NCBI GenBank assembly: GCA_976226885.1
Contig: OZ320316.1
Coordinates: 77,066,001-77,130,000 of the forward strand
Direction of reading: 5' to 3'
Length of the DNA: 64,000 bases
From: Iphione sp. A-MEVVRFRX5
Taxonomy: Eukaryota
The notes under the pieces were generated by a model, which was not told the origin of the DNA, did not search any database, and saw only the letters and a list, made by a program, of their open reading frames with translations. Both the position numbers and the translations under genes were made by a program. Below, piece after piece: positions 1 to 64,000 of the stretch. Position 1 is the first letter of the stretch, and every line of letters begins with the position of its first letter.

Positions 1-1453
1 TTACACGACATATTGCGAAACTTTCATTATCAGCCCTAAGAGCGATTAAGAACCGGAAAAATGCTAATCAGCTTTCGCACACGGGTTTACACGTGTATAT
101 GTATAAATATAAATCGTATATAAATGTACAGGGAAGTATATATGCACATACAAGTACATTACTGGCACGACTCAAGCGTTCGCGTGTTTATGAAGTAAGG
201 TCGAACAGGGTGTAATAAATATATACACCAATCCTTTATTTGCGGCTTGAATAAAATGAATTTTTTCTCGAACGTTTACAACATAAGAGGTTGTAAACGT
301 CAGGACATCCAGCACCAGCAGTCCTCATTGCTGTGAACACCTTGGGCAGTTAACAAGAAGCGCGTATCCTCTTTCAATAACACGTGGCCCGTTAGAGCCT
401 GTCCAACCCATAAACTTGGCCTCCTCCTCCTCCGCTCACCTCTTCTTCATCTACTCCAGTCTATCTACCCTCTCCTTCCAAGAAACCCCACCTGCCAGGG
501 AGTAGGCAGGCACCAGCCGGATGGGGTCATCAGTACTCGCCGATCTCTCAAAGTGGGTCACAGTTCGTTCACTATTCGCAAGAGGTCGCCTGCGGCATGA
601 AATTTTGATCAATGCAGCGGCGAATCTGAATGTGCAGCATAGATTGAAGATATAAGTGTCTCTTGTTCTACTTCCCAATTGGCGGTAACCATCGACATGT
701 TACTTTCCGTACTGGCTTGACAACGGTCTGAACTAAAGATGGTCGTCAGAGGTTTGGTGCTCCCCACCCCCAACTACATTTGATAAACTGCGAGTCCCTG
801 CCCACATTGGGTTATAGGATTAGTGCGTGTACCGTACGTGTATTTCATTTAGGGAAGTAGATGCGGCCCTGGTTTGTGTCTAACACACCCCTGCCGCGTA
901 ATGAGGCTTCCTATTTCAGGGACCAGGAGATTATCAATTACACACATGTCGCTGGACCCCAGGCTATTTTCAAACCTCCGAAGCAACAAATTACTGATTG
1001 CAACGGTAATGACTACACGTAATCTCCTGAGATGAAAGGGAACATTTCCAGCTGACATGTTCCATTACTTTTCAGTAGTAAATAGAACCAATTTCGTTAT
1101 CATTGGTTTTTCAGACCGCAGATTTGTAAATGACAGAATTATATATACATGGATCGAAGGCACCAAGAGCAAAAAAAAGAACATGTCTGTATGTAGGTGT
1201 GTACAGATGTATTGGCATACCTAACACCGACATAATTTTCCACGAATTTCTTCAAAGCACCAGAATTGACTGACGCCATAATTTTCATTCAGTTCCTTCC
1301 ACGTACACCTGAATTCACCAGCCTCATGATAAGCATGCATAATCTTATTCCAAATACACTAGAACTGCCTCATGTTATAATAATTTAGCAGGAAGCTCTT
1401 CTAAAATAGGTCTAAATATACTTCACGCAGGCACACATATCAATATACATGTA

Positions 1454-1638
1454 CAGTCAACTCCCACTTAGGAGACCACCTCTGGGAGTGGGACTGAAGG
1501 AGGAATGATCTCCCTTGCAATCTGGTTTCCCCCGAGATCTCCTTTTATACAGGAAATATACTGTTTGAGACTGTGATATAGTGATCTCCCCTGTGATCTG
1601 GTCTCCCCTACAATCTGGTCTTAGGTGAGAGTCCACTG
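1454..1638. mobile_element. 185-bp MITE with imperfect TIRs and TA target-site duplication (Tc1/mariner/pogo type)
   Basis: TA|CAGTCAACTCCCACTTAGGAGACC ... GGTCTTAGGTGAGAGTCCACTG|TA; CAGT/ACTG termini; internal GATCTCCC/GATCTGG repeats. Confidence 0.75.
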
Positions 1639-3349
1639 TACATGTATGTGATTCTCCTCCTCACTGATTATCTGTCTGTGTCTCTATGTGCATGACTTTT
1701 GTGGATTAAGCCCCCTTTTCCAGGTATTTGATCTTTGTCCCGGTTGTTGTTCTGAAATGCGTGGGAATAGAGTGTCTTTGACTGGGGTGCATGATGCTAT
1801 TTAGTTTACATTTTAGTTACATTGTGCAAAGTGACCCTGGGGGCCAGGCTGATAATGGCTTGAAATCAACCTCTCATGCATCTCAGGGTTGCATCTGTAT
1901 GTGATAGATCCATCGGTTGGTTAATCAGCATCTTGCTGCTGCAGCCATTAAAACTGTTAGGAAATATGGTTAGCAGGTAGGTATGTCCTATGTACTGGTT
2001 CTTCCTGCATATCAGGGCAACACATCTGAATGCATGAATGTGTGCCACAATATTCATGGAAAACATGCCATTAGGCCATGTACACATGTATCCGTAGAAA
2101 TGAAACATGTACGGGTCTGCCGCCATGAAATACCTCCTGCAGTGTTTGTTCAAGACCCTCCTATATGTATCCCAGATGTATCTTCAACACTGTATACTAT
2201 GGGAAACGGATGGGTGTCTGTAAAAAAAATCTGTCAGCGATGGACAGAAAACAGATACGGAGCCGTATCTGTTTTGAAATGGATACATCTGAACAAAGTA
2301 GTACAATTGCTATGGTTAGGTAAAAAAGGTCAATGTGTCCGTATCCATTTTGAAAATATATGGATACATGTGTACACCGCCTTACTGCTGTAGATATAAT
2401 CTGTGTGCATATATCCATGTACCAGCTGCTGTGCAGATCACACACACAGACTACACACTTCACATAAATTCAAGCCTTGTGTGGATGAAATGATGAGCTG
2501 GCATCTATGCTTAGAAAAGTCCTAGTGGACTGATACACCATGCACGGTGGCATTATTACCCCTACCGAGATAAGTATGTTTAGAATTGGTGTAGCCTCTC
2601 AAGTGTACACATGTACACATAATTATCTCTCAAATTCACGAGGACATTGGTTCAAAGCACGCAGATTATCTCGACGCAAAAAATACCAGCTTAACGTGTA
2701 TAGCAACGCAGGTTTCCTGGCATTAACCGTGGAGGTTATCATGTTACCTATGTGGAGTAAAAAATGAAAACGAAACTGGTTATTTCCAATATGATGATTG
2801 TAATGCCAATAATTCTTCATCCAGTTCGCAAAACCGTATAAATTCTTGGCCACATTGTTATCAAAAAGGAGTCTCTTTACACCTGCTGAAGGGAGCATAG
2901 GAGGTAGACAGAAATATTTTGTTGTGGCGGTTTGCTCCACCCAAACTGAACGCATACAAAGGAACCCCGTATCGATGACCTGGTCTCGACTAGCCTTTTT
3001 TCAATGTAAACACGTCGAGTAAAAATAATTTCCCGCGCAGCCTGGAGCCACTGGTCCGCTGCGGAGTATCTCTTTGGGTAGTCGCATCTGGCACCTACTG
3101 TTTCTGTATAGCATATGTTCTACCGATAAAACAGTCACACTCACCACACTCTCATTCGTCTTATTAAAATTCTTTTGTGAAGCTAATTAATTCTCGAATC
3201 CAAGTGCATAAGCTGCCAGGATACTGGTCAGCATTGATGATGAGGGGGATATGGCTTTCCGAGATAATTTGTTGGTATCATTCAAACCAATAAGTTTAGA
3301 AAAAAAATGAGCCGTTTTTCGCGAGATGGTCTCTTATGTTTAGCAGTAC

Positions 3350-3418
3350 CTGAGTTTTACGCTGTTGAGATCTGGCGAAGTAGAGCACGTGGTAGATGAG
3401 CGCCCCCAGGTGAAACAT
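3350..3418 (-). CDS. Weak candidate alternative first coding exon MFHLGALIYHVLYFARSQQRKTQ
   Basis: First ATG after an in-frame stop, 23 codons, CAG|gtactg phase-0 donor, at the 3' end of a GC-rich island (about 3340-4300). Confidence 0.35.
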
Positions 3419-6400
3419 GCCTGAACCTCAGGCGCGCCTGGCCACTGTCGTCATTGGGGGCTGTCGGGACTCTATGGACCAGTCACCTGGGATTAGTGGC
3501 CATTGGTCAACACGCTGTGTCGTGAGTGACTGAAAGCCCGCCTGTGAGATGCCCATCTCCATTGGAGGGCCAGTTTATCCCCAACAAACATCCCGGGCGA
3601 CAACACATTGGGCGGCTCTTCAAATTGCTTTGTGTGGACAGAAAGTATTGTGGCCGCAACACTGGCTGCGACCGTTCATCCGGAACACAGGGTTAAGCTC
3701 GTCCTTCTATAGATTCGAGGCCGTATGAATCACCTCATGCCCGATGTTCGCAGACGGGGAAAACGCCGGAGATTTCACACCTGTCCGTAGATTACAGATA
3801 CCAAGCGTCGGTGGGTCTAAATTTTCGCACCGCGTCAAAGCCGCTAACGTGAATCTGGTTAGTTTAGGCCAATCACCGCACAACCGGCGTCGGACCGATC
3901 CAAGAGCAATTTGCACCTAATTCGGCACTTCGATCGCTATTACGCTTCCACCATTGCGTAAATCTACTGATAACTGCCCAATTTGTCCCCATGCTCCTTG
4001 TCCACTCATGATATATGAGTTTGGTGGCTCTCCACTTGACGGCACAAAGGTTGAGGCAAATTGACACACCAGCTCGGGATCCATCGACTTTCTCTCCAAC
4101 AGGGATCATCCCTCTTAGTTCTCTCGGCTTTAGAGCCCTGCCCAGATAAGGTCAGGTCGAGCAGATTACGGATCCAACCCACACAGCCAAACATTTTTAT
4201 CTTGTGTTGACCTAATCTTTCCGGTGAGCTCTGCTTCGCACCGTTCGCTCTGAACATTACGTGTGCACCGGCGATCTAATTGGGTTCTGATTGTGAGCTT
4301 CGGTTAAGTAGCCGCATGTACCAAACGGCATGGTTTACTGGCTTCTTTTATTAGCGTACTTGCGAAACTCATCTGACGATAACAAAATGCTGATTCTGTA
4401 TACGCATCCTAGCCGCGTCATCGTACCCTGTGATAAAGCACTAATGTGGAAAAATGCTGTGAACTACATTGTACTTGTAATTTATATCCTGTCCACCATA
4501 TGCTGAACTCGAAAAAACCTCGCCTGCCTTCTTTCTGTCGTCAACTACATACTGCACGTTTATCTATCTCCTCACCCATTCTGACATGGAGATCCACACA
4601 CTCTGTCTGTCTGTCTACATGTCTGCCCATCTGCCAGAGGTTGCAATCTCTCCGTGGTTCCGTGTCATACAGTGCATCACCATCTTTAATGATGACACAT
4701 GGTGGGTGGGGAGCGCCATCTTTCTGTATCTAATCTACCCTATTCCTAGCTACCCCACTGCTCGATAAATAACATGACACTCCCCTAAAGGCCAGCGCAT
4801 GCCGATGCCAGCTGGGCATCTCGTGTACTGCCAAGCGACTCTGCTGGGGGACGAGGTCAAAGGGACAGCCTGCATGTACACGGGAAGTAGTACGGAAGGC
4901 ATTCTGTCAAAGGGCATTGGTGATTGAGAGACTTCAGGCTGATAAACGAAAACAGTATCAAGACAAAACTGAGAACGACAGATAAGAGTGAAACCTTTTA
5001 GATCTTTACCGACAAAACCTCCTCCTCGTGGCTAGCTACCCGATAAACACATAGCGATCTAAGGGTGTTACTGAAGGTCAATGCTACTTCTCTCAATCCC
5101 TTCCTATCTTATCATTATATAGGTTATTACGTATATTTTTGGGGTAGGAACGGCGTCCGAGATGTAGATATGGTGCATGAGACGTCTACGGGATGTTTAA
5201 AAATTATTATGCATACTTCTGGCCTTCACAGCAGCGTCATTTGTACTAGGACAGCACTGTAATTACCATATTCGGTTCGTCGCCAATACAGTACACTGGC
5301 CTCAGTGTATGTCTCTAGCTTGAATTATTCCATAGGAAAATGACAAATACAAAAAATCAGTACCACAAAATCATCTGGAGCGATTATAATTTTCATTGAT
5401 GGCATTTGGGACACAGTAGCTCAGTACATCTGTGCCTTTCCAGTTGATGAACAAAGCTTGTATACATCCAACTTCTCATCCTTATTTCTTAACTTTGTAC
5501 TTTGAAGGAAAAATGGAAATTCCTAGCAAAAAAAAGAGGAATCTCTTCATGACCACTGATTTCTTTCATCATGATAGATTATTCAGTCGATTCTGCTTAA
5601 GTGGCTCGACTACGTCAAACCACCGTATCAAAGCGTACTACAGCATCCCCAGTATACATGTTTAACCGTCGAATATCAAATGTTTTATTTGCTCATCTGG
5701 CCTGTAAACAGGTGGGCGTATAGACACTGCGGGAGCATTCATCACATATGACAGCATATATGGTATCCTGGTTTCTGAGCCATATTGCTCGGATGATCTT
5801 AAGTCACATACTGAATTGACCATCATCACTCTCCAGCTCCCTATTGAGATAGACATGCACATATAGTGCAGGTCAATGTATGGATCGCCACACTGTCACT
5901 ACGTAAATGTCTGGAATTACAACAAGCTGATTGGTGTTTTTTCTATTATGATGTCACAATTAGTAAAAGTTACATCTGCGGTACCCATTTATTCAACTGT
6001 CCGCGATCCGTCCAATGAGCGATTGCTCAGAGCCTGCTACATGTACATGTATTAAATGTTCTCGCCAACTAAGCCGAATTCTGCAAATACACCTGCATAG
6101 CTACAATTGAATTAAAAAATGCAACTATTGCTTTCAGCGTAACTGCATTTTTTCCCCACGAAGAATACTTGTCGATATGTACATGCATACACATTGTATT
6201 GTTGTATGGATCTAGACGAGGCAGGATTCTGATAATACCACATGTGGGTCATACCCAGAACCTATATATTTACAACACGGTATTGCTACCTTTGTATAAA
6301 CCCCTATGAGATCAACATTATTGTGCAAACTACATCCGTATTACTACTAAAAGGATTTTAGGCTTACATATCCTGAAACCCATTCTGGTTGCTTATTTAC

Positions 6401-6852
6401 ATATACAACTTGGCATGTTCGACATGCAGCCATTGTGATTTACTGTAAAGCTATTTCAGACTCCAATATTGAAAATCTGTTCTGCTGTACTTGATTTTGT
6501 TTTGAACCATACAAAAAGGTAGCCGACCGCCTAGACATATGATCTGGAACGACAAATAGAGAAACGGAGAGCTGAGCAAGCATACCTCTGTTGTGTAACG
6601 CCACCGGGCTCAGAAGGGTCGAGATTAGCTGCACTCAAGACGTGACTTTTTATACAAAAGTACGATAGCAAGCCTACCCAACACCAAGTAAACCTATTAA
6701 GTCGACAGCCGACTGCAGTTTCAACTACCATCCGTACATCCTTCGGGGGGAGAAGCTGGTTCTCTTTGCGTTATGATAACGGAGAAATGTGACTGATACT
6801 TTGATGGGGGTCGCCTTCATACATCTCCATGTGTATATGGATGGCTTGGGGG

Positions 6853-6980
6853 TGACTCAACACCAATGGATTGTCGATTTATTCAAGTGAGTCAAACCGT
6901 ACGCGTTTAACACCTGCTGTACTCAAACTGTCATTAAGACGGACGTAGTGGGTCATAAACGTAATGCTTTGTCTGAGTCA
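6853..6980. promoter_or_regulatory. Cluster of three AP-1 consensus sites (TGA[C/G]TCA)
   Basis: TGACTCA 6853-6859, TGAGTCA 6888-6894, TGAGTCA 6974-6980. Function not shown. Confidence 0.4.
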
Positions 6981-7024
6981 GATATATATATATGTATACA
7001 TGTATATATATATATATCTATATC
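6981..7024. repeat. Interrupted (TA)n microsatellite
   Basis: gatatatatatatgtatacatgtatatatatatatatctatatc. Confidence 0.85.
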
Positions 7025-8974
7025 TCACTTTATCGTTCACCCGAACAATGGGTCCATTAGAGTAACTTGTCAAACCTATCTCAAGATAATTGTCACTCAA
7101 TGCTAGTCGAGGGGAAACTGGCACTCCAATACAGCGAAATTTGTTCAATGAAGGGCTTAGATACACTTCTCTACGCCAGATTTTAGGTCGCTAACGACCT
7201 TTCTCTGTGGACAGAACCACTCAATGGAAGGCACCGACGTACAACACATTGCGCATTATTTTGGGGGTTATAATTAGCTGTTGGAAACCTGTGCCCGAAC
7301 ATTCTCCCCCGTTGAAAATACGTTTTCAGTTAGAACCGGGCGAAGAGATTGCTGACAATCTAGCGCCATATTCGCCTCCGTCTGAACTGGAACTCTTAAA
7401 GATTGGCCATGTCGAACACTGTCCGTCTCTGTTCGCATATATCTGTCATCTTTCACACCCGGGGCAAGGTTGGGTCTAAAAGGTGCCTATTCATCACCTC
7501 ACCTGTTTGCACGCCCACACAGGCGTGTACATCGACCCTTGGTGGGCTTGATGCTCACTATGCGATTGTCACCTGTGGCTCTCTCACATTCCTGAGAAGG
7601 GGGTGTCGGGGGTGTCTCCCTAGCGAGGGTATTAACGTCAAATCCGCACATCGTCATGACCAAGCACAGATGACGGACTCGCTGTATCGGACTTTCAAAC
7701 TCGGGATCTTGGGCTCATCTTTTCTGATCCTACTGTCCCTCACTGACCCCTAGGAGCCATAGGGGCGCACAAGAAGGGTACAGAATGGACGGGCATCTGC
7801 AGCTTAAAGGTACATGTATTCTGATCGAAGACATTATCTGATGGGTGTGATTACTTTCAAAATGCCTCAAACTAATGACTACTTTAGTTGCACTTGTCCC
7901 AAAAAAAAGTCAACTATGTACCTGTGGGGCCTCTCATACATTCTGGTAGCTTTACAACCCAGTGGAATGGTGGTTGAACATGCTAGTATTTCTTGTTGGG
8001 ATTATTTAGACATTTTATGTGAATGATTTTGACACGGCAATAAAATGCCTCACAGGATCATACACCATAAATGATGATCACAGGAAACATGGTCCGTCTG
8101 AGTAGGTGGCCACAGGCCTTGCGGACTGTCGGTCTACATTCCAACGTCCTAATGCTAGATCCTGTTTCCCAACAATACTACTCGCCGACACTGATGTCAT
8201 TGAGGCGAGTGTATGAAACACCTCCCGTGACTAGGAGAAACGGTATCTCCTTCCTTCGGCGAATGCAACGGGCGTTTGCTGATAAAATTGGGAATCGAAT
8301 TTCTCATTGATTTCGTACAGACAAGTTTTATCTAAGTAAAAATGTCCTAACGTATACATGTATATGCATGTAATAACACTAAAAAAAGGTACATACACAG
8401 AAAGTTTAGGCTGGTATGACTCATCAGTCTATGTCCGTTTCATATGTTTAACTTTTTCTGAAGTAGATTGATTCTAACTTGGTTTTAGATGAGTGAGTTA
8501 TACACGGTTCGACTAGGGGGGGGGCAAACGGTATAACAGTGGGGAACAAACCTGTGTGGGTCTGTAGATAAACTACCTACAAATGTCAATCAAAAACAAT
8601 GCCATAAGCCTTCCAGTGTTGACTCTTAGTCCAATTGAATGTGGGCCTATTGTCGACCATTGGCCCAGGCCCCATGAGGGGATTACAAATGGGGTCCGGC
8701 ACAACTGGAAACGAGTGTGTTGGACAGTAAAAACAAAACGCAACCCTAGACTGTGCGCATGCACCAGCCTGTTTAGAAGGTGTGCCTGCAACAGACATTA
8801 TATCCCTACAAAATGTAAGCTTCAAGATCTACTTTCAAAGCGCAGAAACGTAACATGACGGCGTACTCTTGTAATCAACTTTACGTACACTATGTACACG
8901 TACAACTGTCTAAGTAAATACAGGTAAATATTTGTGTACACGACAAGAGGGACCTTGGCGTAAAGTGATGTTAC

Positions 8975-9079
8975 CCTTTTTTGATAGTACTCCTCTTCCT
9001 TTGGGTCGACCGGCCTGTTTCCGCCGTCACCATTGTCCTTCTTCTTTTTCTTTTTCTTTCTTCCACACCCGCAAAACAT
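8975..9079 (-). CDS. Candidate alternative first coding exon MFCGCGRKKKKKKKDNGDGGNRPVDPKEEEYYQKR (Cys plus polybasic)
   Basis: ccgtcaagATG context, 35 codons ending at AGG|gtaaca (phase 0); upstream acceptor tttcttcccctcatcag at 9161 gives an 81-nt 5' UTR portion. Confidence 0.7.
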
Positions 9080-9362
9080 CTTGACGGCGGAGAATATGTA
9101 TTATTCCTCCCTTGAAATAGCAATCTCCGTCAGTCACAGAACCTCCAACGTCATATCTGGCTGATGAGGGGAAGAAATCCCAAATCCGAAGCGCTGTAAT
9201 CGCAGCCTACATATTCCTGTAGCGGGGCGTCCGCAGCTGTCCGGTGTTACCTAGAAGTATTTCTAGGCACGACCAGTTGAGTAGCGAAGGCTACCATTGG
9301 GCCTTGTCCAAGGCGGTTCAGTTATGTGGAAGGGTGGTGGTGCTCTTCAACCGCCAGTTTAC

Positions 9363-9419
9363 CTTGAGCCCCACCTCTTGTTCCGTGATGTAACCTTCAA
9401 CGGCCTGGATTCCTTGGGG
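9363..9419 (-). CDS. Candidate 57-nt phase 0/0 exon PQGIQAVEGYITEQEVGLK
   Basis: Strong acceptor tctcttctaactttttcatcctcag, donor AAG|gtaaac, 19 open codons. Confidence 0.55.
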
Positions 9420-10372
9420 CTGAGGATGAAAAAGTTAGAAGAGACTGGCGTAATCGTTCTTGTATGTCTGCATGTGTTGGACTGAATGTGTATTGAGAGT
9501 TAGTGGCAGGATGGCCCCGTCTGGTCTGGAGTCTACTATGAATCACGCTACATAGATAGGTGGCTAGCGCCAAAAGACGAGACTCATGATATTCCAACAA
9601 ACTTGTCGGCGTGACTGAGGGTCGCGTGTAAAGTCCAGCTAGCTTCAATATGCGGTTCACATGAACTTCTTGCCCGCCACGGTCTGATGTTCAATACGGT
9701 TTCACACCGGTCTACAGTGTCTACCAACGTTCAGTGGTCCTCGGCTGGGTGACCGTGGCGTGTGTCCTGGCCAGCGGTGCACGCAGAATAAAGCAATCTG
9801 ACACTGTTCACAGTTGGAGGCCCCACCAGCTTGAAGTTGAAGCCGACCACCACAGAAAGGAAGGCGGGGACCACCGACCGGCTGACCGACTGGCTGGCCT
9901 TCCCGATGAATGGCCTGTTTGCTTACGTTAAGCTTTACCGGCCGCTCCACCCCTCCGGCTGTGCGCTGGTCCGTCAAAATATCACCCCGTGGAGGACGCT
10001 AACTGGGACGGCCCATTCCTCTCCAGTACTCTTTGTGTCGTCTCAGCTTCCGGTCCCGCAAGTCTTCCTCCCCATCGCCCGTCTAATAATCGAAAGGGGT
10101 CGGGGTGCAAGGAACTACCTCCCAGTGATGAGGTGACGGGTGACTGGGTCGCACTTAGGGTTTGTGCCGTGCTAGTTGACCGGCATAGCCTCGCCTGGCC
10201 GAGGTCGTGCTCACTAGTGGCCCCGTTATGATCATGTGTGTAGAGCAGCAGGAAGACACGGCGGCCCGGCTCTCACGCCTCCTCTGTTCGCTCACTACCC
10301 CTACGGCCTACGCACGAACGATGCTGCCGGTGAGCGTCCGACGTTACCCGACTGACCGACCTACCTACCTAC

Positions 10373-10748
10373 CTCTCTACCTGAACCTCCTCCTTCCCCA
10401 GTACCAGAGGGGAGGGGAGGATGAGGAGGATGATCAGCCGGTTCACTACACCTGTTACCTCCCCGCTCGACAAGGGCAGCAAAAGCAAACAACACACAAT
10501 CGTACGTGTCCACGGTGAGTGTTTCGGGTGCAGATCGAAATGGCAGAGTTGTGGCTGGTTGGCAGGGGGTCCTCGGCGGCCAAACTTCCCATCCCCGGCG
10601 GCCCGCCGCCAATGGAGACGCATCTGCGACTGACGAGTCGGTTCTTGAGAGTGTACGCGCTGAGGATGGTTGCTGATGCTGAGGCTGCGGGGGGGGGGGG
10701 GGGGGGCGGCTCGCCAGCAGGTCAGGCGCGGGTAGTTGGATGCTACTA
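10373..10748 (-). CDS. Candidate 376-nt Pro/Ser/Gly-rich exon, phase 2 in, phase 0 out (SSIQLPAPDLLASRPPPPPPQPQHQQ...GEGGGSGRE)
   Basis: Acceptor cctttccctcctatagcttccag, 125 open codons, donor GAG|gtaggt. The frame depends on the length of the G run at 10689-10706. Confidence 0.45.
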
Positions 10749-11016
10749 CTGGAAGCTATAGGAGGGAAAGGTGCACTATGGTTGGGATGAACATCTGCCA
10801 GGCAACTCCTCGCGGCGTGTGTCGGCCTACAGCACGCAGCCTTGTTGGCGGACTCTGTTCACTGGTTTCTGATTAGTTTTGACTGGTTCGTGCGTGCTTT
10901 ATGACCAATTGAACACACCCAGTTTAACTCCATGAAATTAAAAGAAGAATCAGCCTAAGGCGCTGTCTGTTATACTGATGCCTCGGTGCAGGGGTTATAT
11001 ATCCCTAACTTATTAC

Positions 11017-11112
11017 CCGATTTTTTTTTGTGGTCGTGAGAAATAGTTCCGTTTTGAGATGTTGCATTCTTCGTCTTCCAGCAATTCTGACAGCCGAGCC
11101 GAATCTCCGGTG
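11017..11112 (-). CDS. Candidate phase 2/2 exon (x)TGDSARLSELLEDEECNISKRNYFSRPQKKI(G)
   Basis: Acceptor ctttacgttcttttag, 96 nt, donor GG|gtaata, no stop. Confidence 0.45.
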
Positions 11113-12289
11113 CTAAAAGAACGTAAAGAATGTCCCACGCAAATATATGGCCAGAGTTTGGTACATCGGTCATCCTCCCGGTGAAATAATACACGCCGAG
11201 GTTTTGTATGATAATGTCGATGGTTCATGTATCAATGCGTCCTCTATCTGCCCAGGTACACCGGGCGACTTTCCTTCCATCATCATATTCGACTTAACTG
11301 TATCTCATGATGGCCAACGATGCCACACGTTGCAATAAAAGTGAGCCTTTTCAATGCTACGGTCCAACGATAAAAGTGTATGGTCAAAGGTCAAGGACGT
11401 CCCAGTACACCAATGACACACTGATAATTTCCCCCAGTGTAATTACCGATACCATGTACACGTATTTCAATTTACTTTCAAAGGCCCGGGCTTGTACACG
11501 TTATTAACATGGTCCGATTTTGGCAACGAATTCAAAGACAGTGATACGGACAGTTGGCTTCTAAACTCTCATACATATTAGATCCGCGTCTAACTGACGC
11601 AGCCTACACACAGTGACACTGCTATTGTATGTTTAAGGCAGTCAATTCTGTGTCAAGCGTGCATTAAAAACGCCTATAGTGCCTGGAATTATTGATCATT
11701 TCGTCATCCAGAATCCTCTTATCTTGGTGGATCAAGATCTGGCATGTGTATCCTGCAAAGATAAGCACTCCAATTTACCAGTTTTAGACGCACGTTCTTC
11801 CTTTCTGTGACATTTCTGTTAATATGAACTTCGTACGTCTAGCTCCTTCAACGACTCTATCCCACCAAGGCTTCCTAGTCACGGCCTGTTGCTTTTTGGT
11901 GTTGGTTAATGTTTCTTCTCAAATCGGCTCCTGCTGGAATCGTTTGAGTACCTGATGCAACATCATCACTCGACATCAACGTAGAAACGTCGCATAACCG
12001 ACACAAACTTGTCACTTAAACATTCGCAGCACGATGTGGACACGTGGGTATAATTCCAAGAGATACACCCAGACGTGCTAGGCTCCGCGTGAGAATATGC
12101 CATGTGACGGACCTCAGGGGCAGGTGTACCGAGGAAAGACTGGTCGACCCCTTGGTGTGTACCTGTGGATCCCCTCCTCTGGCCGGATCCCACCTGGTAT
12201 GGCGACCGTCCCACGCTTGGCAAATATGGCAACCGAGAAGGCGCTGCCTGTATAATACGGAGCGCAGAGTACGTGTATCTATGATTTAC

Positions 12290-12333
12290 CTGCGGCGATG
12301 CCGGCCTTTATGGTAATTCACCTGTGTCACCAT
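12290..12333 (-). CDS. Candidate first (or internal) exon MVTQVNYHKGRHRR-AG, phase-2 donor
   Basis: gagaagATGG context, donor CAG|gtaaat; the frame stays open upstream to 12417. Confidence 0.35.
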
Positions 12334-15244
12334 CTTCTCGCATTTGAAGATGCTCTGCTGCTTGCAACAGGCCACGTCCAGGATCCAGCTGTTCCTCACA
12401 GGGAACAAAGTTCCAAGTCATCAAGGGACTAACTGCAATCACTGCTACTGCAAGTTTTACACCAGGACAGCGGTTAACTTAACGTTGCCTCGTGTATGTA
12501 CTTATCAGATTTCACCAGCTGCAAATCTGCAAGCAATTAAAGCATAAGCAAACAGCTTTCAAGTGCTGATTCTTCTATTAGCACGGAGTGCGTGCCGAAC
12601 CGTTCGGTTTGTGCCTCTTAAATGGCATTCGGCTATGAACAGAGCTTGTTTGTTGAGCATGAGGCCATTCATAACAGACCTGTCGGTGACTCGACGACCG
12701 CACAGCTACGGAGGTTATGTGTCTTTGCCGGCTACGTCTGCTGACGCACGGATAAAATACCCGTACATCCCCACACTGCCACCGCCCTCCGCACCTGTGA
12801 CACAAGTACCACCACCAAGCCCTGAAACAGGGCATTCAATCCAAATGGCATGCTTCGATGAATCTGGCGTTTAAACACAAAGTCAAAATGTGGCTATGCA
12901 GGTATAAAAAAATTAGCCAAGGTGATTTTTTCCCGCCAAAGAAGAGGAATTCGCCCATAAGAAAGAACAGATAGTACTTGAAGAAACCTGAATTTGCTAC
13001 GACGAAAAACAGCTGGGATTCTGAGCAATGAAAATGAGTTAAGCTTATGTTACAATATACATACCAAGATACAGAAAACGTGTTTTTGGCAGATACTATT
13101 TCCCTAGTTGTCATTTTACTTTTTCTATTGATAAATACTTCACACTATGCTCCACCAACTATTTCCAACTCCCTCTAGTTAATCCCAGTTAAAAGGTGCA
13201 GATTCACGTATATCACCGTATCTATAATAATACTAATGCTCAAAAGATACCACTGACAGGAACACAATAGCAGGGGTCAATAGAGATAAACTATAAAAGT
13301 GAATAAGTGTACGTAATGCTCGAGGTGACATTTATTGTCTGCCTGACTCCTGCCAAACGTTCACTGTACGCTCACTTATAGAGCGACATCATTCTTGCGA
13401 CAAGTGGACCATGGAGACGCTATTCGTTGTGCGCCAAAAGAGAAACTTGCCGTCATGTTTCTGTGCGTTTGCGTGTGTGTGCATGTATACGTACGGTCGT
13501 CTTCATGTGCATGCACATGACAATGTCGTGTAACATGGCGTGGAAATTAAGGTGTGAATAAGTACACGCCTTATAAACACCTGGTCCATTTTTTTATTTG
13601 CTTCCAATTAATCAATTTTCGGATATTACGGAGCACGTAACCCTGAGTGGTGTGATTAGGCTCCTTCCAAAATCTATCAAGAGATGATGAATTATTACAC
13701 ATAATGAAGTAAATGAAACATATCCTCTGGGAACTTTAGCACTAAATTTTTGTCCTGTAAGATAAAAGGAAGGACAATGACTAATGTATTTATCTCCCTA
13801 AAACGGCAGGTAAAAACATGCATCTTTCACCAACGATGTCAGAGGAGTCACATCTGCCAAACAGCTTTCAGAAAACTTGCTTAGTTTTTAACAGGGTGTG
13901 CGCTCTGACTTCAGTCGTTTACCTGCACTAAATTTTAGAGATGTTAGTGGTGGGTACACTATACATGTAATCTATTCTTGCAACCATCACCTGCATTTAC
14001 AAATGTACTGTCGAAAGAATTAGTTTGTATCCTTGTTTTTTTAGTCCAAGGTGGAAATGTTAAGTCAAAAAGAACTGAAACTGAAGTCAAAGACAGAAAG
14101 TAATACATCAGTAAAGTCCAAACATCTGAATAAACATGCACGTTTAATATTTAAATCGCAAAATAAAAAAATCAGCGTGAAATTAATATAGTAAAGGTAA
14201 TATTGGGTACAGTCAGATAAGAAGGGTTTAGCTACCGTACTGTTCCCTCACTCTCACTGTTACTTTATCAGAGAAATGGACTAAGCCTACACTAAACTAA
14301 CGTTCAGCTCTTTAACCCAAGGGCATGAGAGACATTTGCTTTCAGCGCAAAATACACCTTTGGCATATATATAAAAAAAATCTGAGCAGAAGTGCTTGTT
14401 ACATAATCTTTTCGGCGGTCCTTAATAAATTATGCATCATCTTGTCACATAAAGCATTACTAGTGGAATTTGGACAGAATCCAAATCTGTTAGCAAGTCT
14501 GATTATTTCTATTCACCTGTCCACTAATGCTCCTGAAGAATGAAACACTATGTACGAATCTCTGCCCCAGGTCATAGGTTGATATCAAACCTTACCAGAG
14601 ATCACTCATAGAATAGTCTAGTTTTTCACTCTCTAGACTTGGATTTATTGCGATATCTTTCTAAGGACACCATTTTTATACTTATGTCCTTCGCGTACTA
14701 AAACGCGACCGAGCCCTGCCCTTTCAGTCTAGCTACAAAAGATTAATTACAGTAGGGTACTGAGGGGCTCGAGAGAGTGACGCGTGAGTAGAATATATCA
14801 TCCAGCTATCTATTTGCAATATTTTTTTACACGTAGTCGCCCCTTAACTGGGCCCATGTAGTAGTTCCATTCTTATTGGACCTGCGCCCAAGGAAGGAGC
14901 GACGAACGAGCGACGAACGGGAGACGAAGTGCTACCCTTGCTGCCGCCTTGTGCTATGAAAAGGTATTAACCTTTTTGCATTGCCAACACACATATGCAT
15001 CCTGCCACACTTTGACATTCAGAGTCCGTGTCGAATAAACAGTATCGAACTACTTTCCCTCGACGTTAAAGCACACCAATAGGAGAGTATATCACATGTA
15101 CTTCAAGTGTGGGGCAAAAGCAATAAAGCATAATTCCCCTCCCCCCGTAAAAAAGGGAACCTATGAAAACGAATGGATCTAGGTTTAAAGATACAAAGTA
15201 TGTCCAAAATTAAAAGTACATGTATGTACTTCAATACACACCAC

Positions 15245-15514
15245 CTCGTGTTGGCTTTGAGAAGGTGACGGGGCCGAAGCCGTGGCTCCAAGGTCGCCTT
15301 CATCCTCTTCTTCGATTACTGCCTCGATACGTCCTCCCGTTGACGGCTCAGGGACTTTCTGCTGGCTGGCCTGCTCTAGACGGGCTCGTCTGCTCCGCTG
15401 GCTCCGGGGATAGATCTTCCTCTTTTCTAGCGGTTCATGCTGAGGCAAACCGTAGCGCGTAGTGCCTAACACCCGTCTTAGAAAGCTCCGGATGCGTTCA
15501 TCGGTATTGCTCAT
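15245..15514 (-). CDS. Candidate alternative first coding exon, about 90 aa MSNTDERIRSFLRRVLG...SPSQSQHE
   Basis: GC-rich ORF that turns intron-like after GAG|gtggtg (or GTG|gtgtgt 3 nt later); both donors are phase 0 but weak. Confidence 0.6.
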
Positions 15515-18500
15515 CCTAACGGCACCGATTCCAGCATTTTACTGCATGGGTTTGGGTGGCGGGTTTACACGTATGTGGTACACGATTATGAATTATGTTT
15601 GGTCTTGACTGAATCCAGTACATGTAAATTGATCACTGCAATGTTCAGGTCACACAACTTGGGCTCATCCTTGGAAAAAGATACATTTCTTGCTGTCATG
15701 TTCGGAGATATATATGCATATTGCTAGTTTTTTTTTACCAGAAGATATCACCCGTCATTCAAACGCAACCAGATCAGTTCGGCTTAGCTCTGACACTGAT
15801 ATACTGTGCTTTCCGTGCACTCGTGGCTGGTAAGCCACTGATCCCGACAATTCATCCTCTGCGGGGATCGTTCGATAGGGATGACCTGTTTAGTTGTGTC
15901 ATTCCCGAAGCCTCGCTGCTGACATATTGTTGGCTTGCGTACCTGCCACTTCAACGTGGTGTTCCCTTTTTAAGACTTTAAATGCATTACGTGGATGTGT
16001 GTGCCCAAACTCGTAGCGGGGGGCCTCTTACGATGAGCCCGGAGTCCATCCAAACATACGTGAGTAATATTTGCGGACGAGGAGCAAAGGTGTGCTGTCC
16101 AGGTACGGCGCATCACACATCACATGCGTATCACTACATGACTTGTTGCTTTGACTCCCACAGGGAAATGACGAAGGTGGACGACACAGAGCACGAGATG
16201 TACGCTATTGCACAGTGGAGTGGACCTTGTAACCTGAGGCTACAGCTAGGATATCATACATTAACTGCGTATAATTACTAGACATGTCACTATATATATA
16301 CTCTGTGCTGCTATGGATTAATTAATCAATTTCACATGGTACACTGTAAAGTTGGGTGACGTCGACACTCATATTATCCATATACAATATACATGTACTT
16401 TCAGAATGGACAGAACTGCTACATCATAATTGATTTTCTACAAAAGTTTATATCTCATCTTCTCAGCTGATGTTTATAGGCAGGTGTATATTATGTACTT
16501 AAATCATCAAGGCCACTATATTGATTCACACGGCTTTTCGAGCTATGCCTATGTGCGAGAGACACACTAGGTAAACATGGTTAGGGACATAAAAAGGTGA
16601 GTCAACGTGTAAGCTGGTGCCTATGGCTCTAAGTGGCACATCTACCCAACAGCTACGGTAAACAGGCTCTCCAAATCACGACAATACCGACGGTATATAT
16701 AAATCGGTCAGATTCTACGAAAATGTAGACGTGTTGGACACTTTAACACGCCGGCCCGCTTGCCATTCCGCTCGTCTCACGAACCCCTTTAAGTCACCTT
16801 TTCTACATCCAAACACATGTATATTGTACGCCTGTACGTGCTGTCCTCGTTCTACGAGCGGTTTCTTCCTGTCTGAGTTCTGCCAATCAGCTATGTGTCC
16901 ATGCGTTCCTGGTCGGGGAACGACCCGGAGATCCTCTTATTAATTCAGTTTCGTACAATATTATTCTCCACTGGTCATCTTCAATTCTCGCTCATGTTTC
17001 TGTGGGTACAAGTGCGTGTCGTGAATATGATCTCCACGTATAGGTTGGTTATCACCACCGCGTAATGCCATCATTAAAAGGAGATTAGACACCCCGGGCG
17101 AATGTATAAATGGCTTGCCTGAACGCTTTCGATGAAGACCAGAGCCTTGGCTCGAGGCTGAACTATGTCTAATAAAGTCGACTTCGACTTATGCACTTGA
17201 TGGGGGGGCATCGGCGGTGGGTGTCACAATCTTCGAACAACTGTCTGAGTGGTGCACCACCGGTGCCACAACGCACAGACCCTTCCACTGGCCACCACCT
17301 GCACCACTTGCACCACCAAGTAAACATTTCCTTCTCAGGGACCAACTCAGTGGCATGGCTGCACTGGGGATGGGGCAAAGTTGAAGTGATAGAATAATAT
17401 CTGGGCTTAGTGATTCATATCAGCTGACTTATCTGACAATGGATAACACTACATTTGGTCGCCGACATTCAAAGTGAACATTGCATCAAATCAAGTACCT
17501 CTCCTTATCTTTCCATGTCAAGTATTTCCCTTCGGTGATACGGTCCCATGCGTAGCTTGTCTTTGAGTGTCCATAGATGTTCCCATGCGGAAAAAAACAC
17601 GTAAAATGGCACTTTAAGTGAGAGACACCATTTCTTGAAGGGCCACTTGTAAAAGCTAAATGGTAAGTGATCGCACAATGCCAAAAGCAGGTCACTACAG
17701 TAGCCATTGAGCCCCATTGAGCGTTGGATTTGTGATAATCGCTTTTTTTTCTGGGAGGCATTGTGGGAAAAAAATATAATTGCTAACAAATAAGTAAAGG
17801 GTTAGCAGACTGTGTGATGAACATACAGTTATACATGTAAACAAGATGATCCCTTAAAGCTGAAGAATGAATGCAAAGTATATATATACATTTTACCTTC
17901 AACAACGATGCTGGTGTGATCAGAAAAAGCGGAATAATGTGTTTTCATGATTTGTGGGCAACAAAAATGCCTGAAGACAAAACACCAGAAAATGCATCAC
18001 AAAATCTGACTCTTTCCCCTGACGAACAAGTACAAAGACAAAGCTGTGCTCGTGTAGTGAACAAATAAAGCCGTGGGTGATCGGGACGAGTCAGGAACAA
18101 AACAGTATCGCCCCCTTTACCCAACAAAGAGAACTATACCTCGGGCGGAACCCAAGCCCTGAGCGAAGTGCACGAAAACTGGAAAATAATAAAGGATAAG
18201 ACATTGTAAAATATAAACAAAACAAATAATATTCATTAAAAGAACGATTCAATCATTAAAGGAAACATGTAATTAATGGCATTTCACGCTTGGAAATGAA
18301 GGACATTGTGACAAATATTTAGAGGAATTTGCATGGAAATTCCATATCACAGTACATGTACACTGTAATACACACACTGATATTTTGTTTATACATTGAC
18401 AACAGAGTACACCTTCGAGGTGTATTGTCCCCTGCCAGCCATTCAATCAACTGCAACTAATTAGTTCTGGCTGGGTGAGCAGACTGGGACACAGCTCCAC

Positions 18501-19983
18501 GCCTGTGCAGTCCAATAGGATTCCTATGGTCTATGGCTGAATTTTTCAAAGTGCATGTGTTCACAGCAATGGTGCAATGTTTTCAGCATGCCTTTTGGGC
18601 TGTAGTGCTAACAGTGGGATGATTTCCTTAGGCATGTGTTTTCATGGCATTGGAAACATGCCACCACAGCAATGTTTTTAGAGTGGGAACTTTCTCATTT
18701 TTCACAACACCACAGCTGTTTTCACTGTGTTTTGGGTCACATGTCTGTTTTTGTATACAAGTAAATGCCTGAAGCCCTCCTCCATGTAGTGTGTTTGACA
18801 GCCATCATGTGTTTTTAGCGCCACACAGATACAATTGGCTCTGACCAACTCTGATCAAATCTGGCCAGGCAATAAAGGGTCCCAGTAATGTTACTTTGGA
18901 ATCCTGCTGTGAATATTTTAAAAAAGCTCCTAAAACGAAGGCTTTATTATGTCTCTTACAAATTACTTTACATTACTTACTTACATTCCTGCTTGTACAT
19001 TACATTTTCTTACAAAATCTGGTGTCTACAGACCAGAATCCACTACTGAGGAAACTGTGCGAGTGAATTCTTTCCCAGGCATCGCGTCTGATAAGAAGAG
19101 GGGAGTATATTTCCATATTAAAGTTCTGAGATGTAATTATGAAATACATACAAGGTGAGATGTAATTATGCGAGACATAACTGATACATACAAGGCGAGA
19201 TGTAATTGTAAATAATTGTAAGATATTATAACATAAAAGTTGAGATAAAGCTGTATAAGTCAAAAAAACCAATATGGCATCTGGAAAACATCTGATGAAA
19301 ACATCCTGTATGCTAATTGTGACCCCCTATCAGCCATATAAGGGAAAACATGGTCGTGTTTCCATGGTGCACATGATAAACACAACGGTGGAAACACAGC
19401 CAAAGGACGAGGTAATCCCCTGAAGGGGAAAAAACAGATGTGGAAACACATGGCAAGAAAAAACGCACCCCTAAGGTAATTCAGACTACATAAAGATTTC
19501 TTCTTTTTTATATCAAAATCATTTCAAATAACATATAAACAACCCAGTACGAAGTACCCATGTAGTGTAATAATACATATATTTAATAAAAATTCAGCTC
19601 ATTAGACAACCATTTTACCATTATAGGAAACATGAAATTGTGACGAAAGATTGAACAGCAGCATTCCTAGGTCCCCAACCTCTCTGAGGCTGAGGAGGCA
19701 GGGGACAAAAAAAACTTTATCTTAAAATAGCAATGTTCCGTCGATCCCTGGAAATAACTGTGCACAATTGAGCAGCGTCAGCTGTTACCACTGGAAATGA
19801 TGTAACTGAACTGGAGAACGTAAGGCTGGTGTACCATCCGAGTAGGCCATAACAAAAACCCATGTATCCCCACCAGTACACCATGTACATGTATGTACGC
19901 ACATGAGAACCTATGAGGATACTTGCCAGGTTTTCCTGTTTAATTCTACATGATGTACCTAAGATAATCTCCGCTGTACTTAC

Positions 19984-20091
19984 TCGATGATGGTGATTCT
20001 TGCAGCGGATTGGGAAACAGAAAATGAGACAGAGGATGATTGAAGCAAATACGAGGGCCGTAAGGACATCGATAGTGTCTGCACTCAGCAT
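19984..20091 (-). CDS. Candidate alternative first coding exon with signal-anchor/TM segment MLSADTIDVLTALVFASIILCLIFCFPIRCKNHHHR
   Basis: ATG in gtctccATG context, 36 codons ending at CGA|gtaagt (phase 0); 18-residue hydrophobic stretch followed by basic/His residues. Confidence 0.62.
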
Positions 20092-23000
20092 GGAGACTGT
20101 TCTCAGTACATGTATACATGTACATGCAGAGAGATATCCACTTGACAGAACGAGGTGAGCGTGCTTTGGCGCTTTCAATTAGGTCCAGGAATTGTCTGCC
20201 AACCGCCTTAACGCACCATACGTCCATGGTCACGTGCGTTATTTCCATCCATACTTTTCACCTGACTGGACTCAGGCCACGTGTGTTAACCTTCGTTAAG
20301 TTATATTATTGATGCCGGTGCGGGTGGTGACCTAACGCATCTTGACACGCCCACCGGGATCAGCGATAGTGAACGCCATCCCACATACATATATCTATAT
20401 GTATACAGATGATAATGAGGTACAGACGATCCCGCTCGGGTTGCCAAGCTCAGCACACCTGTTGGTCCGATCCTGCTCGTGGTTGCGTCAAGTTATACTC
20501 GACGTAAGGGGCCCCTAGCCGGTGAAAAGGAGAGGGGGGCCCTCTCTCGTCCCTGACAACTTGTGTAAGCTGTTGAGGTACTAATCACTCACTGTTTAGT
20601 GAGAATCAGATCAGCCGCTCGCCCGTGGATCAGCGATAAGGACCGGCCAGCGTTCGGACCGAATGTCTGAGGTATTTTCGTCTTGTAAACGATAGCTCGG
20701 TTCGACCAAGCTCCAGCGGTCCTACAACACATTAAGCCGGGGGTAACCGTTCAGAGGACCGGTTCATGTAGTCTTCGATCTCGACTCATCCTTGTTATGA
20801 AAGGCCTTTTGTATATCGGCGGCATCTAGCAGTTTGGCGGTCACTTCTTCCTGAAATATCTATGCGTACTTTGATCCCAGTATTACACGTGCATGTCTGG
20901 CGCTGACAACCGGTTTGTTTGGCCCGTGGCGTGCCTGGTACCAAATTCAACACGTGTAGTGTTCATCACATTCCATACTGATATCCTTAAAGGCGAAGCC
21001 GCAAACAACAATGAAAACTGCCACAGTGCTCAGGGTTCCTTCAGAAAGCAGTAGAAAAGCAAAGCTGGCCCTCAGTAGGGCTTGTACGGTACGTTACTCG
21101 AAGCGTAAAGGTTCTATATAAGCAACGGCAGTTGCGTCCTCTTGCACCCAGCTGTCAACAGAATCAATACAATCCGGCGCGGCGGTTTTATATATGGGCA
21201 CAATACCTCTGTAGGTATGCTCGTAAAGCCGGACGTATTTTACATATAAAAAGACAGCCTAGAGAACCAATTTTATTGTGAGAGAACGGTGCTGAGGGTA
21301 CTCTGTGGATGCACAACATAAGTAGGACTACTTACAGTGGTTTGACTTGCTAGACATCAACGAGGCCTGAAGTACTTAATAATTCTTTTCAGAAACACCC
21401 AAAGTTTCAAATGATTTTAAGACAATTGGCTGCACTATGTAAATGGAAGGATAGGTATGTGTCCAAGGTGGAAAATAGGAATATTTTTAAAGAGAAAGGG
21501 GATTGGTTATTACCTAGGACACATCGATTTGAAGATTTGCCTTGGGCCGTAAACATTGACACTGCACTTGGTATTAAGCGCATCCCGTTGCATGCTTGCT
21601 ACATCAGACCAATTGTGTATTCTCGGCCACTCATTATGTTAGTGCGTTCTTGGGAATCTTTCCAGCTCCATTATACACGCCATCCTGTATTTGTCTGGGA
21701 GTATAATGTAGGTCAAGAACAATCAACGAAAATATTAACTCGAGTCTTCTGTATATTTGTAGCTTAACCCTACTGCTGCCTATAATATAAATGCACTTCG
21801 GGACATCTTATTGACCTAAATTTCGAGTATGAGCAATAGAGAAAGTATAATCCCTTATTTTTCAACAGCTGGTAACTACATGTACATTGTATTTGTATTG
21901 ACATGCACTTTAGAGAGGTGTTGCTACCAGAACTAGCAAGTAGGTCCATTCCTTGCTTTTTGTTTCCGATGGTGCAGTGTTCTAGTATCAGGGCGAAGGA
22001 CTCACAGCTCCCCTCTTTTTGTGGCAGCTACCACAGTTCCCACTCACAGAAAACATCTATCCTACCCTACTTTCGCGCACGCCTTCACTATCAGACCTAC
22101 TTGTACTATAAAGTAAATACCATTTTTTCTCCCTACAGATCAACAGCTATTTGATTTGTACGCATTCTAAAAGATAAGGTACGTGCTAAATGCATATGAA
22201 TTATGTGTGTAAAAATGCACGACAATATGAACAACTAGCTGAGGATAATTTGCTGATGTATCCAGAGTGGATGCCTAGCAGGCACCGGGCACAACTACTT
22301 CCAAAGAAAATGAAATGTTGTTTATAATGGTCGCTGCTAGTTCCCTTTCACTCTATCAAATATGAAAGACCAACACTATAGTTTTCACATATAAAACAAA
22401 TTGTTGGCGGTCAGACTTTTTTAATACAAGGCGCTGCATAGAGGGTAAGGGCACTGTTAAGATAGTGTAATTTTTGTTTACTTTTCAATGGATACCGAAA
22501 AATACGTTATTCTGTACACACAACCAACTTAATGACACTTTTCAAGGTCAATGGCTGATAATATAGAGGCCTGCTCTGAAATAAGCTCGTTTACAGGTTC
22601 TAGACGTGGTTAGCAAAAATGATGCTAACCAGAGCAATATGAGCATAGAGTCTCGAACAAAATACTGAGCGATGTTTAGAGTAGTGAACCTACTGCTGTG
22701 CTAAAAAGCAGGTAAACACCGGGATTGTTCTTGACTGGCCATATGATGCACAGCAGCATCGGCCAGCGCCAGACAACAACAAACCCCACGTACATCTATA
22801 TTCAAGAAGGGTAACATTCAACGAGAGCAACACATACGTACATGCACGTATGTACCTACATGTGTACTTCTGATTTTTCATGTTGACTTTGGAAGAAGCA
22901 CATGTAGCCACTATACGAAGTGGAAATTTATCAGATGTCTCAGTTTGGTTGCAGCCTGGTTTACACACATGTACATGGACACTGTACATGCACTCTGAAA

Positions 23001-25285
23001 TTTAACGCTAATTATTATTTTGGGCAAATACAAACCATTACAAATACTAAAAGGTGATTCAAAGTATGATCAACATTCTTGGGACGGTGCGTTCAACAGT
23101 GTGTCGTGCCTTAATATTCAATTCCCCAAATGAATCGATACCAACAACTATTCCTAAAAGTTTTCAATGGAAAGTTACTTAAATGCTCCTTTACACTACG
23201 AGATAGGAATCTTTTGAAGCCCTACTGGCTTAAAATAAAACAGCAGTCCCTGGAGGTAACTCTACCTAGCCGGTCCGAGCTTTCTGCACATATCCTGCTA
23301 AGGTGTCTGGGAGTATATTATACTGTTAACTACAGCCAGATGTCACGACCAAAGTGGAAACTGCTGCCACCTGCTTTTATGTAGGTAGGTACTACTCCGA
23401 TGTTCTATTAATATTCACTAACACGACACAACTATATAGGAGGCCTAAGAAAAGCCACTTCAGATATTTCAGAACGAAAGCTAATTTCAGACATTGTTTG
23501 TCGATCCTACAAATGGCCTTACAATTTTCATGGATATTTCTTTCAAAATATGTTAATCGTTCTGACAGTAGGCCATGTCGTGCAGAGTGTCTTCTATCAT
23601 TAAAATCTCAGTAGTAGAAAGGTCAAGGGTTTCCTGTCTGGCAGCTGACACGGCGATCTACCAGTTGTTCTCTACCTTGGTTATGTTGATATGGCGACCA
23701 CCTTCCACTGCCTTACGGCTACACGATATAAATGCATTATACGACATGGAGAAAGTTTCTCCTATAACATACCTACAAGAATGACATATTTGTACAAGGC
23801 GTTCGCTCTTGTCTGTAAAACGGTAACATTAAGCCTTAGCCTTTTCTACTGGTAAACTAAGTTTTTTTTCTAAAAAGTTGTGGCCATACAGTTGCTGAGA
23901 GACCATGTGCAGAACCACCCTCACATTCTGAAGTGTAGCGCCACACAAGTTTTGAGGCCATCGGTTTTCTATTTGGACGGTGCCAGTTGCACTTGTTGCC
24001 TATATATATATTCCCTTTGCATGGCGCTCCCTCGAAAATCCTTTATGCATTCTTTTTGGTTTGTGCATAAAATGCGCTGTAGAAACTCTAGCTAGGAACA
24101 CACTGATCAGTATGGAGAAGTATACAGAATTACAGGCAGATACCACGATGCCAGCAACTTTTGGTTCTTGCCACATCGTTCTGGTCTGTTGAAAGTAGTT
24201 TCTACTTGAAAATATTCTGTCCAAGCCACGTTGTTAGCTGTTCAACCGATGTCTTTATAACGTATTTTGTCCACTGTATTCGAATGTTTTATTCAGCTCT
24301 GTGCATCATGAATCTTTGCACTGGAATCACTGGTCCACATTTGGTCGGTCTTGGTTCGCTCTCCTGTTTTTAGTGGCAGGTTTCGTTTAAGGAGTCCAGA
24401 ACGTCGAAATAAACCAACGTGTATCTGTACAAACGGATGATTGCCCAAGGACAAAATATGGATATAAATTCAACGTGTACATGTACGATGTATACAACTA
24501 CATGTACTGATTTCGAATGGCATCACGGTTAGTGATATTTTTCGTAGCAAAGAACATGTAATGAATGCATTCATTATGCATCCCTTGGTGAAATGAATAT
24601 CTACATGTTAAATATGATCATCATGGCATCTGGCCAGGTGCGGGCCCCCTAAAAAGAAGACACATCTGATAGTTTTCAAGTGTCCAGCGGCTGGGTCACA
24701 CATATGGTAAATTGTACGGTCTGAATTTTGGTTAACATGACTTCGTCACGCCTCCACCCGAAAGGAAAACAAGTCTCCTCACCAAAGTGAGATGGGTAAC
24801 TCCATGTTGGGGATCGGTCTAGTAGGTGTATATGTACATGCATACACTTCTTTTGCCGGTCACCAGTGGTAATGAACTGTTGATGCATCTGTGGCAGTTG
24901 TCACATGTGACGCTTCCTCGTTCTAAAGGACATGTGGTATATAAACGCTGGGCCCTCTGGCTCCACTTGAGGAGATGCAAGATTGAATGGCCCCAACGTC
25001 TGTAGGTCCTTGAAAAATACGTGCTTGAAACCGAACCAGAGTCAACCGGCCGTGCGGTGTGCTTTTATATCGTTTTTTTGATACAGATTTCATAAAAGTT
25101 GAAGTCTGGTTCATTGGCAAGTTGTTGATCTGAAAACCACACGGTCTGTTTCACATACAGTACATTCAAACCATACATCAACATTGCAGACATAGTTCAG
25201 GGAAACACGCAGTCAATCAATACATTTATTATCCCCTTGCCTAAAATTTCAAGTCCATTACCGCCTCGCATATTTTCTTACTTAC

Positions 25286-25591
25286 AAAGGACAAGTCGAC
25301 GCGCGAAGGACTTGCTCGTGTCGGTCTTGAGCTCGTCGTGGTGGTCGTCGTCTCGTAGAGCGCCGACCGGCCGCCGGGGCCGACGAACGGGCTGGTGCGC
25401 ACCGGGCTCTCATGCCGCTCGAACACAATGCTGCGTTCCGGCGTACGGCGCGTAACAATGCGCAGCGGCCGCGACACATGCTCATAGGTGATCTGACGTT
25501 GGCGCGGACGCTGGCGGAAGGGCGACGTGAGGAACTCACGCGGCTCGTAGACCACCTGGCTAGAATGATGCTTGGCCGAGATCAGAGGCAT
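25286..25591 (-). CDS. Candidate alternative first coding exon, 102 aa MPLISAKHHSSQVVYEPREF...SPSRVDLSF
   Basis: ATG in GCTACCATG context, 306-nt GC-rich ORF ending exactly at TTT|gtaagt (phase 0). Confidence 0.7.
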
Positions 25592-28500
25592 GGTAGCACT
25601 TGACACTCCTCACGTTTAGGACACACTGACGGACGGTCTACCGAAACACTGCACTGGCGGTTAAAACAACGGCAGCTCTGGATCTTTTAGCAAAGGCTCC
25701 TGCCTGGATTCCCCGAACTTCAGGACACTTCCAAAAACAAAAACGAGACGGGAAGATGAGCGAAACGATGTTCAGGGAGGCAGGGTTGCTGTACTGCTTG
25801 GACAACAATCTCGGTGGCGAACGACGATTTGCTCAGACCAAAGATATCTATGTAGACAACGGTAGTCCGCCTGTGATTTCCTTCGGGACAATATCACGGA
25901 TCCACGAGATGAGATATTTCGTTCCGCCGGCCCTGTGGGACTCAAGGAGAGGTAGCCTGGAGGCTGCTGCAGCTTCGACACGAGAATGGAGACTGGCCCC
26001 GAGAAACTTGCACACAGCCGCACAGAGAAGAAACTCAGTGGGGAGAGGGTCGGAAGCGGCTAGTGGTTGATGCGCCGCCAAGTCACTGTCAGCGCCTACC
26101 TGCCTACCAGTCGGCCTGCCCTGCCTGCCGGCTCAGTGCTCAGTCTAGGCTAACTGCTCCCAGGTCGCCACCCCAAGGTGGGTGGGCGGCTGAGCAATAT
26201 CTATGGATGCAAACATGAAGCCAGCGGCGGCTGCTGCTGCTGCTGTGCGAGAGGAGGTGGTGGGGGGCGCTCTGTGGGCATGTCCTGCTTCTTCAGGTTG
26301 TAAGGTGAATATATAGAAAGGTATGTTCTGGAGTGAGTAAGAGACGTACACAATGTACATTTGTAGGAGCAACTCAGAGCCTCACTACGACCGTCGCCAG
26401 ATGACGGGGCTTTCTTTTTGGGCTATTTACCGGCGATTTTAAACACGTCATTACATTTCAACTCAGGTCAGAACTTGTACCGAATCGGATGCATTCTGCG
26501 ACACATTTTGACCCGAGTAACTACATGTACCCTCTTTCCACCTTCATCCTGTGTGATAAAGCGGAGAGCTACTAAATGGAAAAGAGTCACAAAAGTAAAG
26601 AAAGGACTTTTCTATTTGAAAAAAAAGTACAGGATGTTTGTCATTCCTTCCTAACCCCCTCTTGGTGAAAGGATTTATTACCATCTGAAGCCTTCCTGAC
26701 CTATACAGTAAACTAAGTAGAGGTAAGGCTTACACAGCACAATAGTCCTTACAGCACGGTAGCGAGGCGACCAACGAGATCAATCATAGTCAGGATGCAT
26801 CCTGTCTCTAGGTGGCGCCACTGATCTTTTCGAAGAGGAAAATCACCATGTGGTTTTTGGATAAACTCGCTTTTTAAAAAGAGTCTTCGATGTAGTTGAC
26901 TTGACTGAGACTGCTATCTATAATTTGCTTATGTTAATCAGCAGCAAAGGATTTTTCTTACACAGCTGTTAAGTGAATCTCTTCTTTAAGCAGGGTTACT
27001 CCATTTCGTTCTCCAGATGGTGATTTGTTAAAAGGAATACAAAGGGGAAGGTATGGCCGTGTAACACCTGTGTGATAATTCTTACCCTAACACGTGTTTT
27101 CATTTCATATCTTGAAGTACACCAGTTCAGCCTGCTTTTTTCCCCAAAAGTCGGTCGCGCTGCTCCAGTAGAAGGTCGCAAAATAATCTCGCAACCCTGC
27201 CCTGTCAAATATGATTCTCAGTGACACTGGTGGATTCTACCTTACTCTATTTTACTCTGTAGTTCCTACCAACATTTACACATGCACAGCACATGCCGCT
27301 CTTAACAACGTTTAATAAAAAGGACAGGGACGTGGATGCTACAAAACGCTTCACATTGACATGTTTCTGAACGAAGATTTTCTTCCACAGTCCTTTCTGT
27401 ATGGTAAAAAACTGCATGAGTTGATTCGAGTCGAATGCTCAATACCAGCGAAGGTTTTAAATGTGATCACTTCGCCAGGTAATATCTTATCGCCTGATGG
27501 TTATGGATGTCCGATAGCAAAAGCCATAAGGCTTACGTCGAAATGGGTTTTATCAGCTACCACCTCTTAATGGGTACCAATTGTGCTACCATCCACCTGT
27601 GTAGGAAGACGACATCTTTTGAACTTAAAGAACAAAGCTCAGCAACTAATACACGCATTCAATACGTGTACTACACACTTCAGAAGTACATGTAGTACGA
27701 AAAGCCATCAAATTGTGTTTTTAAGGTAGCAAGTTATGCACATTTCGGAGCTTTACTGTAGATAGCTTATCTACAACTGTTGCTAGGACATGTACAAACA
27801 AACACCGCTATGCACACCACTCGTATGGTTGATTATAGGAGACTTGCATTTTTAGGTTTTCGCTTTCAGTAAGCATTTCGGATTTTCCTTTTGAGATCTA
27901 TTACAAAGCAGTAAAACGGAACCACAGAAAGGTTCGACCTAGGGATGTTTTCGTTAGTTCGGAAAAGCTGCATCATGTGAGTCCCTTTACAACGTCGATC
28001 ACCGCAAACTTATTCAAGGATATCATCCTCAGCCTTACCTGCGATGCAGAAGTAGTCTCTAGGGGGTGGACACCACAGGCGCAGATTCCTCAGCAACAAC
28101 AATACGCTATTTAGCCTGGTAGCCATAGACCGGACTCAACAGGCTGGTGGAAACTCAGCAAGTCAGCTCTGGATGTGGTGTCTATGTGTGCGCTTCTGCT
28201 CGACTGAACGGCGAGCGGATCAAAGTCCAAGCATTATTAGCTATTAGTCTCCTGATCAGCAACGACAGGAGGAAGGTCCACAGCAACAGGCGAATCAATG
28301 TTGGACTGCTCCGCTGTGTTCGCAGAGATTGACCCTGCTTAGAAATATGGACTTAGATAGGGACCTTAATAGGACAGAGATGCATGAAGCAGCTGGTTAC
28401 ATGTATGCCTCATACCAGATAGCAACGTTACTGTCACTTGGGTCACAAACAAAGTCTGGAAAATACTCACACAGGTTTTTAGTTTTGGTTTTGCCCTTCT

Positions 28501-30134
28501 TTTCTTAATTATTTATTGCTTGTCGTCAGCTGAGAGTAGTTCATGTGAGACAGGGCACAAGTTCAGCTATTATGTACAGCTGGACAACAGCTTGAGGTCC
28601 AGATACCAGAACAAATTCTCCACAGACCGAACCGTATCCTGTGCTGCTGACCGTCTGTGGTTTACTTCTACTACTCTGAAGACACCTGTTTGTTGTACGA
28701 TTTATTCAATATACACCGTGTAAGCAATTACATATACTGCCTGCGAGAATTTCTAACATGTCTGACCACAATATTATTAAACAGAGTTTAAAAACCGGTT
28801 CATTCATAGAAGGCTGAGCTGCAAAATGAAATATGGTGCAACGAGCCCATATAGCCAGACATTCACAAGCACAGTCTGATATGGCCGTTATACATCTTTA
28901 ATCGCACCATACTTTGGGCTCTTACAGTCTATCAGTGAAGAATCGTCCACATATCGACTCTTACATTAGCTGCTGTTGCCAAACGTTTTGTATGATCACC
29001 AATAAAACGAAGTGAAGAACCATAAATCGTCAACGCGATGATACGGTCCACTGAAAACTTAAACAGCAGCAGCCACCGTCACAGTTGATATCCAAGCGAA
29101 CGTAATTTCTGATTGGTGTGTATACGTATATGTGAGCGTATGTGGAACTACAGACCTATATTCCTTCAATGGTAAATGATGCATGTTTTTTCTATTATGT
29201 GCATAAAGTGTGGACGAATGAGAAAAATGGACCATGATTATTTTTCATGGATCCATAGAATAGAGATAGAAGTATAGAAAAAGAGACACAGAGATCATGG
29301 ATGTGGGTATGGAAAATACATGTATAGAATAAATATGAATCTCTCTGTTAAAGATGTTTATGAAAAATTTCTTTATGCAGAATCTGCAAAAGGCAGAATG
29401 TAAGCAGAATCTGAACCTTTCACAAAAACATACCTGCACATATGCAATGACAAACAAGCAAATATATGAGTATGCACAGCCATATACATGTAATATTTTC
29501 ATAACACTATACATGTGTATGCAAATACACAGTATATGTACATTTCTCGTCCCTTCCATGAAGAAAACGTACATGTGCATAGGTCCACAGCTATCTGTAC
29601 TTCCTGCCTACCACATGCTGGAAAAATCCAGCTCACACGGCCCTGCGTGCACACGAATATCAAGCTTAAGCAGGCGGGTGACCCATCTAGGATGACAAAC
29701 TGTCCAAGGACCATCCACTTTTACCATCAGAGACATCAGGGAATCAACCAGCAACTGTCACATAATGAATTGCTCTCGCCCGAGGCAGCGGGGCCTGGAC
29801 AACTAACGGGGTATCCATAACTGCCTTTGGGGGATACTATTTTTAATATATGTGTGTAACCTTCAAAGAGCGAGGACCGAAAGTCTTCCGGAGAACATTT
29901 TCTGTTCTTTTCTCAAATATAAGAATACTGACTTAGAAAAAAAGCTATGTAATAAATGTACACACAAAATCTGAAACGATTCAAGAAGTCGTAAGTGCAT
30001 GCCCTGAAAATTAAATACACCAGACGGCATCTGAAAAGACATGTTATTATACGGGTGTATATTTGTAGAGGTGTAGTTCTATCATGAGCTGTAGCGCCAA
30101 CGTTTGCAACAGTAATTGATTGAATAATGCTAAC

Positions 30135-30227
30135 CTGGAAGTGGAGAATGATGGTCCATATGAGGCCAAGGGTAAGCTTCGGGTTTCCGTCCACAATCTC
30201 ATCTGGCCGAATATTCACCAACCGAAT
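30135..30227 (-). CDS. MACF1/DST/PLEC-like: CH1 exon equivalent to plectin exon 5: [31 protein letters not shown]
   Basis: Acceptor tttatcacattag, 93 nt, donor gttagc; ends in phase 0, so the next (CH2) exon must start in phase 0. Confidence 0.97.
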
Positions 30228-31982
30228 CTAATGTGATAAAACATAAGGCAATTAAATCGGCTGGTCATTATGAGTGTCACATGGTAAAACAATATATGTA
30301 CATGTACTCAGGTGTGATACCAAATTCATGAGACGTTTACAAATCTATCAATATCTGCGTCCAATTTCATTTCTCACCTAAGTCGAAAGAATCTTTAATA
30401 ATAATCCATCCTTTGCATGTTAAAACGAAAAGGGATCATGCCTGATCCCCTTGCAATGCAACTTGCAGTCCCGAATGCAATGTAAAGTATAACTGATGCC
30501 AACATACAACTGGTGCCATCTGTTGCGCAACACTGGCACCACATTATAGCGAGGATGTCTGAATCTTGTACTAAGAAAGCGTACAGCACGCTAAGACTTA
30601 ACTACGTAAATCTTTGCTTTAATAATACCATCTATCCTTTCAGATCGTTTATTTACAGCCCTTCGGGAAGAATGATTAAGGTAACAAACCATCAATTCAG
30701 GTTTGAGAAGTATGACTGATTAGGACTATTTTTAAATAATGTTTTTGGAGCCTGGGAAAAGATTTCAAAGCTTACTTCTCATACGAATGTATGAACGCAA
30801 GTCCAACTGAATAAATACCAAACCGTCAGGGAGGGAACTATCAACTGGTATTACTAATAATCATTATTTAAACTATTTTGGTTCGAATAAGAATTTACAG
30901 CAACATTTTACTCGTTCCTTCATTTATTTTGTAACTTGGATTATTTTAAACAGAAACTTGAGTGTGTCCACAGAATGATACAAATATGTCTTCAAACTGA
31001 ATATATGTTCTTTGTGACTACGGAAAGTGTAAATAGAATCTGGTCGAGACACCTTGAGGCGAACTTAAAAAAGGACGAAAATAATTCACATATTAATTAT
31101 CCCTCTCTTAATATAGAGGTAATTTATATTTGTGACACTTCGTTTTAGTGTCTCATTACCTAACCTTATCATGAGGTCTTCCCTTAAAAAATGACTTTCC
31201 GATATCTCCGGAACATACGCGATGAAAAACAATCTCTAATCTAACAGACCTGTCGCCATTACCTGCCCCGGCTGGTACTGAACACATATTCATTTCTCAT
31301 GAAAAGTAAGCATTCTTTCACAGACTGACAGCTCTATGTGAAAAACTCCTGTTATCAAAGTTTCGAGCATCCTTCCCCTTTTTGGACTCGCGTCCTGACT
31401 TGACAGTTACGGCTTTATTCACAAAAGAATCCACCTAGAGGCACTATCACAGAACGGCGTGGAAAACGGCCATAAATGTCCGTGTCAAGGACCTCATTAG
31501 GAAGTAAATGCCTCGTTGTCTGTGGATGTGTACCTGGCGTTATACATGTACGCTTATTTGTGCATCACTAGACGTTCATGGCTGCCAGTCTCTTTGATTG
31601 ACAGTGGGGCAGTTCTGTTACAGGATTCTGTGATTATTCTTCTGCATAACTCGTTTGCCACAACTTCAAATAGCATGCAGGCTAGGAATACGCCCATCCA
31701 CACAAGTGTCGGTAGGCCAACTAGACTGACTTTATCCCTTATATGCCAGGTTTCTAAGAGTCAACAAATATTCAGCAACCAATACCACTCTTCCAGTTAA
31801 AGTAATCCCCAGTTCCAAGCATTTTTAGAAAACATTAAAGAGACGTGAGCTGAGAACGTAAGCGTGGAACGAAATGGCTATCTTATACATCTCCCCATGG
31901 CAACACTGCAATTAGAAATATGGCATTCAAGAATAAAAACAGAATTTGATTAAATGAGAATCATCATGTAAAAGGTACTCAC

Positions 31983-32060
31983 CCCTTTATACTTCAAGAA
32001 GTCTAATGCTATCTGGACGTTTTGCAACTTGTGAAACCGCATGTGGCCCCTCTCTCGAGG
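31983..32060 (-). CDS. MACF1/DST/PLEC-like: CH1 exon equivalent to plectin exon 4: [26 protein letters not shown]
   Basis: Acceptor ccgatttatag, 78 nt, phase 0/0, donor gtgagt; matches [20 protein letters not shown]. Confidence 0.97.
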
Positions 32061-32288
32061 CTATAAATCGGAAGGAAAATCATATTTTAGAACGATTCTC
32101 ATAAACAGTGTGCACGTTAAAACTTTTGTGATGATGATTATTTTCATTCATAATAAAAATGCATAATAAAATAGAAATGCTTCTCAACAAATTCTATTTC
32201 CTAGGGTTGGATCGGGTCTGAGCATTCATCCAACAGATGACAGAATATGGCTTCCTGCCAAGTAATACTTATTTAATAATGCACTCAC

Positions 32289-32378
32289 CATGGAATCCTG
32301 GGAGAGAACCTCAAGCAGCGTAATGAGGTTATGACCATCACGTAAATCTTCGAAGAGGTCAGTGACATGGCGGTGGAC
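32289..32378 (-). CDS. MACF1/DST/PLEC-like: CH1 exon equivalent to plectin exon 3: [30 protein letters not shown]
   Basis: Acceptor ctttaaatag, 90 nt, phase 0/0, donor gtgagt; contains [20 protein letters not shown]. Missed by the ORF track because it is short. Confidence 0.97.
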
Positions 32379-32944
32379 CTATTTAAAGTAGGGAGCATGT
32401 TTTAGGTGTATGTATGACGTTAATGAACGCTAGGCTGCCATAATATGTCGTGTAAAAAGTAAGTATGAAAGGCCAGGCACGGCGTCATTATAAATAATTG
32501 TTCCGATGTTTACTTGAATATCAACGAGGTCTGGTTGACACTTTGAAAGAGAGTACATGTAGTTTGAAACGACACATTAAAATCTAAAAGCTATGTTTAT
32601 ACTTTTTTTCTTTCACTGTGTTTCAGCCCAGTCTTCACCACAAATGACATATTTTACAAATGGATTTATTTTCAGCACCACATGGCAATACAACTTAAAA
32701 TATTGAAGCAGATTCAGTATTTACACCAAGGAAGAGAGTAGCAGTGGAGGCGAACTTAAGTCAATGCATGGCAGGGACCACTTACATGATTAAAGAAACT
32801 TCATCCTAAGTCTTCAATAGTAAGGGGTGACCTTTTACGGTGAAGACTTATATTTAAAGCCATACAGATAATTCAAACACCCATCAATCTTTCCACATTC
32901 ACACCTTACACTTTAGGTGAAGGTGAGCAAATTGAAAGACAAAC

Positions 32945-32962
32945 CTTGGGAAACCTCCAATG
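32945..32962 (-). CDS. 18-nt microexon HWRFPK (plectin 2-alpha-like)
   Basis: ttcttctttctgattatgtgcag|CATTGGAGGTTTCCCAAG|gtttgt; phase 0/0; begins HWR like HWRAE. Confidence 0.7.
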
Positions 32963-35900
32963 CTGCACATAATCAGAAAGAAGAAGTATGTCATTTAATA
33001 GTTTTACAAACGAGATGTCGTTGGAGGCTTTTTTTAAATAGAGCTATTTAATACCATTTTGAAGTAGCCACAATTTACTTAAATGGCGTCGGTAAAATCT
33101 AAATATTATTTTATAACTTAAGTTCAATTATACTCCCATAAGTTACTTGCCTTACTGAATTTACATGCTTTTCGTCATAAACTATACATGCCTGACAGTG
33201 GGTTAGTTCTGGTCTAATATCTTAATTTCTACGTTCTCATACTGAAATGCAGTAATCCGTGTTATGAAATACCTCTATATCTGCTTGTCTGCCTTCTGAA
33301 CTATACATGCCCTTATGATTTTGTCTTGATTACTCGTACGACAGGTCGATACTTAAAGACTGTCTCTACCATGAGTCAACATCAGCAAATCTCTACATAC
33401 ACTGTATGTATATTACGTATCTACAGCATCTCGTATTGAGAAATGCTAATTCATTTCTGGTATATATTCGGCTGATATTTTTCGTATCCTTCCTGTTTTA
33501 TTTCAACGACTATAGCATAAGGCTGAACGTTTCAATCAGGTAAACACGTCTCAAGGATTTTGACGATAGGCCGTCTTTGTAGCATACAGAATAAACCACT
33601 GATATATAATGCCATCCTCTCATATATATTCAACTTCATTGGAATGACATTATTTGAACTGGCTGTCAGCCATCTTGACAGCCCCTCCCACTTTTCCTCT
33701 ACCTTCCTTAAACCTTGACACTGCTGAGTCACACGGTGACTGAATACGCCCATCTGTACTAGCACGACATCTATCGTCGTCTGCAGGAAGCTCTTCTCCG
33801 CTTCACCACGTTGCTAGTTGAATTTTAACATTCTCGTTCCCAAACTTCTGTTTCCCATTATATACTGGGATATTATAGCTTCGGTAGATTTGCTCATCTC
33901 GCTGTATGATTATGTATACGAATGTGGTTGCGGGGTTATAAAATAAGAATCTACCAATGTATAAATTCACATTCCCCAATCATGGCTGACTCAAATTCTG
34001 CCTCATATCACCATACGTCAATACAGACATTATGGGCTTCTTGTAGTATAGGAAAAGAAGACAATTCTTTATAAACACTGCATTAAACTATTTGCATAAA
34101 GCTGGAATAAACGTTTGAACGAACTCCAAGCAAGATTCGTTGAAATCTTTGATTTACAAACACTCGTCGACACCACGTCCACCTAACATTGATCTAGACA
34201 GGTACATTCATGTATATGTTAATGCTTACAACTGCTCCGGTAAGTAAACACCTTATGCTCAATATTTCATTTTGGATGACTAAAGGGTTACAATCTCCCC
34301 ACGGACTAGGTCGGTAGTTTACGGGTAGCTAATGTAACGTATCTGCCACTGGTTGATGTTGTGTTGACGCAGTTGGGAGGTATTGGGGTGTGGTGGTTTT
34401 AAATCCCTACTGGGCCGCGAGAAGAACCAGCTGGAAATATGATGACATGCCCTTCAATGTTGAGTGGAACGTCCCTGGTGTTGGAAGAGCTGCATCTGCG
34501 GCATCTATGCCAGCATGGCGAGAAATCTATACATAGTTCTTCCTGATATTGATTAAATTGTATTAGGAATAGATTCTGATGGATAACACCTTATTAGGCA
34601 CGGGACCATATCGTCCATCGTTCTCTTCCAACATTTAACCGACATGTTCACTGGTCTCAACACCCCTTAGACACAAAATACACGTTTCGGAATATGTGTG
34701 CTCGTCCCCATAAGTTTCCCTAGTGGGTCCAAGATTAAACTGGCCTAAGACAGTACATTTAGATGTGGATCAAAATGATAGCTATATATGTAGATACCAA
34801 TCTTGAAATCTAAATACAGTTTGGGGGAGTGTGTCTTGCCACGAAAATATTTTGGAGTATTCATGACAAGAGTTGAAAGACATACTTATACTGTAAGTCT
34901 GCCGAATCCCCGCGGAGATGATTTCCACGTTAAGTAGCTGGTAATCCTTACTTGACTAAAGCATGCTGGTTTAATATGGAATTACATCTGTTAAGTCTTG
35001 TGGCAGACTTCCATGGAATATGGGGATTTTATTAAATAAACATACCGAAACGGGCAAGCAACAGCATAGTTTCTTCCGTGTTATTCTATATTTATGAATA
35101 CAAGAATTATAATCTAAGTTAAAAATGAGAAGTAGCTCGGGGGTGGAGTTAGTTTTCTGGAGACTTCCTAAGTTGAAATATTTGCAAATTTGAATTTCAG
35201 AACTGAGGAGGAGCTTTGCCAAATAGACGACCTGCAAAGTGTATCCCCCATCAGGTGGTACACGAAATGGGTGCGTTTCCCACGATGTACGGCTACACTG
35301 TGTGATCTCTAGTAGGGAATGAAAAATTCATTACAATCACCTTACTAAACTACCGGTGGTTGTCTCTCACCGGCCATCCCAGTGTGTATGTGTAGGAGAG
35401 GCAGTGATTGGTAGTAACATTTTTTTCAATTTGATTTCCTTCCACGAATCATATCTTTTTGAACGAAAATCACTACATGTGCATGTTATGTTCATTTCGA
35501 TTCTGAGTAACACTCGACAAACAGAAAATCAGGATACAAGAGAGAGAGGCCACCCATCCCACCACACTGCTGTTGTCTGTGAAGAGTTTATGCACAAATT
35601 AGCAAGCTATTGTATCGTCCCTTAGTGATAGTTATAACTCAATTTACAGAGGCAGTGAGCGTAAACTGGATGAGACCCATCTCAACCAGGGATATAATTC
35701 CCCCACCCGTGATTAATATGGTGAAGTTACACCCACCCACACCGTTAACCAAGTGAATGCATGAGAGAACGTTCTTCATAATGTGATCCCAGTGACCGAC
35801 CTAAACACCTGCGTCAATTCAGTTGAACGCAAATACCTGGATAATATCGACCGGGTGTATGGGTCCAGTAATCCTTAATATGGCTGTAAAGACTAAACAG

Positions 35901-36752
35901 CTTATGATACGCATATCCTAAACGGTAAGCATGAATCTCAATGGCTTATAGATATGTGTTCTCTAGAATATAGTTGCACACGCTGGTAAACTTTAATAAA
36001 ACGATATTCCTGTTTTCCCTGACCGTCATAGCTCCACTGAAACAACACAATCCCACTTTCTCCCACAAACACCTCAGTTCATTGACGGAACGATCATGTC
36101 AGAACTTTATAAAGCAATCTTCGTCGTGCCTTTACTCATAGAACGGTTTCGAGACTAGAGATGCTTGAAAGCTCGAACACGCTAAAAACTAGGACTTCCC
36201 ACGTAGTCTCGTTGAAAAATCTTTCTTTCTCTCATGTGATTGTCGTCCATTTTAGCACAATTGTACGCTAAAATTCCCATTATTCGTGCACCCCCTTACA
36301 GTTTAGCATGACACCATTTGCATGGGAAGGGTTGTGACAATTAAAAAGCATGCGATACCCCCCATACACCATCAGATCCACATGCAATGCACTGACATCT
36401 GCTTCTGTTTTTCTTATAGTAGGTGTTAGGATTAATATAGCAACCTTTTAACTTTTTTCTTGACGATCCATTCCTTTAAACACTCGTTATTCCGCAAGAC
36501 ACAAAACAAAAATCAGTTTGAGTATGGCCTCGTTGTGTTAGTTTTCTTCCAAGCAACAAAATCGTCCCATTTAGTTTTTTGTAAAGGGGGGTCCCTGAAC
36601 GGCACGTGTGATGATGCGTCAGTCTTTAAAGGCAACCATTTCGCTTTGCTCCAAATGTTAACCATGACCGCAAGGCCAAATAGAGGACGAACATGGGAGC
36701 AGGAGAGGTTAGAGAACATGAACATCCATAAACCAAATTACAGTCAGCTTAC

Positions 36753-36767
36753 CTTTTGGTACCGATG
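36753..36767 (-). CDS. 15-nt microexon HRYQK (plectin 2-alpha-like)
   Basis: ctgttatattcttattttcaaacag|CATCGGTACCAAAAG|gtaagc: strong acceptor and donor, phase 0/0, same size and position as plectin 2-alpha (HWRAE). Confidence 0.75.
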
Positions 36768-39700
36768 CTGTTTGAAAATAAGAATATAACAGATGCAATT
36801 ACTGCTCCAATACTCATGAAAATCAACGTGTTTTACACACTTTCGATGGGCTATTTTTATGACTATGTATCAAGAAGGCACAAATTTCTTCGTATGACAC
36901 TAGTATATGTGATTCTATGACTGTGGTTTATCATACCAAGTCTACTTATGAAATTATCCTGTCACATATAGTAGTGGTAAGTACCAAGTCATCAGCAGTC
37001 CAATCCAGTTGTCAATGATGAAAAAAACTGGATTCCCATAATGACTGAGAGTCTGGCACAAACAGAGTGTCACAGAAGTATGAAGACACAATATACCAAC
37101 AAAAACGCCTCTGTTCATTGCCTACTTCAAAGAACGTGATGCTCTCTATTTCATCGCGACGCCATACATACAGGCATTCATTCTTCGAACGAACACAATC
37201 TGCTGGTTCAAAAAATGCCCCACAGCATTAACTAACGGTTACGGTTGCGCTATATATAACTTAATGAAACCAATTACGAATCGCACCTACTCGTCCTTTT
37301 GGTCGGAGTGAGAAAAACAGAATTTCAATGAGGGTGTGAGAGCGACCCAAGCAAAGTCTCTGGAAAATACACTGGATTTCCCAAGTGGCAACAGGCGATA
37401 GTTCATGCATTCAGGAAACAAATATTTCAAGTTCCGAATGCATGTACATGTACATGCAGATCACTATCAACTGTCATTTGGTGTAGCACTTCAGGACATG
37501 GTAATCTCGGAGTCATCGGTATACAATCTTAAGGGGAATAAATATTGATAGCCAAAATAGGAAACTGCACATCAGTTAAATCGGAGGGAATTCATCTCAA
37601 ATATGCCACACCATCACGTTAATGATGCGATCTTGAAAGATGGCTCGAAGTTGAGTTTTAAAGAATCCATAGTAAAAAAATTCCTTACTTTATTCGCGAT
37701 GAGTGGCAGCATTGTTAGATATACTTACACATATCCAAAACTAATTAAAAAATGGTGTCATATGTACATGTATTTTGCTACACTGTGTGAGCCAATTGCT
37801 CAAACTAAAATCTGATGGGTTTAAGGTGAATTGTTTGAAAATTACTTAATTTGTCGCACCACAAATTGCCATTAAAAAACATTTAGTAACTTTAACCTTC
37901 ATAGGTATTGCAGTTGGTGTGATATCATATACACGGTCGTTCTGAATCAGTTAATACCCCTGGCCATGGCGGCTTGAAAAAAGGCGTCCTAATTATACGG
38001 GCTGAAGTAAGGGTTACATCAGTCACAATGGTCCCCCCCGCGGGCAGAAGTAAGGATCGTTGTCAAAAAGCCATACACATGTACACCTCCGCTCTTAAAG
38101 GTCTCCAACCACGCGCCATTATTAGACTAAAAGCGGCTCTTTGGGTGGCGATGCATTCATCACGATTAAAAAAAGACTGGGAGGTGGAGTGGGGGATGGC
38201 ATGCAACATCGAATGCAGGCATTCGGGTTGAGAGCGGTCGGTACGGGTCTCCGAATATAGGCAATCGTGCAATGCCGAAATATAAAATTCAAACGCTAGC
38301 TCACTAAGAGAGACATTGTATACATGTACTTGAGAGCGAACATAGGCGCACAGTTAGGTAGCCTCTTTATCTTGGAATAATACGTGTACTGCCTACGTGT
38401 TGGTACCCATCGTCTGTACGTCCGATTGAGGAACCTGATGGATTCAGCCTCGTAGTTCTTCTAGTCAGCGAAGCATTGTGAAAATAATGCATTCTCTTCT
38501 TTTCATGGATATTCATCACTCTTGTTGCTTTGTCGGGCACGTTGTGGCTTAGAAAATAGCTAAGTACATTTTTACACTAGATAAAGTTGGTAAACCCGAA
38601 TTTTCATGTGACCATGCTTCTCGTTTGTGTGTTCGTGCAACACAGATGGATGTTTTTTTTACTGAAGCAAGTTCCAGTCAAAGAAGCACAGATCCTTGTT
38701 ATTGACATGGACACATGGACAAGAAGGACCGTCAAATGAAAACTGGGACTGAAAGCCTTTTTGTGGCACAACATGCCTGCGCGGACACTGCTTGGTGTAT
38801 TTATCAGTTCAAGCAGAAATTTCCTGCCATAAACCTTCTCGTAATACTAAAACATTCACACTTGACGTGTGCTGCTTAAATATATCGAACCGAGTTTATT
38901 CTATCCTGAGTCTCGCCATACACCGGGCTACTTTCGTGGGAAAAAATGGACGTTGTCTTTGGGACCAACATGACATGAATCTCGGGCTTTTGTATACATA
39001 TATATTAGTTATTCAGACGTTGAACTTCCGTGATGTCCTTGTTAAACATCAGTAGTAGCAGTGATGACTGATGCACGCGATTCGGATCAATGGTTTTCGC
39101 CCTCTCCCTGTCTGTCTCCCTCACACAACTGATGCTGACCAAACGCAGAATATTTCGCAAAGACTTGGAAAGTTAGTATGGCTTTGTTCCACTAATACAA
39201 AACATTGCCACCTCTAATATACAAATCGATGGCGTTTATTTCTGAGATGCATGTTTCAAGCCGTTCATTTAACGGTTGAAATGTCTCTGCGTGCTATTTG
39301 CTATTATCCCTGAAAAATCAGGGAATTGGATGGGGACTGACATTGTGGGAGGGAGGGAAGGAATGTCTGCGTGGGAGGTTTTTACAGATGTCAGTGTATG
39401 GTTGACTAATACAATAATATGAAGGAAAACTTCGGGATCGGGTAATTCAAAGAAAGTAAGGCATTATCCGGAGATGTAAATGCCGACAGGACGCCCGTGT
39501 TGAAAGAAAGCCACGTATTACTTGCAGCGACGAAACCCAGTTTCCTTATGCACTGAGTATGTTCAGTTATCATTTTCGGCGAATTGAATGGTGCGTCAAT
39601 GATTGATAACTTATCAGATCTTATCAGTATATTGATGCCGGTAGACATGAAACACTTTCAAGAGCTGGGTTCGTGGAACAGGTCGTTTTTGTTCTAAGTC

Positions 39701-40881
39701 GCCTTGGTTCACAGTCGCGATACCACAATCCGACAACTTGTGCCCTTCTCATCTACTGAGTAAAGACCTGTTATCTATAGATTCAAACTGTACGACTCTA
39801 CTCCACCCCTAACTTCTTTGTGTAACATTAATCTAACCTGTAATGTCTCTAAATATGACAACGGATATGCCGACTTGAGACAGCAAACATGCAGTTACAT
39901 CTCACTACTTCAAATCTCTATGGTTGCGAGATTCGTCATCTGAACTACTAAATAATCTGAGGTACTGAATCATAAAATCAGCTTGATAATAATGCTATTG
40001 TTGTCACACGTTTGAAATATTAATATGTTCGAAGTTCCAACGATTCCACGTAGCAAGGTTTAACTGTACTGTAAATCGTGACGGGTCACAAAAACAAACA
40101 TGTACATGGTTCTCTACATGCAAGAGACGTTAAGCCTACAGGTTTTAACAGCGATAAATTATATCCCAAGAACGGATGATACGGTCACTGGATTAGTTTG
40201 CAATGGACCTCCAGTCTTTGGTCACTGGATAAAAACAAACATCACCCCCAGCTCGCCATGGACAACGTCGACAGTGACACTGCACCTGCTGCACATTTCA
40301 CACCTGAGTAAAATGGGTCGCTGCCTCGCAGACCCTTCCTTAATGTTGTGAATATGACAATATTATGGCAGAAACACTCATGACCAATATTTTTGCGGAA
40401 TACATGTTTTTACTTTTCACTTTTAAAAAATCTGCAGAACAAGTTCAGTTTAATACACTGTCGAACTACCTATATTCCTGTCATTGATTAAGGTACAGTT
40501 TTCTAAGAAAAAAATATTTGTGGGATATCGTTCCTTGTTCAGAAATGTGTAGCATTTTTTTACTACCGACTTTTCACCTGGAAACGAAAAAATACAAGTC
40601 CCGGAGCTTTCCCAAGCACATACTAGTGGTATCCTTTTAACTAAACAGGCATAGTGGCCGGTGTATCTTCCAAAGCAAAGGTCAGCTGCTTGCTCCAGTT
40701 GGACAATCTGCTCAGGCATAGCAGTGAACCAATCGACCATGGGGAGCTAAACTGGCTGCGTTTCAATTTTCCTGCTGCTAGTTTGGCGGCAGCAGTAGTT
40801 CAAATCCGGGTCAGAAAGCCTACGCACAGGCAGTAGTAGTACGTGGGTGGTGTGTGATCAAGAAAACTATACTTATCTCAC

Positions 40882-40959
40882 CTTGTAGGGGACCCTCTCC
40901 CAGTCCACTCTCAGGCCATAAACTTCCATAAAGAAGTCGACTAATTGGGCAGATGGTGT
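40882..40959 (-). CDS. Candidate 78-nt cassette exon TPSAQLVDFFMEVYGLRVDWERVPYK
   Basis: Acceptor ctttttatccccgtaatccag, donor AAG|gtgaga, 26 open codons, phase 0/0. Confidence 0.5.
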
Positions 40960-41180
40960 CTGGATTACGGGGATAAAAAGGCCGCGTTGTTCGGATTATC
41001 GTCTTAAGCTTTGGGTAATTTTGCTAGGAAAGGTTTATATTGCACAGCCTGTCTTATGACGTTTAATCACATTGTAGTTTGTTATTTGATGTTCAGACCT
41101 TTTTCACAATGGGACCAAAAATGGGTATACCGCAGGGAATTCATTTTGATGGCATTTCGTCTCGTAGCAGGATTTTTTTT

Positions 41181-41490
41181 GCAGGGTATTTCCCAGGCTT
41201 GGGACTCTTGATCACAACCAGACAGATTTACTGTAGCCCCAACCCAGAGTGGTCCACAACTGATAAAAAGGCCGTGGGTTTATAGGATTCTGTCCTCTAT
41301 GCACAAAAAGACCTCAGAAACCTATTCAAAATAAGAGTAGGGAGCAACTCTGGACATTCTGGTCTCTCAATTCTCAACAATAGATGGTAGTATGCTACCC
41401 CAGGAGAATATGGAAGAACCCTGCCATGTGATTGGGAAAATCTAGTTCCTGGTTAAAGATACAATGAAATGAAAAAATGAAAATGAAAAA
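41181..41490 (+). mobile_element. Second, 5'-truncated copy of the same SINE, opposite orientation
   Basis: Aligns by eye with the reverse complement of 63147-63420 (gcttgggactc.tgatcacaaccaga.agatttactgtagccccaacccagagtggtccacaact...) and ends in atgaaatgaaaaaatgaaaatgaaaa. Confidence 0.8.
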
Positions 41491-41689
41491 CACCTCACCG
41501 GTCCTCATCCCCTTACAACATCCATTTAGAACAGAACTGAGGCCTTACAGTTCGCGGGTGACGATATCAGAAAACGCTCCACATATAGCTGAATTAGGAT
41601 GTGGTGGTTATGCTCAAGTACAGCCAAACACCAGCCCCGTTAGAGCTAAAATGGTTGTAATAGCAAGAACGGTCGGAGATCAATTTCAG

Positions 41690-41799
41690 GGGGTTCCAGC
41701 TTGAAAATAAACAACCCTTTCTCCCCCTCTCTCTCTACCAACTTCCCACAGGGAGTCAAGCTTGGAAATAAACTCCCTTTCTCCCTCTCTTTCTACCAA
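41690..41799 (+). repeat. Imperfect tandem duplication of about 50 bp
   Basis: ggggttccagcttgaaaataaacaaccctttctccccctctctctctaccaa versus gggagtcaagcttggaaataaactccctttctccctctctttctaccaa. Confidence 0.7.
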
Positions 41800-44700
41800 G
41801 TAAATACAGTTTGCAGTTGACACCTTGGGTCAGCTTGGGTTGCAGTTCTACCATTATCTTTGGTCAAACTTCTGCTATTATCCCTTTCAACATGACTTTA
41901 AATGGTCGGAAATCGACATTAAAACACACTACAAATGACACTAGCCTGGCTAGTCATAGGCTGACATCAATTAAAAATCAATTTGGTTGAAAATCATCAC
42001 TTTGCATATTAACTACAGAAAGCACTTCCATTCTGAATTCAATTGGTTGGATTAGCAAATCTGGTCAGAAATCGATGTGGCCTCAAATAGGCATTTGACT
42101 GTACGCTACAAATGTGCCATTAACCTTGCAGAGTATATATAATGGCTGCTTGTTGTTAATAGAGCTGCTCTCTGCTCAGTTCTTCACATGATACTATGGA
42201 CAAGATTTCTGATCTGTATACATGTATATACATGTACATGTATACTCTTTGGTTTGCATATGTCATCTGAGAAACTGTTAAGAAGTGAGGGGCACGTAAA
42301 GTCTGCAATTTACTTGTGAGGTGTTACCTCTCCTCTGAATTAAAGTATACTGTAAACTGCCCATTTTCTGTTGTTATGTTATGTACGTTTTTACGTTGGC
42401 ATTATGGACCGTTGTTAGTAAATGAAACCCTTTCGAGTTGGCTATCAATTCAGTCAAACATGTGTATGATGGTCCATGAATTTAACTTGGGTTGAGTCTC
42501 GTCTGAATCAATTTATAACGCATCCTAAGGAATATGAATGGAAATTGAGGATACAGATTGGTAAAATACGTGGGCCATAGGTTCTGGTGGTAAGGACAAG
42601 AATATGATGAATTAATTTCTGCTATATTTGATCATTATGGTGATTAAACCATATACGGGCACGAGCCGTATGTCAAGGACCGCCCCCCCCCCCACATTAC
42701 CTATTTTGTCTCTTTAGACTAACCCCTCAGGATGTACTTCTGTACTGGCATGCTACAAAGTCGACTTGTAGGTATGTATTCTTGGAAATCGTTGCTTATT
42801 TGTATTGCTAAATATCATAACCTCAATACGAAAAACATCCGAGCCCATTTGTGTCCAGGATACGTGTTCTATAGCGTGCTTCCTGGACGTACGACATAAT
42901 TAAGAAAGGATCTGAAACGCTCGCCTCTTTTTAATATCTGTCGGCCCTGGACGAATATTTATAGACCAAACGTCATCGGTACAGAAGGAATGCGCACCTA
43001 GGTTCTCATGCTGGGCTTGGCGTTCAGACAGACACTTGAGATTTATTCCAGTTGAGCTCTGCTTAAGGTCATATGTGCAAGTTGGTCACGAGAGCCCATA
43101 TATCTCTTTGCAGTGAAGAGGGTGTCTTAACCTTTGTCATCGACAACCAGCGGACCGGACCCAGTTGTATTGAGTGTGGTTGGCCGTCACACTCAACCAA
43201 CGGTTGACGGTTGATTGCTCTGTTATGTGTTTACTGCGGCCAGACTTCGGTAAACCGGTCTACCTTTACGACTATCTCTCGAGATAAAAGTGTGGAAATG
43301 CCCTTAAATACTAGTGTGTTGCTCGTGTTTATCGATTTACTGTCGCAGACTTAGCGACTTGCCCTTTTCTCTCCTGTGTTTAGTCTAATGGTAATACATG
43401 TAGACGTACTTATCCTTGTGTAAACCAATTAATTTCCACGGTTCATACATTGAATTAATTTACATATTAAAAAAAATTCGTGCCGGGCGAGTTAACGTGA
43501 CTAGCTGGACACATTACTGACGTTAACTGAAAGGTCCAGGACGTCGATTGCTAGTGCTATTCAGGACAGAGCAGTCTCGTCCATTACACTGCCCAGACAC
43601 ACACTCACGGTATGGGCTTAAGACTGATGAATATCTGGAGGGCAGGTCCTTGCTGACACCTTTTGCGCCAGGTGTTGCATCCTTCGTGACGAGCATCTCC
43701 AGTCGACTTGGGCGGCTCTCTTCGGCTGCGCGATCTCAGAGACGAGCTTCCGATCTTCGCCGTCAGGGTGCCTTCGGGCGAGACCGCACGTCTTCTCACC
43801 GACGCCGGGGTCAGGTCACGGGTTAAAAAGGTCAGGACAGTCCGTGATGGTTCGATGGCATGGCGGGGGCGTACCGTGTCTCTCCTGTTCCTAGCCCGCC
43901 ATAACTCGAAATGGAACGTCAACATCAAAGGGTATTGCAAACAGGCCCGTACAATAGACATAAATGGCTTCCCGGCCGTGTGCATGTGAACGTATGTCCC
44001 GAGCATAACGTGTGGCCAGAACGATACAAGACCATCTTTCATGCTGGTCACTAATGCACGGACACCTTTGACTGTCCCTTTGACCTTGATGCCTTTTGTC
44101 ATTTTGACAATGGTAAACAAGTATGATTTGCAGCTGGCGGAAATCCACGTCGACATTTCTAATTACAGGTGTTTCTAAATTTAGTCTGGGGTCATATTCA
44201 TATATAGTATGCCTGCATATTGTACTGTAGATCAAACTGTGACACTGTATACAAACACAGTCATCTGTTTCGTAAGAGAGGGAAACATTCTTTAAGTTCC
44301 TTCCCTCTAAAGTAAATTGTTGCTGTTAGGCGCATTGCTTTATATGATTATTGTTTGAATAGTTGGGGGTAAAATGGTAACAACCTGTTCAATCTAGGTG
44401 GCAGTATCAACATTTATCTGTGGGGCATGGTGGCGGTAGCTTGCATGGCTAGCGTGGCTGTTATAACTTGGACCACGGTATGTGTGAGGCTCTTGGCAGT
44501 TAGCTAGGTTACTGTGTACTTAAAAGGCACACGTCGCTGCTACGTGTAGCTGCCAACATGTCAATACCTGATAACTAGCCACTGAAAAACACACATTCAT
44601 ACACACACGAAGGTACAGGTACCCCGCGGTGAGCACCGCTTCCCACAGATACGACTTACAGCTTCTTCATCCTTTCCATCAAGTCATTTACATGCCTCTA

Positions 44701-46294
44701 TTTTCTGAACTATGCAGCGAAGGGTGGATGGGTACGTATTAGTTGGCATTCATCTGGAAAATAGATAGGAACTTGATGCAAGGAAAAGCACTCCCTCTTG
44801 AGGTATGGAAATATGCACATGTTCCTCTAACGTCGTGCATGCACCGACTGGATTCTTCAATGTACTCATTTAACAAATGCTAGTCATCTACCCATGTACA
44901 CATAAATGCCTTTCAGATTCAATAGATCGTAGTTTACGGTCACACTTCCCCCTGCAGTTGCATCTGATGGTCCCTGGGCACTGTCCACAAGCTCCGTGGA
45001 CAAAGCTAGAACGTTTTATAACATACCCCGCCCGCCCTTATATTTAACCTGGCAATGGTTCGAAAGTTAAAAAATTGTTGAAACAATGCATGCGTTTTTA
45101 AGACCTTCCCATTTCATTCTTTGACTTCTGACATTCTGGTACAAGCAAAATGGCATCAGTCGGAACAACAAGCTGGAGCCTGTATAGGCTTCTATCCTAT
45201 TCTATTTGCGTAAAATTAATACCATGACAAAACGTCCTCACTATGTACTGGAATCTGCCATTTCTGTGGTTATCTGATGTTGCCTATAAGTTCTCCTTTA
45301 TCACCGGGCTGCCTGCCTGATGACTGGGCAAAATCATTTAGAGGCTATCAGTACTTTCCGTTGTTTGTTAACAGACACTGCTGTTTGTCACCGAGTCAAC
45401 TTCCTCTGACCAGATGACGGCAGACTGTCAATAACCAAAGCAGTGAGCCTTCAGCCCACTCAGTACTCCAGGGACCATTGACTCTGCGACATTGTGGACT
45501 CTGTCACCTTGCAGTCCTTGGGCAACAGGTCGCCATGATGAGCCGCCGGCCTGCGGCCTGTTTGATCTCCACTCACTGCCAAGTTAACTCAATGTTTGCG
45601 GCAGCCAGAATGCAGCTTTCCCGAAGGTAATTTCGTTCTCAAAGTAAATGTCCCTTAAGGTAATGTGGGTTTGTATTGGTTTTCATTCACGGTTATACGG
45701 AGATTTCATTCCAGGCCAGATACTTAAAAATATAGTCAGAACTCAACAGACCGAAAAAAAAAAGCATGGCTGATGCAAAAATCGTGGGTATTTTGCATTT
45801 AGCTAGTTTAATAGTTTGAATACAAAACAGCAGGGCATTGGTCATAATAAGGACCTACGAGGTCTAGTGTCCCCCGCTAGCTGTTCAATTTAGTAGAACT
45901 CATTTTTCTGCTTAGGTGAGTACACAATTGCATGGGCTTAGCTCTATATCCTCTCATGTACGTGTGTACACACATATTTTCTCTTTTTTATATTAAAAAT
46001 GCTTTGAAAAACACAAAATTAGCCAGTACCAAGTACAATGTACCTACATACACGAAAATAATATAAAAGAATCGGCACATTTGCCTTGAGAGTAATATAA
46101 TAAAGTTAAAAGATCCACATTATCATGACGGACAGTCTGATAGCAGTATTCCGAGGTCACCCCTCTTTGGACGCGGGGGACAATACAAAGTTGGAATTTT
46201 GTCTTTGTTGGACCATAGAATGTCATTTCACTTAAGTCTACCTGTACATGCATGTACACCTCTCTGGTGACAGAAAGAAACGCAATGCACAGAA

Positions 46295-46435
46295 NNNNNN
46301 NNNNNNNNNNNNNNNNNNNNNNNNNNNNNNNNNNNNNNNNNNNNNNNNNNNNNNNNNNNNNNNNNNNNNNNNNNNNNNNNNNNNNNNNNNNNNNNNNNNN
46401 NNNNNNNNNNNNNNNNNNNNNNNNNNNNNNNNNNN
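46295..46435. other. Assembly gap (N run)
   Basis: 141 consecutive N. Confidence 1.
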
Positions 46436-48437
46436 AGATGTAATCATTCTAGAAGAGCTGCTAACTGGACTTAAGTTTCACAAACACTGTTTTAAGTACA
46501 TGTATATGACACAAATCCACGGTATTCATTACTAGTTTAACTACACCCGTTTTGTTACCATCGCACTTCTTATCAAGTGACGCAGATACCTTACTATGTT
46601 CTTGTTAGGTTCTCGTGTCCAGATATATATTGCCCTACAGAATAAAGGTGACTTGACATGATACTGCGTATGTTGTGTTAACCATCCAGTCTTCAGACTT
46701 CATATACAAGTCTCATACTTTCGAGGACATCCTTCTTACTAGAGCTAGTTACATCACCTACCTTAACCAAACCAACAGTGACTCATTGGATACATACCTG
46801 TGAAAAAAGAAAAACAATCCGTAAGTGAACATACCAAAAATGTAACGATTCATAATTGTTAACCTTTTCCTGTGGATGTGAAATGCAAACGCGAAAAGTG
46901 TTAGTACAATGGAATGAGTAGTACAACAAAACACAAAGGGTCCAACAAAGCATCATAACATATTAATTCTTGTCGACTTTCTGAAATCATTGTCCGTTGC
47001 AACAGAATTGCTACACGCGTCAAGGAGCATGTACACAAGCAGGTACATTAGTTAGGCCTTTCTCTTTCTGTTGTCACCCGAAACACTGTGACCTTTAGCT
47101 CCAACTACATATACTGAATCAGATATGGAGCAAAGAAGAAACAAGATTATGGATGAAATGGACGAAGCAATGAGAAACATGGCTGGCTGGGTGCCAGATC
47201 GTCCGCTGATCTGCACCAAATAGCATTTTCATTCCCCACCCTTTTATCTGCTTGCTTCGTATACATGTACATTTATTACTGTCGAGCCACCAGGGGTAAG
47301 AATGCGTCGTCTAATCAAATATGCGGGCGAAACATGTAGCTAATATCGTGCAATAGCACGAGGAGGATGTGTGTTAAACAATTCAGAGCACATTACAGTC
47401 GGCGGAACAAAGCCAACAGGATGATATCACTTTTTGATGATTATTTCTAGAATGTGGGCAGGCACTTACTAAAAAAGGGTCTTATTTTTGCTTGCACCAG
47501 AAAGACCCACATATACATGTATTTTATGATCTCGCCTCAATCACTTCCTCTGTATTATATAGCATGCAGGCAATGAATGCAGCTAACAACATGCTGTCTG
47601 GATGTTTCAGTTTGCTTACAATACATCTAGCCATATGACTCCAGCATACTCGTATATATATATGTGTGTATGAACGGAGCTTTCTCAATGATTAAACCGA
47701 TATATGATGCAATGAAACCACATATGGTTTAAAATAGCTGGATTGACATGTCATTATAATGACAGCAATATACAGTCGAGAATGTCTTACTCTAAGAATA
47801 TACAGCGATTCCCAATCTGGAAAGTTTATTCTCAAAGTCATCAATGACCTATTCCTAATAAGAACAAATCATGTAAATTTCTGTGAAATGTTAAGGGCAT
47901 GTATGAATAATTTTGTTTACGTTCCTCCAGTGCTGCTATTTCTGGAGACCTCCAGAAAAAATAACATTCGCTATTGCAAGTTTGGCAATCAAAAACTTTA
48001 GTACTGAAACAAATATTATAATTACATGTATATCATTGTTATCAACCCCAACTAGCTTAGGAATTATACCAACAGGACGTAATAAAGGAAGGTGTTCAGG
48101 TGTTCTTCTCGTTTCTTTCTTTTTCAAAAAAGAAACGATATAAAAGCACAAAGCTAATAAAAAGCCATATCTATAGAAAAATCTAAACGTATAAGCTAGG
48201 CGTTGTTATACATAACAAAACATGGTGGGCTGGAAAAACAGGGTCATGAAAACAAATACGCAAGAATATGAAAATGGGAGGTTCTTGGCATCCTGGAGAG
48301 TTTGGCTGAGGCATGGCATCCGTTCTTGGGAGCGGTGCCTAATGGAATCTTGGGATGAAACAGGGGAATCAGGGATTAGCGAGTCAGTATGATCAACGTC
48401 ACACAATGGCGTTGTCATGTGGTCATGCCCGGTGTAC

Positions 48438-48701
48438 CTGGTCCGGCAGAGAGGCGTCTCGATCGTCCCTGTCTTCATGATAATACATGTAGCTCTCAAA
48501 ATGGCGAGTGCCCTCTGAGTCACAGGACGAGGCCCGACGAGGGGGGAAGGGCCCCTCGAACTGGTATGGCTCTGACACCAAGTAGGAGGGCTCAGGAAAT
48601 TCCAAGCCATACAAGGAGTATTCGGGATACCTTCGTACTTCACTGTACTGTGGGCACTCGTTAGAGGGATTGGGCTTCTTCGTCTTTGCCTTTTCAGCAG
48701 C
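48438..48701 (-). CDS. Candidate 264-nt cassette exon (88 aa, AAEKAKTKKPNPSNECPQYSEV...DRDDRDASLPDQ)
   Basis: Acceptor ggcttttgtttctag, open for 88 codons, donor CAG|gtacac, phase 0/0; GC-rich island in an AT-rich intron. Confidence 0.55.
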
Positions 48702-51700
48702 CTAGAAACAAAAGCCGTCAAAAATATGCATGTAAATAATATAACAAGAGGAACACTGCGAAGGGACATTCAGTCCTAACCAGGTTACAAAATGATCACC
48801 TAGCAACAAAACAGTCCTATGCTTGAACCATATTCATGCCAAGTTCTGGTGAAGGTTTAGTCCGACCGAAATGCATTAACAGTAAACCATTAGCACTTTA
48901 ATAATTCAGTCTTCTTCATAGAATAAGCATGAATGTATATATACAACATGTATGCTGCAAAGAAGCGTTCCCACAATAATATAGGTATATAACCAAGACT
49001 ACGAAGTAAGTGCAGGAATATAACCTGTTCTAGATGTCAACTTCAAAGAAAACCCAACAGAGATTCCCGCAGCATATTTTTCAACAAGGCAGATTTTCTA
49101 CTTTTTAATCGGCTTTTGTTAAGGCTGGAGAATTGGCACGAATAACCCACATTTACTCCACCGTGTTTAATGATTGCTTAGGTGACAAAATACTGTTCGA
49201 ACAATTTTTGCTCCACTGATATTCAAAAATGGTACTTTGGAAATAGTAGCGGCTGAAATTAGAGGGGCAAACATCAGTTTCAAGTGATGAACGTAACCCA
49301 TTTTCATAAGATATCATTTAACTTTCTACCTAATATCACATCTTAAAAGACATCAGTTTACATGTGAGGTAAACGAGTCTCTTTCATACTTAACTGACTG
49401 TATTTGCATTCATATAAAAGGTGATAGAACACTCCGTTTGGGAAGCTTATCATTTTTCATAAAATAAAATTGTGTTAAACTCTTTTCCATTTGTCTCAAA
49501 TGAATTCTATAATGAGCAATCTTTCAGGAGACAACTAGTTTACCTTGAGTGTGATCAGACATTGTGAATGGATTTGGGGGAAAACAGCTGCAGAGCTGTG
49601 CCTAATAAAATGAAGGACCAGTTAACACATTGACATATCGCATACACATACATGTACTCGGACAAACACACACACGCACACACAAATACTCTTTGGATAA
49701 GTAATACTGGATTTGGGCCTAATGTTTGCTTGGATAGTGGACTTTGATTACGTGATCCTCAATGTACACCTCCGTGTCACACTATTATCAAATCTTAATA
49801 GAACCACTGGCAGCCATTCACAATATCGGATCCACCGACGTAAAGGCTATCAGAAAGATAAAAGATAAGGGACAAATCGATTCACTGGGGTATTTCAACT
49901 ATGCAGGACGAATCCGAAGCTGTGGCCCGCGCGTCTTTCGCCTGAAAAGATACGCAGCCCGCTGGATGCCTACTGACAAGTCTGACACATTGCCACCTCA
50001 ATAGGCAATGCTTGATACGAAAAGGCTGCGAGATACTTTACGCTGCCGTCAGTGGGTCTTTGTATCACCCTCAATGCTTCGATCTTTATATTACACACAC
50101 TAACAAGCAGAGCCGCCGTACAACCAACCGTCACAGATTTGTACCGTGTGGCTCGGGCGACTGGTGACTTAAACATGGGATCTTTTTAATGCAGAGGGTT
50201 GGGAAAATAAAGAGATCCCCCACCCCACAATAAGGATCGGGTATCTATACCAGCGGTAAACAGATTGCTTCCCATCCATAGTTGCATCACTGCAGAGAAC
50301 ACTCTGTCTAGCTCCAGCTATTGAGAAATACGATACAAACTGAGATATCTACCGAAAGTATACAACAGCAAACATTTTTAGAAGACAAAAAAGATGAAAC
50401 ATCATTACACGTTCCTTGTGAATGTATACGGATCTCACTTTCCAATGACTGGTGTATGTCGCGGTTTACTTTGCAGACCAGAACATTATGTCACTCAGAA
50501 TTTACCTTCTTTTTTTTTTTTACATGTGATGTTGTACATAGTCCCGTGACACTACGCAAACCTAGCTATACAACAGGTCTGAGCCACTACCAGTTTCTTT
50601 CCAACCTGACGGATGCACAGCCACAAGGCTACTAACCTTCCAATGAATCACAAACACCGCGCTGAGTATTCTGAACCACTGCCAACCCAAACACCACCGG
50701 AATATAGTGGAGAATACGCTCATATCTCAGTCAGAATTTTATTTCCTACAAGTATTCTGTACTATCCTTCCAGAACATATGACGGGGCACCTCAAAATTT
50801 CATATCCCTGGTTCAACATCTTGCATTTCAATAAGATGGCTGTCGCTGATTTCAGACGACTGGCAAACTGGAACAAGGTACATGTATTATGTTCATGTAC
50901 GATGCCTTGCTATCCGCCCAAGCTAAAAAAACTCAACATGTATTAACATCTCCAGTATAAAGCTGACCACAGTCTGTGAATACGTGCCGCGCGGTCTGAA
51001 TGAGACAGGTCTGAGTTCCCCATCCAGACGAGTGAGTCATACGCAGGGACCCTGTGCCGCCGATATCTGGTACGTCAAGTCTGGGATCCTTAGAGATCCA
51101 GATGGTGGCTCCTCACACCCCCTTTCAATTCCAAATAACAGACGGCAGGTCTGGTAGCTCCAATATGACGGCAGAGTAAAGAGTAAGAACGTGCAGCCAC
51201 GTCAGGGATACTCGGCAAAGTGGGGCACAAAAAAGGTTCACCTAATAACATGTATACGTATCTCTTCCAGTTTTCCTTTCTACACTTTATTATACAGCCT
51301 CAACCTAAATTATACATACACACATATATGTATGTGTGTGTACAAGACACAATCAATATATGCGCATTTTCTCGTGTGACATAAGTGAAGTATCCATTTT
51401 AATCATGGCCAACGTCGACTTGGTCGATTCTGTATTTAATTGTTTTTTTACTCCAACGTGTCTTCACCATGCACAGCCTTCGATATGAGTAATAAGTCGG
51501 CTAGACTGAGAATGTTCGCTCAAGTCTAGAGGTCGACTAGAACACGGAGGTCATGAGTCCGCCTTTGCCCGCAATAATGGCTGGTCACAGGTCAAGGAAG
51601 ATGGGATCACGTCTGCGTTGTGTCATATACATATTGCCATAGCTGTGTGTTTTGTCTCTGTCAAATTCTCTCTGGGGTCTTTCATGCGGTTTTGTTCAGA

Positions 51701-54700
51701 TTCTAGGAAATAATAATGTTTCGAGATATACTGCTATGTATGACGAAGCATTATGCAAGCCCTGCGATTTTATGGCCATAAAAACGTGTTTAAGGTTCCC
51801 ATGGTAACTGCTATACAATGACATATACCCAAAGAATAATTACGAGTAACATTCCGCTAATCGGTACTTTTCAAGCGACATACATTTCCCCTGGAATATT
51901 ATCAGAGACATATCTGAATGTAAGGATTACTTCATGATGGTGAAATGTGGGAGCATTATGTGGTGCTTCATACATGTACACCGCTAATGAATACATAGAA
52001 TGATGCTGGTCGGGTGTGCTAGCTTTCCAAGACCTCGTCTGGCCCCGTGCCACCATAGATCCATCAATAGCGAGCGATTCATTGGACGATTCAACTAGTC
52101 AGACAGAAACATCATGAACCGAGGCGAGGGGCTGCAGATCGGTTAAATATCAGGGGTGCGTGTACCGAGTCGGTATTTCTGAATAGCTACGAGGAAATGT
52201 CTTCACTATTGTGCTATAATGATGACTCACTACTTGTGATGCGCATCTCATACAACACATGGTCTGAACTGCTTCTATTACTTAGGAAGAACATAGTAGA
52301 TCGTCATTCACAAGTCTGCGTTCCCCTAGGAACTGTTAGTAGTGAATTGGTGTGGATGATCACCATGCTTGTCATTGCAATTTCTACCACAGCAGTATAT
52401 GGACATGCGGCGTATGAATATTCCAACCATGTTGTCTCGGTTGGCACGCACAGGTGTCTACGGTGTGGGCCTGTTCCACACAATCATATCTGTATCACCG
52501 ATCACTCAATATTCGTTCCATAAATTCCGAATATCAGAGAGGATTCACAGGTCAACAGCGGTATCATGTGGAGGGGTGCAAACCAGACAATTGGTACACT
52601 CCCTATCTACATAGACGACTTCCAAGGGGTCAAAAAAAGGCCAAGTGATTAATAATGCAGCGGTATCGAACACATCTGAGAGCATCGAAGTGAAGTGTAT
52701 GACATGCAGGTATCTCTGTGTTTTTTAATTAACCGAGTAGGCTAGCACTTCAATATATGCCAGAGTGTATATACTGCACATGAAGCAATGAGCTGGAAGG
52801 AACAATGAGCCTATTTGTCGTGTTTTTTCCCTCTCGCCTTGAGTTGATATTAGAAAGAAAATGTGGCATTCGATCCCTACAGTTATTACAGCTCGATAAA
52901 TCGGATATTTGCTAAGCCCAGTGCTGGCATCATCAACTATGTAGAGTACAATACGTACTTACGCAACATGTCCTTGTGCTTACGCCTACTCACAGGCAGC
53001 GTAAAAGAAAGAGGCATGAAGGAACTGTCACAGAAGACGTGCTTAATGTACCGGCACAGGCTACAATCCGTTTTCCGATCTTACTTCGCTGGGAACCTAA
53101 TTTAGGCCAGAGCCAAGTTGGCCCTGCAGAAAGGGCCGGTATTACTACAAAGTGCTTTGCTCAGCGACAACCTGGTAATTATGGTCTAGCTAAGTGCCTT
53201 TCCTATCGGATTTTACAAGGTTTCAGCCCACTGAAGGAGAGTTCGATATAGCAGAGAAGCCTGATTTCTCTTTATCTAAGAATTGCCAGTTTGGTCCTTT
53301 GCGATCTCTGCTTGGCTTCTAATATGGCTTCCTAAATACATTCCAATAAAAAACAGAATGGGTCGACAAGGTATTCTCTAATGTGCTGAACGCGAATATT
53401 GTGTTATTAGCGTTACAGAACACAACTGTTTCAGATGAGAACGTCAATGCTTCTAAGTAACACAAAAGAAAAATCGTTTGGTGGGGGCGGGGAGCACACA
53501 ATAGGAAGAATAACGACTTGATTGCAGGTGAAGCGATCATTACGCATTAACTCATTCAGGTCTAGTGTTCAAGTGCCGGATTTGCAATGCGATACATCCT
53601 CTGAGTATGACACTGTGACACAAAATCCTTCATCACAGCTTACTATATTCAGCTTATATGCGGCGCCTCTATTTAGTCACATTACCTAGAGCGACATTGC
53701 GGGTACCTTTAAGAGCTATCCAAATTAAATGCTTCTTCTCTCGGCGGGCTAATATTAACGTTACTCACTCAACCGTGTCTTATGTCACGCACCTCGTATA
53801 GCCGTCCACCTTAATCTAAGACCTTGATGTCCCACGCTAAACCGCCCCTAATGGTAATGACCTGTGGGCCTCACCAAACCCCCGACCCCCGAATGCTGTG
53901 CACTCAAGGTGACCCTGGCAGGGCAGGCAACTTCTTTTACCGCAGTGCGCACTCGCTGATTTGTGAGAGCCCAACACCTTTCACAATACATTATCAAAAC
54001 AAGCGCATACAGAGGAACCCAATACAGACAAATTTATCGCTTCTCACGACCCCAGTAGGTCATGCAGTGGACCGCCTGTCCATACGTTTTGCCAGGATCC
54101 CCACTTCACCGAAAAAAATCTGCTGCAAAACATAATTGCTACATCGACTATTATTTAAAGTCTGGTGTGCTTATTTTTTCTTTTCTAGACTATAGGACAG
54201 TGAATCCGCTTAAAACTGTGCGGATATAAAACCAGTTTTCCTACTCCACCCGCAGGCAGTCGTCAATAATTCGATGTTCGCTGGTGGAAGTCTCTTTACA
54301 GCAAGTAGCCTGCAATACTTCAGTGACATTCCACGCTAGAAAAGGGACGCTATAATGTGGCCGATTGCCGAGTCCTGTCGACGGAGGCCACACATTGCAG
54401 TGCTGCGTGTCATTGCTACCGCGCAGTATATGGTCAGTGATCGATAACATAATAAACCCCTTTGACCAGGACTAGGTTTCTTGCGCTTTCAAATCTTACC
54501 CCACTCTCTCTAGACGCTTGTATCTAGGTTAAGGATCTATAAATCCTACTCCACAATTTCCACTGACTCTCCGCATGTACATGTATTGCCAAACGCTGAC
54601 TGACTGTCATCTTAACGTAGATCGTTAAATGAGCAGACATCACGTACAGCAGGTTAACGGCAGTCACTTTCCCATCAATCAGTAATGTAGGAGAATCTTT

Positions 54701-56600
54701 CTTTCGTATGTTGTATACGTATTCTTTTTATCCCCCCCCCGCCTCCGCTGAAAAACGATGGTTTCAATTATATATGTATTAAAAGTCCAGGATAACATTA
54801 CTACCTTGCAGAAAATCACTTCCTGTATACATCTATGTACACATGTGCAAATATATTTTTATAAGACAGATATAATCTTTCAAATGAACTCTTTCTGTAT
54901 GTCGCTCGGCGACACAGAATCCTTCGTTGGGACAAGGATCAATGGGAAACTAAACCCACAGTAACACAGTGACCATTTTCCAGTCCCTTTCAACTTTTCT
55001 CCTTAAATGACCGCTAGGACAAGAAGACAGCCGCTGGCTCCTGTACACGCTCTGTCATGTTGATAATACTCCTCCCTCCAGCAGGCTCCATGTTCCTTTT
55101 TAGTGTGGCTACTGGCGGCCGCGACAAGACGCTTCTCGATTATCTGATGACAGAGCGGCCAGTGGTACTAAGGCACACATGTAAGATGTACAGCCCACTT
55201 TATAAGATGCTCATAGGAAGCTACTCCCCGTCACGATGCTTCGTTTTTGACAGTTCGCCCCTAGAATAAGGATGTTATAGAATAAGGTTGCTGTAATACA
55301 ACCTTTTCATGTACGTTAAAAGGCAGCAGTTTAAGTGTACTTCCCAAAGGTACGGCAGATCGATATGTATATTCGGTCTCCACCCCAAGCCAAATTATTT
55401 AGAGCTATATGCATCTTGGAAAGGTACAGACTTGGGGTTCGAGCCCGATGCATTAAATGCGTTTACCCCCAGCATTATACAAGCGCAGCTAGTTCCAGGG
55501 ATGTATACAAACTGTGACACAAGAGATCCAGTGGGAAAAGGAAGTGGCTGTAAGCTGGAGACGGTATTGGTTACCGAGACAAGCCACTGGCTGGCTTGCA
55601 AGCACACCGCACTCCCGACATCTGCTGACCTTGGCGGTTCGAGAGCAGCTCAAACAAACATCCTCCCGAGGTGCTCAGATCTCACAAACACCAGACCACT
55701 GTTTAAGATTCTAGGCAGTGCAAAACTACATCGAGCCGTATCTGCATGTACAAAGCCATAGCCCAGGAATCCAGCACCATGAAATTACCTTACCAATCTT
55801 TGTACATGTACATATACTTAAACAACCCACTAGGCTGTAATGTGTCTAAAACAATTTGACAATTTCCATTCGTTTATTTACACAGCACCACCTCAAAATA
55901 AGTTCAATAACACGAGCAGAAACAGAAACTGAACATGGAGGATCATTCAGTGGCTCATGAATTGCCCTTGTTTTCTCACTGCACTTTAACTGTCCCGTGT
56001 GCAGTGCCGACCTGTACTCGTCTACTACCTCGCCTATCTAAGTCGTACAAAGCTACGGCACATGTGGGTGTAAATTGATTTGATGCATAGAAAGGGTGTC
56101 TATCCATACAGCAGGCCGCAAGAGGTCATGCGAACAGCTACACCAGACGTGTCGGACACGCCGGCCATGTGGAGGTTTGTGCAGTTAACCTGTTCCCCGG
56201 ACTGACTACACACCACAACCTCCCACCTTTACACGTACCACCCTTTGAACAACAATACTATGTAAAAAAAGATGTAACTGCTGACACAAGACATGGTGAT
56301 AGGGATAAATTTGAGATGAAAACATTGAAGAAGGAAATATTAATAAAAAGTACTAGAAATATGATCCAAAGAGAATGGAATACCCACAAAAGTAAACCGG
56401 ATGCTGGACTAACAATAGATGATTTCAAGCAATATTACAATGGTTCCTAGAAAATGATTAATCAACTATATGGTATAAAAAAGAATGAGTAACAAGTACT
56501 AACAAATGGTTCAAGTGTGTACAAATAATCTATGACTAAGAAATCTTTAGACGAAAGTAAGACGAAAACCGATGTATATATCGATCTTCACTATGAATAA

Positions 56601-56638
56601 ACATACATACATACATACATACATATACATACATACAT
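56601..56638. repeat. (ACAT)n microsatellite
   Basis: acatacatacatacatacatacatatacatacatacat. Confidence 0.9.
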
Positions 56639-59600
56639 GTTCGCCCACAATCAAAACCTTTCTTCACGGCAACCTTAATGTGCAAATAGACATTATCTTG
56701 GTCGTTACTTGAACGAGGTACAAAACCATCTTTTCTCACGAAGCTTTGCAAATCTTGCTGGTCTATGGCATTAGATGATCGACAATAACTTAAGATACAT
56801 GTTTTTTGTTTGTAAACTGTTTACCTATTTTGTATTTTTTATCTATCGGTTTAATAGAATACTTTGTTTCTTCAACACAGGAAGTTCAAGCAGAGGACGC
56901 AATGCGAACGACGTCCTCCTGCGCCTCCTGGTGGGACACTACCAGATCTTCCCCGCTGGTCACAAATATCCTCGAACAAAGTTTGACCACCGGCCAACCA
57001 GTGCTGTTCAGGTATATGCTACGGGCCATCACTATTCTGCAAATTAACGCCGAGCCCTCTGCCCTGGTCTAAATGGCTGGCAAGGTTTACTACCTGCAGT
57101 ACTCGCTCTCTAACTGTTAACGCAAAAACCTATTGCAAACACGGAACGGTAAACATACTGGCCATCTAGAATAAATATATGTATATATTTAGCAACGATC
57201 CTCCCTACAAAGCCAACCCTCAATCACTGGACTCCTGTGTTTTAAAATTCTATCTGACCTTTGAAATTTATGTCTCAAACTCGTCACATCAGACAAATTC
57301 ATGGGAATGTAACGAAATAATAAGACCAATAAACATCAACAACCATACAAAAGTACTGTTGGCTGTAACTACCCTCGAATTAATATGTGCACTATCATTT
57401 AGCCAAGAATAGACATCCCATCATGTGAGTGACTGCTGTTCCATAGGGGGGAGAGACGTATAATACATGTATGCACTCACTGTAGAATGCTGTTATTGTT
57501 GATCGACGTCATTACGCTCTAGACACAAGTACCTGTGTGGGTATGTGTGAGTAGACGCTGAAGGCAGTTCTGGCAACAATTCAGCCCTGCGTCGAGAGTC
57601 GAGAGCCATGTCCAGCGGTAATGCCACTACAAAACGACTCATCTCCAACGTTTAATCATTCTTCACGCACCGTTAACAGCAGGCCCGGACATTCATTTCG
57701 ACTGACGGTAATTCGATTTTAAAAGTCAACCGACTTCCAAGCAACCTTTGGCAATTAAGAACTGCTTCATATCAGTCCGGCTGCACGGTGTTAAAATTTA
57801 AACCTGTAATGTCATTTCTGTGCAAAGTGTCCTTAACTAATTAGTAAAACAATAGCAATTAACCTAACTAGTATTCGAGTGACGGCTATAACAGTATGGT
57901 TTCTTTTTAGATCCCATATGTTAGACTCCATAAAGCGAATATTATAAGCATAATATAAGACTGAATGAGTTTTGTTTCATTTTCAGCCAAACCAACTATG
58001 CTTGGTATACCCTTTACGCTCCCTGTGGTAGACCGTAGCCGTAGTTTATTAAGTGCTAAAGATATACACGTACAGTGTGTATTATGCTTATTCGTCTGCC
58101 ACATACTTGGAAGTGGTATCTTTCGTCCCATGGCTGACTGGATCCTAATCACGCGGCCAGCGTAGAGGCATGGCGCGGATCCAGACATCGCAGGCAAATG
58201 CTTTTGCTGGACTGGCCACGCTGAAAGACCGCTCTATGACAAGGGCCAGGCGACTCGCTATAGAACCAGCAACTGGGTCACCTCTGGGCAATGACATGAG
58301 CGAGCCGCCCTTACACCCTCTGACAAGGGTCCTCTCTCATGCGACAAATTTAAAAGAAAGCACACGTACAAGTATGTGAGAGAGATCGGCGAGCACTGCA
58401 TTCCAGCGAAAGAATCGCTATTAAAATATGCCTAAAAGAAATGTACTATCATAGCCGTGTATATAACTATTAATTAAGTTAAAATGTCAGGCATGTGACT
58501 TCACGTACGGTCTATATTTTAACCTCGGGCATCTAATCCTAGTAATTAGATATCGTACGTTGTACATATATATTTTCCTGAGTTAGCAAGATCATCAGGA
58601 GTGTTCCACGAGGAAAAAAAACGGATCCTAACACCTTACATACAAGGATAAACTAATCAGTCCTCTTCCTGGGCATCTACTGAAGTTCTATAATTATAAC
58701 CTTCATTTCACTGTGCACAAGTTAAGCTTTCAAAAACAGGGGAAACACATGAACATTATATCAGAAAACGTTTCGGCAGTTACTATCCTGAAGCAGAGGT
58801 GAGAAGTACTTCGGTGGTATTTGCCGTGACAATAAATTAGCATGCCAAGAAAGGCATGTTGTAATTGGAAGTATTTCTCAAGATCTTTATTTCTGGTCTA
58901 GGCCTAAAGCCTAACACACAGAGTAAGATGGTGAAGTTGTCGTGCCATCCCGCCATCAGGCAAACATAAGATAAGTGAAATACCTGCATTTTGGCGCCTT
59001 TCCAACCGGCGCTGCGCGTTCTGGACAGGTGAACGCGACCTTCACCCCAACCACTCTACCGATGATTCCGGTCCTGATTGATGGGCGGGGGGGGGGGGGG
59101 GTCAGGGGGATAAGGGGACCTCTTCGCCTCCCACCTGTCACACTGGTTCCCCTATTTAATCACTAGGAAATTAGGGCAAGCATTAGACCCCCAATCATGC
59201 CCTGTGTTCCACGCACACCTCCACGCACAGCCTCCTTCCTAGCATAAATCAACATCAGGAAGCAAATGTCACGTACTTTATTAGATGAATAGGAAGTTAT
59301 CTTTCATATTTACTTCCTTTCCGGCCACGGTGTCAGACCTTAAAAGAAGAAAGTCTCAAGTGCGTGGTTTCCTTGGCAAAAGGTTAACGAAAGTTTTTGT
59401 CGCCTGGCGCAGTATTTGGAGTACTTCGCTAATATTTGAGGCAAGATTACATTTTCGTAAAGCACACACGGGAATCTCGCAGATATACATGGATCAAAAC
59501 GGATCCCGACGTCTGTTGACAGATTACACAGGCCGACCCTTCAGAGGTACTAGCGTTCATGGGTTTCTTGCGACACGTGCAGGGAAGGATAGTCGAAGAC

Positions 59601-61920
59601 AGCCAAGGAGAAAATATTGACTGAGATGTTGGCATTGTGAAGGTTAGGTGCTCTTGCGTTTGTCTATAAAGCTGCCTCTATAGATGTAGGAGGTATGGCT
59701 TCACCATATATGGAATGTTAATGACTTGCTAATTAGAGGAAGATCTACTTCGGTGGGCACCAGAAATAAAGACAAGCTTAAAGATAATTAATTCCCATAA
59801 TTATCCCGAAAGGAAGAAATAGATTAGCTGCGTTCAGCGTATACAAGTCTTACGCTCCATACTTACTAGCAAGAGGAAGCTATACTCATACTGTAACTGT
59901 AACGGTGGTTCTTGTCTCTACATCTACGATTTTTCTCTTGGTGCAGATATCTGTGAAATGATACCATATTTGCCTGCGGAAAAACCTTGATTCTTTAACT
60001 AAAATAGTAATTACATCAACAGTACCCATAATATTCCCATGCTGTCTGAATAAACCCGCTTGGAGGGTTTTCTGAAAACGGTGGCTGAACACAGTTATTT
60101 ATGATTCTTACTTGGTATCAATGATTCGACATTGGTTTGTACTAAGATAAAATTGTAAGTATATAAAGATGGATACAAATATAAGATATGTGCGGTACAT
60201 AAAAGCAGATGTGTCTTGTCCCTTATCAAAGAGGTCAGGCTATAGTGGGATGCTGGATGTGTTGGGGGGGGGGCGACAATCAGTCGTTTTATGAAAAGCA
60301 ACATTCTTTAGCGACACCCAACACTACTGGTGGGTGCTTAGCAATACAAATACGTGTGGTTTGCTGGCCCCCTTCCCTTTGTACCCTCTTAGTACATCGT
60401 TAGACACAAAGACGTCCACATCAACGTATACTTGCTATAAACGTGATGACTTACTCACAGTACCCCCACCAAGGACTCGAATAGCCATCCTTCATAAGGT
60501 ACCTGTACTAAATTTGGCTTATTGAACATAAATCGTCGACAGAACCCTCCCAGCACTGTGACAACGCCCCCCCCCCACCTAAGCGAGGGTTTCGTGCAAA
60601 CAGGTAAGTCCTAAGTAGGAGTCCAAGTGTTTTCCTTCGGATCCTTTGTATTGCAATCCCACAAAGTGAGTAATCCCGAGTACTCCTAACACCAGGGGAG
60701 ATAGCTTTGGCTAATGTTCTGACCAGGAGGGATGTAACTTTGGATGATATGGACGCTTGGTGAACGTGGGAGTATAGGGAAAACGTGGTGTATGTATAGG
60801 GGTATGGACCCCCAGTGTGAAAAGGACCATTGCAATAATGGCAGGCGGTCACTTCCCACCAAGGGTGACGACAATGCTGAACTGGGTAGCCTTAACTTTA
60901 GGCGGTTCAATAGATTGGTAAACCTTTTCATGGACTTCTTTGGCACAGAAGCGGAGATTTTAAACAAACACTTGGGATCGGTATGGGTCATGGGGTATCT
61001 TGGACAGGCTGTATTTATACCTGACATTTCTCTATACAAGTATTTCTAAATTTCCCCTTTTAAACTCTCTACGAAGTGTAAATTTTGGTGGAGTGTACCG
61101 GCACACAATTGTGGATAGCTAAAAAAAAACCTGCATTCAAGAGAAGTACTAAGCTCTTCGTGAAAGGTCTCCTTTAGAATGTTGTTGGTCTACGTATGTA
61201 AGGACATTTCAGCGTTGCCAGGTTTATCTCTGACAAAAGAAATAGCCCTCGTGATAAATATTTAAGGATAAATTTGCACGATACAAAAAAGGAAAATTCA
61301 GGGAATGTACGAAACAGTCACTGATAACGTCTGTAGTCGTTGAAAACTGATAACTTCAGGACCACAGGTGAAGGCGACAAGTGATCTCAAACGCAATATG
61401 ACACTACACTGGAAAGTGTCGTGGACAAATGACCAAATCCCATGTTCAACAACAATTGTCTTTAATTAAAGAGTTAAATATATTCACGATCTGTTCCCGC
61501 TTTCGGTCCAGTACGTAGACCTTCTTTAGGCGATGGGAAACGTTGGTATAAGATTTACAGTGGAAAACGTGTGGCACTGCTTAGAGTACAGTCCCTTCCT
61601 GTCAACCACTTCCTTTCAAGACACAACAGGCGAAGGCAATGTCGTTTCTGGATACGTATGGCATCAATAAACAAATAGCAGGATTTGACAATAGTCAATA
61701 GACATGCTAACCAGAGATTCAACAACCGGAAAACCACATTAATCATATGGGAATAGCAGCACCAAGCCATTTTCACTATAAATGTGTACTGTTTAACCGG
61801 ACATCATTATCTATTTCCAGAGTGCATTTTCAAATTTTAGAGATCATAATAGAATTAATGTTGCTTTCACCGTATGGCTTGAACTCAAGGGATAAAGGTG
61901 AGTCGACATGAAAGAGAATC

Positions 61921-62083
61921 NNNNNNNNNNNNNNNNNNNNNNNNNNNNNNNNNNNNNNNNNNNNNNNNNNNNNNNNNNNNNNNNNNNNNNNNNNNNNNNN
62001 NNNNNNNNNNNNNNNNNNNNNNNNNNNNNNNNNNNNNNNNNNNNNNNNNNNNNNNNNNNNNNNNNNNNNNNNNNNNNNNNNNN
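61921..62083. other. Assembly gap (N run)
   Basis: 163 consecutive N, adjacent to a minisatellite and probably a collapsed array. Confidence 1.
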
Positions 62084-62086
62084 GTT

Positions 62087-62239
62087 GAGTTTTGTGTGCT
62101 GATTGGAAGGAATTCCACCCGAATCTGTGTAAATGTCAAGTTTTTTGCACTGATCAGAAGGAATTCTGCCCAAATCTGTGTAAATGTTAAGTTTTTTGTG
62201 GTGATAGGAAGGAATTCTGCTTGAGTTTTCTGTAAATGG
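62087..62239 (+). repeat. 51-bp minisatellite, about 3 visible units, running into an assembly gap
   Basis: Unit about (g/a)agttttt..gtgctgatt.gaaggaatt...cc.aatctgtgtaaatgt, repeated directly after the N run; it explains the pseudo-ORFs 61844-62329 and 61885-62292. Confidence 0.85.
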
Positions 62240-62963
62240 TGAGTTTTTAATGCAAACGATGTGCAAATCACAAAATATTTCACATCTATCATAAATTATG
62301 ATAGTGTCTATCCACCTGAAAACCACCATCTCTCTATCCTACTGGTCATTTGGCTATCTGGAGTCTGGAAAATGTGTAAATTTACGGACATTGCCTGTTT
62401 TCTGACTCCGGACCACGGACCATGAACCATGCACATGGATGCATGGAAACACCCCAGTACATTCCCATAGTACTGTTCTTTTCCGTACCACGCAGTCCAT
62501 GGTCCGGGGAGAGAATCTGTACACAAGGAAACCAGGCCTAACACCAAAGCGATTATCATGGATATGTGGCAAAAAGTGGGCTGCAACCTCCTAACAGCAG
62601 AGACAACACAAGCCATCAGCGTGGAGGGGAGGGATTCTCTTTCATATTGCAGCGACAACATCTATAGATTACATATGCTTTACTATTTTGCATGTTTTCC
62701 CCACTAGGAGATGCATGTGTGCTTGATCTGACAACTGGATTATCCGGTATCTGGATTAATATAGCAGGAACGGAGATCGTCTGGCTGATGAGGCAGGACT
62801 GTACATAACTTTAATGACAACGATACAACCAATCAAATGCAATGCCTCTCAATGTGATATTAACCTACCAACAGTAGGAGAGAATGTGTATGTAAAGGCG
62901 TTGATTCACACGTTTATCATGTTTGTTAGATATGTACCCATAGCCAGAAACGGGAATACTCAC

Positions 62964-63025
62964 CTTTATTAAATGTTTATTGACCCATTTGGTAAAGGTC
63001 TTCTTTTGTACAGAGTCGCGTTCAT
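62964..63025 (-). CDS. MACF1/DST/PLEC-like: CH1 exon equivalent to plectin exon 2: (D)[20 protein letters not shown], phase 1 in, phase 0 out
   Basis: Acceptor ttttttttcag, 62-nt exon, donor gtgagt; peptide nearly identical to plectin [21 protein letters not shown]. Confidence 0.97.
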
Positions 63026-63146
63026 CTGAAAAAAAATACACAAACCTCACAATGACCCATTTAAATTGAGAAAACATGCATATGAAGTGGGAAATTCTGT
63101 TTCGACTTCTTTCTATTATACCACTTCTCTAGTTTATTTCCATAAC

Positions 63147-63458
63147 TTTCATTTTTCATTTCATTGTATCTTTAACGAGGAACTAGATATTCTGTATCAA
63201 ACAATACTACCATTTATTGTTGAGAATTAAGAGACCAGAATACCCAGGGTTGTGCCCTACTCTTATTTCGAATAGGTTTCTGGGGTCTTTTTGTACATAG
63301 AGGACAGAATCCTATACACCCATGGTCTTTTTACTAGTTGTGGACCACTCTGGGTTGGGGCTACAGTAAATCTATCTGGTTGTGATCATGAGTCCCAAGC
63401 CCGAGATTAAACCTGCAACCTCTCAATCAGTGGACCAGTGCTCTACCACTGAGCTAAC
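63147..63458 (-). mobile_element. tRNA-derived SINE with (ATGAAA)-like tail
   Basis: Minus strand starts gttagctcagtggtagagcactggtcc...ggttgcaggtttaatc (tRNA-like A box, degenerate B box); the body ...ccccaacccagagtggtccacaac...aagagtaggg... and tail caatgaaatgaaaaatgaaa recur at 41181-41490. Confidence 0.8.
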
Positions 63459-64000
63459 TTAGATAGCATACTGTATCACAAGAACACACGTAGCATTCAT
63501 GCCTTTAGAATGTTAAGTTGCAAAACATTAATTTCATACCACTGTGACTTACTCATTATATTATACTTGTTATACAAGAATATTAGTATTATTACAAGTA
63601 ATGCCACTGTTGTAGAATTATTTCGTAATGCTTACATCACTGCCAGCCTGAACAATTCGAAATAACTATTATTACGTATTTAGGTGTAAATGGAAATAGC
63701 TGATGGGCATTATGTGTATAGATTAACTTTAATTTCAAGTGTTCACTGTTCGTGTAGGATATACACTCGACCTACCAAACACGAAGGGTATGCTTAGCCA
63801 AGTCAAATGTACGTAATTGGACGCATTGATATGATCTAGATATGGTCTTTCAAAGCTACTTTTGTGTCAACACGATGGGTCCACGGTAAGCACTGCACGC
63901 GCTCCGTACGTTCGTGCCGCTCTTCATTTGCCCCATTTCCCTTAAAGCATGCCACAGCCGTCGTAACTAGGTATGTGCTTACGGATCAAGTCAGAAGCGG

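Follow-up and report, generated by a model that had tools for sequence, protein, structure and literature searches.

Spectraplakins link actin, microtubules and membranes, and the N-terminal lead of each isoform decides where it acts. In Shot (C-type), MACF1 (a3) and dystonin (BPAG1; a3), isoforms that carry a lead of their own and CH2 only arise from an internal promoter, whose first coding exon lies in the intron that separates the CH1 from the CH2 exons; reviews describe a single such start for each gene in flies and mammals (PMC3352950; bioRxiv 10.1101/122010). The locus studied here raises the question whether this slot can hold more than one start: an earlier note on this DNA had proposed that a battery of at least five alternative first exons (ATGs at 25591, 20091, 15514, 9079 and 3418) occupies the intron.

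The 64-kb stretch of DNA that we analysed (the window) carries on its minus strand an annelid-like spectraplakin gene of the Shot/MACF1/dystonin type. Four CH1 exons are present on this strand. The first (~63032-62958) and two more (~32372-32289 and ~32060-31980) were located by tblastn with CH-domain fragments (P0010 and P0034) and by blastn/tblastx to relatives. The last one (30135-30227), defined by its translation and splice context, is 97-100% identical to annelid and mollusc CH1 exons, including that of Ridgeia piscesae (KAK2194134.1); it comprises 93 nt and is in phase 0 at both ends, which confirms the phase previously assigned to its end. The best protein matches of the CH1 exons are annelid and mollusc CH-domain proteins, some of them named plectin or CH domain-containing, and the characteristic end of CH1 (LVNIR...) identifies the N-terminal CH actin-binding domain of a spectraplakin. 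Exon 30227-30135 forms the upstream border of the CH1-CH2 intron. A CH2 exon was not found in positions 1-3400 of the window, so that the common acceptor lies beyond the window start, and phase compatibility is consequently deduced from the CH1 exon and from the CH2 exon of a relative (L014). The plakin domain, spectrin repeats, EF hands and GAR domain expected further downstream would likewise fall outside the window. In every relative examined, the CH1-CH2 intron is longer than 19 kb, and the CH1-internal introns of these relatives measure 0.2-0.6 kb.

All five proposed frames are indeed present, and each runs from its ATG to a GT donor in phase 0. Their spacing of about 5-6 kb is likewise as had been described, and it reflects five GC/CpG-rich islands (3371-4236, 9155-10898, 15201-16174, 20238-21092 and 25276-26342) that lie about 5-5.6 kb apart and share no sequence when compared with each other; every frame is located either at one of these islands or a short way downstream of it. 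Since GC-rich DNA has fewer stop codons, long frames inside such islands are to be expected on either strand. Using a simple donor matrix (score of at least 4 bits) and a minimum of 20 codons, we counted, in the 30-kb part of the intron, 17 ATG-to-phase-0-GT frames in sense orientation and 29 in antisense orientation; ORFs of at least 100 amino acids occur with equal frequency on both strands. The pattern of ATG frames reaching a phase-0 GT in the CH1-CH2 intron is at chance level, and as a criterion it has no discriminating power in large introns. What discriminates instead is the depletion of ATGs on the sense strand upstream of a start, combined with a position-matched comparison, even when the relatives are distant.

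Exon A (25286-25591, minus strand) is probably a real alternative first coding exon. It encodes 102 R/S/T-rich codons with the core motif TYEHVSRPLRIVTRR, starts in a Kozak-like context (ACCATGC) and ends in phase 0 at the donor GTAAGTAAG, with TTT/GTAAGT at the boundary. The CpG island around it is the strongest in the window (CpG o/e 1.37 over 25201-25600), and the part of this island upstream of the ATG (25592-26342, minus strand; GC 0.58, CpG o/e 0.95) is a putative promoter and 5' leader. The sense strand is devoid of ATGs from 26213 down to 25592; this stretch of 625 nt is the longest ATG-free one of the minus strand in the 64 kb and ends exactly at the ATG of exon A. Six to eight ATGs would be expected in the leader, none of 2000 dinucleotide shuffles reached zero, and ATG is its most depleted trinucleotide; the island contains 6 sense ATGs vs 18 antisense ones. 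The period-3 composition signal of exon A ranks third among about 4,200 sliding windows. An in-frame TGA is present six codons before the ATG with no phase-0 AG in between; exon A can therefore not possess a phase-0 acceptor upstream and is not an in-frame cassette exon.

A start exon of this type is found at the same intron position in four annelid assemblies, namely those of R. piscesae (L010:20014), two close relatives (L011, L013) and a distant AT-rich assembly (L012:10001), and is recognized by the motif Y-x-x-VSRP, given for the lead of exon A as Y-x-x-VSRP-[LM]-x-x-V-x-x-RR. It follows the last CH1 exon at a distance of 6.6-7.6 kb in the relatives and of 4.5 kb in the window. The Ridgeia and L011 homologues differ with a pN/pS of 0.24 at a pS of 0.64, and conservation among the siboglinids begins exactly at the GCCATG start codon, with stop codons upstream of it. 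When we built a family profile from the four annelid sequences, the frame of exon A came first among 2,918 six-frame stretches of the window (E 0.043). A tblastn comparison of exon A with L012 yielded an E value of 6e-4, and hhalign against the annelid family a P value of 0.0019 at a probability of only 14%. A composition-corrected BLASTP comparison with P0153 was not significant (E 3), and a collection of 5.8 billion proteins contained none that resembled exon A at a similar length. At the sequence level, exon A hence resembles the annelid exon family weakly, but the positions match.

Exon B (8975-9079, minus strand) spans 35 codons, starting with MFCGCG plus K8 and turning acidic thereafter; its start context is AAGATGT, and it ends in phase 0 at AGG/GTAACA. 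Its N-terminus reads MFCGCGRKKKKKKK in the window and MFCGCAPRKRHRK in its counterpart at L012:15121. These two are the only starts with MFCGC among 8,268 ATGs scanned. Both are found in sense orientation within this intron, both begin at the ATG, and their first 16 nt are identical; they are reciprocal best matches (E 0.003 and 0.019), and the chance of such a recurrence, estimated from base composition, is about 3e-4 per intron strand. The match covers 13 residues in one relative, and a counterpart was not found in the recovered intron parts of Ridgeia, L013 and the L001 species. Exon B shows no significant period-3 signal, and ATGs are present 75, 133 and 218 nt upstream of its start. The GC-rich island preceding it (9155-10898, minus strand; GC 0.57), possibly its promoter or leader, is depleted of sense ATGs (13 vs 28 antisense, p 0.03). 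We regard exon B as probably a real alternative first coding exon as well.

The leads of exon B and of its L012 counterpart carry cysteines within the first five residues in a basic/hydrophobic environment and possess no signal peptide, the features of a dual-cysteine anchor. N-terminal cysteine motifs confer palmitoyl-dependent membrane anchoring on PSD-95 (MDCLCIV...) and GAP-43 (MLCCMRR...). Exon B shares Cys3/Cys5 with PSD-95 (GAP-43 has Cys3/Cys4), the adjacent basic residues and the lack of Gly2; this is a likeness of a short motif without homology, and lipidation of the exon B lead is a prediction. Its Cys3/Cys5 pair and polybasic N-terminus are predicted to serve as a palmitoylated, electrostatic membrane anchor. 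Myristoylation of this lead is impossible as Gly2 is lacking, unlike in the dystonin-a3 lead, which has a lipidation motif for myristoylation and possibly palmitoylation (PMC3352950; bioRxiv 10.1101/122010).

The order of these exons relative to the CH domains can be followed in the relative represented by L012 and L014: CH1 (L012:3300-3392), the exon A homologue (10001), the MFCGC exon (15121) and the CH2 exon (L014:~16767), whose acceptor, ttacag/GTATCAGAT, is in phase 0. Both homologues are thus placed, on the same strand, after the last CH1 exon and before the first CH2 exon, and the MFCGC exon lies downstream of the exon A homologue as it does in the window. There, exons A and B are found downstream of the CH1 exon at a point where CH2 has not yet been reached.

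From these data, we consider it reasonably likely that at least two alternative first coding exons in the CH1-CH2 intron, A and B, are real and conserved, each lying at the downstream edge of its own island. The GC/CpG-rich islands would be the putative internal promoters of the two exons, and the phase-0 ends of A and B would fit the first CH2 exon, whose acceptor is in phase 0; given this phase match, transcripts initiated at either exon would skip CH1 and join CH2. The predicted products are CH2-only isoforms of the Shot C-type or MACF1/dystonin type-3 kind that differ in their N-termini. What the sequences show directly is the anatomy of the exons, their signals, their conservation and, in a relative, their place between CH1 and CH2; that the islands drive transcription, that the exons are spliced to CH2 and that the leads are lipidated and target membranes is deduced from genomic sequence. 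Compared with the single CH1-less start exon usually described per gene, at least two conserved ones would be found here. The proposal of more than one coding first exon in this intron thereby gains backing from cross-species conservation for the frames at 25591 and 9079, but not for the other three. Among relatives that are all distant, codon conservation is weak but position-matched for exon A and matched for exon B, and the frames at 20091, 15514 and 3418 are unmatched.

A more far-reaching reading, which we judge unlikely as a whole, is that at least three units of promoter and first exon have expanded in this lineage from a single CH2-only start, that two of them are at least as old as the last ancestor that this species shares with siboglinid-like annelids, and that their leads (R/S/T-rich, reverse signal-anchor, dual-Cys polybasic, and possibly others) send a crosslinker impaired in actin binding to different membranes. 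The reverse signal-anchor type would be candidate C (19984-20091, minus strand; 36 codons, phase 0), which combines a short acidic N-terminus with a hydrophobic segment of 20 residues followed by RCKNHHHR and ends at the donor GTAAGTACA with CGA/GTAAGT at the boundary. In a scan of approximately 195 kb, an N-terminal hydrophobic segment followed by basic residues and a phase-0 GT turned up only twice, in each case on the window's sense strand. However, ATGs are located 20, 28 and 34 nt upstream of the start of candidate C, its -3 base is T, and no period-3 signal was detected. The N-terminal transmembrane lead reported for BPAG1a2 (dystonin-a2; PMC3352950) is a membrane-spanning anchor of the kind that candidate C would provide; it precedes CH1 and CH2, whereas candidate C would precede CH2 only. 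Candidate C is of a rare design but not conserved, and as a first exon it is unproven.

That all five frames serve as first exons driven by promoters of their own and together form an address-label array for CH2-only isoforms seems improbable to us. Such an array would agree with the placement of the frames at or just downstream of five unrelated islands, with their common phase 0, with the conservation backing two of them, and with the rare yet sensible topology of 20091, whose hydrophobic segment and the basic residues after it would keep the remainder of the protein in the cytosol. It is at odds with the greater abundance of antisense frames (29 vs 17) and with the properties of the remaining candidates, for which we see no support. 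Candidate D (15245-15514, minus strand; 90 or 91 codons depending on its end at 15245 or 15242, basic then acidic, phase 0) has weak donors (GTGGTG at 15245 or GTGTGT at 15242), lacks codon periodicity over its 270 nt (chi-square 4.6, p 0.59) and is preceded by ATGs at 23 and 33 nt. Candidate E (3350-3418, minus strand; 23 hydrophobic codons, phase 0) ends with CAG/GTACTG at the edge of the island 3371-4236 and is preceded by ATGs at 36 and 85 nt. In all three candidates, C, D and E, an upstream ATG is thus present within 20-36 nt, and no counterpart of any of them was found in the L012 species, whose 19-kb intron was recovered in full, or in the other relatives. These frames cannot be told apart from those that arise by chance in GC-rich DNA. 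With no signal above chance for 15514 and 3418 and an unusual design as the sole distinction of 20091, the five-exon battery envisaged in the earlier note is unproven.

Exons A and B might be coding yet form part of separate transcripts that are not spliced to CH2, for instance those of a nested gene or of short products that lack a CH domain and end within the intron; this, too, we hold to be rather improbable. The only annotated model that contains the Ridgeia homologue (KAK2194134.1, P0011) adds intronic pieces and ends after 284 amino acids, and a sense ORF of 1,068 amino acids in the same intron of the L001 species demonstrates that this intron can hold other coding sequence. The Ridgeia model, however, also joins CH1 exons to read-through intron sequence and relies on a donor in phase 1, and it consequently looks like an automatic mis-join. 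Furthermore, the orientation, order and phase-0 donors of the two exons are conserved relative to CH1 and CH2, and CH2-only isoforms arising from this very intron are established in Shot, MACF1 and dystonin (PMC3352950; bioRxiv 10.1101/122010).

We find it very unlikely that none of the frames codes, with the islands having a regulatory role in the intron or acting as non-coding promoters, the frames being by-products of GC content and the similarities reflecting chance or conserved non-coding DNA: ORF length, GC3 excess and donor strength do lie within the window background, and neither the corrected BLASTP comparison nor the protein collection yielded a relative of exon A, but this does not account for protein-level purifying selection and a conserved start codon in the siboglinid exon, for the top rank of the exon A frame at the homologous position, for a strand-specific ATG desert that stops exactly at the exon A ATG, or for the recurrence of MFCGC.

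The reading with two conserved first exons, A and B, has a parallel in plectin, where several first exons, each with its own promoter, are joined to one common downstream exon and their leads direct the cytolinker to different sites. The plectin array precedes the entire actin-binding domain, and about a dozen of its members have been documented by cDNA, whereas the one described here lies between CH1 and CH2 and comprises two supported members known from genomic sequence alone. With Shot C, MACF1a3 and dystonin-a3, compared by description, it shares the slot; it differs in having at least two coding first exons, whose order is kept in a distant relative. If confirmed, two conserved and chemically different leads for CH2-only isoforms, one of them a probable lipid anchor without a myristoyl glycine, would mark the CH1-CH2 intron as an evolvable slot for targeting peptides, and Y-x-x-VSRP and MFCGC with adjoining basic residues would be the short conserved motifs of these leads.

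A spectraplakin gene runs on the minus strand with its 5' portion in the window, where four exons encode the first of its two calponin-homology domains (CH1). They are found at about 63032-62958 (21 residues), about 32372-32289, about 32060-31980 and, for the last CH1 exon, at 30227-30135 (31 residues; 93 nt, phase 0 at both ends). Runs of N occupy 46295-46435 and 61921-62083. As the query of an exhaustive profile-free protein search, the last CH1 exon matched near-identical fragments, among them proteins of oyster and pearl oyster (94-97% identity) and an annotated one of the annelid Ridgeia piscesae (97%). These matches place the host among the lophotrochozoans, most probably the annelids. 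No CH2 exon is present in positions 1-3400; consequently, everything below 30135 in the window belongs to the CH1-CH2 intron, which exceeds 30 kb in this gene.

For this intron, an earlier note had proposed at least five alternative first exons, a battery of "address labels" for CH1-less, CH2-only isoforms. The five ATG-initiated frames exist with the lengths, donors and phase that it had assigned to them: exon A (25591-25286), 20091-19984, 15514 (donors at 15245 and 15242), exon B (9079-8975) and 3418-3350. Their spacing of about 5-6 kb is likewise correct, and its regularity reflects five GC/CpG-rich islands at 3371-4236, 9155-10898, 15201-16174, 20238-21092 and 25276-26342. As a pattern, five frames running from an ATG to a phase-0 GT are unremarkable. 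Frames of at least 20 codons in which an ATG reaches an in-phase GT scoring at least 4 bits number 17 on the sense strand versus 29 on the antisense strand of the same 30 kb of intron (donor scores stem from a simple, approximate position matrix and serve for ranking only), and frames of at least 100 codons are equally frequent on both strands. Since GC-rich DNA contains fewer stop codons, long frames on either strand are to be expected in the islands. In a self-comparison of the window the islands proved unrelated in sequence, and the idea that they duplicate one another or a single transposon can be dismissed. Only two such islands occur in the 34 kb upstream of the last CH1 exon. Pfam returned no match for the five candidate peptides or the island ORFs, and scanning the window for Rfam families, tRNAs and tandem repeats yielded nothing relevant.

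Orthologous loci of relatives, all distant from the window species, were fetched via the CH1 exon: from an NCBI assembly (L001, L007 and L008, with the matching ENA scaffolds L002 and L009), from Ridgeia piscesae (L010), from a Logan contig (L011) and from two ENA assemblies (L013, and the AT-rich L012/L014). In all relatives the introns within CH1 measure only 0.2-0.6 kb, against more than 19 kb for the one that follows the last CH1 exon; a tblastx comparison of the whole relatives with the window recovered the CH1 exons alone. A single island, 6-8 kb beyond CH1, interrupts the strong CpG depletion of the Ridgeia gene body and contains an annotated coding piece. Used as a query, the piece found homologues in L011, L013 and L012; all of these exons begin with Met, 6.6-7.6 kb downstream of the CH1 exon. 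The first 60 codons of Ridgeia and L011 yield a pN/pS of 0.24 at a pS of 0.64; moreover, protein conservation starts exactly at a GCCATG start, upstream of which stop codons are present in two species. Collectively, these features argue that the exon found in Ridgeia, L011, L013 and L012 is a genuine, conserved first coding exon; in Ridgeia this MFRYTR exon spans L010:20014-20379. The species represented by L001 (GCA_029980185.1) has neither a homologue of a candidate nor a CH2 exon in the 30 kb downstream of CH1.

Exon A of the window carries signals of its own. Nowhere on the minus strand is there a longer stretch without ATG than the one that its ATG at 25591 closes (625 nt; mean gap 47, 99th percentile 229). 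Against 6-8 expected ATGs this run contains none, a value that did not recur in any of 2000 dinucleotide-preserving shuffles, and no other trinucleotide is as depleted in the segment; the exon A island has 6 ATGs in sense versus 18 in antisense orientation. The interval 25336-25605 ranks third in codon periodicity among about 4,200 sliding windows (chi-square 25.1), and the exon possesses an ACCATGC start and a GTAAGT donor. An in-frame TGA stands six codons before the ATG with no in-phase AG between them, so that exon A is only possible as a first coding exon, not as a cassette. Its GC3 excess falls among the top 5 of 128 long stretches, is no outlier, and was excluded as evidence.

As a protein query on its own, exon A found no match (proteins of 56-178 aa). 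It has, however, two collinear blocks in common with the family found in the relatives: R-Q-R-[PC]-R-[QH]-R and a core, [IT]-Y-[DE]-x-VSRP-[LM]-x-[IV]-V-x-x-RR. In both, the core is followed by a S/T/P-rich tail with an SPS motif and, few residues on, by a phase-0 donor. The statistical support is modest: hhalign gives a P of 0.0019, tblastn to L012 an E of 6e-4 without composition correction, and BLASTP with such correction an E of 3. A profile built from the four other species only placed the exon A frame first of 2,918 six-frame stretches of the window (E 0.043). Its place in the intron, 4.5 kb after CH1, is also the homologous one. Taken together with the internal signals, the family profile and position make it likely that exon A is real.

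Exon B, at 9079-8975, finds its counterpart in the AT-rich assembly, where a sense-strand ATG at L012:15121 opens MFCGCAPRKRHRK; the window exon reads MFCGCGRKKKKKKK. Their first 16 nt are identical in a surrounding intron that cannot be aligned, and the two are reciprocal best matches. They provide the only MFCGC starts at 8,268 ATGs from the two strands of every sequence compared; base composition gives an estimated probability of about 3e-4 that a start of this kind would arise by chance on a single strand of the L012 intron. Gene order in L012/L014 runs from CH1 (3300-3392) via the exon A homologue (10001) and the MFCGC exon (15121) to the first CH2 exon, whose acceptor, ttacag|GTATCAGAT, is in phase 0. 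In the window, too, exon A precedes exon B. No counterpart was seen in the other relatives, whose introns were recovered incompletely. Exon B is probably real.

The remaining three frames fare less well. For all candidates but exon A, the nearest upstream ATGs are 20-75 nt away, and codon periodicity is uninformative for the short frames at 20091, 9079 and 3418. In the frame at 20091, a short acidic N-terminus precedes a hydrophobic segment of 20 residues; the basic residues flanking this segment would leave the remainder of the protein on the cytosolic side, and the donor is GTAAGT. This design is rare by chance and, by criteria set post hoc from the peptide, occurs only twice in about 195 kb, both times on the window's sense strand and never in antisense. 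Three upstream ATGs lie within 34 nt, the start context is poor, and a counterpart is absent from the fully recovered L012 intron. A match of its peptide at L012:9260 was rejected, as it lacks a start codon, is embedded in AT-rich DNA and breaks the exon order. We regard this frame as possible but doubtful. The one at 15514 lacks codon periodicity across its 270 nt (chi-square 4.6, p 0.59), has weak donors and close upstream ATGs, and found no homologue in the relatives examined; it is unlikely to be real. An 8-codon upstream frame (15491-15514, minus strand; ATGCTGGAATCGGTGCCGTTAGGATGA) has a TGA overlapping the 15514 ATG (ATGA), which may be chance. Least likely of all is the 23-codon frame at 3418, in whose favour the adjacent island is the sole point.

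The proposal of multiple first exons in the CH1-CH2 intron is supported for exons A and B; the frames at 15514, 3418 and 20091 have no homologues in the relatives examined. The five-exon battery is a hypothesis. What the comparison shows, at the level of sequence, is two unrelated putative first coding exons whose position, order, strand and phase are conserved between the last CH1 and the first CH2 exon. Exons A and B each adjoin their own GC-rich island; each island would serve as an internal promoter, from which its exon would be spliced to CH2 to yield CH1-less spectraplakin isoforms. Shot C-type, MACF1a3 and dystonin-a3 are established isoforms of this kind, CH2-only initiation in this intron has precedent, and CH2 alone binds actin poorly (PMC3352950; bioRxiv 10.1101/122010), so that CH1-less isoforms would depend on their lead for localisation. 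Two conserved, chemically different CH2-only starts in one slot are not described in these reviews. Exon A encodes a lead that is basic, rich in Ser/Thr/Pro and probably disordered, and in which a single hydrophobic-basic motif is conserved. That of exon B contains Cys3 and Cys5 followed by eight lysines, with no Gly2. In this it resembles the N-termini of PSD-95 and GAP-43, which are palmitoylated; S-acylation and electrostatic binding to acidic membranes are predicted for it.

Several other features of the window were recorded. The intron that separates the first CH1 exon from the second holds a 187-codon ATG frame (48209-48769, minus strand) with a hydrophobic N-terminus, MSLRSVPLVILFTCIFLTAFVS, followed by basic residues. 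This frame overlaps the window's strongest period-3 signal (48451-48720, chi-square 32) and a second open frame (48701-48426), and has no Pfam match; it is absent from the contig collection, and the relatives show no homologue. A single strong GC/CpG island occurs in the upstream 34 kb (43570-43994; GC 0.56, CpG o/e 1.0). It carries a 185-codon open sense-strand stretch (44162-43608, minus strand) without a Pfam match, and may be another internal promoter or exon. The sole repeat pair within the window (41179-41482 and 63147-63418; about 300 nt, 80% identical, inverted) is probably a short interspersed element.

Among the relatives, the annotated Ridgeia model KAK2194134.1 (L010:10001-21994; 284 aa) fuses three CH1 exons, a read-through intron, the conserved internal first exon, which it includes via a phase-1 donor, and one further piece. 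Two transcript classes seem to have been mis-joined here by automatic annotation. A LINE-type retrotransposon with endonuclease and reverse transcriptase domains (L013:12099-15141, plus strand) directly follows the conserved first exon in the CH1-CH2 intron. Long triplet and dinucleotide microsatellites fill the AT-rich intron of L012 (10759-11650 and 15799-17020), and ORFs of 240-410 codons with S/T, L or Y repeats called there as genes are artefacts. In the L001 species, a 1,068-codon sense ORF (L008:10286-13492, plus strand, equal to L009:4408-7614) lies about 19 kb after the last CH1 exon, with no CH2 exon up to that point. Acidic, repetitive (GDPGQAEVT units), opening with an ATG and without similarity to the window, this ORF may represent either a nested gene or an alternative first exon of giant size.

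What the first reader, a model, noticed from the sequence alone, without database searches (positions are those of the whole stretch)
8975..9160. MFCGCGRKKKKKKK N-terminus: Cys pair plus polybasic membrane anchor without a myristoyl glycine
Seen: 35-codon exon with a good start context, an upstream acceptor at 9161 and a phase-0 donor; it encodes CGC followed by R and seven K. Established: N-terminal Cys plus a polybasic run is a typical S-palmitoylation/anionic-lipid plasma-membrane signal, and vertebrate dystonin-3 starts with an MGxxCGC-type acylation motif. Inference: this is the functional, possibly orthologous, counterpart of the dystonin-3/MACF1a3 first exon, using palmitoylation and charge instead of myristoylation.
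Basis: partly seen in the sequence, partly recalled or inferred. Interest (0 to 1): 0.7.

Follow-up and report, generated by a model that had tools for sequence, protein, structure and literature searches.

The report
Conserved lipid-anchor-like start exon of spectraplakin
A 35-codon exon inside a giant cytoskeleton-linker (spectraplakin) gene is a real, strongly conserved alternative protein start whose first residues (MFCGCG plus a lysine run) look like a fatty-acid and charge membrane anchor, though its use in RNA and the lipid attachment have not been observed.

Summary
On the minus strand, ATG 9079 opens 35 codons (MFCGCGRKKKKKKK...) that end at a phase-0 GT donor at 8974.

The ORF and donor alone are not significant: the same 32.6-kb intron holds 208 comparable ATG...|GT frames. 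Conservation is what makes the exon real. The same start, M-[F/L]-C-G-C-G followed by a basic run, occurs in five other invertebrate contigs. In the three contigs long enough to show it, the exon lies 1.2-7.2 kb upstream of the first CH2 exon of the orthologous gene.

- Flanking sequence cannot be aligned.
- Synonymous sites in the first 13 codons are saturated, while replacement change is close to zero.
- All six copies have an in-frame stop upstream and a phase-0 GTA donor that matches the phase-0 CH2 acceptor.

The gene is a true spectraplakin (CH1, CH2, plakin domain, giant plectin-repeat exons, GAR). The exon sits where the vertebrate type-3 (CH2-only) leader starts.

My reading is an alternative first coding exon of a CH2-only isoform, probably anchored to membranes by dual Cys S-acylation plus a polybasic patch (GAP-43/PSD-95 style).

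Not shown here:
- transcription or splicing (no RNA run was listed);
- acylation;
- orthology to the vertebrate exon.

The parts
8975..9079 (-). Coding part of the alternative first coding exon: 35 codons, MFCGCGRKKKKKKKDNGDGGNRPVDPKEEEYYQKR
   Evidence: Sequence. Orthologous copies appear in L025, L026, L027, L028 and L034. In the first 13 codons pN is 0-0.06 and pS is 0.5-1.6.
8969..8974 (-). Splice donor GTAACA, phase 0
   Evidence: All six taxa end the conserved frame at a phase-0 GTA donor: GTAACA, GTATCA, GTAAAT, GTAAAT, GTAACT, GTACAG. This matches the phase-0 acceptor of the CH2 first exon at G000:C10:77063571, 11,403 nt downstream and outside the window.
9080..9160 (-). Possible 5' untranslated part of the exon; the 5' limit is not established. 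It holds an in-frame TAA (9103-9101) and a small uORF (ATG 9154 to TGA 9134).
   Evidence: There is no conservation upstream of the ATG in any pairwise comparison.
9161..9180 (-).
   Evidence: It is not conserved, and AG dinucleotides upstream of the ATG in the relatives stand at varying distances.
30135..30227 (-). Last CH1 exon ([31 protein letters not shown]) with phase-0 donor CAG|GTTAGC. It marks the start of the 32.6-kb intron that holds the exon.
   Evidence: Pfam CH positions 78-108, E 1.1e-4.
32229..32378 (-). Open frame holding a middle CH1 exon (..[20 protein letters not shown]..); exon limits not defined
   Evidence: Pfam CH positions 21-52, E 2.2e-4.
62868..63128 (-). Open frame holding the first common CH1 exon ([21 protein letters not shown]); exon limits not defined
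   Evidence: Motif scan.

Best explanation
This is the alternative first coding exon of a CH2-only ('type 3' or 'C-type') isoform of the animal's spectraplakin (MACF1/dystonin/Shot-family) gene. Transcripts that start in the CH1-CH2 intron would splice its phase-0 donor to the first CH2 exon, giving MFCGCGRKKKKKKK...YYQKR|[12 protein letters not shown]...

The conserved N-terminus, M-[F/L]-C-G-C-G followed by 5-7 basic residues, most likely works as a membrane anchor. The hydrophobic residue 2 and the lysine run would give a first, weak contact with acidic membranes. DHHC palmitoyltransferases would then S-acylate Cys3 and Cys5 and lock the protein on. The result is a giant microtubule-binding linker that lacks the strong actin-binding CH1 and is tied to a membrane instead.

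Shown: the exon, its place in the gene, its conservation and its coding-type selection.
Inferred: transcription, the splice to CH2, the acylation and the membrane targeting.
For: Gene identity:
- CH1 exons lie in the window.
- The CH2 first exon, 11.4 kb downstream, is closest to plectin and MACF1 among solved structures (E 1.6e-18 and 6.4e-15).
- Plectin-repeat giant ORFs score 656 and 531 bits.
- A GAR/GAS2 domain lies on the same strand at C10:76948902-76949573.

Conservation: five other contigs carry the motif.
- P0001/L025: MFCGCGRKKKKKKDGKDDEDNKPVD..
- P0002/L026 and P0003/L027: M[F/L]CGCGRKKKKKKD..PPYAPVD
- L028: MFCGCGRRKKKKK..PVQ
- L034: MFCGCGPRKKKSK..RPV

L028 and L034 were reached independently, through their CH2 exons.

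Synteny: the exon lies 7,248, 3,622 and 1,199 nt upstream of the orthologous CH2 exon in L027, L028 and L034. In each pairwise comparison it and the CH2 exon are the only conserved blocks.

Selection: Cys codons vary TGC/TGT, Gly GGG/GGA/GGT/GGC and Arg AGA/CGA/CGC/CGG/AGG. pN is 0-0.06 against a saturated pS. That is tighter than the CH2 exon (pN 0.14 for window against L027).

Start and splice signals: all six have an upstream in-frame stop, a purine at -3 of the likely start, and a phase-0 GTA donor.

Mechanism by analogy:
- PSD-95 (MDCLCIV; Cys3 and Cys5) and GAP-43 (MLCCMRR) are dually palmitoylated N-termini without myristoylation. Cysteine spacing and downstream basic residues matter in both (PMC2063950).
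- Dystonin-a3 has a putative acylation motif and goes to the plasma membrane (PMC3279385).
Against: - No RNA run was listed for the exon, so neither transcription nor the junction to CH2 has been seen.
- No spliced or annotated protein beginning with this peptide was found among 1.84 billion cluster representatives. Isoforms of one gene are likely collapsed into a single representative there, so this is weak evidence.
- A run of lysines is also a classical nuclear-localisation signal.
- No acylation predictor or experiment was available.
- In L026 and L027 an in-frame ATG two codons upstream (MPM-) would shift the cysteines to positions 5 and 7.
- If the exon really starts at 9160, it carries a uORF.
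Confidence: 0.6

Rival explanations
1. The exon is real and spliced to CH2, but the lysine run acts mainly as a nuclear-localisation signal or as an electrostatic binder of acidic partners (tubulin tails, nucleic acid). The cysteines would then serve another role, such as metal or redox chemistry, and not lipid attachment.
For: R/K runs of 6-8 fit the monopartite NLS pattern (established knowledge). The basic run is conserved in all six taxa. No evidence of acylation was obtainable.
Against: The most invariant residues are not the lysines but M-[F/L]-C-G-C-G at the extreme N-terminus. They are held through many synonymous changes. In L034 the basic run is broken up (PRKKKSKLK) while MFCGCG is intact. 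An NLS does not need N-terminal cysteines. The C-x-C spacing plus downstream basic residues matches proven palmitoylation codes (PMC2063950).
Confidence: 0.17
2. The conserved frame is the start of something other than the spectraplakin: a stand-alone small protein or the first exon of a separate nested gene in this intron.
For: No RNA shows the junction to CH2. Gene callers report it as free-standing ORFs of 69-194 aa.
Against: Beyond the proposed donor the read-through tails are unrelated and of very different lengths: 31, 69, 78, 85, 126 and 194 aa. Conservation stops at a phase-0 GTA donor in all six. The only other conserved block downstream on that strand is the phase-0 CH2 exon, at 1.2-11.4 kb.
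Confidence: 0.07
3. It is a chance ORF across a purine-rich tract in an intron, with no function.
For: The intron holds 208 comparable ATG...|GT frames. AAG/AAA runs are common simple sequence. Pfam and the Atlas find nothing.
Against: Six taxa keep the same start with synonymous-only change while the flanks are unalignable. The chance of MFCGCG within 10 kb upstream of a CH2 exon is about 2e-5 per contig (my estimate from codon counts), yet it was found in both L028 and L034.
Confidence: 0.01

Closest known systems
Vertebrate dystonin-a3/b3 (BPAG1a3) and MACF1a3 type-3 N-terminal leader
   Same: - It is an alternative start inside the actin-binding-domain region, downstream of the CH1 exons, giving a CH2-only protein (PMC7325434; bioRxiv 10.1101/122010).
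- It is a short leader described as a putative myristoylation or palmitoylation motif with plasma-membrane targeting (PMC3279385, PMC3352950).
- Here the exon has the same place in the gene, the same phase logic and an acylation-like N-terminus.
   Different: - There is no Gly2, so N-myristoylation is excluded; a lysine run follows the cysteines.
- Sequence homology to the vertebrate leader was not demonstrable, and the vertebrate motif itself could not be read here.
- The host is an invertebrate, called an annelid by other agents' notes.
PSD-95 (MDCLCIV) and GAP-43 (MLCCMRR) N-terminal dual-palmitoylation codes
   Same: Met, then a hydrophobic or small residue, then two cysteines within the first five residues. 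The spacing is C-x-C as in PSD-95 and the downstream basic residues resemble GAP-43. None has a myristoyl glycine (PMC2063950).
   Different: The basic run is much longer (R plus 5-7 K). The intervening and following residues are glycines. The motif is attached to a giant cytoskeletal linker. Acylation is untested.
K-Ras4B-type lipid plus polybasic membrane anchor (established knowledge)
   Same: A run of about six lysines next to a lipidated cysteine, giving electrostatic and hydrophobic binding to acidic membranes.
   Different: K-Ras4B is C-terminal and farnesylated through a CaaX box. Here the motif is N-terminal, and the lipid would be a thioester-linked acyl chain.
Drosophila Shot C-type (CH2-only) isoforms
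   Same: An invertebrate spectraplakin with an internal promoter that gives a CH2-only N-terminus and its own lead sequence (bioRxiv 10.1101/122010).
   Different: That review states that no function has been reported for the Shot lead sequences. No CGCG/polybasic motif is described there, and I could not compare the sequences.

Membership tests
Spectraplakin gene (MACF1/dystonin/Shot family) | N-terminal CH1+CH2 actin-binding domain of plakin type | tested here: met
   CH1 exons were found in the window. The CH2 exon is closest to plectin and MACF1 among solved structures.
Spectraplakin gene (MACF1/dystonin/Shot family) | Plakin domain, plectin repeats and a C-terminal GAR (GAS2) domain in one gene | tested here: met
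   Plakin-domain-like exons lie downstream. Plectin repeats score 656 and 531 bits in giant ORFs. A GAS2 domain scores 72 bits on the same strand at C10:76948902. That all of these belong to one transcript is inferred from order and strand.
Type-3 / C-type (CH2-only) spectraplakin leader exon | Lies between the last CH1 exon and the first CH2 exon on the same strand, with its own ATG and a donor phase that fits the CH2 exon | tested here: met
   The same layout is seen in L027, L028 and L034.
Type-3 / C-type (CH2-only) spectraplakin leader exon | Transcribed from an internal promoter and spliced to CH2 | not testable with these tools
   The look-up of sequencing runs listed no RNA run, so read laying could not be used.
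Type-3 / C-type (CH2-only) spectraplakin leader exon | Sequence homology to the vertebrate dystonin-3/MACF1-3 leader | tested here: inconclusive
   The profile search of 1.84 billion representatives gave only invertebrate-type ORFs. The vertebrate leader sequence was not obtainable.
N-myristoylated proteins | Gly at position 2 after the initiator Met | tested here: not met
   Residue 2 is Phe or Leu in all six taxa, or Pro if the upstream ATG is used in L026 and L027.
N-terminal dual-cysteine S-acylation signals (GAP-43/PSD-95 type) | Two cysteines within the first ~5-7 residues, a hydrophobic neighbour and downstream basic residues | tested here: met
   M-[F/L]-C-G-C-G-[R/P]-[R/K]n is invariant or near-invariant in six taxa. 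The motif definition is from PMC2063950.
N-terminal dual-cysteine S-acylation signals (GAP-43/PSD-95 type) | Demonstrated thioester acylation and cysteine-dependent membrane binding | not testable with these tools
   This needs acyl-biotin exchange or metabolic labelling and localisation of mutants.

The most novel reading that the evidence does not exclude
A membrane-anchored, CH2-only spectraplakin isoform is an ancient bilaterian invention. On this reading the C-G-C core of this invertebrate leader is homologous to the acylated N-terminus of vertebrate dystonin-3/MACF1-3. Lineages would then have swapped the helper signal (myristate in vertebrates, a lysine run here) while keeping the palmitoylated cysteines.
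Probability: 0.3. Interest if true: 0.6.

Novelty: new variant of a known kind. Interest (0 to 1): 0.5.

Why it matters
Spectraplakins are essential linkers of actin, microtubules and membranes. What their alternative N-terminal leaders do is poorly understood: a review states that no function is known for the Shot leaders, and dystonin-a3 is only 'putatively' acylated.

This exon gives a short, sharply defined and strongly selected motif (MFCGCG plus a basic run) at the head of the CH2-only isoform in several invertebrates. Three things follow:
- It argues that membrane tethering of the CH2-only isoform is a selected, possibly old, function.
- It offers a 14-residue tag that is easy to test.
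- It shows a myristate-free version of the anchor.

Tried and rejected
- **RNA evidence.** The look-up of sequencing runs (kind rna) on the 186-bp exon listed no run, so read laying could not be used. Transcription stays untested.
- **Family scans.** Pfam on the 35-mer gave no family. ESM Atlas by features gave no usable hit.
- **Own-genome searches.** DNA and protein searches found only the exon itself, so it is neither a repeat nor a paralogue.
- **First word search.** The 85-aa read-through ORF gave one hit at E 0.21. That hit became convincing only after the DNA alignment and context checks.
- **Third word search.** The five-sequence profile added nothing new.
- **Vertebrate motif.** Jefferson et al. 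2006 is not held. A text search for a remembered N-terminal string found nothing. I therefore make no claim about the vertebrate sequence.
- **Sample accessions.** A search for the accessions of the related contigs found no paper, so their species are unknown.
- **Relatives without the motif.** No motif was found in the upstream sequence available for L029 (3.9 kb), L030 (4.2 kb), L035 and L036/L037. With flanks this short, that says little about absence.
- **CpG island.** CpG observed/expected around 9-12 kb is no higher than the window average, so no promoter call was made.
- **Bacterial promoter/terminator scan.** Not used, because it does not apply to an animal gene.

Full report
**Observation.** On the minus strand the window reads gtcAAG ATG TTT TGC GGG TGT GGA AGA (AAG/AAA)x7 GAC ... 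CAA AAA AGG|gtaaca.
- The ATG is at 9079-9077 with A at -3.
- The frame has 35 codons, MFCGCGRKKKKKKKDNGDGGNRPVDPKEEEYYQKR, and ends at 8975 before a GT at 8974-8973 in phase 0.
- An in-frame TAA at 9103-9101 closes the frame upstream.
- The acceptor-like tract ending at 9161 exists. If it were used, the exon would also hold a small uORF (ATG 9154 to TGA 9134).
- The stretch is single-copy in the 1.18-Gb genome.

**Gene context.** The host gene runs on the minus strand of G000:C10.
- CH1 exons lie in the window near 63.1 kb ([19 protein letters not shown]), 32.3 kb and 30,227-30,135. The last of these is [31 protein letters not shown] with donor CAG|GTTAGC in phase 0.
- The first CH2 exon ([56 protein letters not shown]) lies at C10:77063571-77063404, about 2.4 kb beyond the window start, behind a phase-0 acceptor.
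- That exon matches plectin and MACF1 actin-binding domains best among solved structures (E 1.6e-18 and 6.4e-15).
- Further downstream on the same strand come plakin-domain-like exons.
- Two giant open frames of 3,957 and 6,570 aa follow. The 2,200-aa and 3,333-aa stretches of them that I scanned are packed with plectin repeats (531 and 656 bits).
- A GAR/GAS2 domain follows at C10:76948902-76949573.

This is a bona fide spectraplakin spanning at least 180 kb. The exon sits in the 32,563-nt intron between CH1 and CH2, 11,403 nt upstream of the CH2 exon.

**Chance.** That intron contains 208 ATG-initiated frames of 30-80 codons that end at a phase-0 GT, five of them with a G|GTRA donor. A purine-rich tract read in one of three frames gives poly-K. 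Taken alone, then, the ORF, the donor and even the lysine run are not evidence of a gene.

**Conservation.** A word search with the read-through ORF gave one weak hit. P0001 is a 69-aa ORF on a 5,957-bp Logan contig and starts MFCGCGRKKKKKKDGKDDEDNKPVDDFYYKKIAQ. DNA alignment and blastn/tblastx show that similarity begins at the ATG, covers the frame and stops near the proposed donor. Nothing else in the contig matches the 184 kb around the window.

A two-sequence profile searched against 1.84 billion representatives added two more:
- P0002: MFCGCGRKKKKKKDGEANTDPPYAPVDR...
- P0003: MLCGCGRKKKKKKDSDSDPPYAPVDR...

The 9.5-kb contig of P0003 (L027) also holds the orthologous CH2 first exon, 85% identical in protein, 7,248 nt downstream on the same strand.

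I then went the other way and searched with the CH2 exon, scanning what lies upstream of it on the contigs found:
- A 101-kb contig (L028) has MFCGCGRRKKKKKAKKYSTPVQ|GTAACT 3,622 nt upstream of its CH2 exon.
- A 3.7-kb contig (L034) has MFCGCGPRKKKSKLKVDNKQKKSKRPV...NAPQ|GTACAG 1,199 nt upstream.

These two were found without using the motif as bait. In every pairwise comparison this exon and the CH2 exon are the only conserved blocks.

**Selection.** Across the six copies the first 13 codons differ almost only synonymously.
- Cys3 is TGC or TGT, and Cys5 is TGT or TGC.
- Gly4 is GGG, GGA or GGT, and Gly6 is GGA or GGC.
- Arg7 is AGA, CGA, CGC, CGG or AGG.
- The lysine codons alternate between AAA and AAG.

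Nei-Gojobori counts give pS 0.5-1.6 (saturated) and pN 0-0.06. That is tighter than the CH2 exon itself (pN 0.14 for window against L027). This pattern rules out a conserved non-coding element.

Invariant residues are M1, C3, G4, C5 and G6. Residue 2 is F or L, and a basic cluster follows. A second small island, [R/K/A/T]-P-V, lies 8-14 residues further on. The rest of the exon varies in sequence and length (22-61 codons).

**Start and splice signals.**
- All six copies have an in-frame stop 5-31 codons upstream.
- All have a purine at -3 of the likely start. L026 and L027 have an extra ATG two codons upstream, which would give MPM-.
- All have a phase-0 GTA donor where conservation ends: GTAACA, GTATCA, GTAAAT, GTAAAT, GTAACT, GTACAG.
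- The four CH2 exons seen all begin at a phase-0 acceptor.

Past the donor the read-through tails are unrelated and end after very different lengths. This argues against a free-standing small protein.

**Mechanism.** The product would be a CH2-only spectraplakin whose N-terminus is M-F-C-G-C-G-R-K7.
- There is no Gly2, so myristoylation is excluded.
- Two cysteines at positions 3 and 5 next to a hydrophobic residue and followed by basic residues is the layout of two proven myristate-free dual-palmitoylation codes: PSD-95 (MDCLCIV) and GAP-43 (MLCCMRR). In both, cysteine spacing and downstream basic residues matter (PMC2063950).
- A lysine run beside a lipidated cysteine is also the K-Ras4B principle (established knowledge).

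The most likely working is therefore electrostatic and hydrophobic sampling of acidic membranes, then S-acylation of Cys3 and Cys5. This would tether to a membrane a linker that has lost its strong actin-binding CH1.

The cysteines and glycines are more strictly kept than the lysines; L034 breaks up the run. That favours acylation over a pure nuclear-localisation reading, but the latter is not excluded.

**Comparison with the known.** Vertebrate dystonin and MACF1 make type-3 isoforms with only CH2 from a promoter downstream of the CH1 region (PMC7325434; bioRxiv 10.1101/122010). The dystonin-a3 leader is described as a putative myristoylation or palmitoylation motif that directs the protein to the plasma membrane (PMC3279385; PMC3352950; PMC6975176). 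The exon here matches that leader in place, phase logic and kind of signal, so 'works like' is well supported.

'Is orthologous to' is not tested. The exon profile found no vertebrate protein.

Notes by other agents of this scan call the genome an annelid. I did not test this. For Drosophila Shot, the review states that no function is known for the leaders.

**Limits.**
- No RNA run was listed, so transcription, the 5' end and the junction to CH2 are inferred.
- Acylation and localisation are inferred.
- The species behind the five related contigs are unknown. From unalignable introns and 77-85% CH2-exon protein identity they are clearly different species, but I cannot say how far apart.
- Public gene models of related animals may already include this start. 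I could not search eukaryotic annotation, and no paper found here describes it.
- Runs of N in the window were left untouched.

**Verdict.** This is a real, selected alternative start exon of a CH2-only spectraplakin isoform with a GAP-43/PSD-95-like acylation motif plus a polybasic patch. It is a new variant of a known kind and of moderate interest. The decisive tests are simple.

Noticed in passing
G000:C10:77012602-77000732 and 77000715-76981006 (minus strand; loci L013, L017, L018, L019), downstream of the window: Two adjacent giant open frames of 3,957 and 6,570 aa in the same gene. The 2,200-aa and 3,333-aa stretches scanned are dense with plectin repeats (Pfam 531 and 656 bits). Together they form a plakin-repeat region of roughly 10,500 residues, far larger than those described for MACF1b or dystonin-b.
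   Followed up: partly
L026:474-482 and L027:1790-1798: In these two related contigs a conserved in-frame ATG-CC[C/G]-ATG precedes the motif. Translation may therefore start MPM[F/L]CGCG, which puts the cysteines at positions 5 and 7. The first ATG has the better -3 purine.
   Followed up: partly
L030:3357-3959 (Logan SRR25867661 contig), about 250 nt upstream of its CH2 exon at 4205: A more distant relative with very short introns has no CGCG motif in 4.2 kb upstream. Instead it has a 201-codon open frame that, from its ATG, reads MFSRFRRRGPP... This may be a different basic leader for its CH2-only form.
   Followed up: no
window 9134-9154, minus strand: A six-codon uORF (ATG ACG TTG GAG GTT CTG TGA) lies in frame with, and 75 nt upstream of, the main ATG. 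It matters only if the exon extends to the proposed acceptor at 9161.
   Followed up: no
window 19789-19890, minus strand: Another ATG-to-donor frame in the same intron has the same G|GTAACA donor and is strongly hydrophobic (MYMVYWWGYMGFCYGLLGWYTSLTFSSSVTSFPV). It lies near another first-reader note about a transmembrane first exon. I saw no match to it in L027 or L028, but their upstream flanks are short.
   Followed up: no
window about 46047-46448 and 61847-62338: Runs of N (304 in the 184 kb examined) interrupt the CH1 part of the gene. They were left as they are.
   Followed up: no
window 9500-11000: A stretch of raised G+C (0.56-0.59, against 0.43 for the window) lies just upstream of the exon. 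Its CpG observed/expected is no higher than the window average. It could hold the isoform's promoter or leader exons, as another first-reader note proposes.
   Followed up: partly

What the first reader, a model, noticed from the sequence alone, without database searches (positions are those of the whole stretch)
32945..32962. Second 2-alpha-like microexon HWRFPK, suggesting a duplicated microexon pair
Seen: 18 nt, phase 0/0, long pyrimidine tract with TGC next to the AG, peptide starting HWR. Both microexons start with His and end with Lys. Inference: duplication of an ancestral microexon giving combinatorial or mutually exclusive inserts (none, 5 aa, 6 aa, 11 aa) after CH1 helix A, more than the single 2-alpha of plectin.
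Basis: partly seen in the sequence, partly recalled or inferred. Interest (0 to 1): 0.72.

Follow-up and report, generated by a model that had tools for sequence, protein, structure and literature searches.

The report
Ancient optional mini-exon in actin-binding head
The 18-base HWRFPK segment is very probably a real optional mini-exon of a giant cytoskeleton-linker gene and is the worm counterpart of plectin exon 2-alpha, kept at the same spot from molluscs and arthropods to mammals; its use in RNA could not be checked here.

Summary
Observation confirmed. On the minus strand, 32962-32945 reads tgcag|CAT TGG AGG TTT CCC AAG|gtttgt (HWRFPK, 18 nt, phase 0/0). It lies in the 30.6-kb intron between the CH1 exons ending KHLIK (62964) and starting [12 protein letters not shown] (32378).

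Splice-like form alone is not special: the intron holds 678 in-frame AG..GT candidates. Conservation is what counts. A deeply diverged genome (L002) has HWRFQK with the same gtttgt donor, and only exons and the two mini-exons align. Lottia, Mytilus, Priapulus, thrips, a louse and about 15 metagenome contigs carry an HW-type mini-exon in the same intron. Octopus RefSeq isoforms exist with it (X3) and without it (X9). Vertebrate plectin 2-alpha is HWRAE/HWKAE at the identical junction.

So HWRFPK is the ancestral 2-alpha orthologue, not the "second" copy. The lineage-restricted extra is HRYQK (36753-36767), found only here and in L002. Its origin by duplication is possible but unproven, and combinatorial use is untested because no RNA run was listed.

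Likely mechanism (inferred): a regulated, perhaps neural, insert at the end of CH1 helix A that tunes actin or microtubule binding.

The follow-up on the neighbouring finding in this same window (s1-347259) reached the same orthology. I re-tested it for molluscs, arthropods and vertebrates; annelid membership I could not check.

The parts
62964..63025 (-). CH1 exon '2' (62 nt), encoding ..ERDSVQKKTFTKWVNKHLIK and ending in phase 0 before gtgagt
   Evidence: sequence; matches plectin and MACF1 actin-binding-domain chains in PDB, residues 1-20.
36753..36767 (-). Upstream 15-nt mini-exon HRYQK (cag|CATCGGTACCAAAAG|gtaagc); the lineage-restricted member of the pair
   Evidence: Counterpart HRYYK at L002:2927-2941 is the only His...Lys/Arg candidate in 8.2 kb and is collinear in blastn. 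No counterpart found in molluscs, priapulid, insects or HWEFRK-type loci.
32963..32990 (-). Acceptor region of the HWRFPK mini-exon: pyrimidine tract cttcttctttct followed by TGC directly before the AG
   Evidence: TGC lies within 12 nt of the acceptor in 13 of 20 distinct HW-exon loci, against 4 of 20 exon-3 acceptors. The acceptor also reads tgcag in Lottia, Mytilus and Priapulus.
32945..32962 (-). 18-nt mini-exon CATTGGAGGTTTCCCAAG = HWRFPK, phase 0/0; orthologue of plectin exon 2-alpha
   Evidence: 16 of 18 nt match L002:8219-8236 (HWRFQK), and blastn gives 92.9% over 28 nt including the splice sites. HW-type exons occupy the same intron in many taxa.
32939..32944 (-). Weak donor GTTTGT
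   Evidence: The same GTTTGT donor occurs in L002, Lottia, L033 and 8 of 9 HWEFRK loci.
32289..32378 (-). CH1 exon '3' (90 nt), [30 protein letters not shown]
   Evidence: best PDB matches are plectin actin-binding domains (E 3e-10).
31983..32060 (-). CH1 exon '4' (78 nt), [26 protein letters not shown]
30135..30227 (-). CH1 exon '5' (93 nt), [31 protein letters not shown]

Best explanation
32945-32962 (minus strand) is a real, evolutionarily ancient cassette mini-exon of the single spectraplakin/plakin gene of this animal. Other notes of this scan take the animal for an annelid. The exon is the orthologue of vertebrate plectin exon 2-alpha. When included, it inserts six residues (HWRFPK) in frame between ..KHLIK, the C-terminal end of CH1 helix A (classical actin-binding site 1), and [12 protein letters not shown]. 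By analogy with plectin 2-alpha, this should change the actin-binding head's affinity for F-actin and possibly for microtubules. The cis-elements are a pyrimidine tract, UGC abutting the AG, and a conserved weak GUUUGU donor. Together they suggest regulated, probably neuron-enriched, Srrm/eMIC-type inclusion. What is shown: sequence, phase, conservation, orthology of position. What is inferred: optional use in this species, tissue specificity, the regulator, and the effect on binding. The upstream HRYQK mini-exon is a younger addition in this lineage.
For: (1) Anatomy and phase. (2) The insertion point is identical to plectin 2-alpha. PDB chains 1SH5/1SH6 and 1MB8 read KHLIK-HWRAE-AQRH, while 4Q57, 4Q58, 3F7P and MACF1 4Z6G lack the five residues. 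(3) Deep conservation at DNA level: blastn against L002 aligns only exons 3-5 and the two mini-exons, in collinear order. The mini-exon with its splice sites is 92.9% identical, against 77-86% for the constitutive exons, and the introns do not align. (4) Genomic HW-type exons lie between the exon-2 and exon-3 homologues in Lottia (HWRFSQ), Mytilus edulis (HWRFTQ), Priapulus (HWHYVQ), the thrips Frankliniella and Megalurothrips (HWKYVK), the louse Menopon (HWKYMK), and in metagenome contigs (HWEFRK, HWRYYK, HWT..E, HWKPE) (taxa). (5) Annotated proteins carry the precise insert: Octopus bimaculoides isoform X3 with it and X9 without it, Priapulus, the spider Oedothorax, and plectin of bat, birds, sawshark and fish. 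(6) The pattern is strongly enriched: 22 hits in 215 kb upstream of exon 3, 0 in 248 kb downstream, 2 in 463 kb of reverse strand. (7) The cis-code matches what is described for eMIC exons, namely UGC near the 3' splice site, a long pyrimidine tract and a weak 5' splice site (PMC8797185; counts). (8) Function of 2-alpha in plectin: enhanced actin binding, and with 3-alpha enhanced microtubule binding, in brain-specific variants (PMC8464768; PMC7891324).
Against: No RNA evidence for this genome: no sequencing run was listed, so neither inclusion nor skipping was seen here. The inclusion evidence in other species is gene models (RefSeq and GenBank), not reads that I inspected. The three spliced cDNA-like metagenome contigs all lack the insert. 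UGC enrichment is counted over loci that are partly close relatives, and L002, Menopon and a fish plectin locus lack it. The AlphaFold model of the Octopus domain places the insert at the end of helix A but with pLDDT below 50, so its conformation is undetermined. The effect on binding is only an analogy with plectin.
Confidence: 0.8

Rival explanations
1. One reading: HRYQK and HWRFPK are products of a tandem duplication of one ancestral mini-exon. Taking the polarity found here, HRY would derive from HW. The two would then be used combinatorially or mutually exclusively, giving 0, 5, 6 or 11 extra residues.
For: Both are conserved, in the same order, in L002. Both start with CAT and end with AAG|gt. 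HRY[QY]K fits the HW-family consensus H-W-[RKEH]-[FY]-x-[KQE] minus the Trp. In arthropods the same intron holds two optional exons that gene models combine freely, so combinatorial use has a precedent.
Against: The flanks of the two exons show no similarity; MAFFT did not even align the exons to each other. The lengths differ (15 vs 18 nt), the Arg codons differ (CGG vs AGG), and the donors differ (gtaagc vs gtttgt). Fifteen bases are too few to tell homology from convergence under the same structural constraint. The end of exon 2 (HLIK|gt) shows the same His...Lys pattern. No RNA data bear on which combinations occur.
Confidence: 0.3
2. A chance AG...GT open frame in a long intron that merely resembles plectin 2-alpha.
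For: The intron has 678 in-frame AG..GT candidates, 35 of them with a pyrimidine-rich upstream region. The donor GTTTGT departs from the consensus.
Against: The same exon sits in the same intron and phase in many phyla. Its sequence and even the GTTTGT donor are conserved where the introns are otherwise unalignable. The pattern is enriched more than 25-fold over control sequence.
Confidence: 0.02
3. The exon is conserved but in this species it is either constitutive (always included) or a silent relic that is no longer spliced in.
For: No RNA from this genome could be examined.
Against: The frame, AG, GT, pyrimidine tract and UGC are all intact. In Octopus both forms are annotated. Cassette use is the documented state in plectin. 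Spliced contigs of other invertebrates lack the insert, which argues against constitutive use in general.
Confidence: 0.1

Closest known systems
Plectin exon 2-alpha (mouse and human PLEC; 15 nt, HWRAE; present in PDB 1SH5/1SH6 and 1MB8)
   Same: Same intron (between the exons ending KHLIK and starting [AV]xRH..DL[FY]EDL), phase 0/0, and an opening CAY-TGG-basic (HWR/HWK). It is an optional cassette in the actin-binding domain.
   Different: 18 nt and 6 residues instead of 15 nt and 5. It ends in Pro-Lys rather than Ala-Glu. The host is the single invertebrate spectraplakin gene, not the plectin paralogue. A second mini-exon (HRYQK) lies upstream. No counterpart of exon 3-alpha was noticed: intron 3 is only 228 nt, but it was not scanned in detail.
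Annotated invertebrate isoforms with a 6-residue HW insert: Octopus bimaculoides 'plectin isoform X3' (HWRFSQ), Priapulus caudatus 'plectin-like' (HWHYVQ), spider Oedothorax gibbosus (HWRYLE); genomic exons in Lottia and Mytilus
   Same: 18 nt, same junction, and HWRF shared with the molluscs. The acceptor reads tgcag and, in Lottia, the donor is also gtttgt.
   Different: The last two residues differ (PK here, SQ/TQ in molluscs). None of these genomes showed an HRY-type upstream exon.
Srrm234/SRRM3/4 (eMIC)-dependent neuronal microexons
   Same: Length of 27 nt or less and in frame, UGC close to the 3' splice site, a pyrimidine tract with alternating C and U, and a weak 5' splice site. This is the cis-code described in PMC8797185. 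Plectin 2-alpha itself is used in brain.
   Different: Dependence on Srrm and neural specificity are untested here. That paper's main text does not name shot, Macf1 or Plec.
Arthropod Cys-rich optional exon (TYTCLHVC...CC.P, 16-21 residues) in the same intron
   Same: A second optional in-frame exon between CH1 exons 2 and 3, combined with the HW exon in gene models as both, either or neither.
   Different: It lies downstream of the HW exon rather than upstream, its sequence is unrelated, and it is absent from this window and from L002.

Membership tests
Plectin exon 2-alpha-type mini-exon (CH1 helix-A insert) | Lies in the phase-0 intron between the exon ending ..KW[VI]NKHLxK and the exon starting xxRHxxDL[FY]EDLRDG | tested here: met
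   The junction is identical to the position of the HWRAE insert in 1SH5 and 1MB8.
Plectin exon 2-alpha-type mini-exon (CH1 helix-A insert) | 15-18 nt, a multiple of three, no stop codon, AG/GT bounded | tested here: met
   18 nt, tgcag|...|gtttgt.
Plectin exon 2-alpha-type mini-exon (CH1 helix-A insert) | Peptide opens with His-Trp followed by a charged, mostly basic, residue | tested here: met
   HWR here. HWR, HWK, HWE, HWH, HWN or HWT in 20 or more loci and proteins.
Plectin exon 2-alpha-type mini-exon (CH1 helix-A insert) | Orthology supported by conservation where the flanking intron is not conserved | tested here: met
   against L002 only the exons and the two mini-exons align; enrichment control.
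Plectin exon 2-alpha-type mini-exon (CH1 helix-A insert) | Optional (cassette) inclusion in mRNA | not testable with these tools
   No RNA run was listed for this genome. Indirect: Octopus isoforms X3 and X9 (without).
Plectin exon 2-alpha-type mini-exon (CH1 helix-A insert) | Inclusion raises F-actin (and microtubule) binding of the actin-binding domain | not tested
   Known only for plectin (PMC8464768; PMC7891324). The AlphaFold model of the Octopus domain has pLDDT below 50 at the insert.
eMIC/SRRM-dependent neuronal microexon | 27 nt or less, in frame | tested here: met
   18 nt.
eMIC/SRRM-dependent neuronal microexon | UGC motif close to the 3' splice site, downstream of a long pyrimidine tract | tested here: met
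   cttcttctttctgattatgTGCag. 13 of 20 related loci against 4 of 20 control acceptors, but the loci are not independent.
eMIC/SRRM-dependent neuronal microexon | Weak 5' splice site | tested here: inconclusive
   GTTTGT departs from GTRAGT at +3 and +4 and is conserved. No quantitative splice-site score was computed.
eMIC/SRRM-dependent neuronal microexon | Neuron-specific inclusion that depends on the eMIC domain of Srrm234 | not testable with these tools
   No RNA data.
Mutually exclusive exon pair | Two adjacent homologous exons of like size with a mechanism that prevents co-inclusion (frame, steric, or RNA pairing) | tested here: not met
   15 vs 18 nt, both in frame so co-inclusion keeps the frame, 3.8 kb apart, both GT-AG, flanks dissimilar. 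RNA pairing was not examined.

The most novel reading that the evidence does not exclude
The HW mini-exon is one of the very few pan-bilaterian microexons, more than 550 My old, kept at one junction from annelids, molluscs, priapulids and arthropods to vertebrate plectin, and lost from MACF1 and DST. It would be regulated by the ancestral Srrm/eMIC neuronal programme. Its intron would be a hotspot that independently gained a second optional exon in separate lineages: HRY-type upstream in this worm lineage and a Cys-rich exon downstream in arthropods. That would give each lineage a small combinatorial set of actin-binding heads.
Probability: 0.35. Interest if true: 0.65.

Novelty: new member of a known kind. 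Interest (0 to 1): 0.5.

Why it matters
Microexons shared between protostomes and vertebrates are rare. A fly-mouse comparison found only four exons at equivalent positions in the two eMIC programmes (PMC8797185). A mini-exon that keeps its position, its His-Trp start and even its splice-site flavour across Bilateria, inside the best-studied actin-binding fold, marks a functionally important and tunable spot at the end of CH1 helix A. It makes plectin 2-alpha biology testable in invertebrate models. It also suggests that the ancestral spectraplakin already had a neural or muscle variant of its actin-binding head. In the library searched I found no paper that links plectin 2-alpha to invertebrate spectraplakin microexons. 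The exon is, however, already present in some RefSeq isoform models.

Tried and rejected
- RNA evidence: the look-up of sequencing runs on 29900-37000 listed no run.
- Profile search with exon-by-exon rows (A2): among 30-96-residue fragments it found only mammalian-type HWRAE and no invertebrate inserts.
- Alignment of 100-nt flanks of the two mini-exons: no similarity, so no DNA support for duplication.
- Representative search with exon 3: mostly genomic read-through fragments. These were useful only as handles to fetch loci.
- Spider locus L005 (Trichonephila): no HW exon within 10 kb upstream of exon 3, only the Cys-rich exon. The HW exon probably lies further upstream, since the Nephila protein P0271 has HWRYLE.
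- The Octopus P0294 locus was not on record.
- AlphaFold model of the Octopus actin-binding domain: mean pLDDT 69, and below 50 at the insert. It was not used for fold searches.
- Literature: 'HWRAE' gave 0 papers. 'microexon' plus 'plectin' gave 2 unrelated papers.
- Chance-ORF reading: rejected.
- Mutually exclusive reading: no structural support.
Natural proteins from the database (Octopus P0294 and others) were used instead.
- L007 (a 1.1-kb metagenome contig with mammal-type plectin exon 3 and HWRAE) may be human. It was caught in one bulk scan before I recognised it, then dropped from all later scripts and not searched further.

Full report
**1. What is in the sequence**

The gene runs on the minus strand. 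Exon "2" (63025-62964) encodes ..ERDSVQKKTFTKWVNKHLIK and ends on a full codon before gtgagt. Exon "3" (32378-32289) encodes [30 protein letters not shown]. Exons 4 (32060-31983) and 5 (30227-30135) complete CH1. The best solved relatives of exons 2 and 3 are the actin-binding domains of plectin and MACF1.

Inside the 30,585-nt intron 2, at 32962-32945, the strand reads catacttcttctttctgattatgtgcag|CATTGGAGGTTTCCCAAG|gtttgt, which translates to HWRFPK. It is 18 nt in phase 0/0, with a pyrimidine tract and TGC abutting the AG. A 15-nt candidate, HRYQK, lies 3.8 kb upstream at 36767-36753.

**2. Is it more than chance?**

Shape alone is not. The intron contains 678 in-frame AG..GT candidates of 3-10 codons, and 35 of them have a pyrimidine-rich upstream region.

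The specific form AG|CAYTGG + 5-6 sense codons|GT is different:
- In the whole window it occurs once on the minus strand and never on the plus strand.
- Across 78 related loci it occurs 22 times in 215 kb upstream of the exon-3 homologue on the coding strand.
- It occurs 0 times in 248 kb downstream and 2 times in 463 kb of the reverse strand.

**3. Identity with plectin 2-alpha**

PDB chains 1SH5/1SH6 (mouse) and 1MB8 read KHLIK-HWRAE-AQRH. Chains 4Q57, 4Q58, 3F7P and MACF1 4Z6G join KHLIK directly to the next exon. So the known five-residue 2-alpha insert sits at exactly the junction where HWRFPK would be inserted, and it starts with the same His-Trp-Arg. Database fragments give HWRAE in bat, bird and sawshark, HWRPE in a tit, and HWKAE in fishes. 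Reviews place 2-alpha between exons 2 and 3, report brain-specific variants that carry it, and report enhanced actin binding, observed in skeletal muscle (PMC8464768). Together with 3-alpha it also enhances microtubule binding (PMC7891324).

**4. Conservation at the DNA level**

I fetched genomic loci around exon-3 homologues. L002 is a 1.6-Mb eukaryotic contig of an ENA assembly.
- L002 has cacgcag|CATTGGAGGTTTCAAAAG|gtttgt (HWRFQK) 1.8 kb upstream of exon 3.
- It has cag|CATCGATACTACAAG|gtaaga (HRYYK) 5.3 kb further upstream.
- blastn of 35 kb of the window against L002 aligns only exons 5, 4 and 3 (77-86% identity), the HW mini-exon with its splice sites (92.9% over 28 nt) and the HRY mini-exon (83% over 30 nt).
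- These matches are in collinear order, and the introns do not align at all.

The two genomes are therefore deeply diverged, and both mini-exons are under selection.

**5. Breadth of the HW-type exon**

HW-type 18-nt exons lie between the exon-2 and exon-3 homologues in named genomes:

| Organism | Locus | Peptide |
|---|---|---|
| Frankliniella fusca (thrips) | L003 | HWKYVK |
| Megalurothrips usitatus (thrips) | L004 | HWKYVK |
| Menopon gallinae (louse) | L006 | HWKYMK |
| Lottia gigantea | L085 | HWRFSQ, catgcag...gtttgt |
| Mytilus edulis | L086 | HWRFTQ |
| Priapulus caudatus | L087 | HWHYVQ |

These come; the taxa are.

A scan of JGI metagenome contigs added nine loci with HWEFRK (tgcag acceptor; gtttgt donor in eight of the nine), one with HWRYYK, five with HWT..E, one with HWKYVK, and a fish-type plectin locus with HWKPE. 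The taxa of those contigs are unknown to me.

At the protein level:
- Octopus bimaculoides RefSeq "plectin isoform X3" reads KHLLK-HWRFSQ-ASRR, while isoform X9 lacks the six residues.
- Priapulus "plectin-like" has HWHYVQ.
- The spider Oedothorax has HWRYLE.
- None of 66 MACF1/DST-type vertebrate fragments carried an HW insert (65 had no insert at all), against 6 of 42 plectin-type and 11 of 84 invertebrate-type fragments. This sample is biased.

This independently confirms the conclusion of the follow-up on the neighbouring finding s1-347259 for molluscs, arthropods and vertebrates. The annelid part I could not verify by name. That this genome is an annelid is taken from other notes of the scan and I did not check it.

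**6. Which of the two is the extra one?**

The HRY-type exon was found only in this window and in L002. It is absent from the complete exon 2 to HW-exon intervals of thrips, louse, L034, three HWEFRK loci, Lottia and Mytilus. It is also absent from the sequenced part of the Priapulus interval; that locus contains about 13 kb of N.

HRY[QY]K fits the HW consensus H-W-[RKEH]-[FY]-x-[KQE] minus the Trp, which keeps a duplication origin plausible. However, the flanks are dissimilar, and 15 nt cannot separate homology from convergence. I put duplication at about 0.3.

**7. Mechanism**

Shown: an in-frame cassette-shaped exon with conserved splice signals at the C-terminal end of CH1 helix A.

In an AlphaFold model of the natural Octopus domain, helix A runs to the first two insert residues and the rest is coil. 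pLDDT is below 50 there, so the conformation is open.

Inferred:
- Optional inclusion. This is documented for plectin and annotated in Octopus. Three spliced invertebrate contigs lack the insert.
- Regulated, probably neuronal, inclusion. UGC next to the AG occurs in 13 of 20 distinct loci against 4 of 20 exon-3 acceptors, and again in Lottia, Mytilus and Priapulus. With the pyrimidine tract and the conserved weak GTTTGT donor, this matches the cis-code reported for eMIC-dependent exons (PMC8797185).
- An effect on F-actin and microtubule binding, by analogy with plectin.

Nothing in the anatomy forces the two mini-exons to be mutually exclusive.

**8. What could not be done**

Conservation of that very donor in L002, Lottia and the HWEFRK loci argues that it is used.

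By rule I searched the spliced model exon by exon and left the joined step out. N runs at 46295-46435 and 61921-62083 were not touched. L007 is a short contig with mammal-type plectin sequence, possibly human. It was set aside once recognised.

**9. Novelty and verdict**

The exon is a new member of a known kind: the plectin 2-alpha mini-exon, already modelled in some invertebrate RefSeq isoforms. In the searchable library I found no paper describing its bilaterian conservation or its link to microexon programmes. The fly-mouse comparison reports only four positionally shared eMIC exons.

The two-mini-exon arrangement in this lineage, and an independent Cys-rich second exon in arthropods, are modestly new variants. 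Interest 0.5.

Noticed in passing
L003:10177, L004:8256, L005:4894, L006:16788, L012:2706, L035:2757, L037:9024, L038:9438; proteins P0271-P0285: Arthropods (spiders, horseshoe crab, scorpion, shrimp, many insects) have a second optional exon in the same intron, downstream of the HW mini-exon. It encodes a Cys-rich peptide TYTCLHVC...CC.P of 16-21 residues. Gene models carry both exons, either one, or neither. It is absent from this window and from L002.
   Followed up: partly
window 36753-36767 (-) and L002:2927-2941: The upstream mini-exon HRYQK is conserved as HRYYK in L002, with a strong gtaag donor. It was not found in molluscs, priapulid, insects or HWEFRK-type loci.
   Followed up: yes
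window 62964-62978 (-): The last residues of exon 2 (H-L-I-K|gt) show the same His...Lys|GT pattern as both mini-exons. This could reflect helix periodicity or an origin of the mini-exons from the 3' end of exon 2. Pure speculation.
   Followed up: no
L018, L027, L032, L033, L034: A group of unidentified eukaryote contigs (exon 3 AGRNVRDLFEDL) has a 6-residue variant ending in Glu (HWTVVE, HWTVTE, HWTHYE, HWTVLE, HWTAAE). The C-terminal Glu is as in vertebrate HWRAE.
   Followed up: no
proteins P0330 (Pleuronectes platessa), P0301 (Excalfactoria chinensis): Vertebrate plectin-type gene models with divergent inserts at the same junction (HRRGPE, HSCKK). They may be diverged 2-alpha exons of paralogues or model errors.
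   Followed up: no
L007 (Ga0126362_10060269, 1099 nt): A metagenome contig with mammal-type plectin exon 3 and an HWRAE exon 117 nt upstream. It may be human or another mammal, and it was left aside after one bulk scan.
   Followed up: no
window 46295-46435 and 61921-62083: Two runs of N inside intron 2. They were left untouched, so a further small exon hidden there cannot be excluded.
   Followed up: no
proteins (tally): None of 66 MACF1/DST-type vertebrate fragments had an HW insert at the junction, while plectin-type fragments did. This suggests the mini-exon was kept only in the plectin paralogue after the vertebrate duplications.
   Followed up: partly

What the first reader, a model, noticed from the sequence alone, without database searches (positions are those of the whole stretch)
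36753..36767. 15-nt microexon HRYQK: candidate pre-vertebrate counterpart of plectin exon 2-alpha
Seen: textbook splice sites around 15 nt, phase 0/0, between the KHLIK and VHRHV exons, with an upstream TGC (aattgcatctg) and a downstream minus-strand TGCATG near 36381-36386. Established: mouse plectin 2-alpha (HWRAE, 15 nt) inserts at exactly this junction and was reported to increase actin binding; upstream UGC motifs mark SRRM3/4(eMIC)-dependent microexons and UGCAUG is the Rbfox site. Inference: an ancient, tissue-regulated tuning switch in the actin-binding surface.
Basis: partly seen in the sequence, partly recalled or inferred. Interest (0 to 1): 0.72.

Follow-up and report, generated by a model that had tools for sequence, protein, structure and literature searches.

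The report
Second microexon in plakin actin-binding domain
The 15-base HRYQK segment is very probably a real, evolutionarily conserved optional mini-exon in the actin-binding head of a plectin/MACF1-type gene, but the true counterpart of mammalian plectin exon 2-alpha is its neighbour HWRFPK, 3.8 kb further on, which is shared by annelids, molluscs, arthropods and vertebrates.

Summary
On the minus strand, 36767..36753 reads CATCGGTACCAAAAG (HRYQK). It is open, phase 0/0, and flanked by ...ttttcaaacag| and |gtaagc. It lies in the 30.6-kb intron between the 62-nt KHLIK exon and the 90-nt VHRHV exon of a plakin gene.

Sequence alone is not decisive. About 0.66 equally good in-frame mini-exons are expected by chance in this intron (0.04 for exactly 15 nt).

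Conservation settles it. A divergent second species (L007; introns unalignable) has a 15-nt HRYYK exon with the same splice sites. It is also the top-ranked candidate there and sits in the same order.

Both species carry a second microexon nearer exon 3: HWRFPK at window 32962..32945 and HWRFQK in L007. This HW type occurs at the same junction in Lottia, Pinctada, Argonauta, Capitella, insect, spider and crustacean-like loci. It matches vertebrate plectin 2-alpha (HWRAE).

So HRYQK is most likely a lineage-restricted paralogue that lacks the Trp codon, not the direct 2-alpha orthologue. The genome looks protostome (other agents' notes say annelid), not pre-vertebrate chordate.

No RNA run was listed, so inclusion and tissue pattern remain untested. 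The UGC and UGCAUG motifs are present but statistically weak. The neighbouring exon was already noted on this window (s1-347260).

The parts
36753..36767 (-). Microexon A: 15 nt, HRYQK, phase 0/0. This is the finding.
   Evidence: It is conserved as HRYYK at L007:2927-2941 with the same splice sites. It is the most similar of 24,166 candidate pairs.
36768..36800 (-). Acceptor region of A: pyrimidine-rich tract, ACAG acceptor, TGC at 36797..36795 (-30)
   Evidence: The core TTTC..ACAG is conserved in L007. L007 has its TGC at -23.
36747..36752 (-). Donor of A: gtaagc (strong)
   Evidence: 10.9 bits. L007 has gtaaga at 10.4 bits.
36381..36386 (-). UGCAUG 368 nt downstream of A (possible Rbfox site)
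   Evidence: L007 has UGCAUG at +219 and +387. The background density is 0.56 per kb, so this is weak evidence.
32945..32962 (-). Microexon B: 18 nt, HWRFPK, acceptor ..gattatgtgcag|, weak conserved donor |gtttgt. It is the orthologue of the pan-bilaterian HW microexon and of plectin 2-alpha.
   Evidence: Counterparts: HWRFQK in L007, HWRFSQ in Lottia, Pinctada and Argonauta, HWILCK in Capitella, HWKYMK in Menopon. Further HW exons appear.
62964..63025 (-). Plakin exon '2' (62 nt): D|ERDSVQKKTFTKWVNKHLIK, CH1 helix A
32289..32378 (-). Plakin exon '3' (90 nt): [30 protein letters not shown]
31983..32060 (-). Plakin exon '4' (78 nt): [26 protein letters not shown]
30135..30227 (-). Plakin exon '5' (93 nt): [31 protein letters not shown], end of CH1

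Best explanation
36753-36767 (minus strand) is a genuine protein-coding microexon (A, HRYQK) of a plakin (plectin/MACF1/dystonin/Shot-type) gene. It lies between the exons that encode the end of CH1 helix A and the following segment. When included, it adds five mostly basic or aromatic residues directly after ...KWVNKHLIK.

A is the upstream member of a tandem pair. The downstream member (B, HWRFPK, 32945-32962) is the orthologue of an ancient bilaterian HW microexon that vertebrates retain as plectin exon 2-alpha. A is most likely an old, lineage-restricted duplicate of B that lost the Trp codon: H-(W)-R-[Y/F]-x-K.

By analogy with 2-alpha, inclusion is expected to be optional and cell-type specific. 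It would lengthen helix A next to actin-binding site 1 and so tune binding of the head domain to F-actin (and possibly microtubules).

Shown here: the sequence, frame, splice sites, conservation and position. Inferred: that it is spliced in, that it is alternative, the A/B paralogy, and its effect on binding.
For: The exact sequence and junctions are. A's splice sites are as strong as the constitutive exons, and it is the top candidate of 1345 in the intron.

In a divergent species (L007, ENA contig) introns do not align and exon 3 is 78% identical in DNA. There the top candidate in the 10 kb upstream of exon 3 is a 15-nt HRYYK. Its flanks are TTTC..ACAG| and |GTAAG, and one of the exon differences is synonymous (CGG/CGA).

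blastn between the loci finds only collinear islands: A, B, exons 3-5 and a few others. The A-A pair is the most similar of 24,166 same-length candidate pairs, 22/31 against a background of 0.26 +/- 0.07. B-B ranks second.

The order (A then B) and the sizes (15/18 nt) are the same in both species. The block is unique in the window.

The same junction holds proven or modelled microexons elsewhere: plectin HWRAE/HWKAE, and arthropod HW[KRN]Y.[KEQ]. PDB entries 1SH5, 1SH6 and 1MB8 contain the HWRAE insert, so the CH1 fold tolerates it.

An AF2 model of a spider protein with HWRYLE runs helix A through the insert. The literature reports that 2-alpha enhances actin binding, and that with 3-alpha it enhances microtubule binding.
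Against: There is no transcript evidence. No RNA run was listed, and no protein fragment containing HRYQK exists in the 31-98 aa range of the protein collection.

Conservation rests on a single second species of unknown identity. No A-type exon was seen in the Lottia, Pinctada, Argonauta, Capitella or Menopon introns.

With two sequences and 15 nt, coding selection cannot be separated from conservation of a splicing element. The A/B paralogy rests on a 5-6 residue pattern. The AF2 confidence at the insert is only about 63.
Confidence: 0.75

Rival explanations
1. Chance pseudo-exon: a fortuitous AG-15 nt-GT arrangement in a long intron that is never spliced in.
For: About 0.66 equally good open 3n candidates are expected per 30-kb intron. 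There is no RNA or protein evidence of inclusion.
Against: The same 15-nt exon, with the same splice sites, frame, rank and relative position, is present in a species whose introns are otherwise unalignable.
Confidence: 0.05
2. A conserved splicing element rather than a coding exon. For example, a decoy exon whose splice sites help remove the 30-kb intron in steps or control use of microexon B, with little or none of it reaching mature mRNA.
For: Conservation is concentrated on the splice sites and the exon core. The host intron is very long. Two species cannot demonstrate protein-level selection.
Against: It is not a recursive site: the bases after the AG are CATCGG, not GTAAGT, so no 5' splice site is regenerated. 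The frame is open and phase 0/0 in both species. The peptide (H-R-Y-x-K) resembles the microexon peptides used at this junction in other phyla.
Confidence: 0.12
3. One reading: HRYQK itself is the direct orthologue of vertebrate plectin exon 2-alpha.
For: It has the same junction, the same 15-nt length and phase, and starts with His followed by a basic residue. A flatfish plectin-like model also has a Trp-less insert, HRRGPE.
Against: The neighbour B (HWRFPK) carries the HW+basic signature of 2-alpha and is the exon found at this junction in every other phylum sampled, often with conserved flanks ([T/C]GCAG| and |GTTTGT). A-type exons were found only in the window and L007.
Confidence: 0.08

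Closest known systems
Plectin exon 2-alpha (mouse/human PLEC; 15 nt, HWRAE)
   Same: It uses the same intron (after the 62-nt exon ending KHL.K, before the 90-nt exon), has the same 15-nt length and phase 0/0, and starts with His plus a basic residue. The insert is tolerated by the CH1 fold (PDB 1SH5, 1MB8).
   Different: A lacks the Trp and the acidic end. It coexists with a second, more 2-alpha-like microexon (B) in the same intron. Inclusion, tissue pattern and effect on binding are unknown here.
Protostome HW microexon at the same junction. Gene models and loci: Menopon HWKYMK, Pieris HWKYLK, spiders HWRYLE, Diaphorina HWNYFQ, Lottia/Pinctada/Argonauta HWRFSQ, Capitella HWILCK.
   Same: Same junction and phase. 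A's peptide fits the pattern H-(W)-[KR]-[YF]-x-[KQE] with one residue missing.
   Different: Those exons are 18 nt and keep the Trp. Most have [T/C]GCAG acceptors, and the spiralian ones a weak GTTTGT donor. A has a strong GTAAG donor and its UGC lies far upstream.
SRRM3/4 (eMIC)-dependent neural microexons
   Same: Size 3-27 nt, strong 5' splice site, and a UGC upstream of the acceptor in both species.
   Different: The UGC lies upstream of the pyrimidine tract (-30/-23) rather than between tract and AG. No UCUC...UGC bipartite element is evident. Microexon B (UGCAG|) fits this class better.
Plectin exon 3-alpha and the arthropod Cys-rich cassette (TYTCLHVC...CC)
   Same: These are further optional small exons that decorate the same part of CH1 in other lineages, so the site is a hotspot for cassette exons.
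   Different: They differ in position or sequence. No Cys-rich cassette exists in the window intron, and the exon 3/4 intron here is only 228 nt.

Membership tests
Plectin 2-alpha-type cassette microexon of the plakin actin-binding domain | Lies in the intron between the 62-nt exon ending ...KWVNKHL.K (phase 0) and the 90-nt exon beginning ..RH..DL[FY]EDL | tested here: met
   Exon sizes are 62/90/78/93 nt.
Plectin 2-alpha-type cassette microexon of the plakin actin-binding domain | 15 nt (18 nt in protostomes), open, phase 0/0, canonical AG/GT | tested here: met
Plectin 2-alpha-type cassette microexon of the plakin actin-binding domain | Peptide signature His-Trp-basic at the start | tested here: not met
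   A is HRYQK in the window and HRYYK in L007. The signature is met by the neighbour B, HWRFPK.
Plectin 2-alpha-type cassette microexon of the plakin actin-binding domain | Exon and splice sites conserved between species | tested here: met
   (one further species only)
Plectin 2-alpha-type cassette microexon of the plakin actin-binding domain | Optional, tissue-restricted inclusion (brain/muscle in mammals) | not testable with these tools
   No RNA run was listed, so read laying could not be used.
Plectin 2-alpha-type cassette microexon of the plakin actin-binding domain | Inclusion increases actin (or microtubule) binding of the ABD | not testable with these tools
   Known only from the literature for mouse plectin.
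SRRM3/4 (eMIC)-dependent microexon | UGC between the branch point/pyrimidine tract and the AG, close to the 3' splice site | tested here: inconclusive
   UGC is at -30 in the window and -23 in L007, upstream of the tract. The chance of one UGC in 40 nt is roughly 45%, which is my own estimate.
Rbfox-activated exon | UGCAUG within a few hundred nt downstream, conserved | tested here: inconclusive
   Found at +368 in the window and at +219 and +387 in L007. The chance probability is 0.24 for one and 0.03 for two in 500 nt.
Recursive splice site / RS-exon | The acceptor AG is directly followed by a GURAGU-like 5' splice site | tested here: not met
   The bases after the AG are CATCGG.

The most novel reading that the evidence does not exclude
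The exon 2/3 junction of plakins carries one of the few microexons that predate the protostome-deuterostome split (the HW type, kept as plectin 2-alpha). In this annelid-like lineage it has duplicated into two independently regulated switches acting on the same actin-binding helix. A has a strong donor and downstream UGCAUG, which is Rbfox-like. B has a UGCAG acceptor and a weak GUUUGU donor, which is eMIC-like. Together they would give up to four head-domain variants.
Probability: 0.3. Interest if true: 0.7.

Novelty: new member of a known kind. Interest (0 to 1): 0.55.

Why it matters
Plectin exon 2-alpha is a textbook case of a five-residue insert that changes how a giant cytolinker binds actin and microtubules in nerve and muscle. 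This work suggests the switch is not a vertebrate invention. An HW microexon sits at the identical junction in annelid, mollusc, arthropod and vertebrate genes.

At least one lineage also keeps a second, Trp-less copy, which is the finding here. That gives a natural series of variants (none, A, B, A+B) for testing how the C-terminal end of CH1 helix A tunes filament binding. It also adds a candidate to the short list of microexons conserved across Bilateria.

I found no report of the invertebrate counterpart in the searched literature. However, several public gene models already include the HW exon.

Tried and rejected
1. RNA evidence. The look-up of sequencing runs (rna) listed no run, so read laying could not be used.

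2. Word search with the junction peptide containing HRYQK. There was no hit with the insert; only mammalian plectin HWRAE came back.

3. Exact-pattern scan of JGI metagenome contigs for the A exon with its flanks gave 0 hits. The protein-guided scan gave 17 invertebrate loci, with more HW exons but no A type and no close relative.

4. I walked 27 kb downstream of exon 2 in another ENA contig (L026-L028).

5. Repeat or transposon origin is rejected: the block is unique in the window. There is no Rfam family in 32-38 kb.

6. Recursive splice site is rejected on sequence.

7. The shared TAATTGCAT about 30 nt upstream of window A and of the Menopon exon looked like a conserved enhancer. It is absent from the closer relative L007, so I treat it as branch-point-like AT-rich coincidence.

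8. No Cys-rich arthropod-type cassette exists in the window intron.

9. The species could not be identified from CH1, because the best matches are about 84% identical in many phyla.

10. Two human plectin protein fragments returned by the protein search (P0018, P0271) sat among the 59 rows of the alignment used for the fold. No human contig was fetched or searched.

11. The two N gaps in the intron (46295-46435, 61921-62083) were left untouched.

Full report
**What is there.** On the minus strand the window carries the 5' part of a plakin (plectin/MACF1/dystonin/Shot-type) gene. Four exons encode calponin-homology domain 1:
- 63025..62964 (62 nt, D|ERDSVQKKTFTKWVNKHLIK)
- 32378..32289 (90 nt, [12 protein letters not shown]...SQDSM)
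- 32060..31983 (78 nt)
- 30227..30135 (93 nt)

The first two exons are separated by a 30,585-nt intron with two N gaps, which I left untouched. The reported segment, 36767..36753, reads CAT CGG TAC CAA AAG (HRYQK). It is preceded by ...tattcttattttcaaacag and followed by gtaagc.

**Chance.** I used a simple splice-site matrix. The segment is the best of 1345 open, frame-preserving AG..GT candidates of 3-51 nt in this intron. Its sites score 5.3 + 10.9 bits, within the range of the gene's constitutive exons (3.7-8.1 and 7.3-12.0). Markov-simulated introns contain on average 0.66 candidates at least as good, or 0.04 if the length must be 15 nt. The window alone therefore cannot decide.

**RNA.** The run search listed no RNA run, so no reads could be laid. 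A word search with the junction peptide including HRYQK found no such protein. It did return mammalian plectin fragments reading KHLIK-HWRAE-AQRHI. PDB entries 1SH5, 1SH6 and 1MB8 contain the same insert. Papers confirm three points about plectin:
- 2-alpha encodes 5 residues between exons 2 and 3.
- It is neural/muscle specific.
- It enhances actin binding, and together with 3-alpha it enhances microtubule binding.

**A conserved microexon at this junction, but a different one.** I searched the exon-3 peptide against cluster representatives, and then searched with two hits. Many invertebrate gene models have an insert directly after KHL.K:
- HWKYMK (louse Menopon)
- HWKYLK (Pieris)
- HWRYLE (spiders)
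- HWNYFQ (Diaphorina)
- HWKYSK (aphid)

In arthropods these are often followed by a Cys-rich cassette. Fetching the DNA showed an 18-nt exon with good splice sites in every exon 2-3 intron examined:

| Locus | Peptide |
|---|---|
| Menopon L001:12668 | HWKYMK |
| Lottia L002:34229 | HWRFSQ |
| Pinctada L004:17490 | HWRFSQ |
| Argonauta L005:40772 | HWRFSQ |
| Capitella L003:6047 | HWILCK |
| L008 | HWKFNR |
| L009 | HWKYVK |
| L011 | HWTVVE |
| L019 | HWTAAE |
| L020 | HWTVLE |

The window has its own copy, HWRFPK at 32962..32945, 566 nt upstream of exon 3. Its flanks are ..gattatgtgcag| and |gtttgt, which align with the mollusc copies. Among the three molluscs all differences inside the exon are synonymous. 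This HW exon shares the junction, the phase and the His-Trp-basic start with vertebrate HW[RK]AE. It is the natural counterpart of plectin 2-alpha.

**Is HRYQK real?** One representative hit (P0003) is an ORF over exon 3 on a 1.6-Mb eukaryotic contig of an ENA metagenome assembly (L007). Its exon 3 is AHRHITDLFEGL...SQDSL and its exon 4 differs from the window's by one residue.
- In the 10 kb upstream of its exon 3, the top-ranked microexon candidate is a 15-nt HRYYK: ..ttatttcgtacag|CAT CGA TAC TAC AAG|gtaaga.
- HWRFQK lies 5.3 kb downstream of it. This is the same order and the same sizes as in the window.
- blastn between L007 and the window aligns only collinear islands: A, B, exons 3-5 and a few further blocks. 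The introns themselves do not align, and exon 3 is 78% identical.
- Of 24,166 same-length candidate pairs between the two introns, A-A is the most similar (22 of 31 positions outside AG/GT). B-B is second (22 of 34). The background is 0.26 +/- 0.07.
- The aligned core is TTTC..ACAG|CATCG.TAC.A.AAG|GTAAG.T.
- The block is unique in the window and matches no Rfam family.

I conclude that A is under purifying selection together with its splice sites and frame. It is very probably a real exon.

**Relation of A to B and to 2-alpha.** A (HRYQK, HRYYK) fits B (HWRFPK, HWRFQK) and the arthropod consensus HW[KR]Y.K once the Trp is removed: H-(W)-R-[Y/F]-x-K. No A-like 15-nt candidate exists in the Lottia, Pinctada, Argonauta, Capitella or Menopon introns. 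The simplest reading is an old tandem duplication of the HW exon in the lineage that includes the window species and L007, followed by loss of one codon. This is inference from a very short pattern. A flatfish plectin-like model with HRRGPE shows that Trp-less versions also arose elsewhere.

**Regulation.**
- A has a strong donor in both species, and a UGC at -30 (window) or -23 (L007). This UGC is upstream of the pyrimidine tract. In typical SRRM3/4 targets the UGC lies between the tract and the AG.
- B has that typical layout (UGCAG|) in the window, the three molluscs and several crustacean-like contigs. It also has a conserved weak GTTTGT donor.
- UGCAUG occurs downstream of A in both species (+368; +219 and +387). 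It does not occur downstream of B in the window, L007 or L008.
- It does occur within 500 nt of B in Lottia, Pinctada, Argonauta, Capitella and Menopon.
- The motif is common in these introns (0.56 per kb), so one copy in 500 nt has P = 0.24.

The regulatory proposals are therefore leads, not findings.

**Likely mechanism.** The insert follows the last residues of CH1 helix A, next to actin-binding site 1. An AlphaFold model of a spider protein with only the HW exon included continues helix A through the insert before the loop (helix 23-58, insert 54-59). Confidence there is modest, with pLDDT about 63. By analogy with 2-alpha, A would lengthen and add positive charge to this helix end, and so change affinity for F-actin or microtubules. 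This step is inferred.

**Taxon.** CH1 is too conserved to place the species; best matches are about 84% identical in several phyla. The B flanks resemble mollusc sequences most. Other agents' unchecked notes on this genome say annelid. Nothing points to a chordate, so 'pre-vertebrate' should be read as 'invertebrate (protostome)'.

**Verdict.** However, the direct 2-alpha counterpart is the neighbouring exon, and the tissue-switch mechanism is untested. Transcript evidence is the missing piece.

Noticed in passing
window 32945-32962 (minus): An 18-nt microexon, HWRFPK, with a UGCAG acceptor and a weak GTTTGT donor. It is orthologous to HW microexons in molluscs, Capitella and arthropods, and to plectin 2-alpha.
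   Followed up: yes
window 25333-25560 (minus; ORF 25241-25606) vs L007:17183-17437: A conserved coding block (47 aligned residues, 72% identical: QVVYEPREFLTSPFRQRPRQ...TRRTPERSIVFE) in the intron after the last CH1 exon. It is probably an alternative exon or alternative start that bypasses CH1.
   Followed up: partly
window 26253-26326, 24869-24911, 22657-22719 (minus): Further short islands that align collinearly with L007 (16358-16426, 17729-17770, 19682-19742). Their nature is unknown.
   Followed up: no
L001:12788-12850 and proteins P0167-P0178: Arthropod plakin genes carry a second cassette right after the HW microexon. It is about 21 residues and Cys-rich (TYTCLHVC...CC.P), and is conserved in insects, spiders and a shrimp. 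It is absent from the window intron.
   Followed up: partly
L003:6311-6334 (Capitella teleta): A 24-nt cassette, RKIVFIPK, with good splice sites downstream of the Capitella HW exon. The public gene model includes it instead of the HW exon.
   Followed up: no
proteins P0242, P0278, P0261: Other inserts at the same junction: HRRGPE in a flatfish plectin-like model, a 3-residue CRS in Mytilus, and RPHNHPH in an unidentified Logan/ENA contig.
   Followed up: no
window 32939-32944; L007, L002, L004, L008, L020: The weak donor GTTTGT of the HW microexon is conserved across distant spiralian loci, which suggests regulated rather than constitutive recognition.
   Followed up: partly
L002:34190-34246 (Lottia gene model P0248): The public Lottia model extends the HW exon upstream (RSTQTVQFTFMQ-HWRFSQ). 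The conserved ..catgcag acceptor suggests the true exon is only the last 18 nt.
   Followed up: partly
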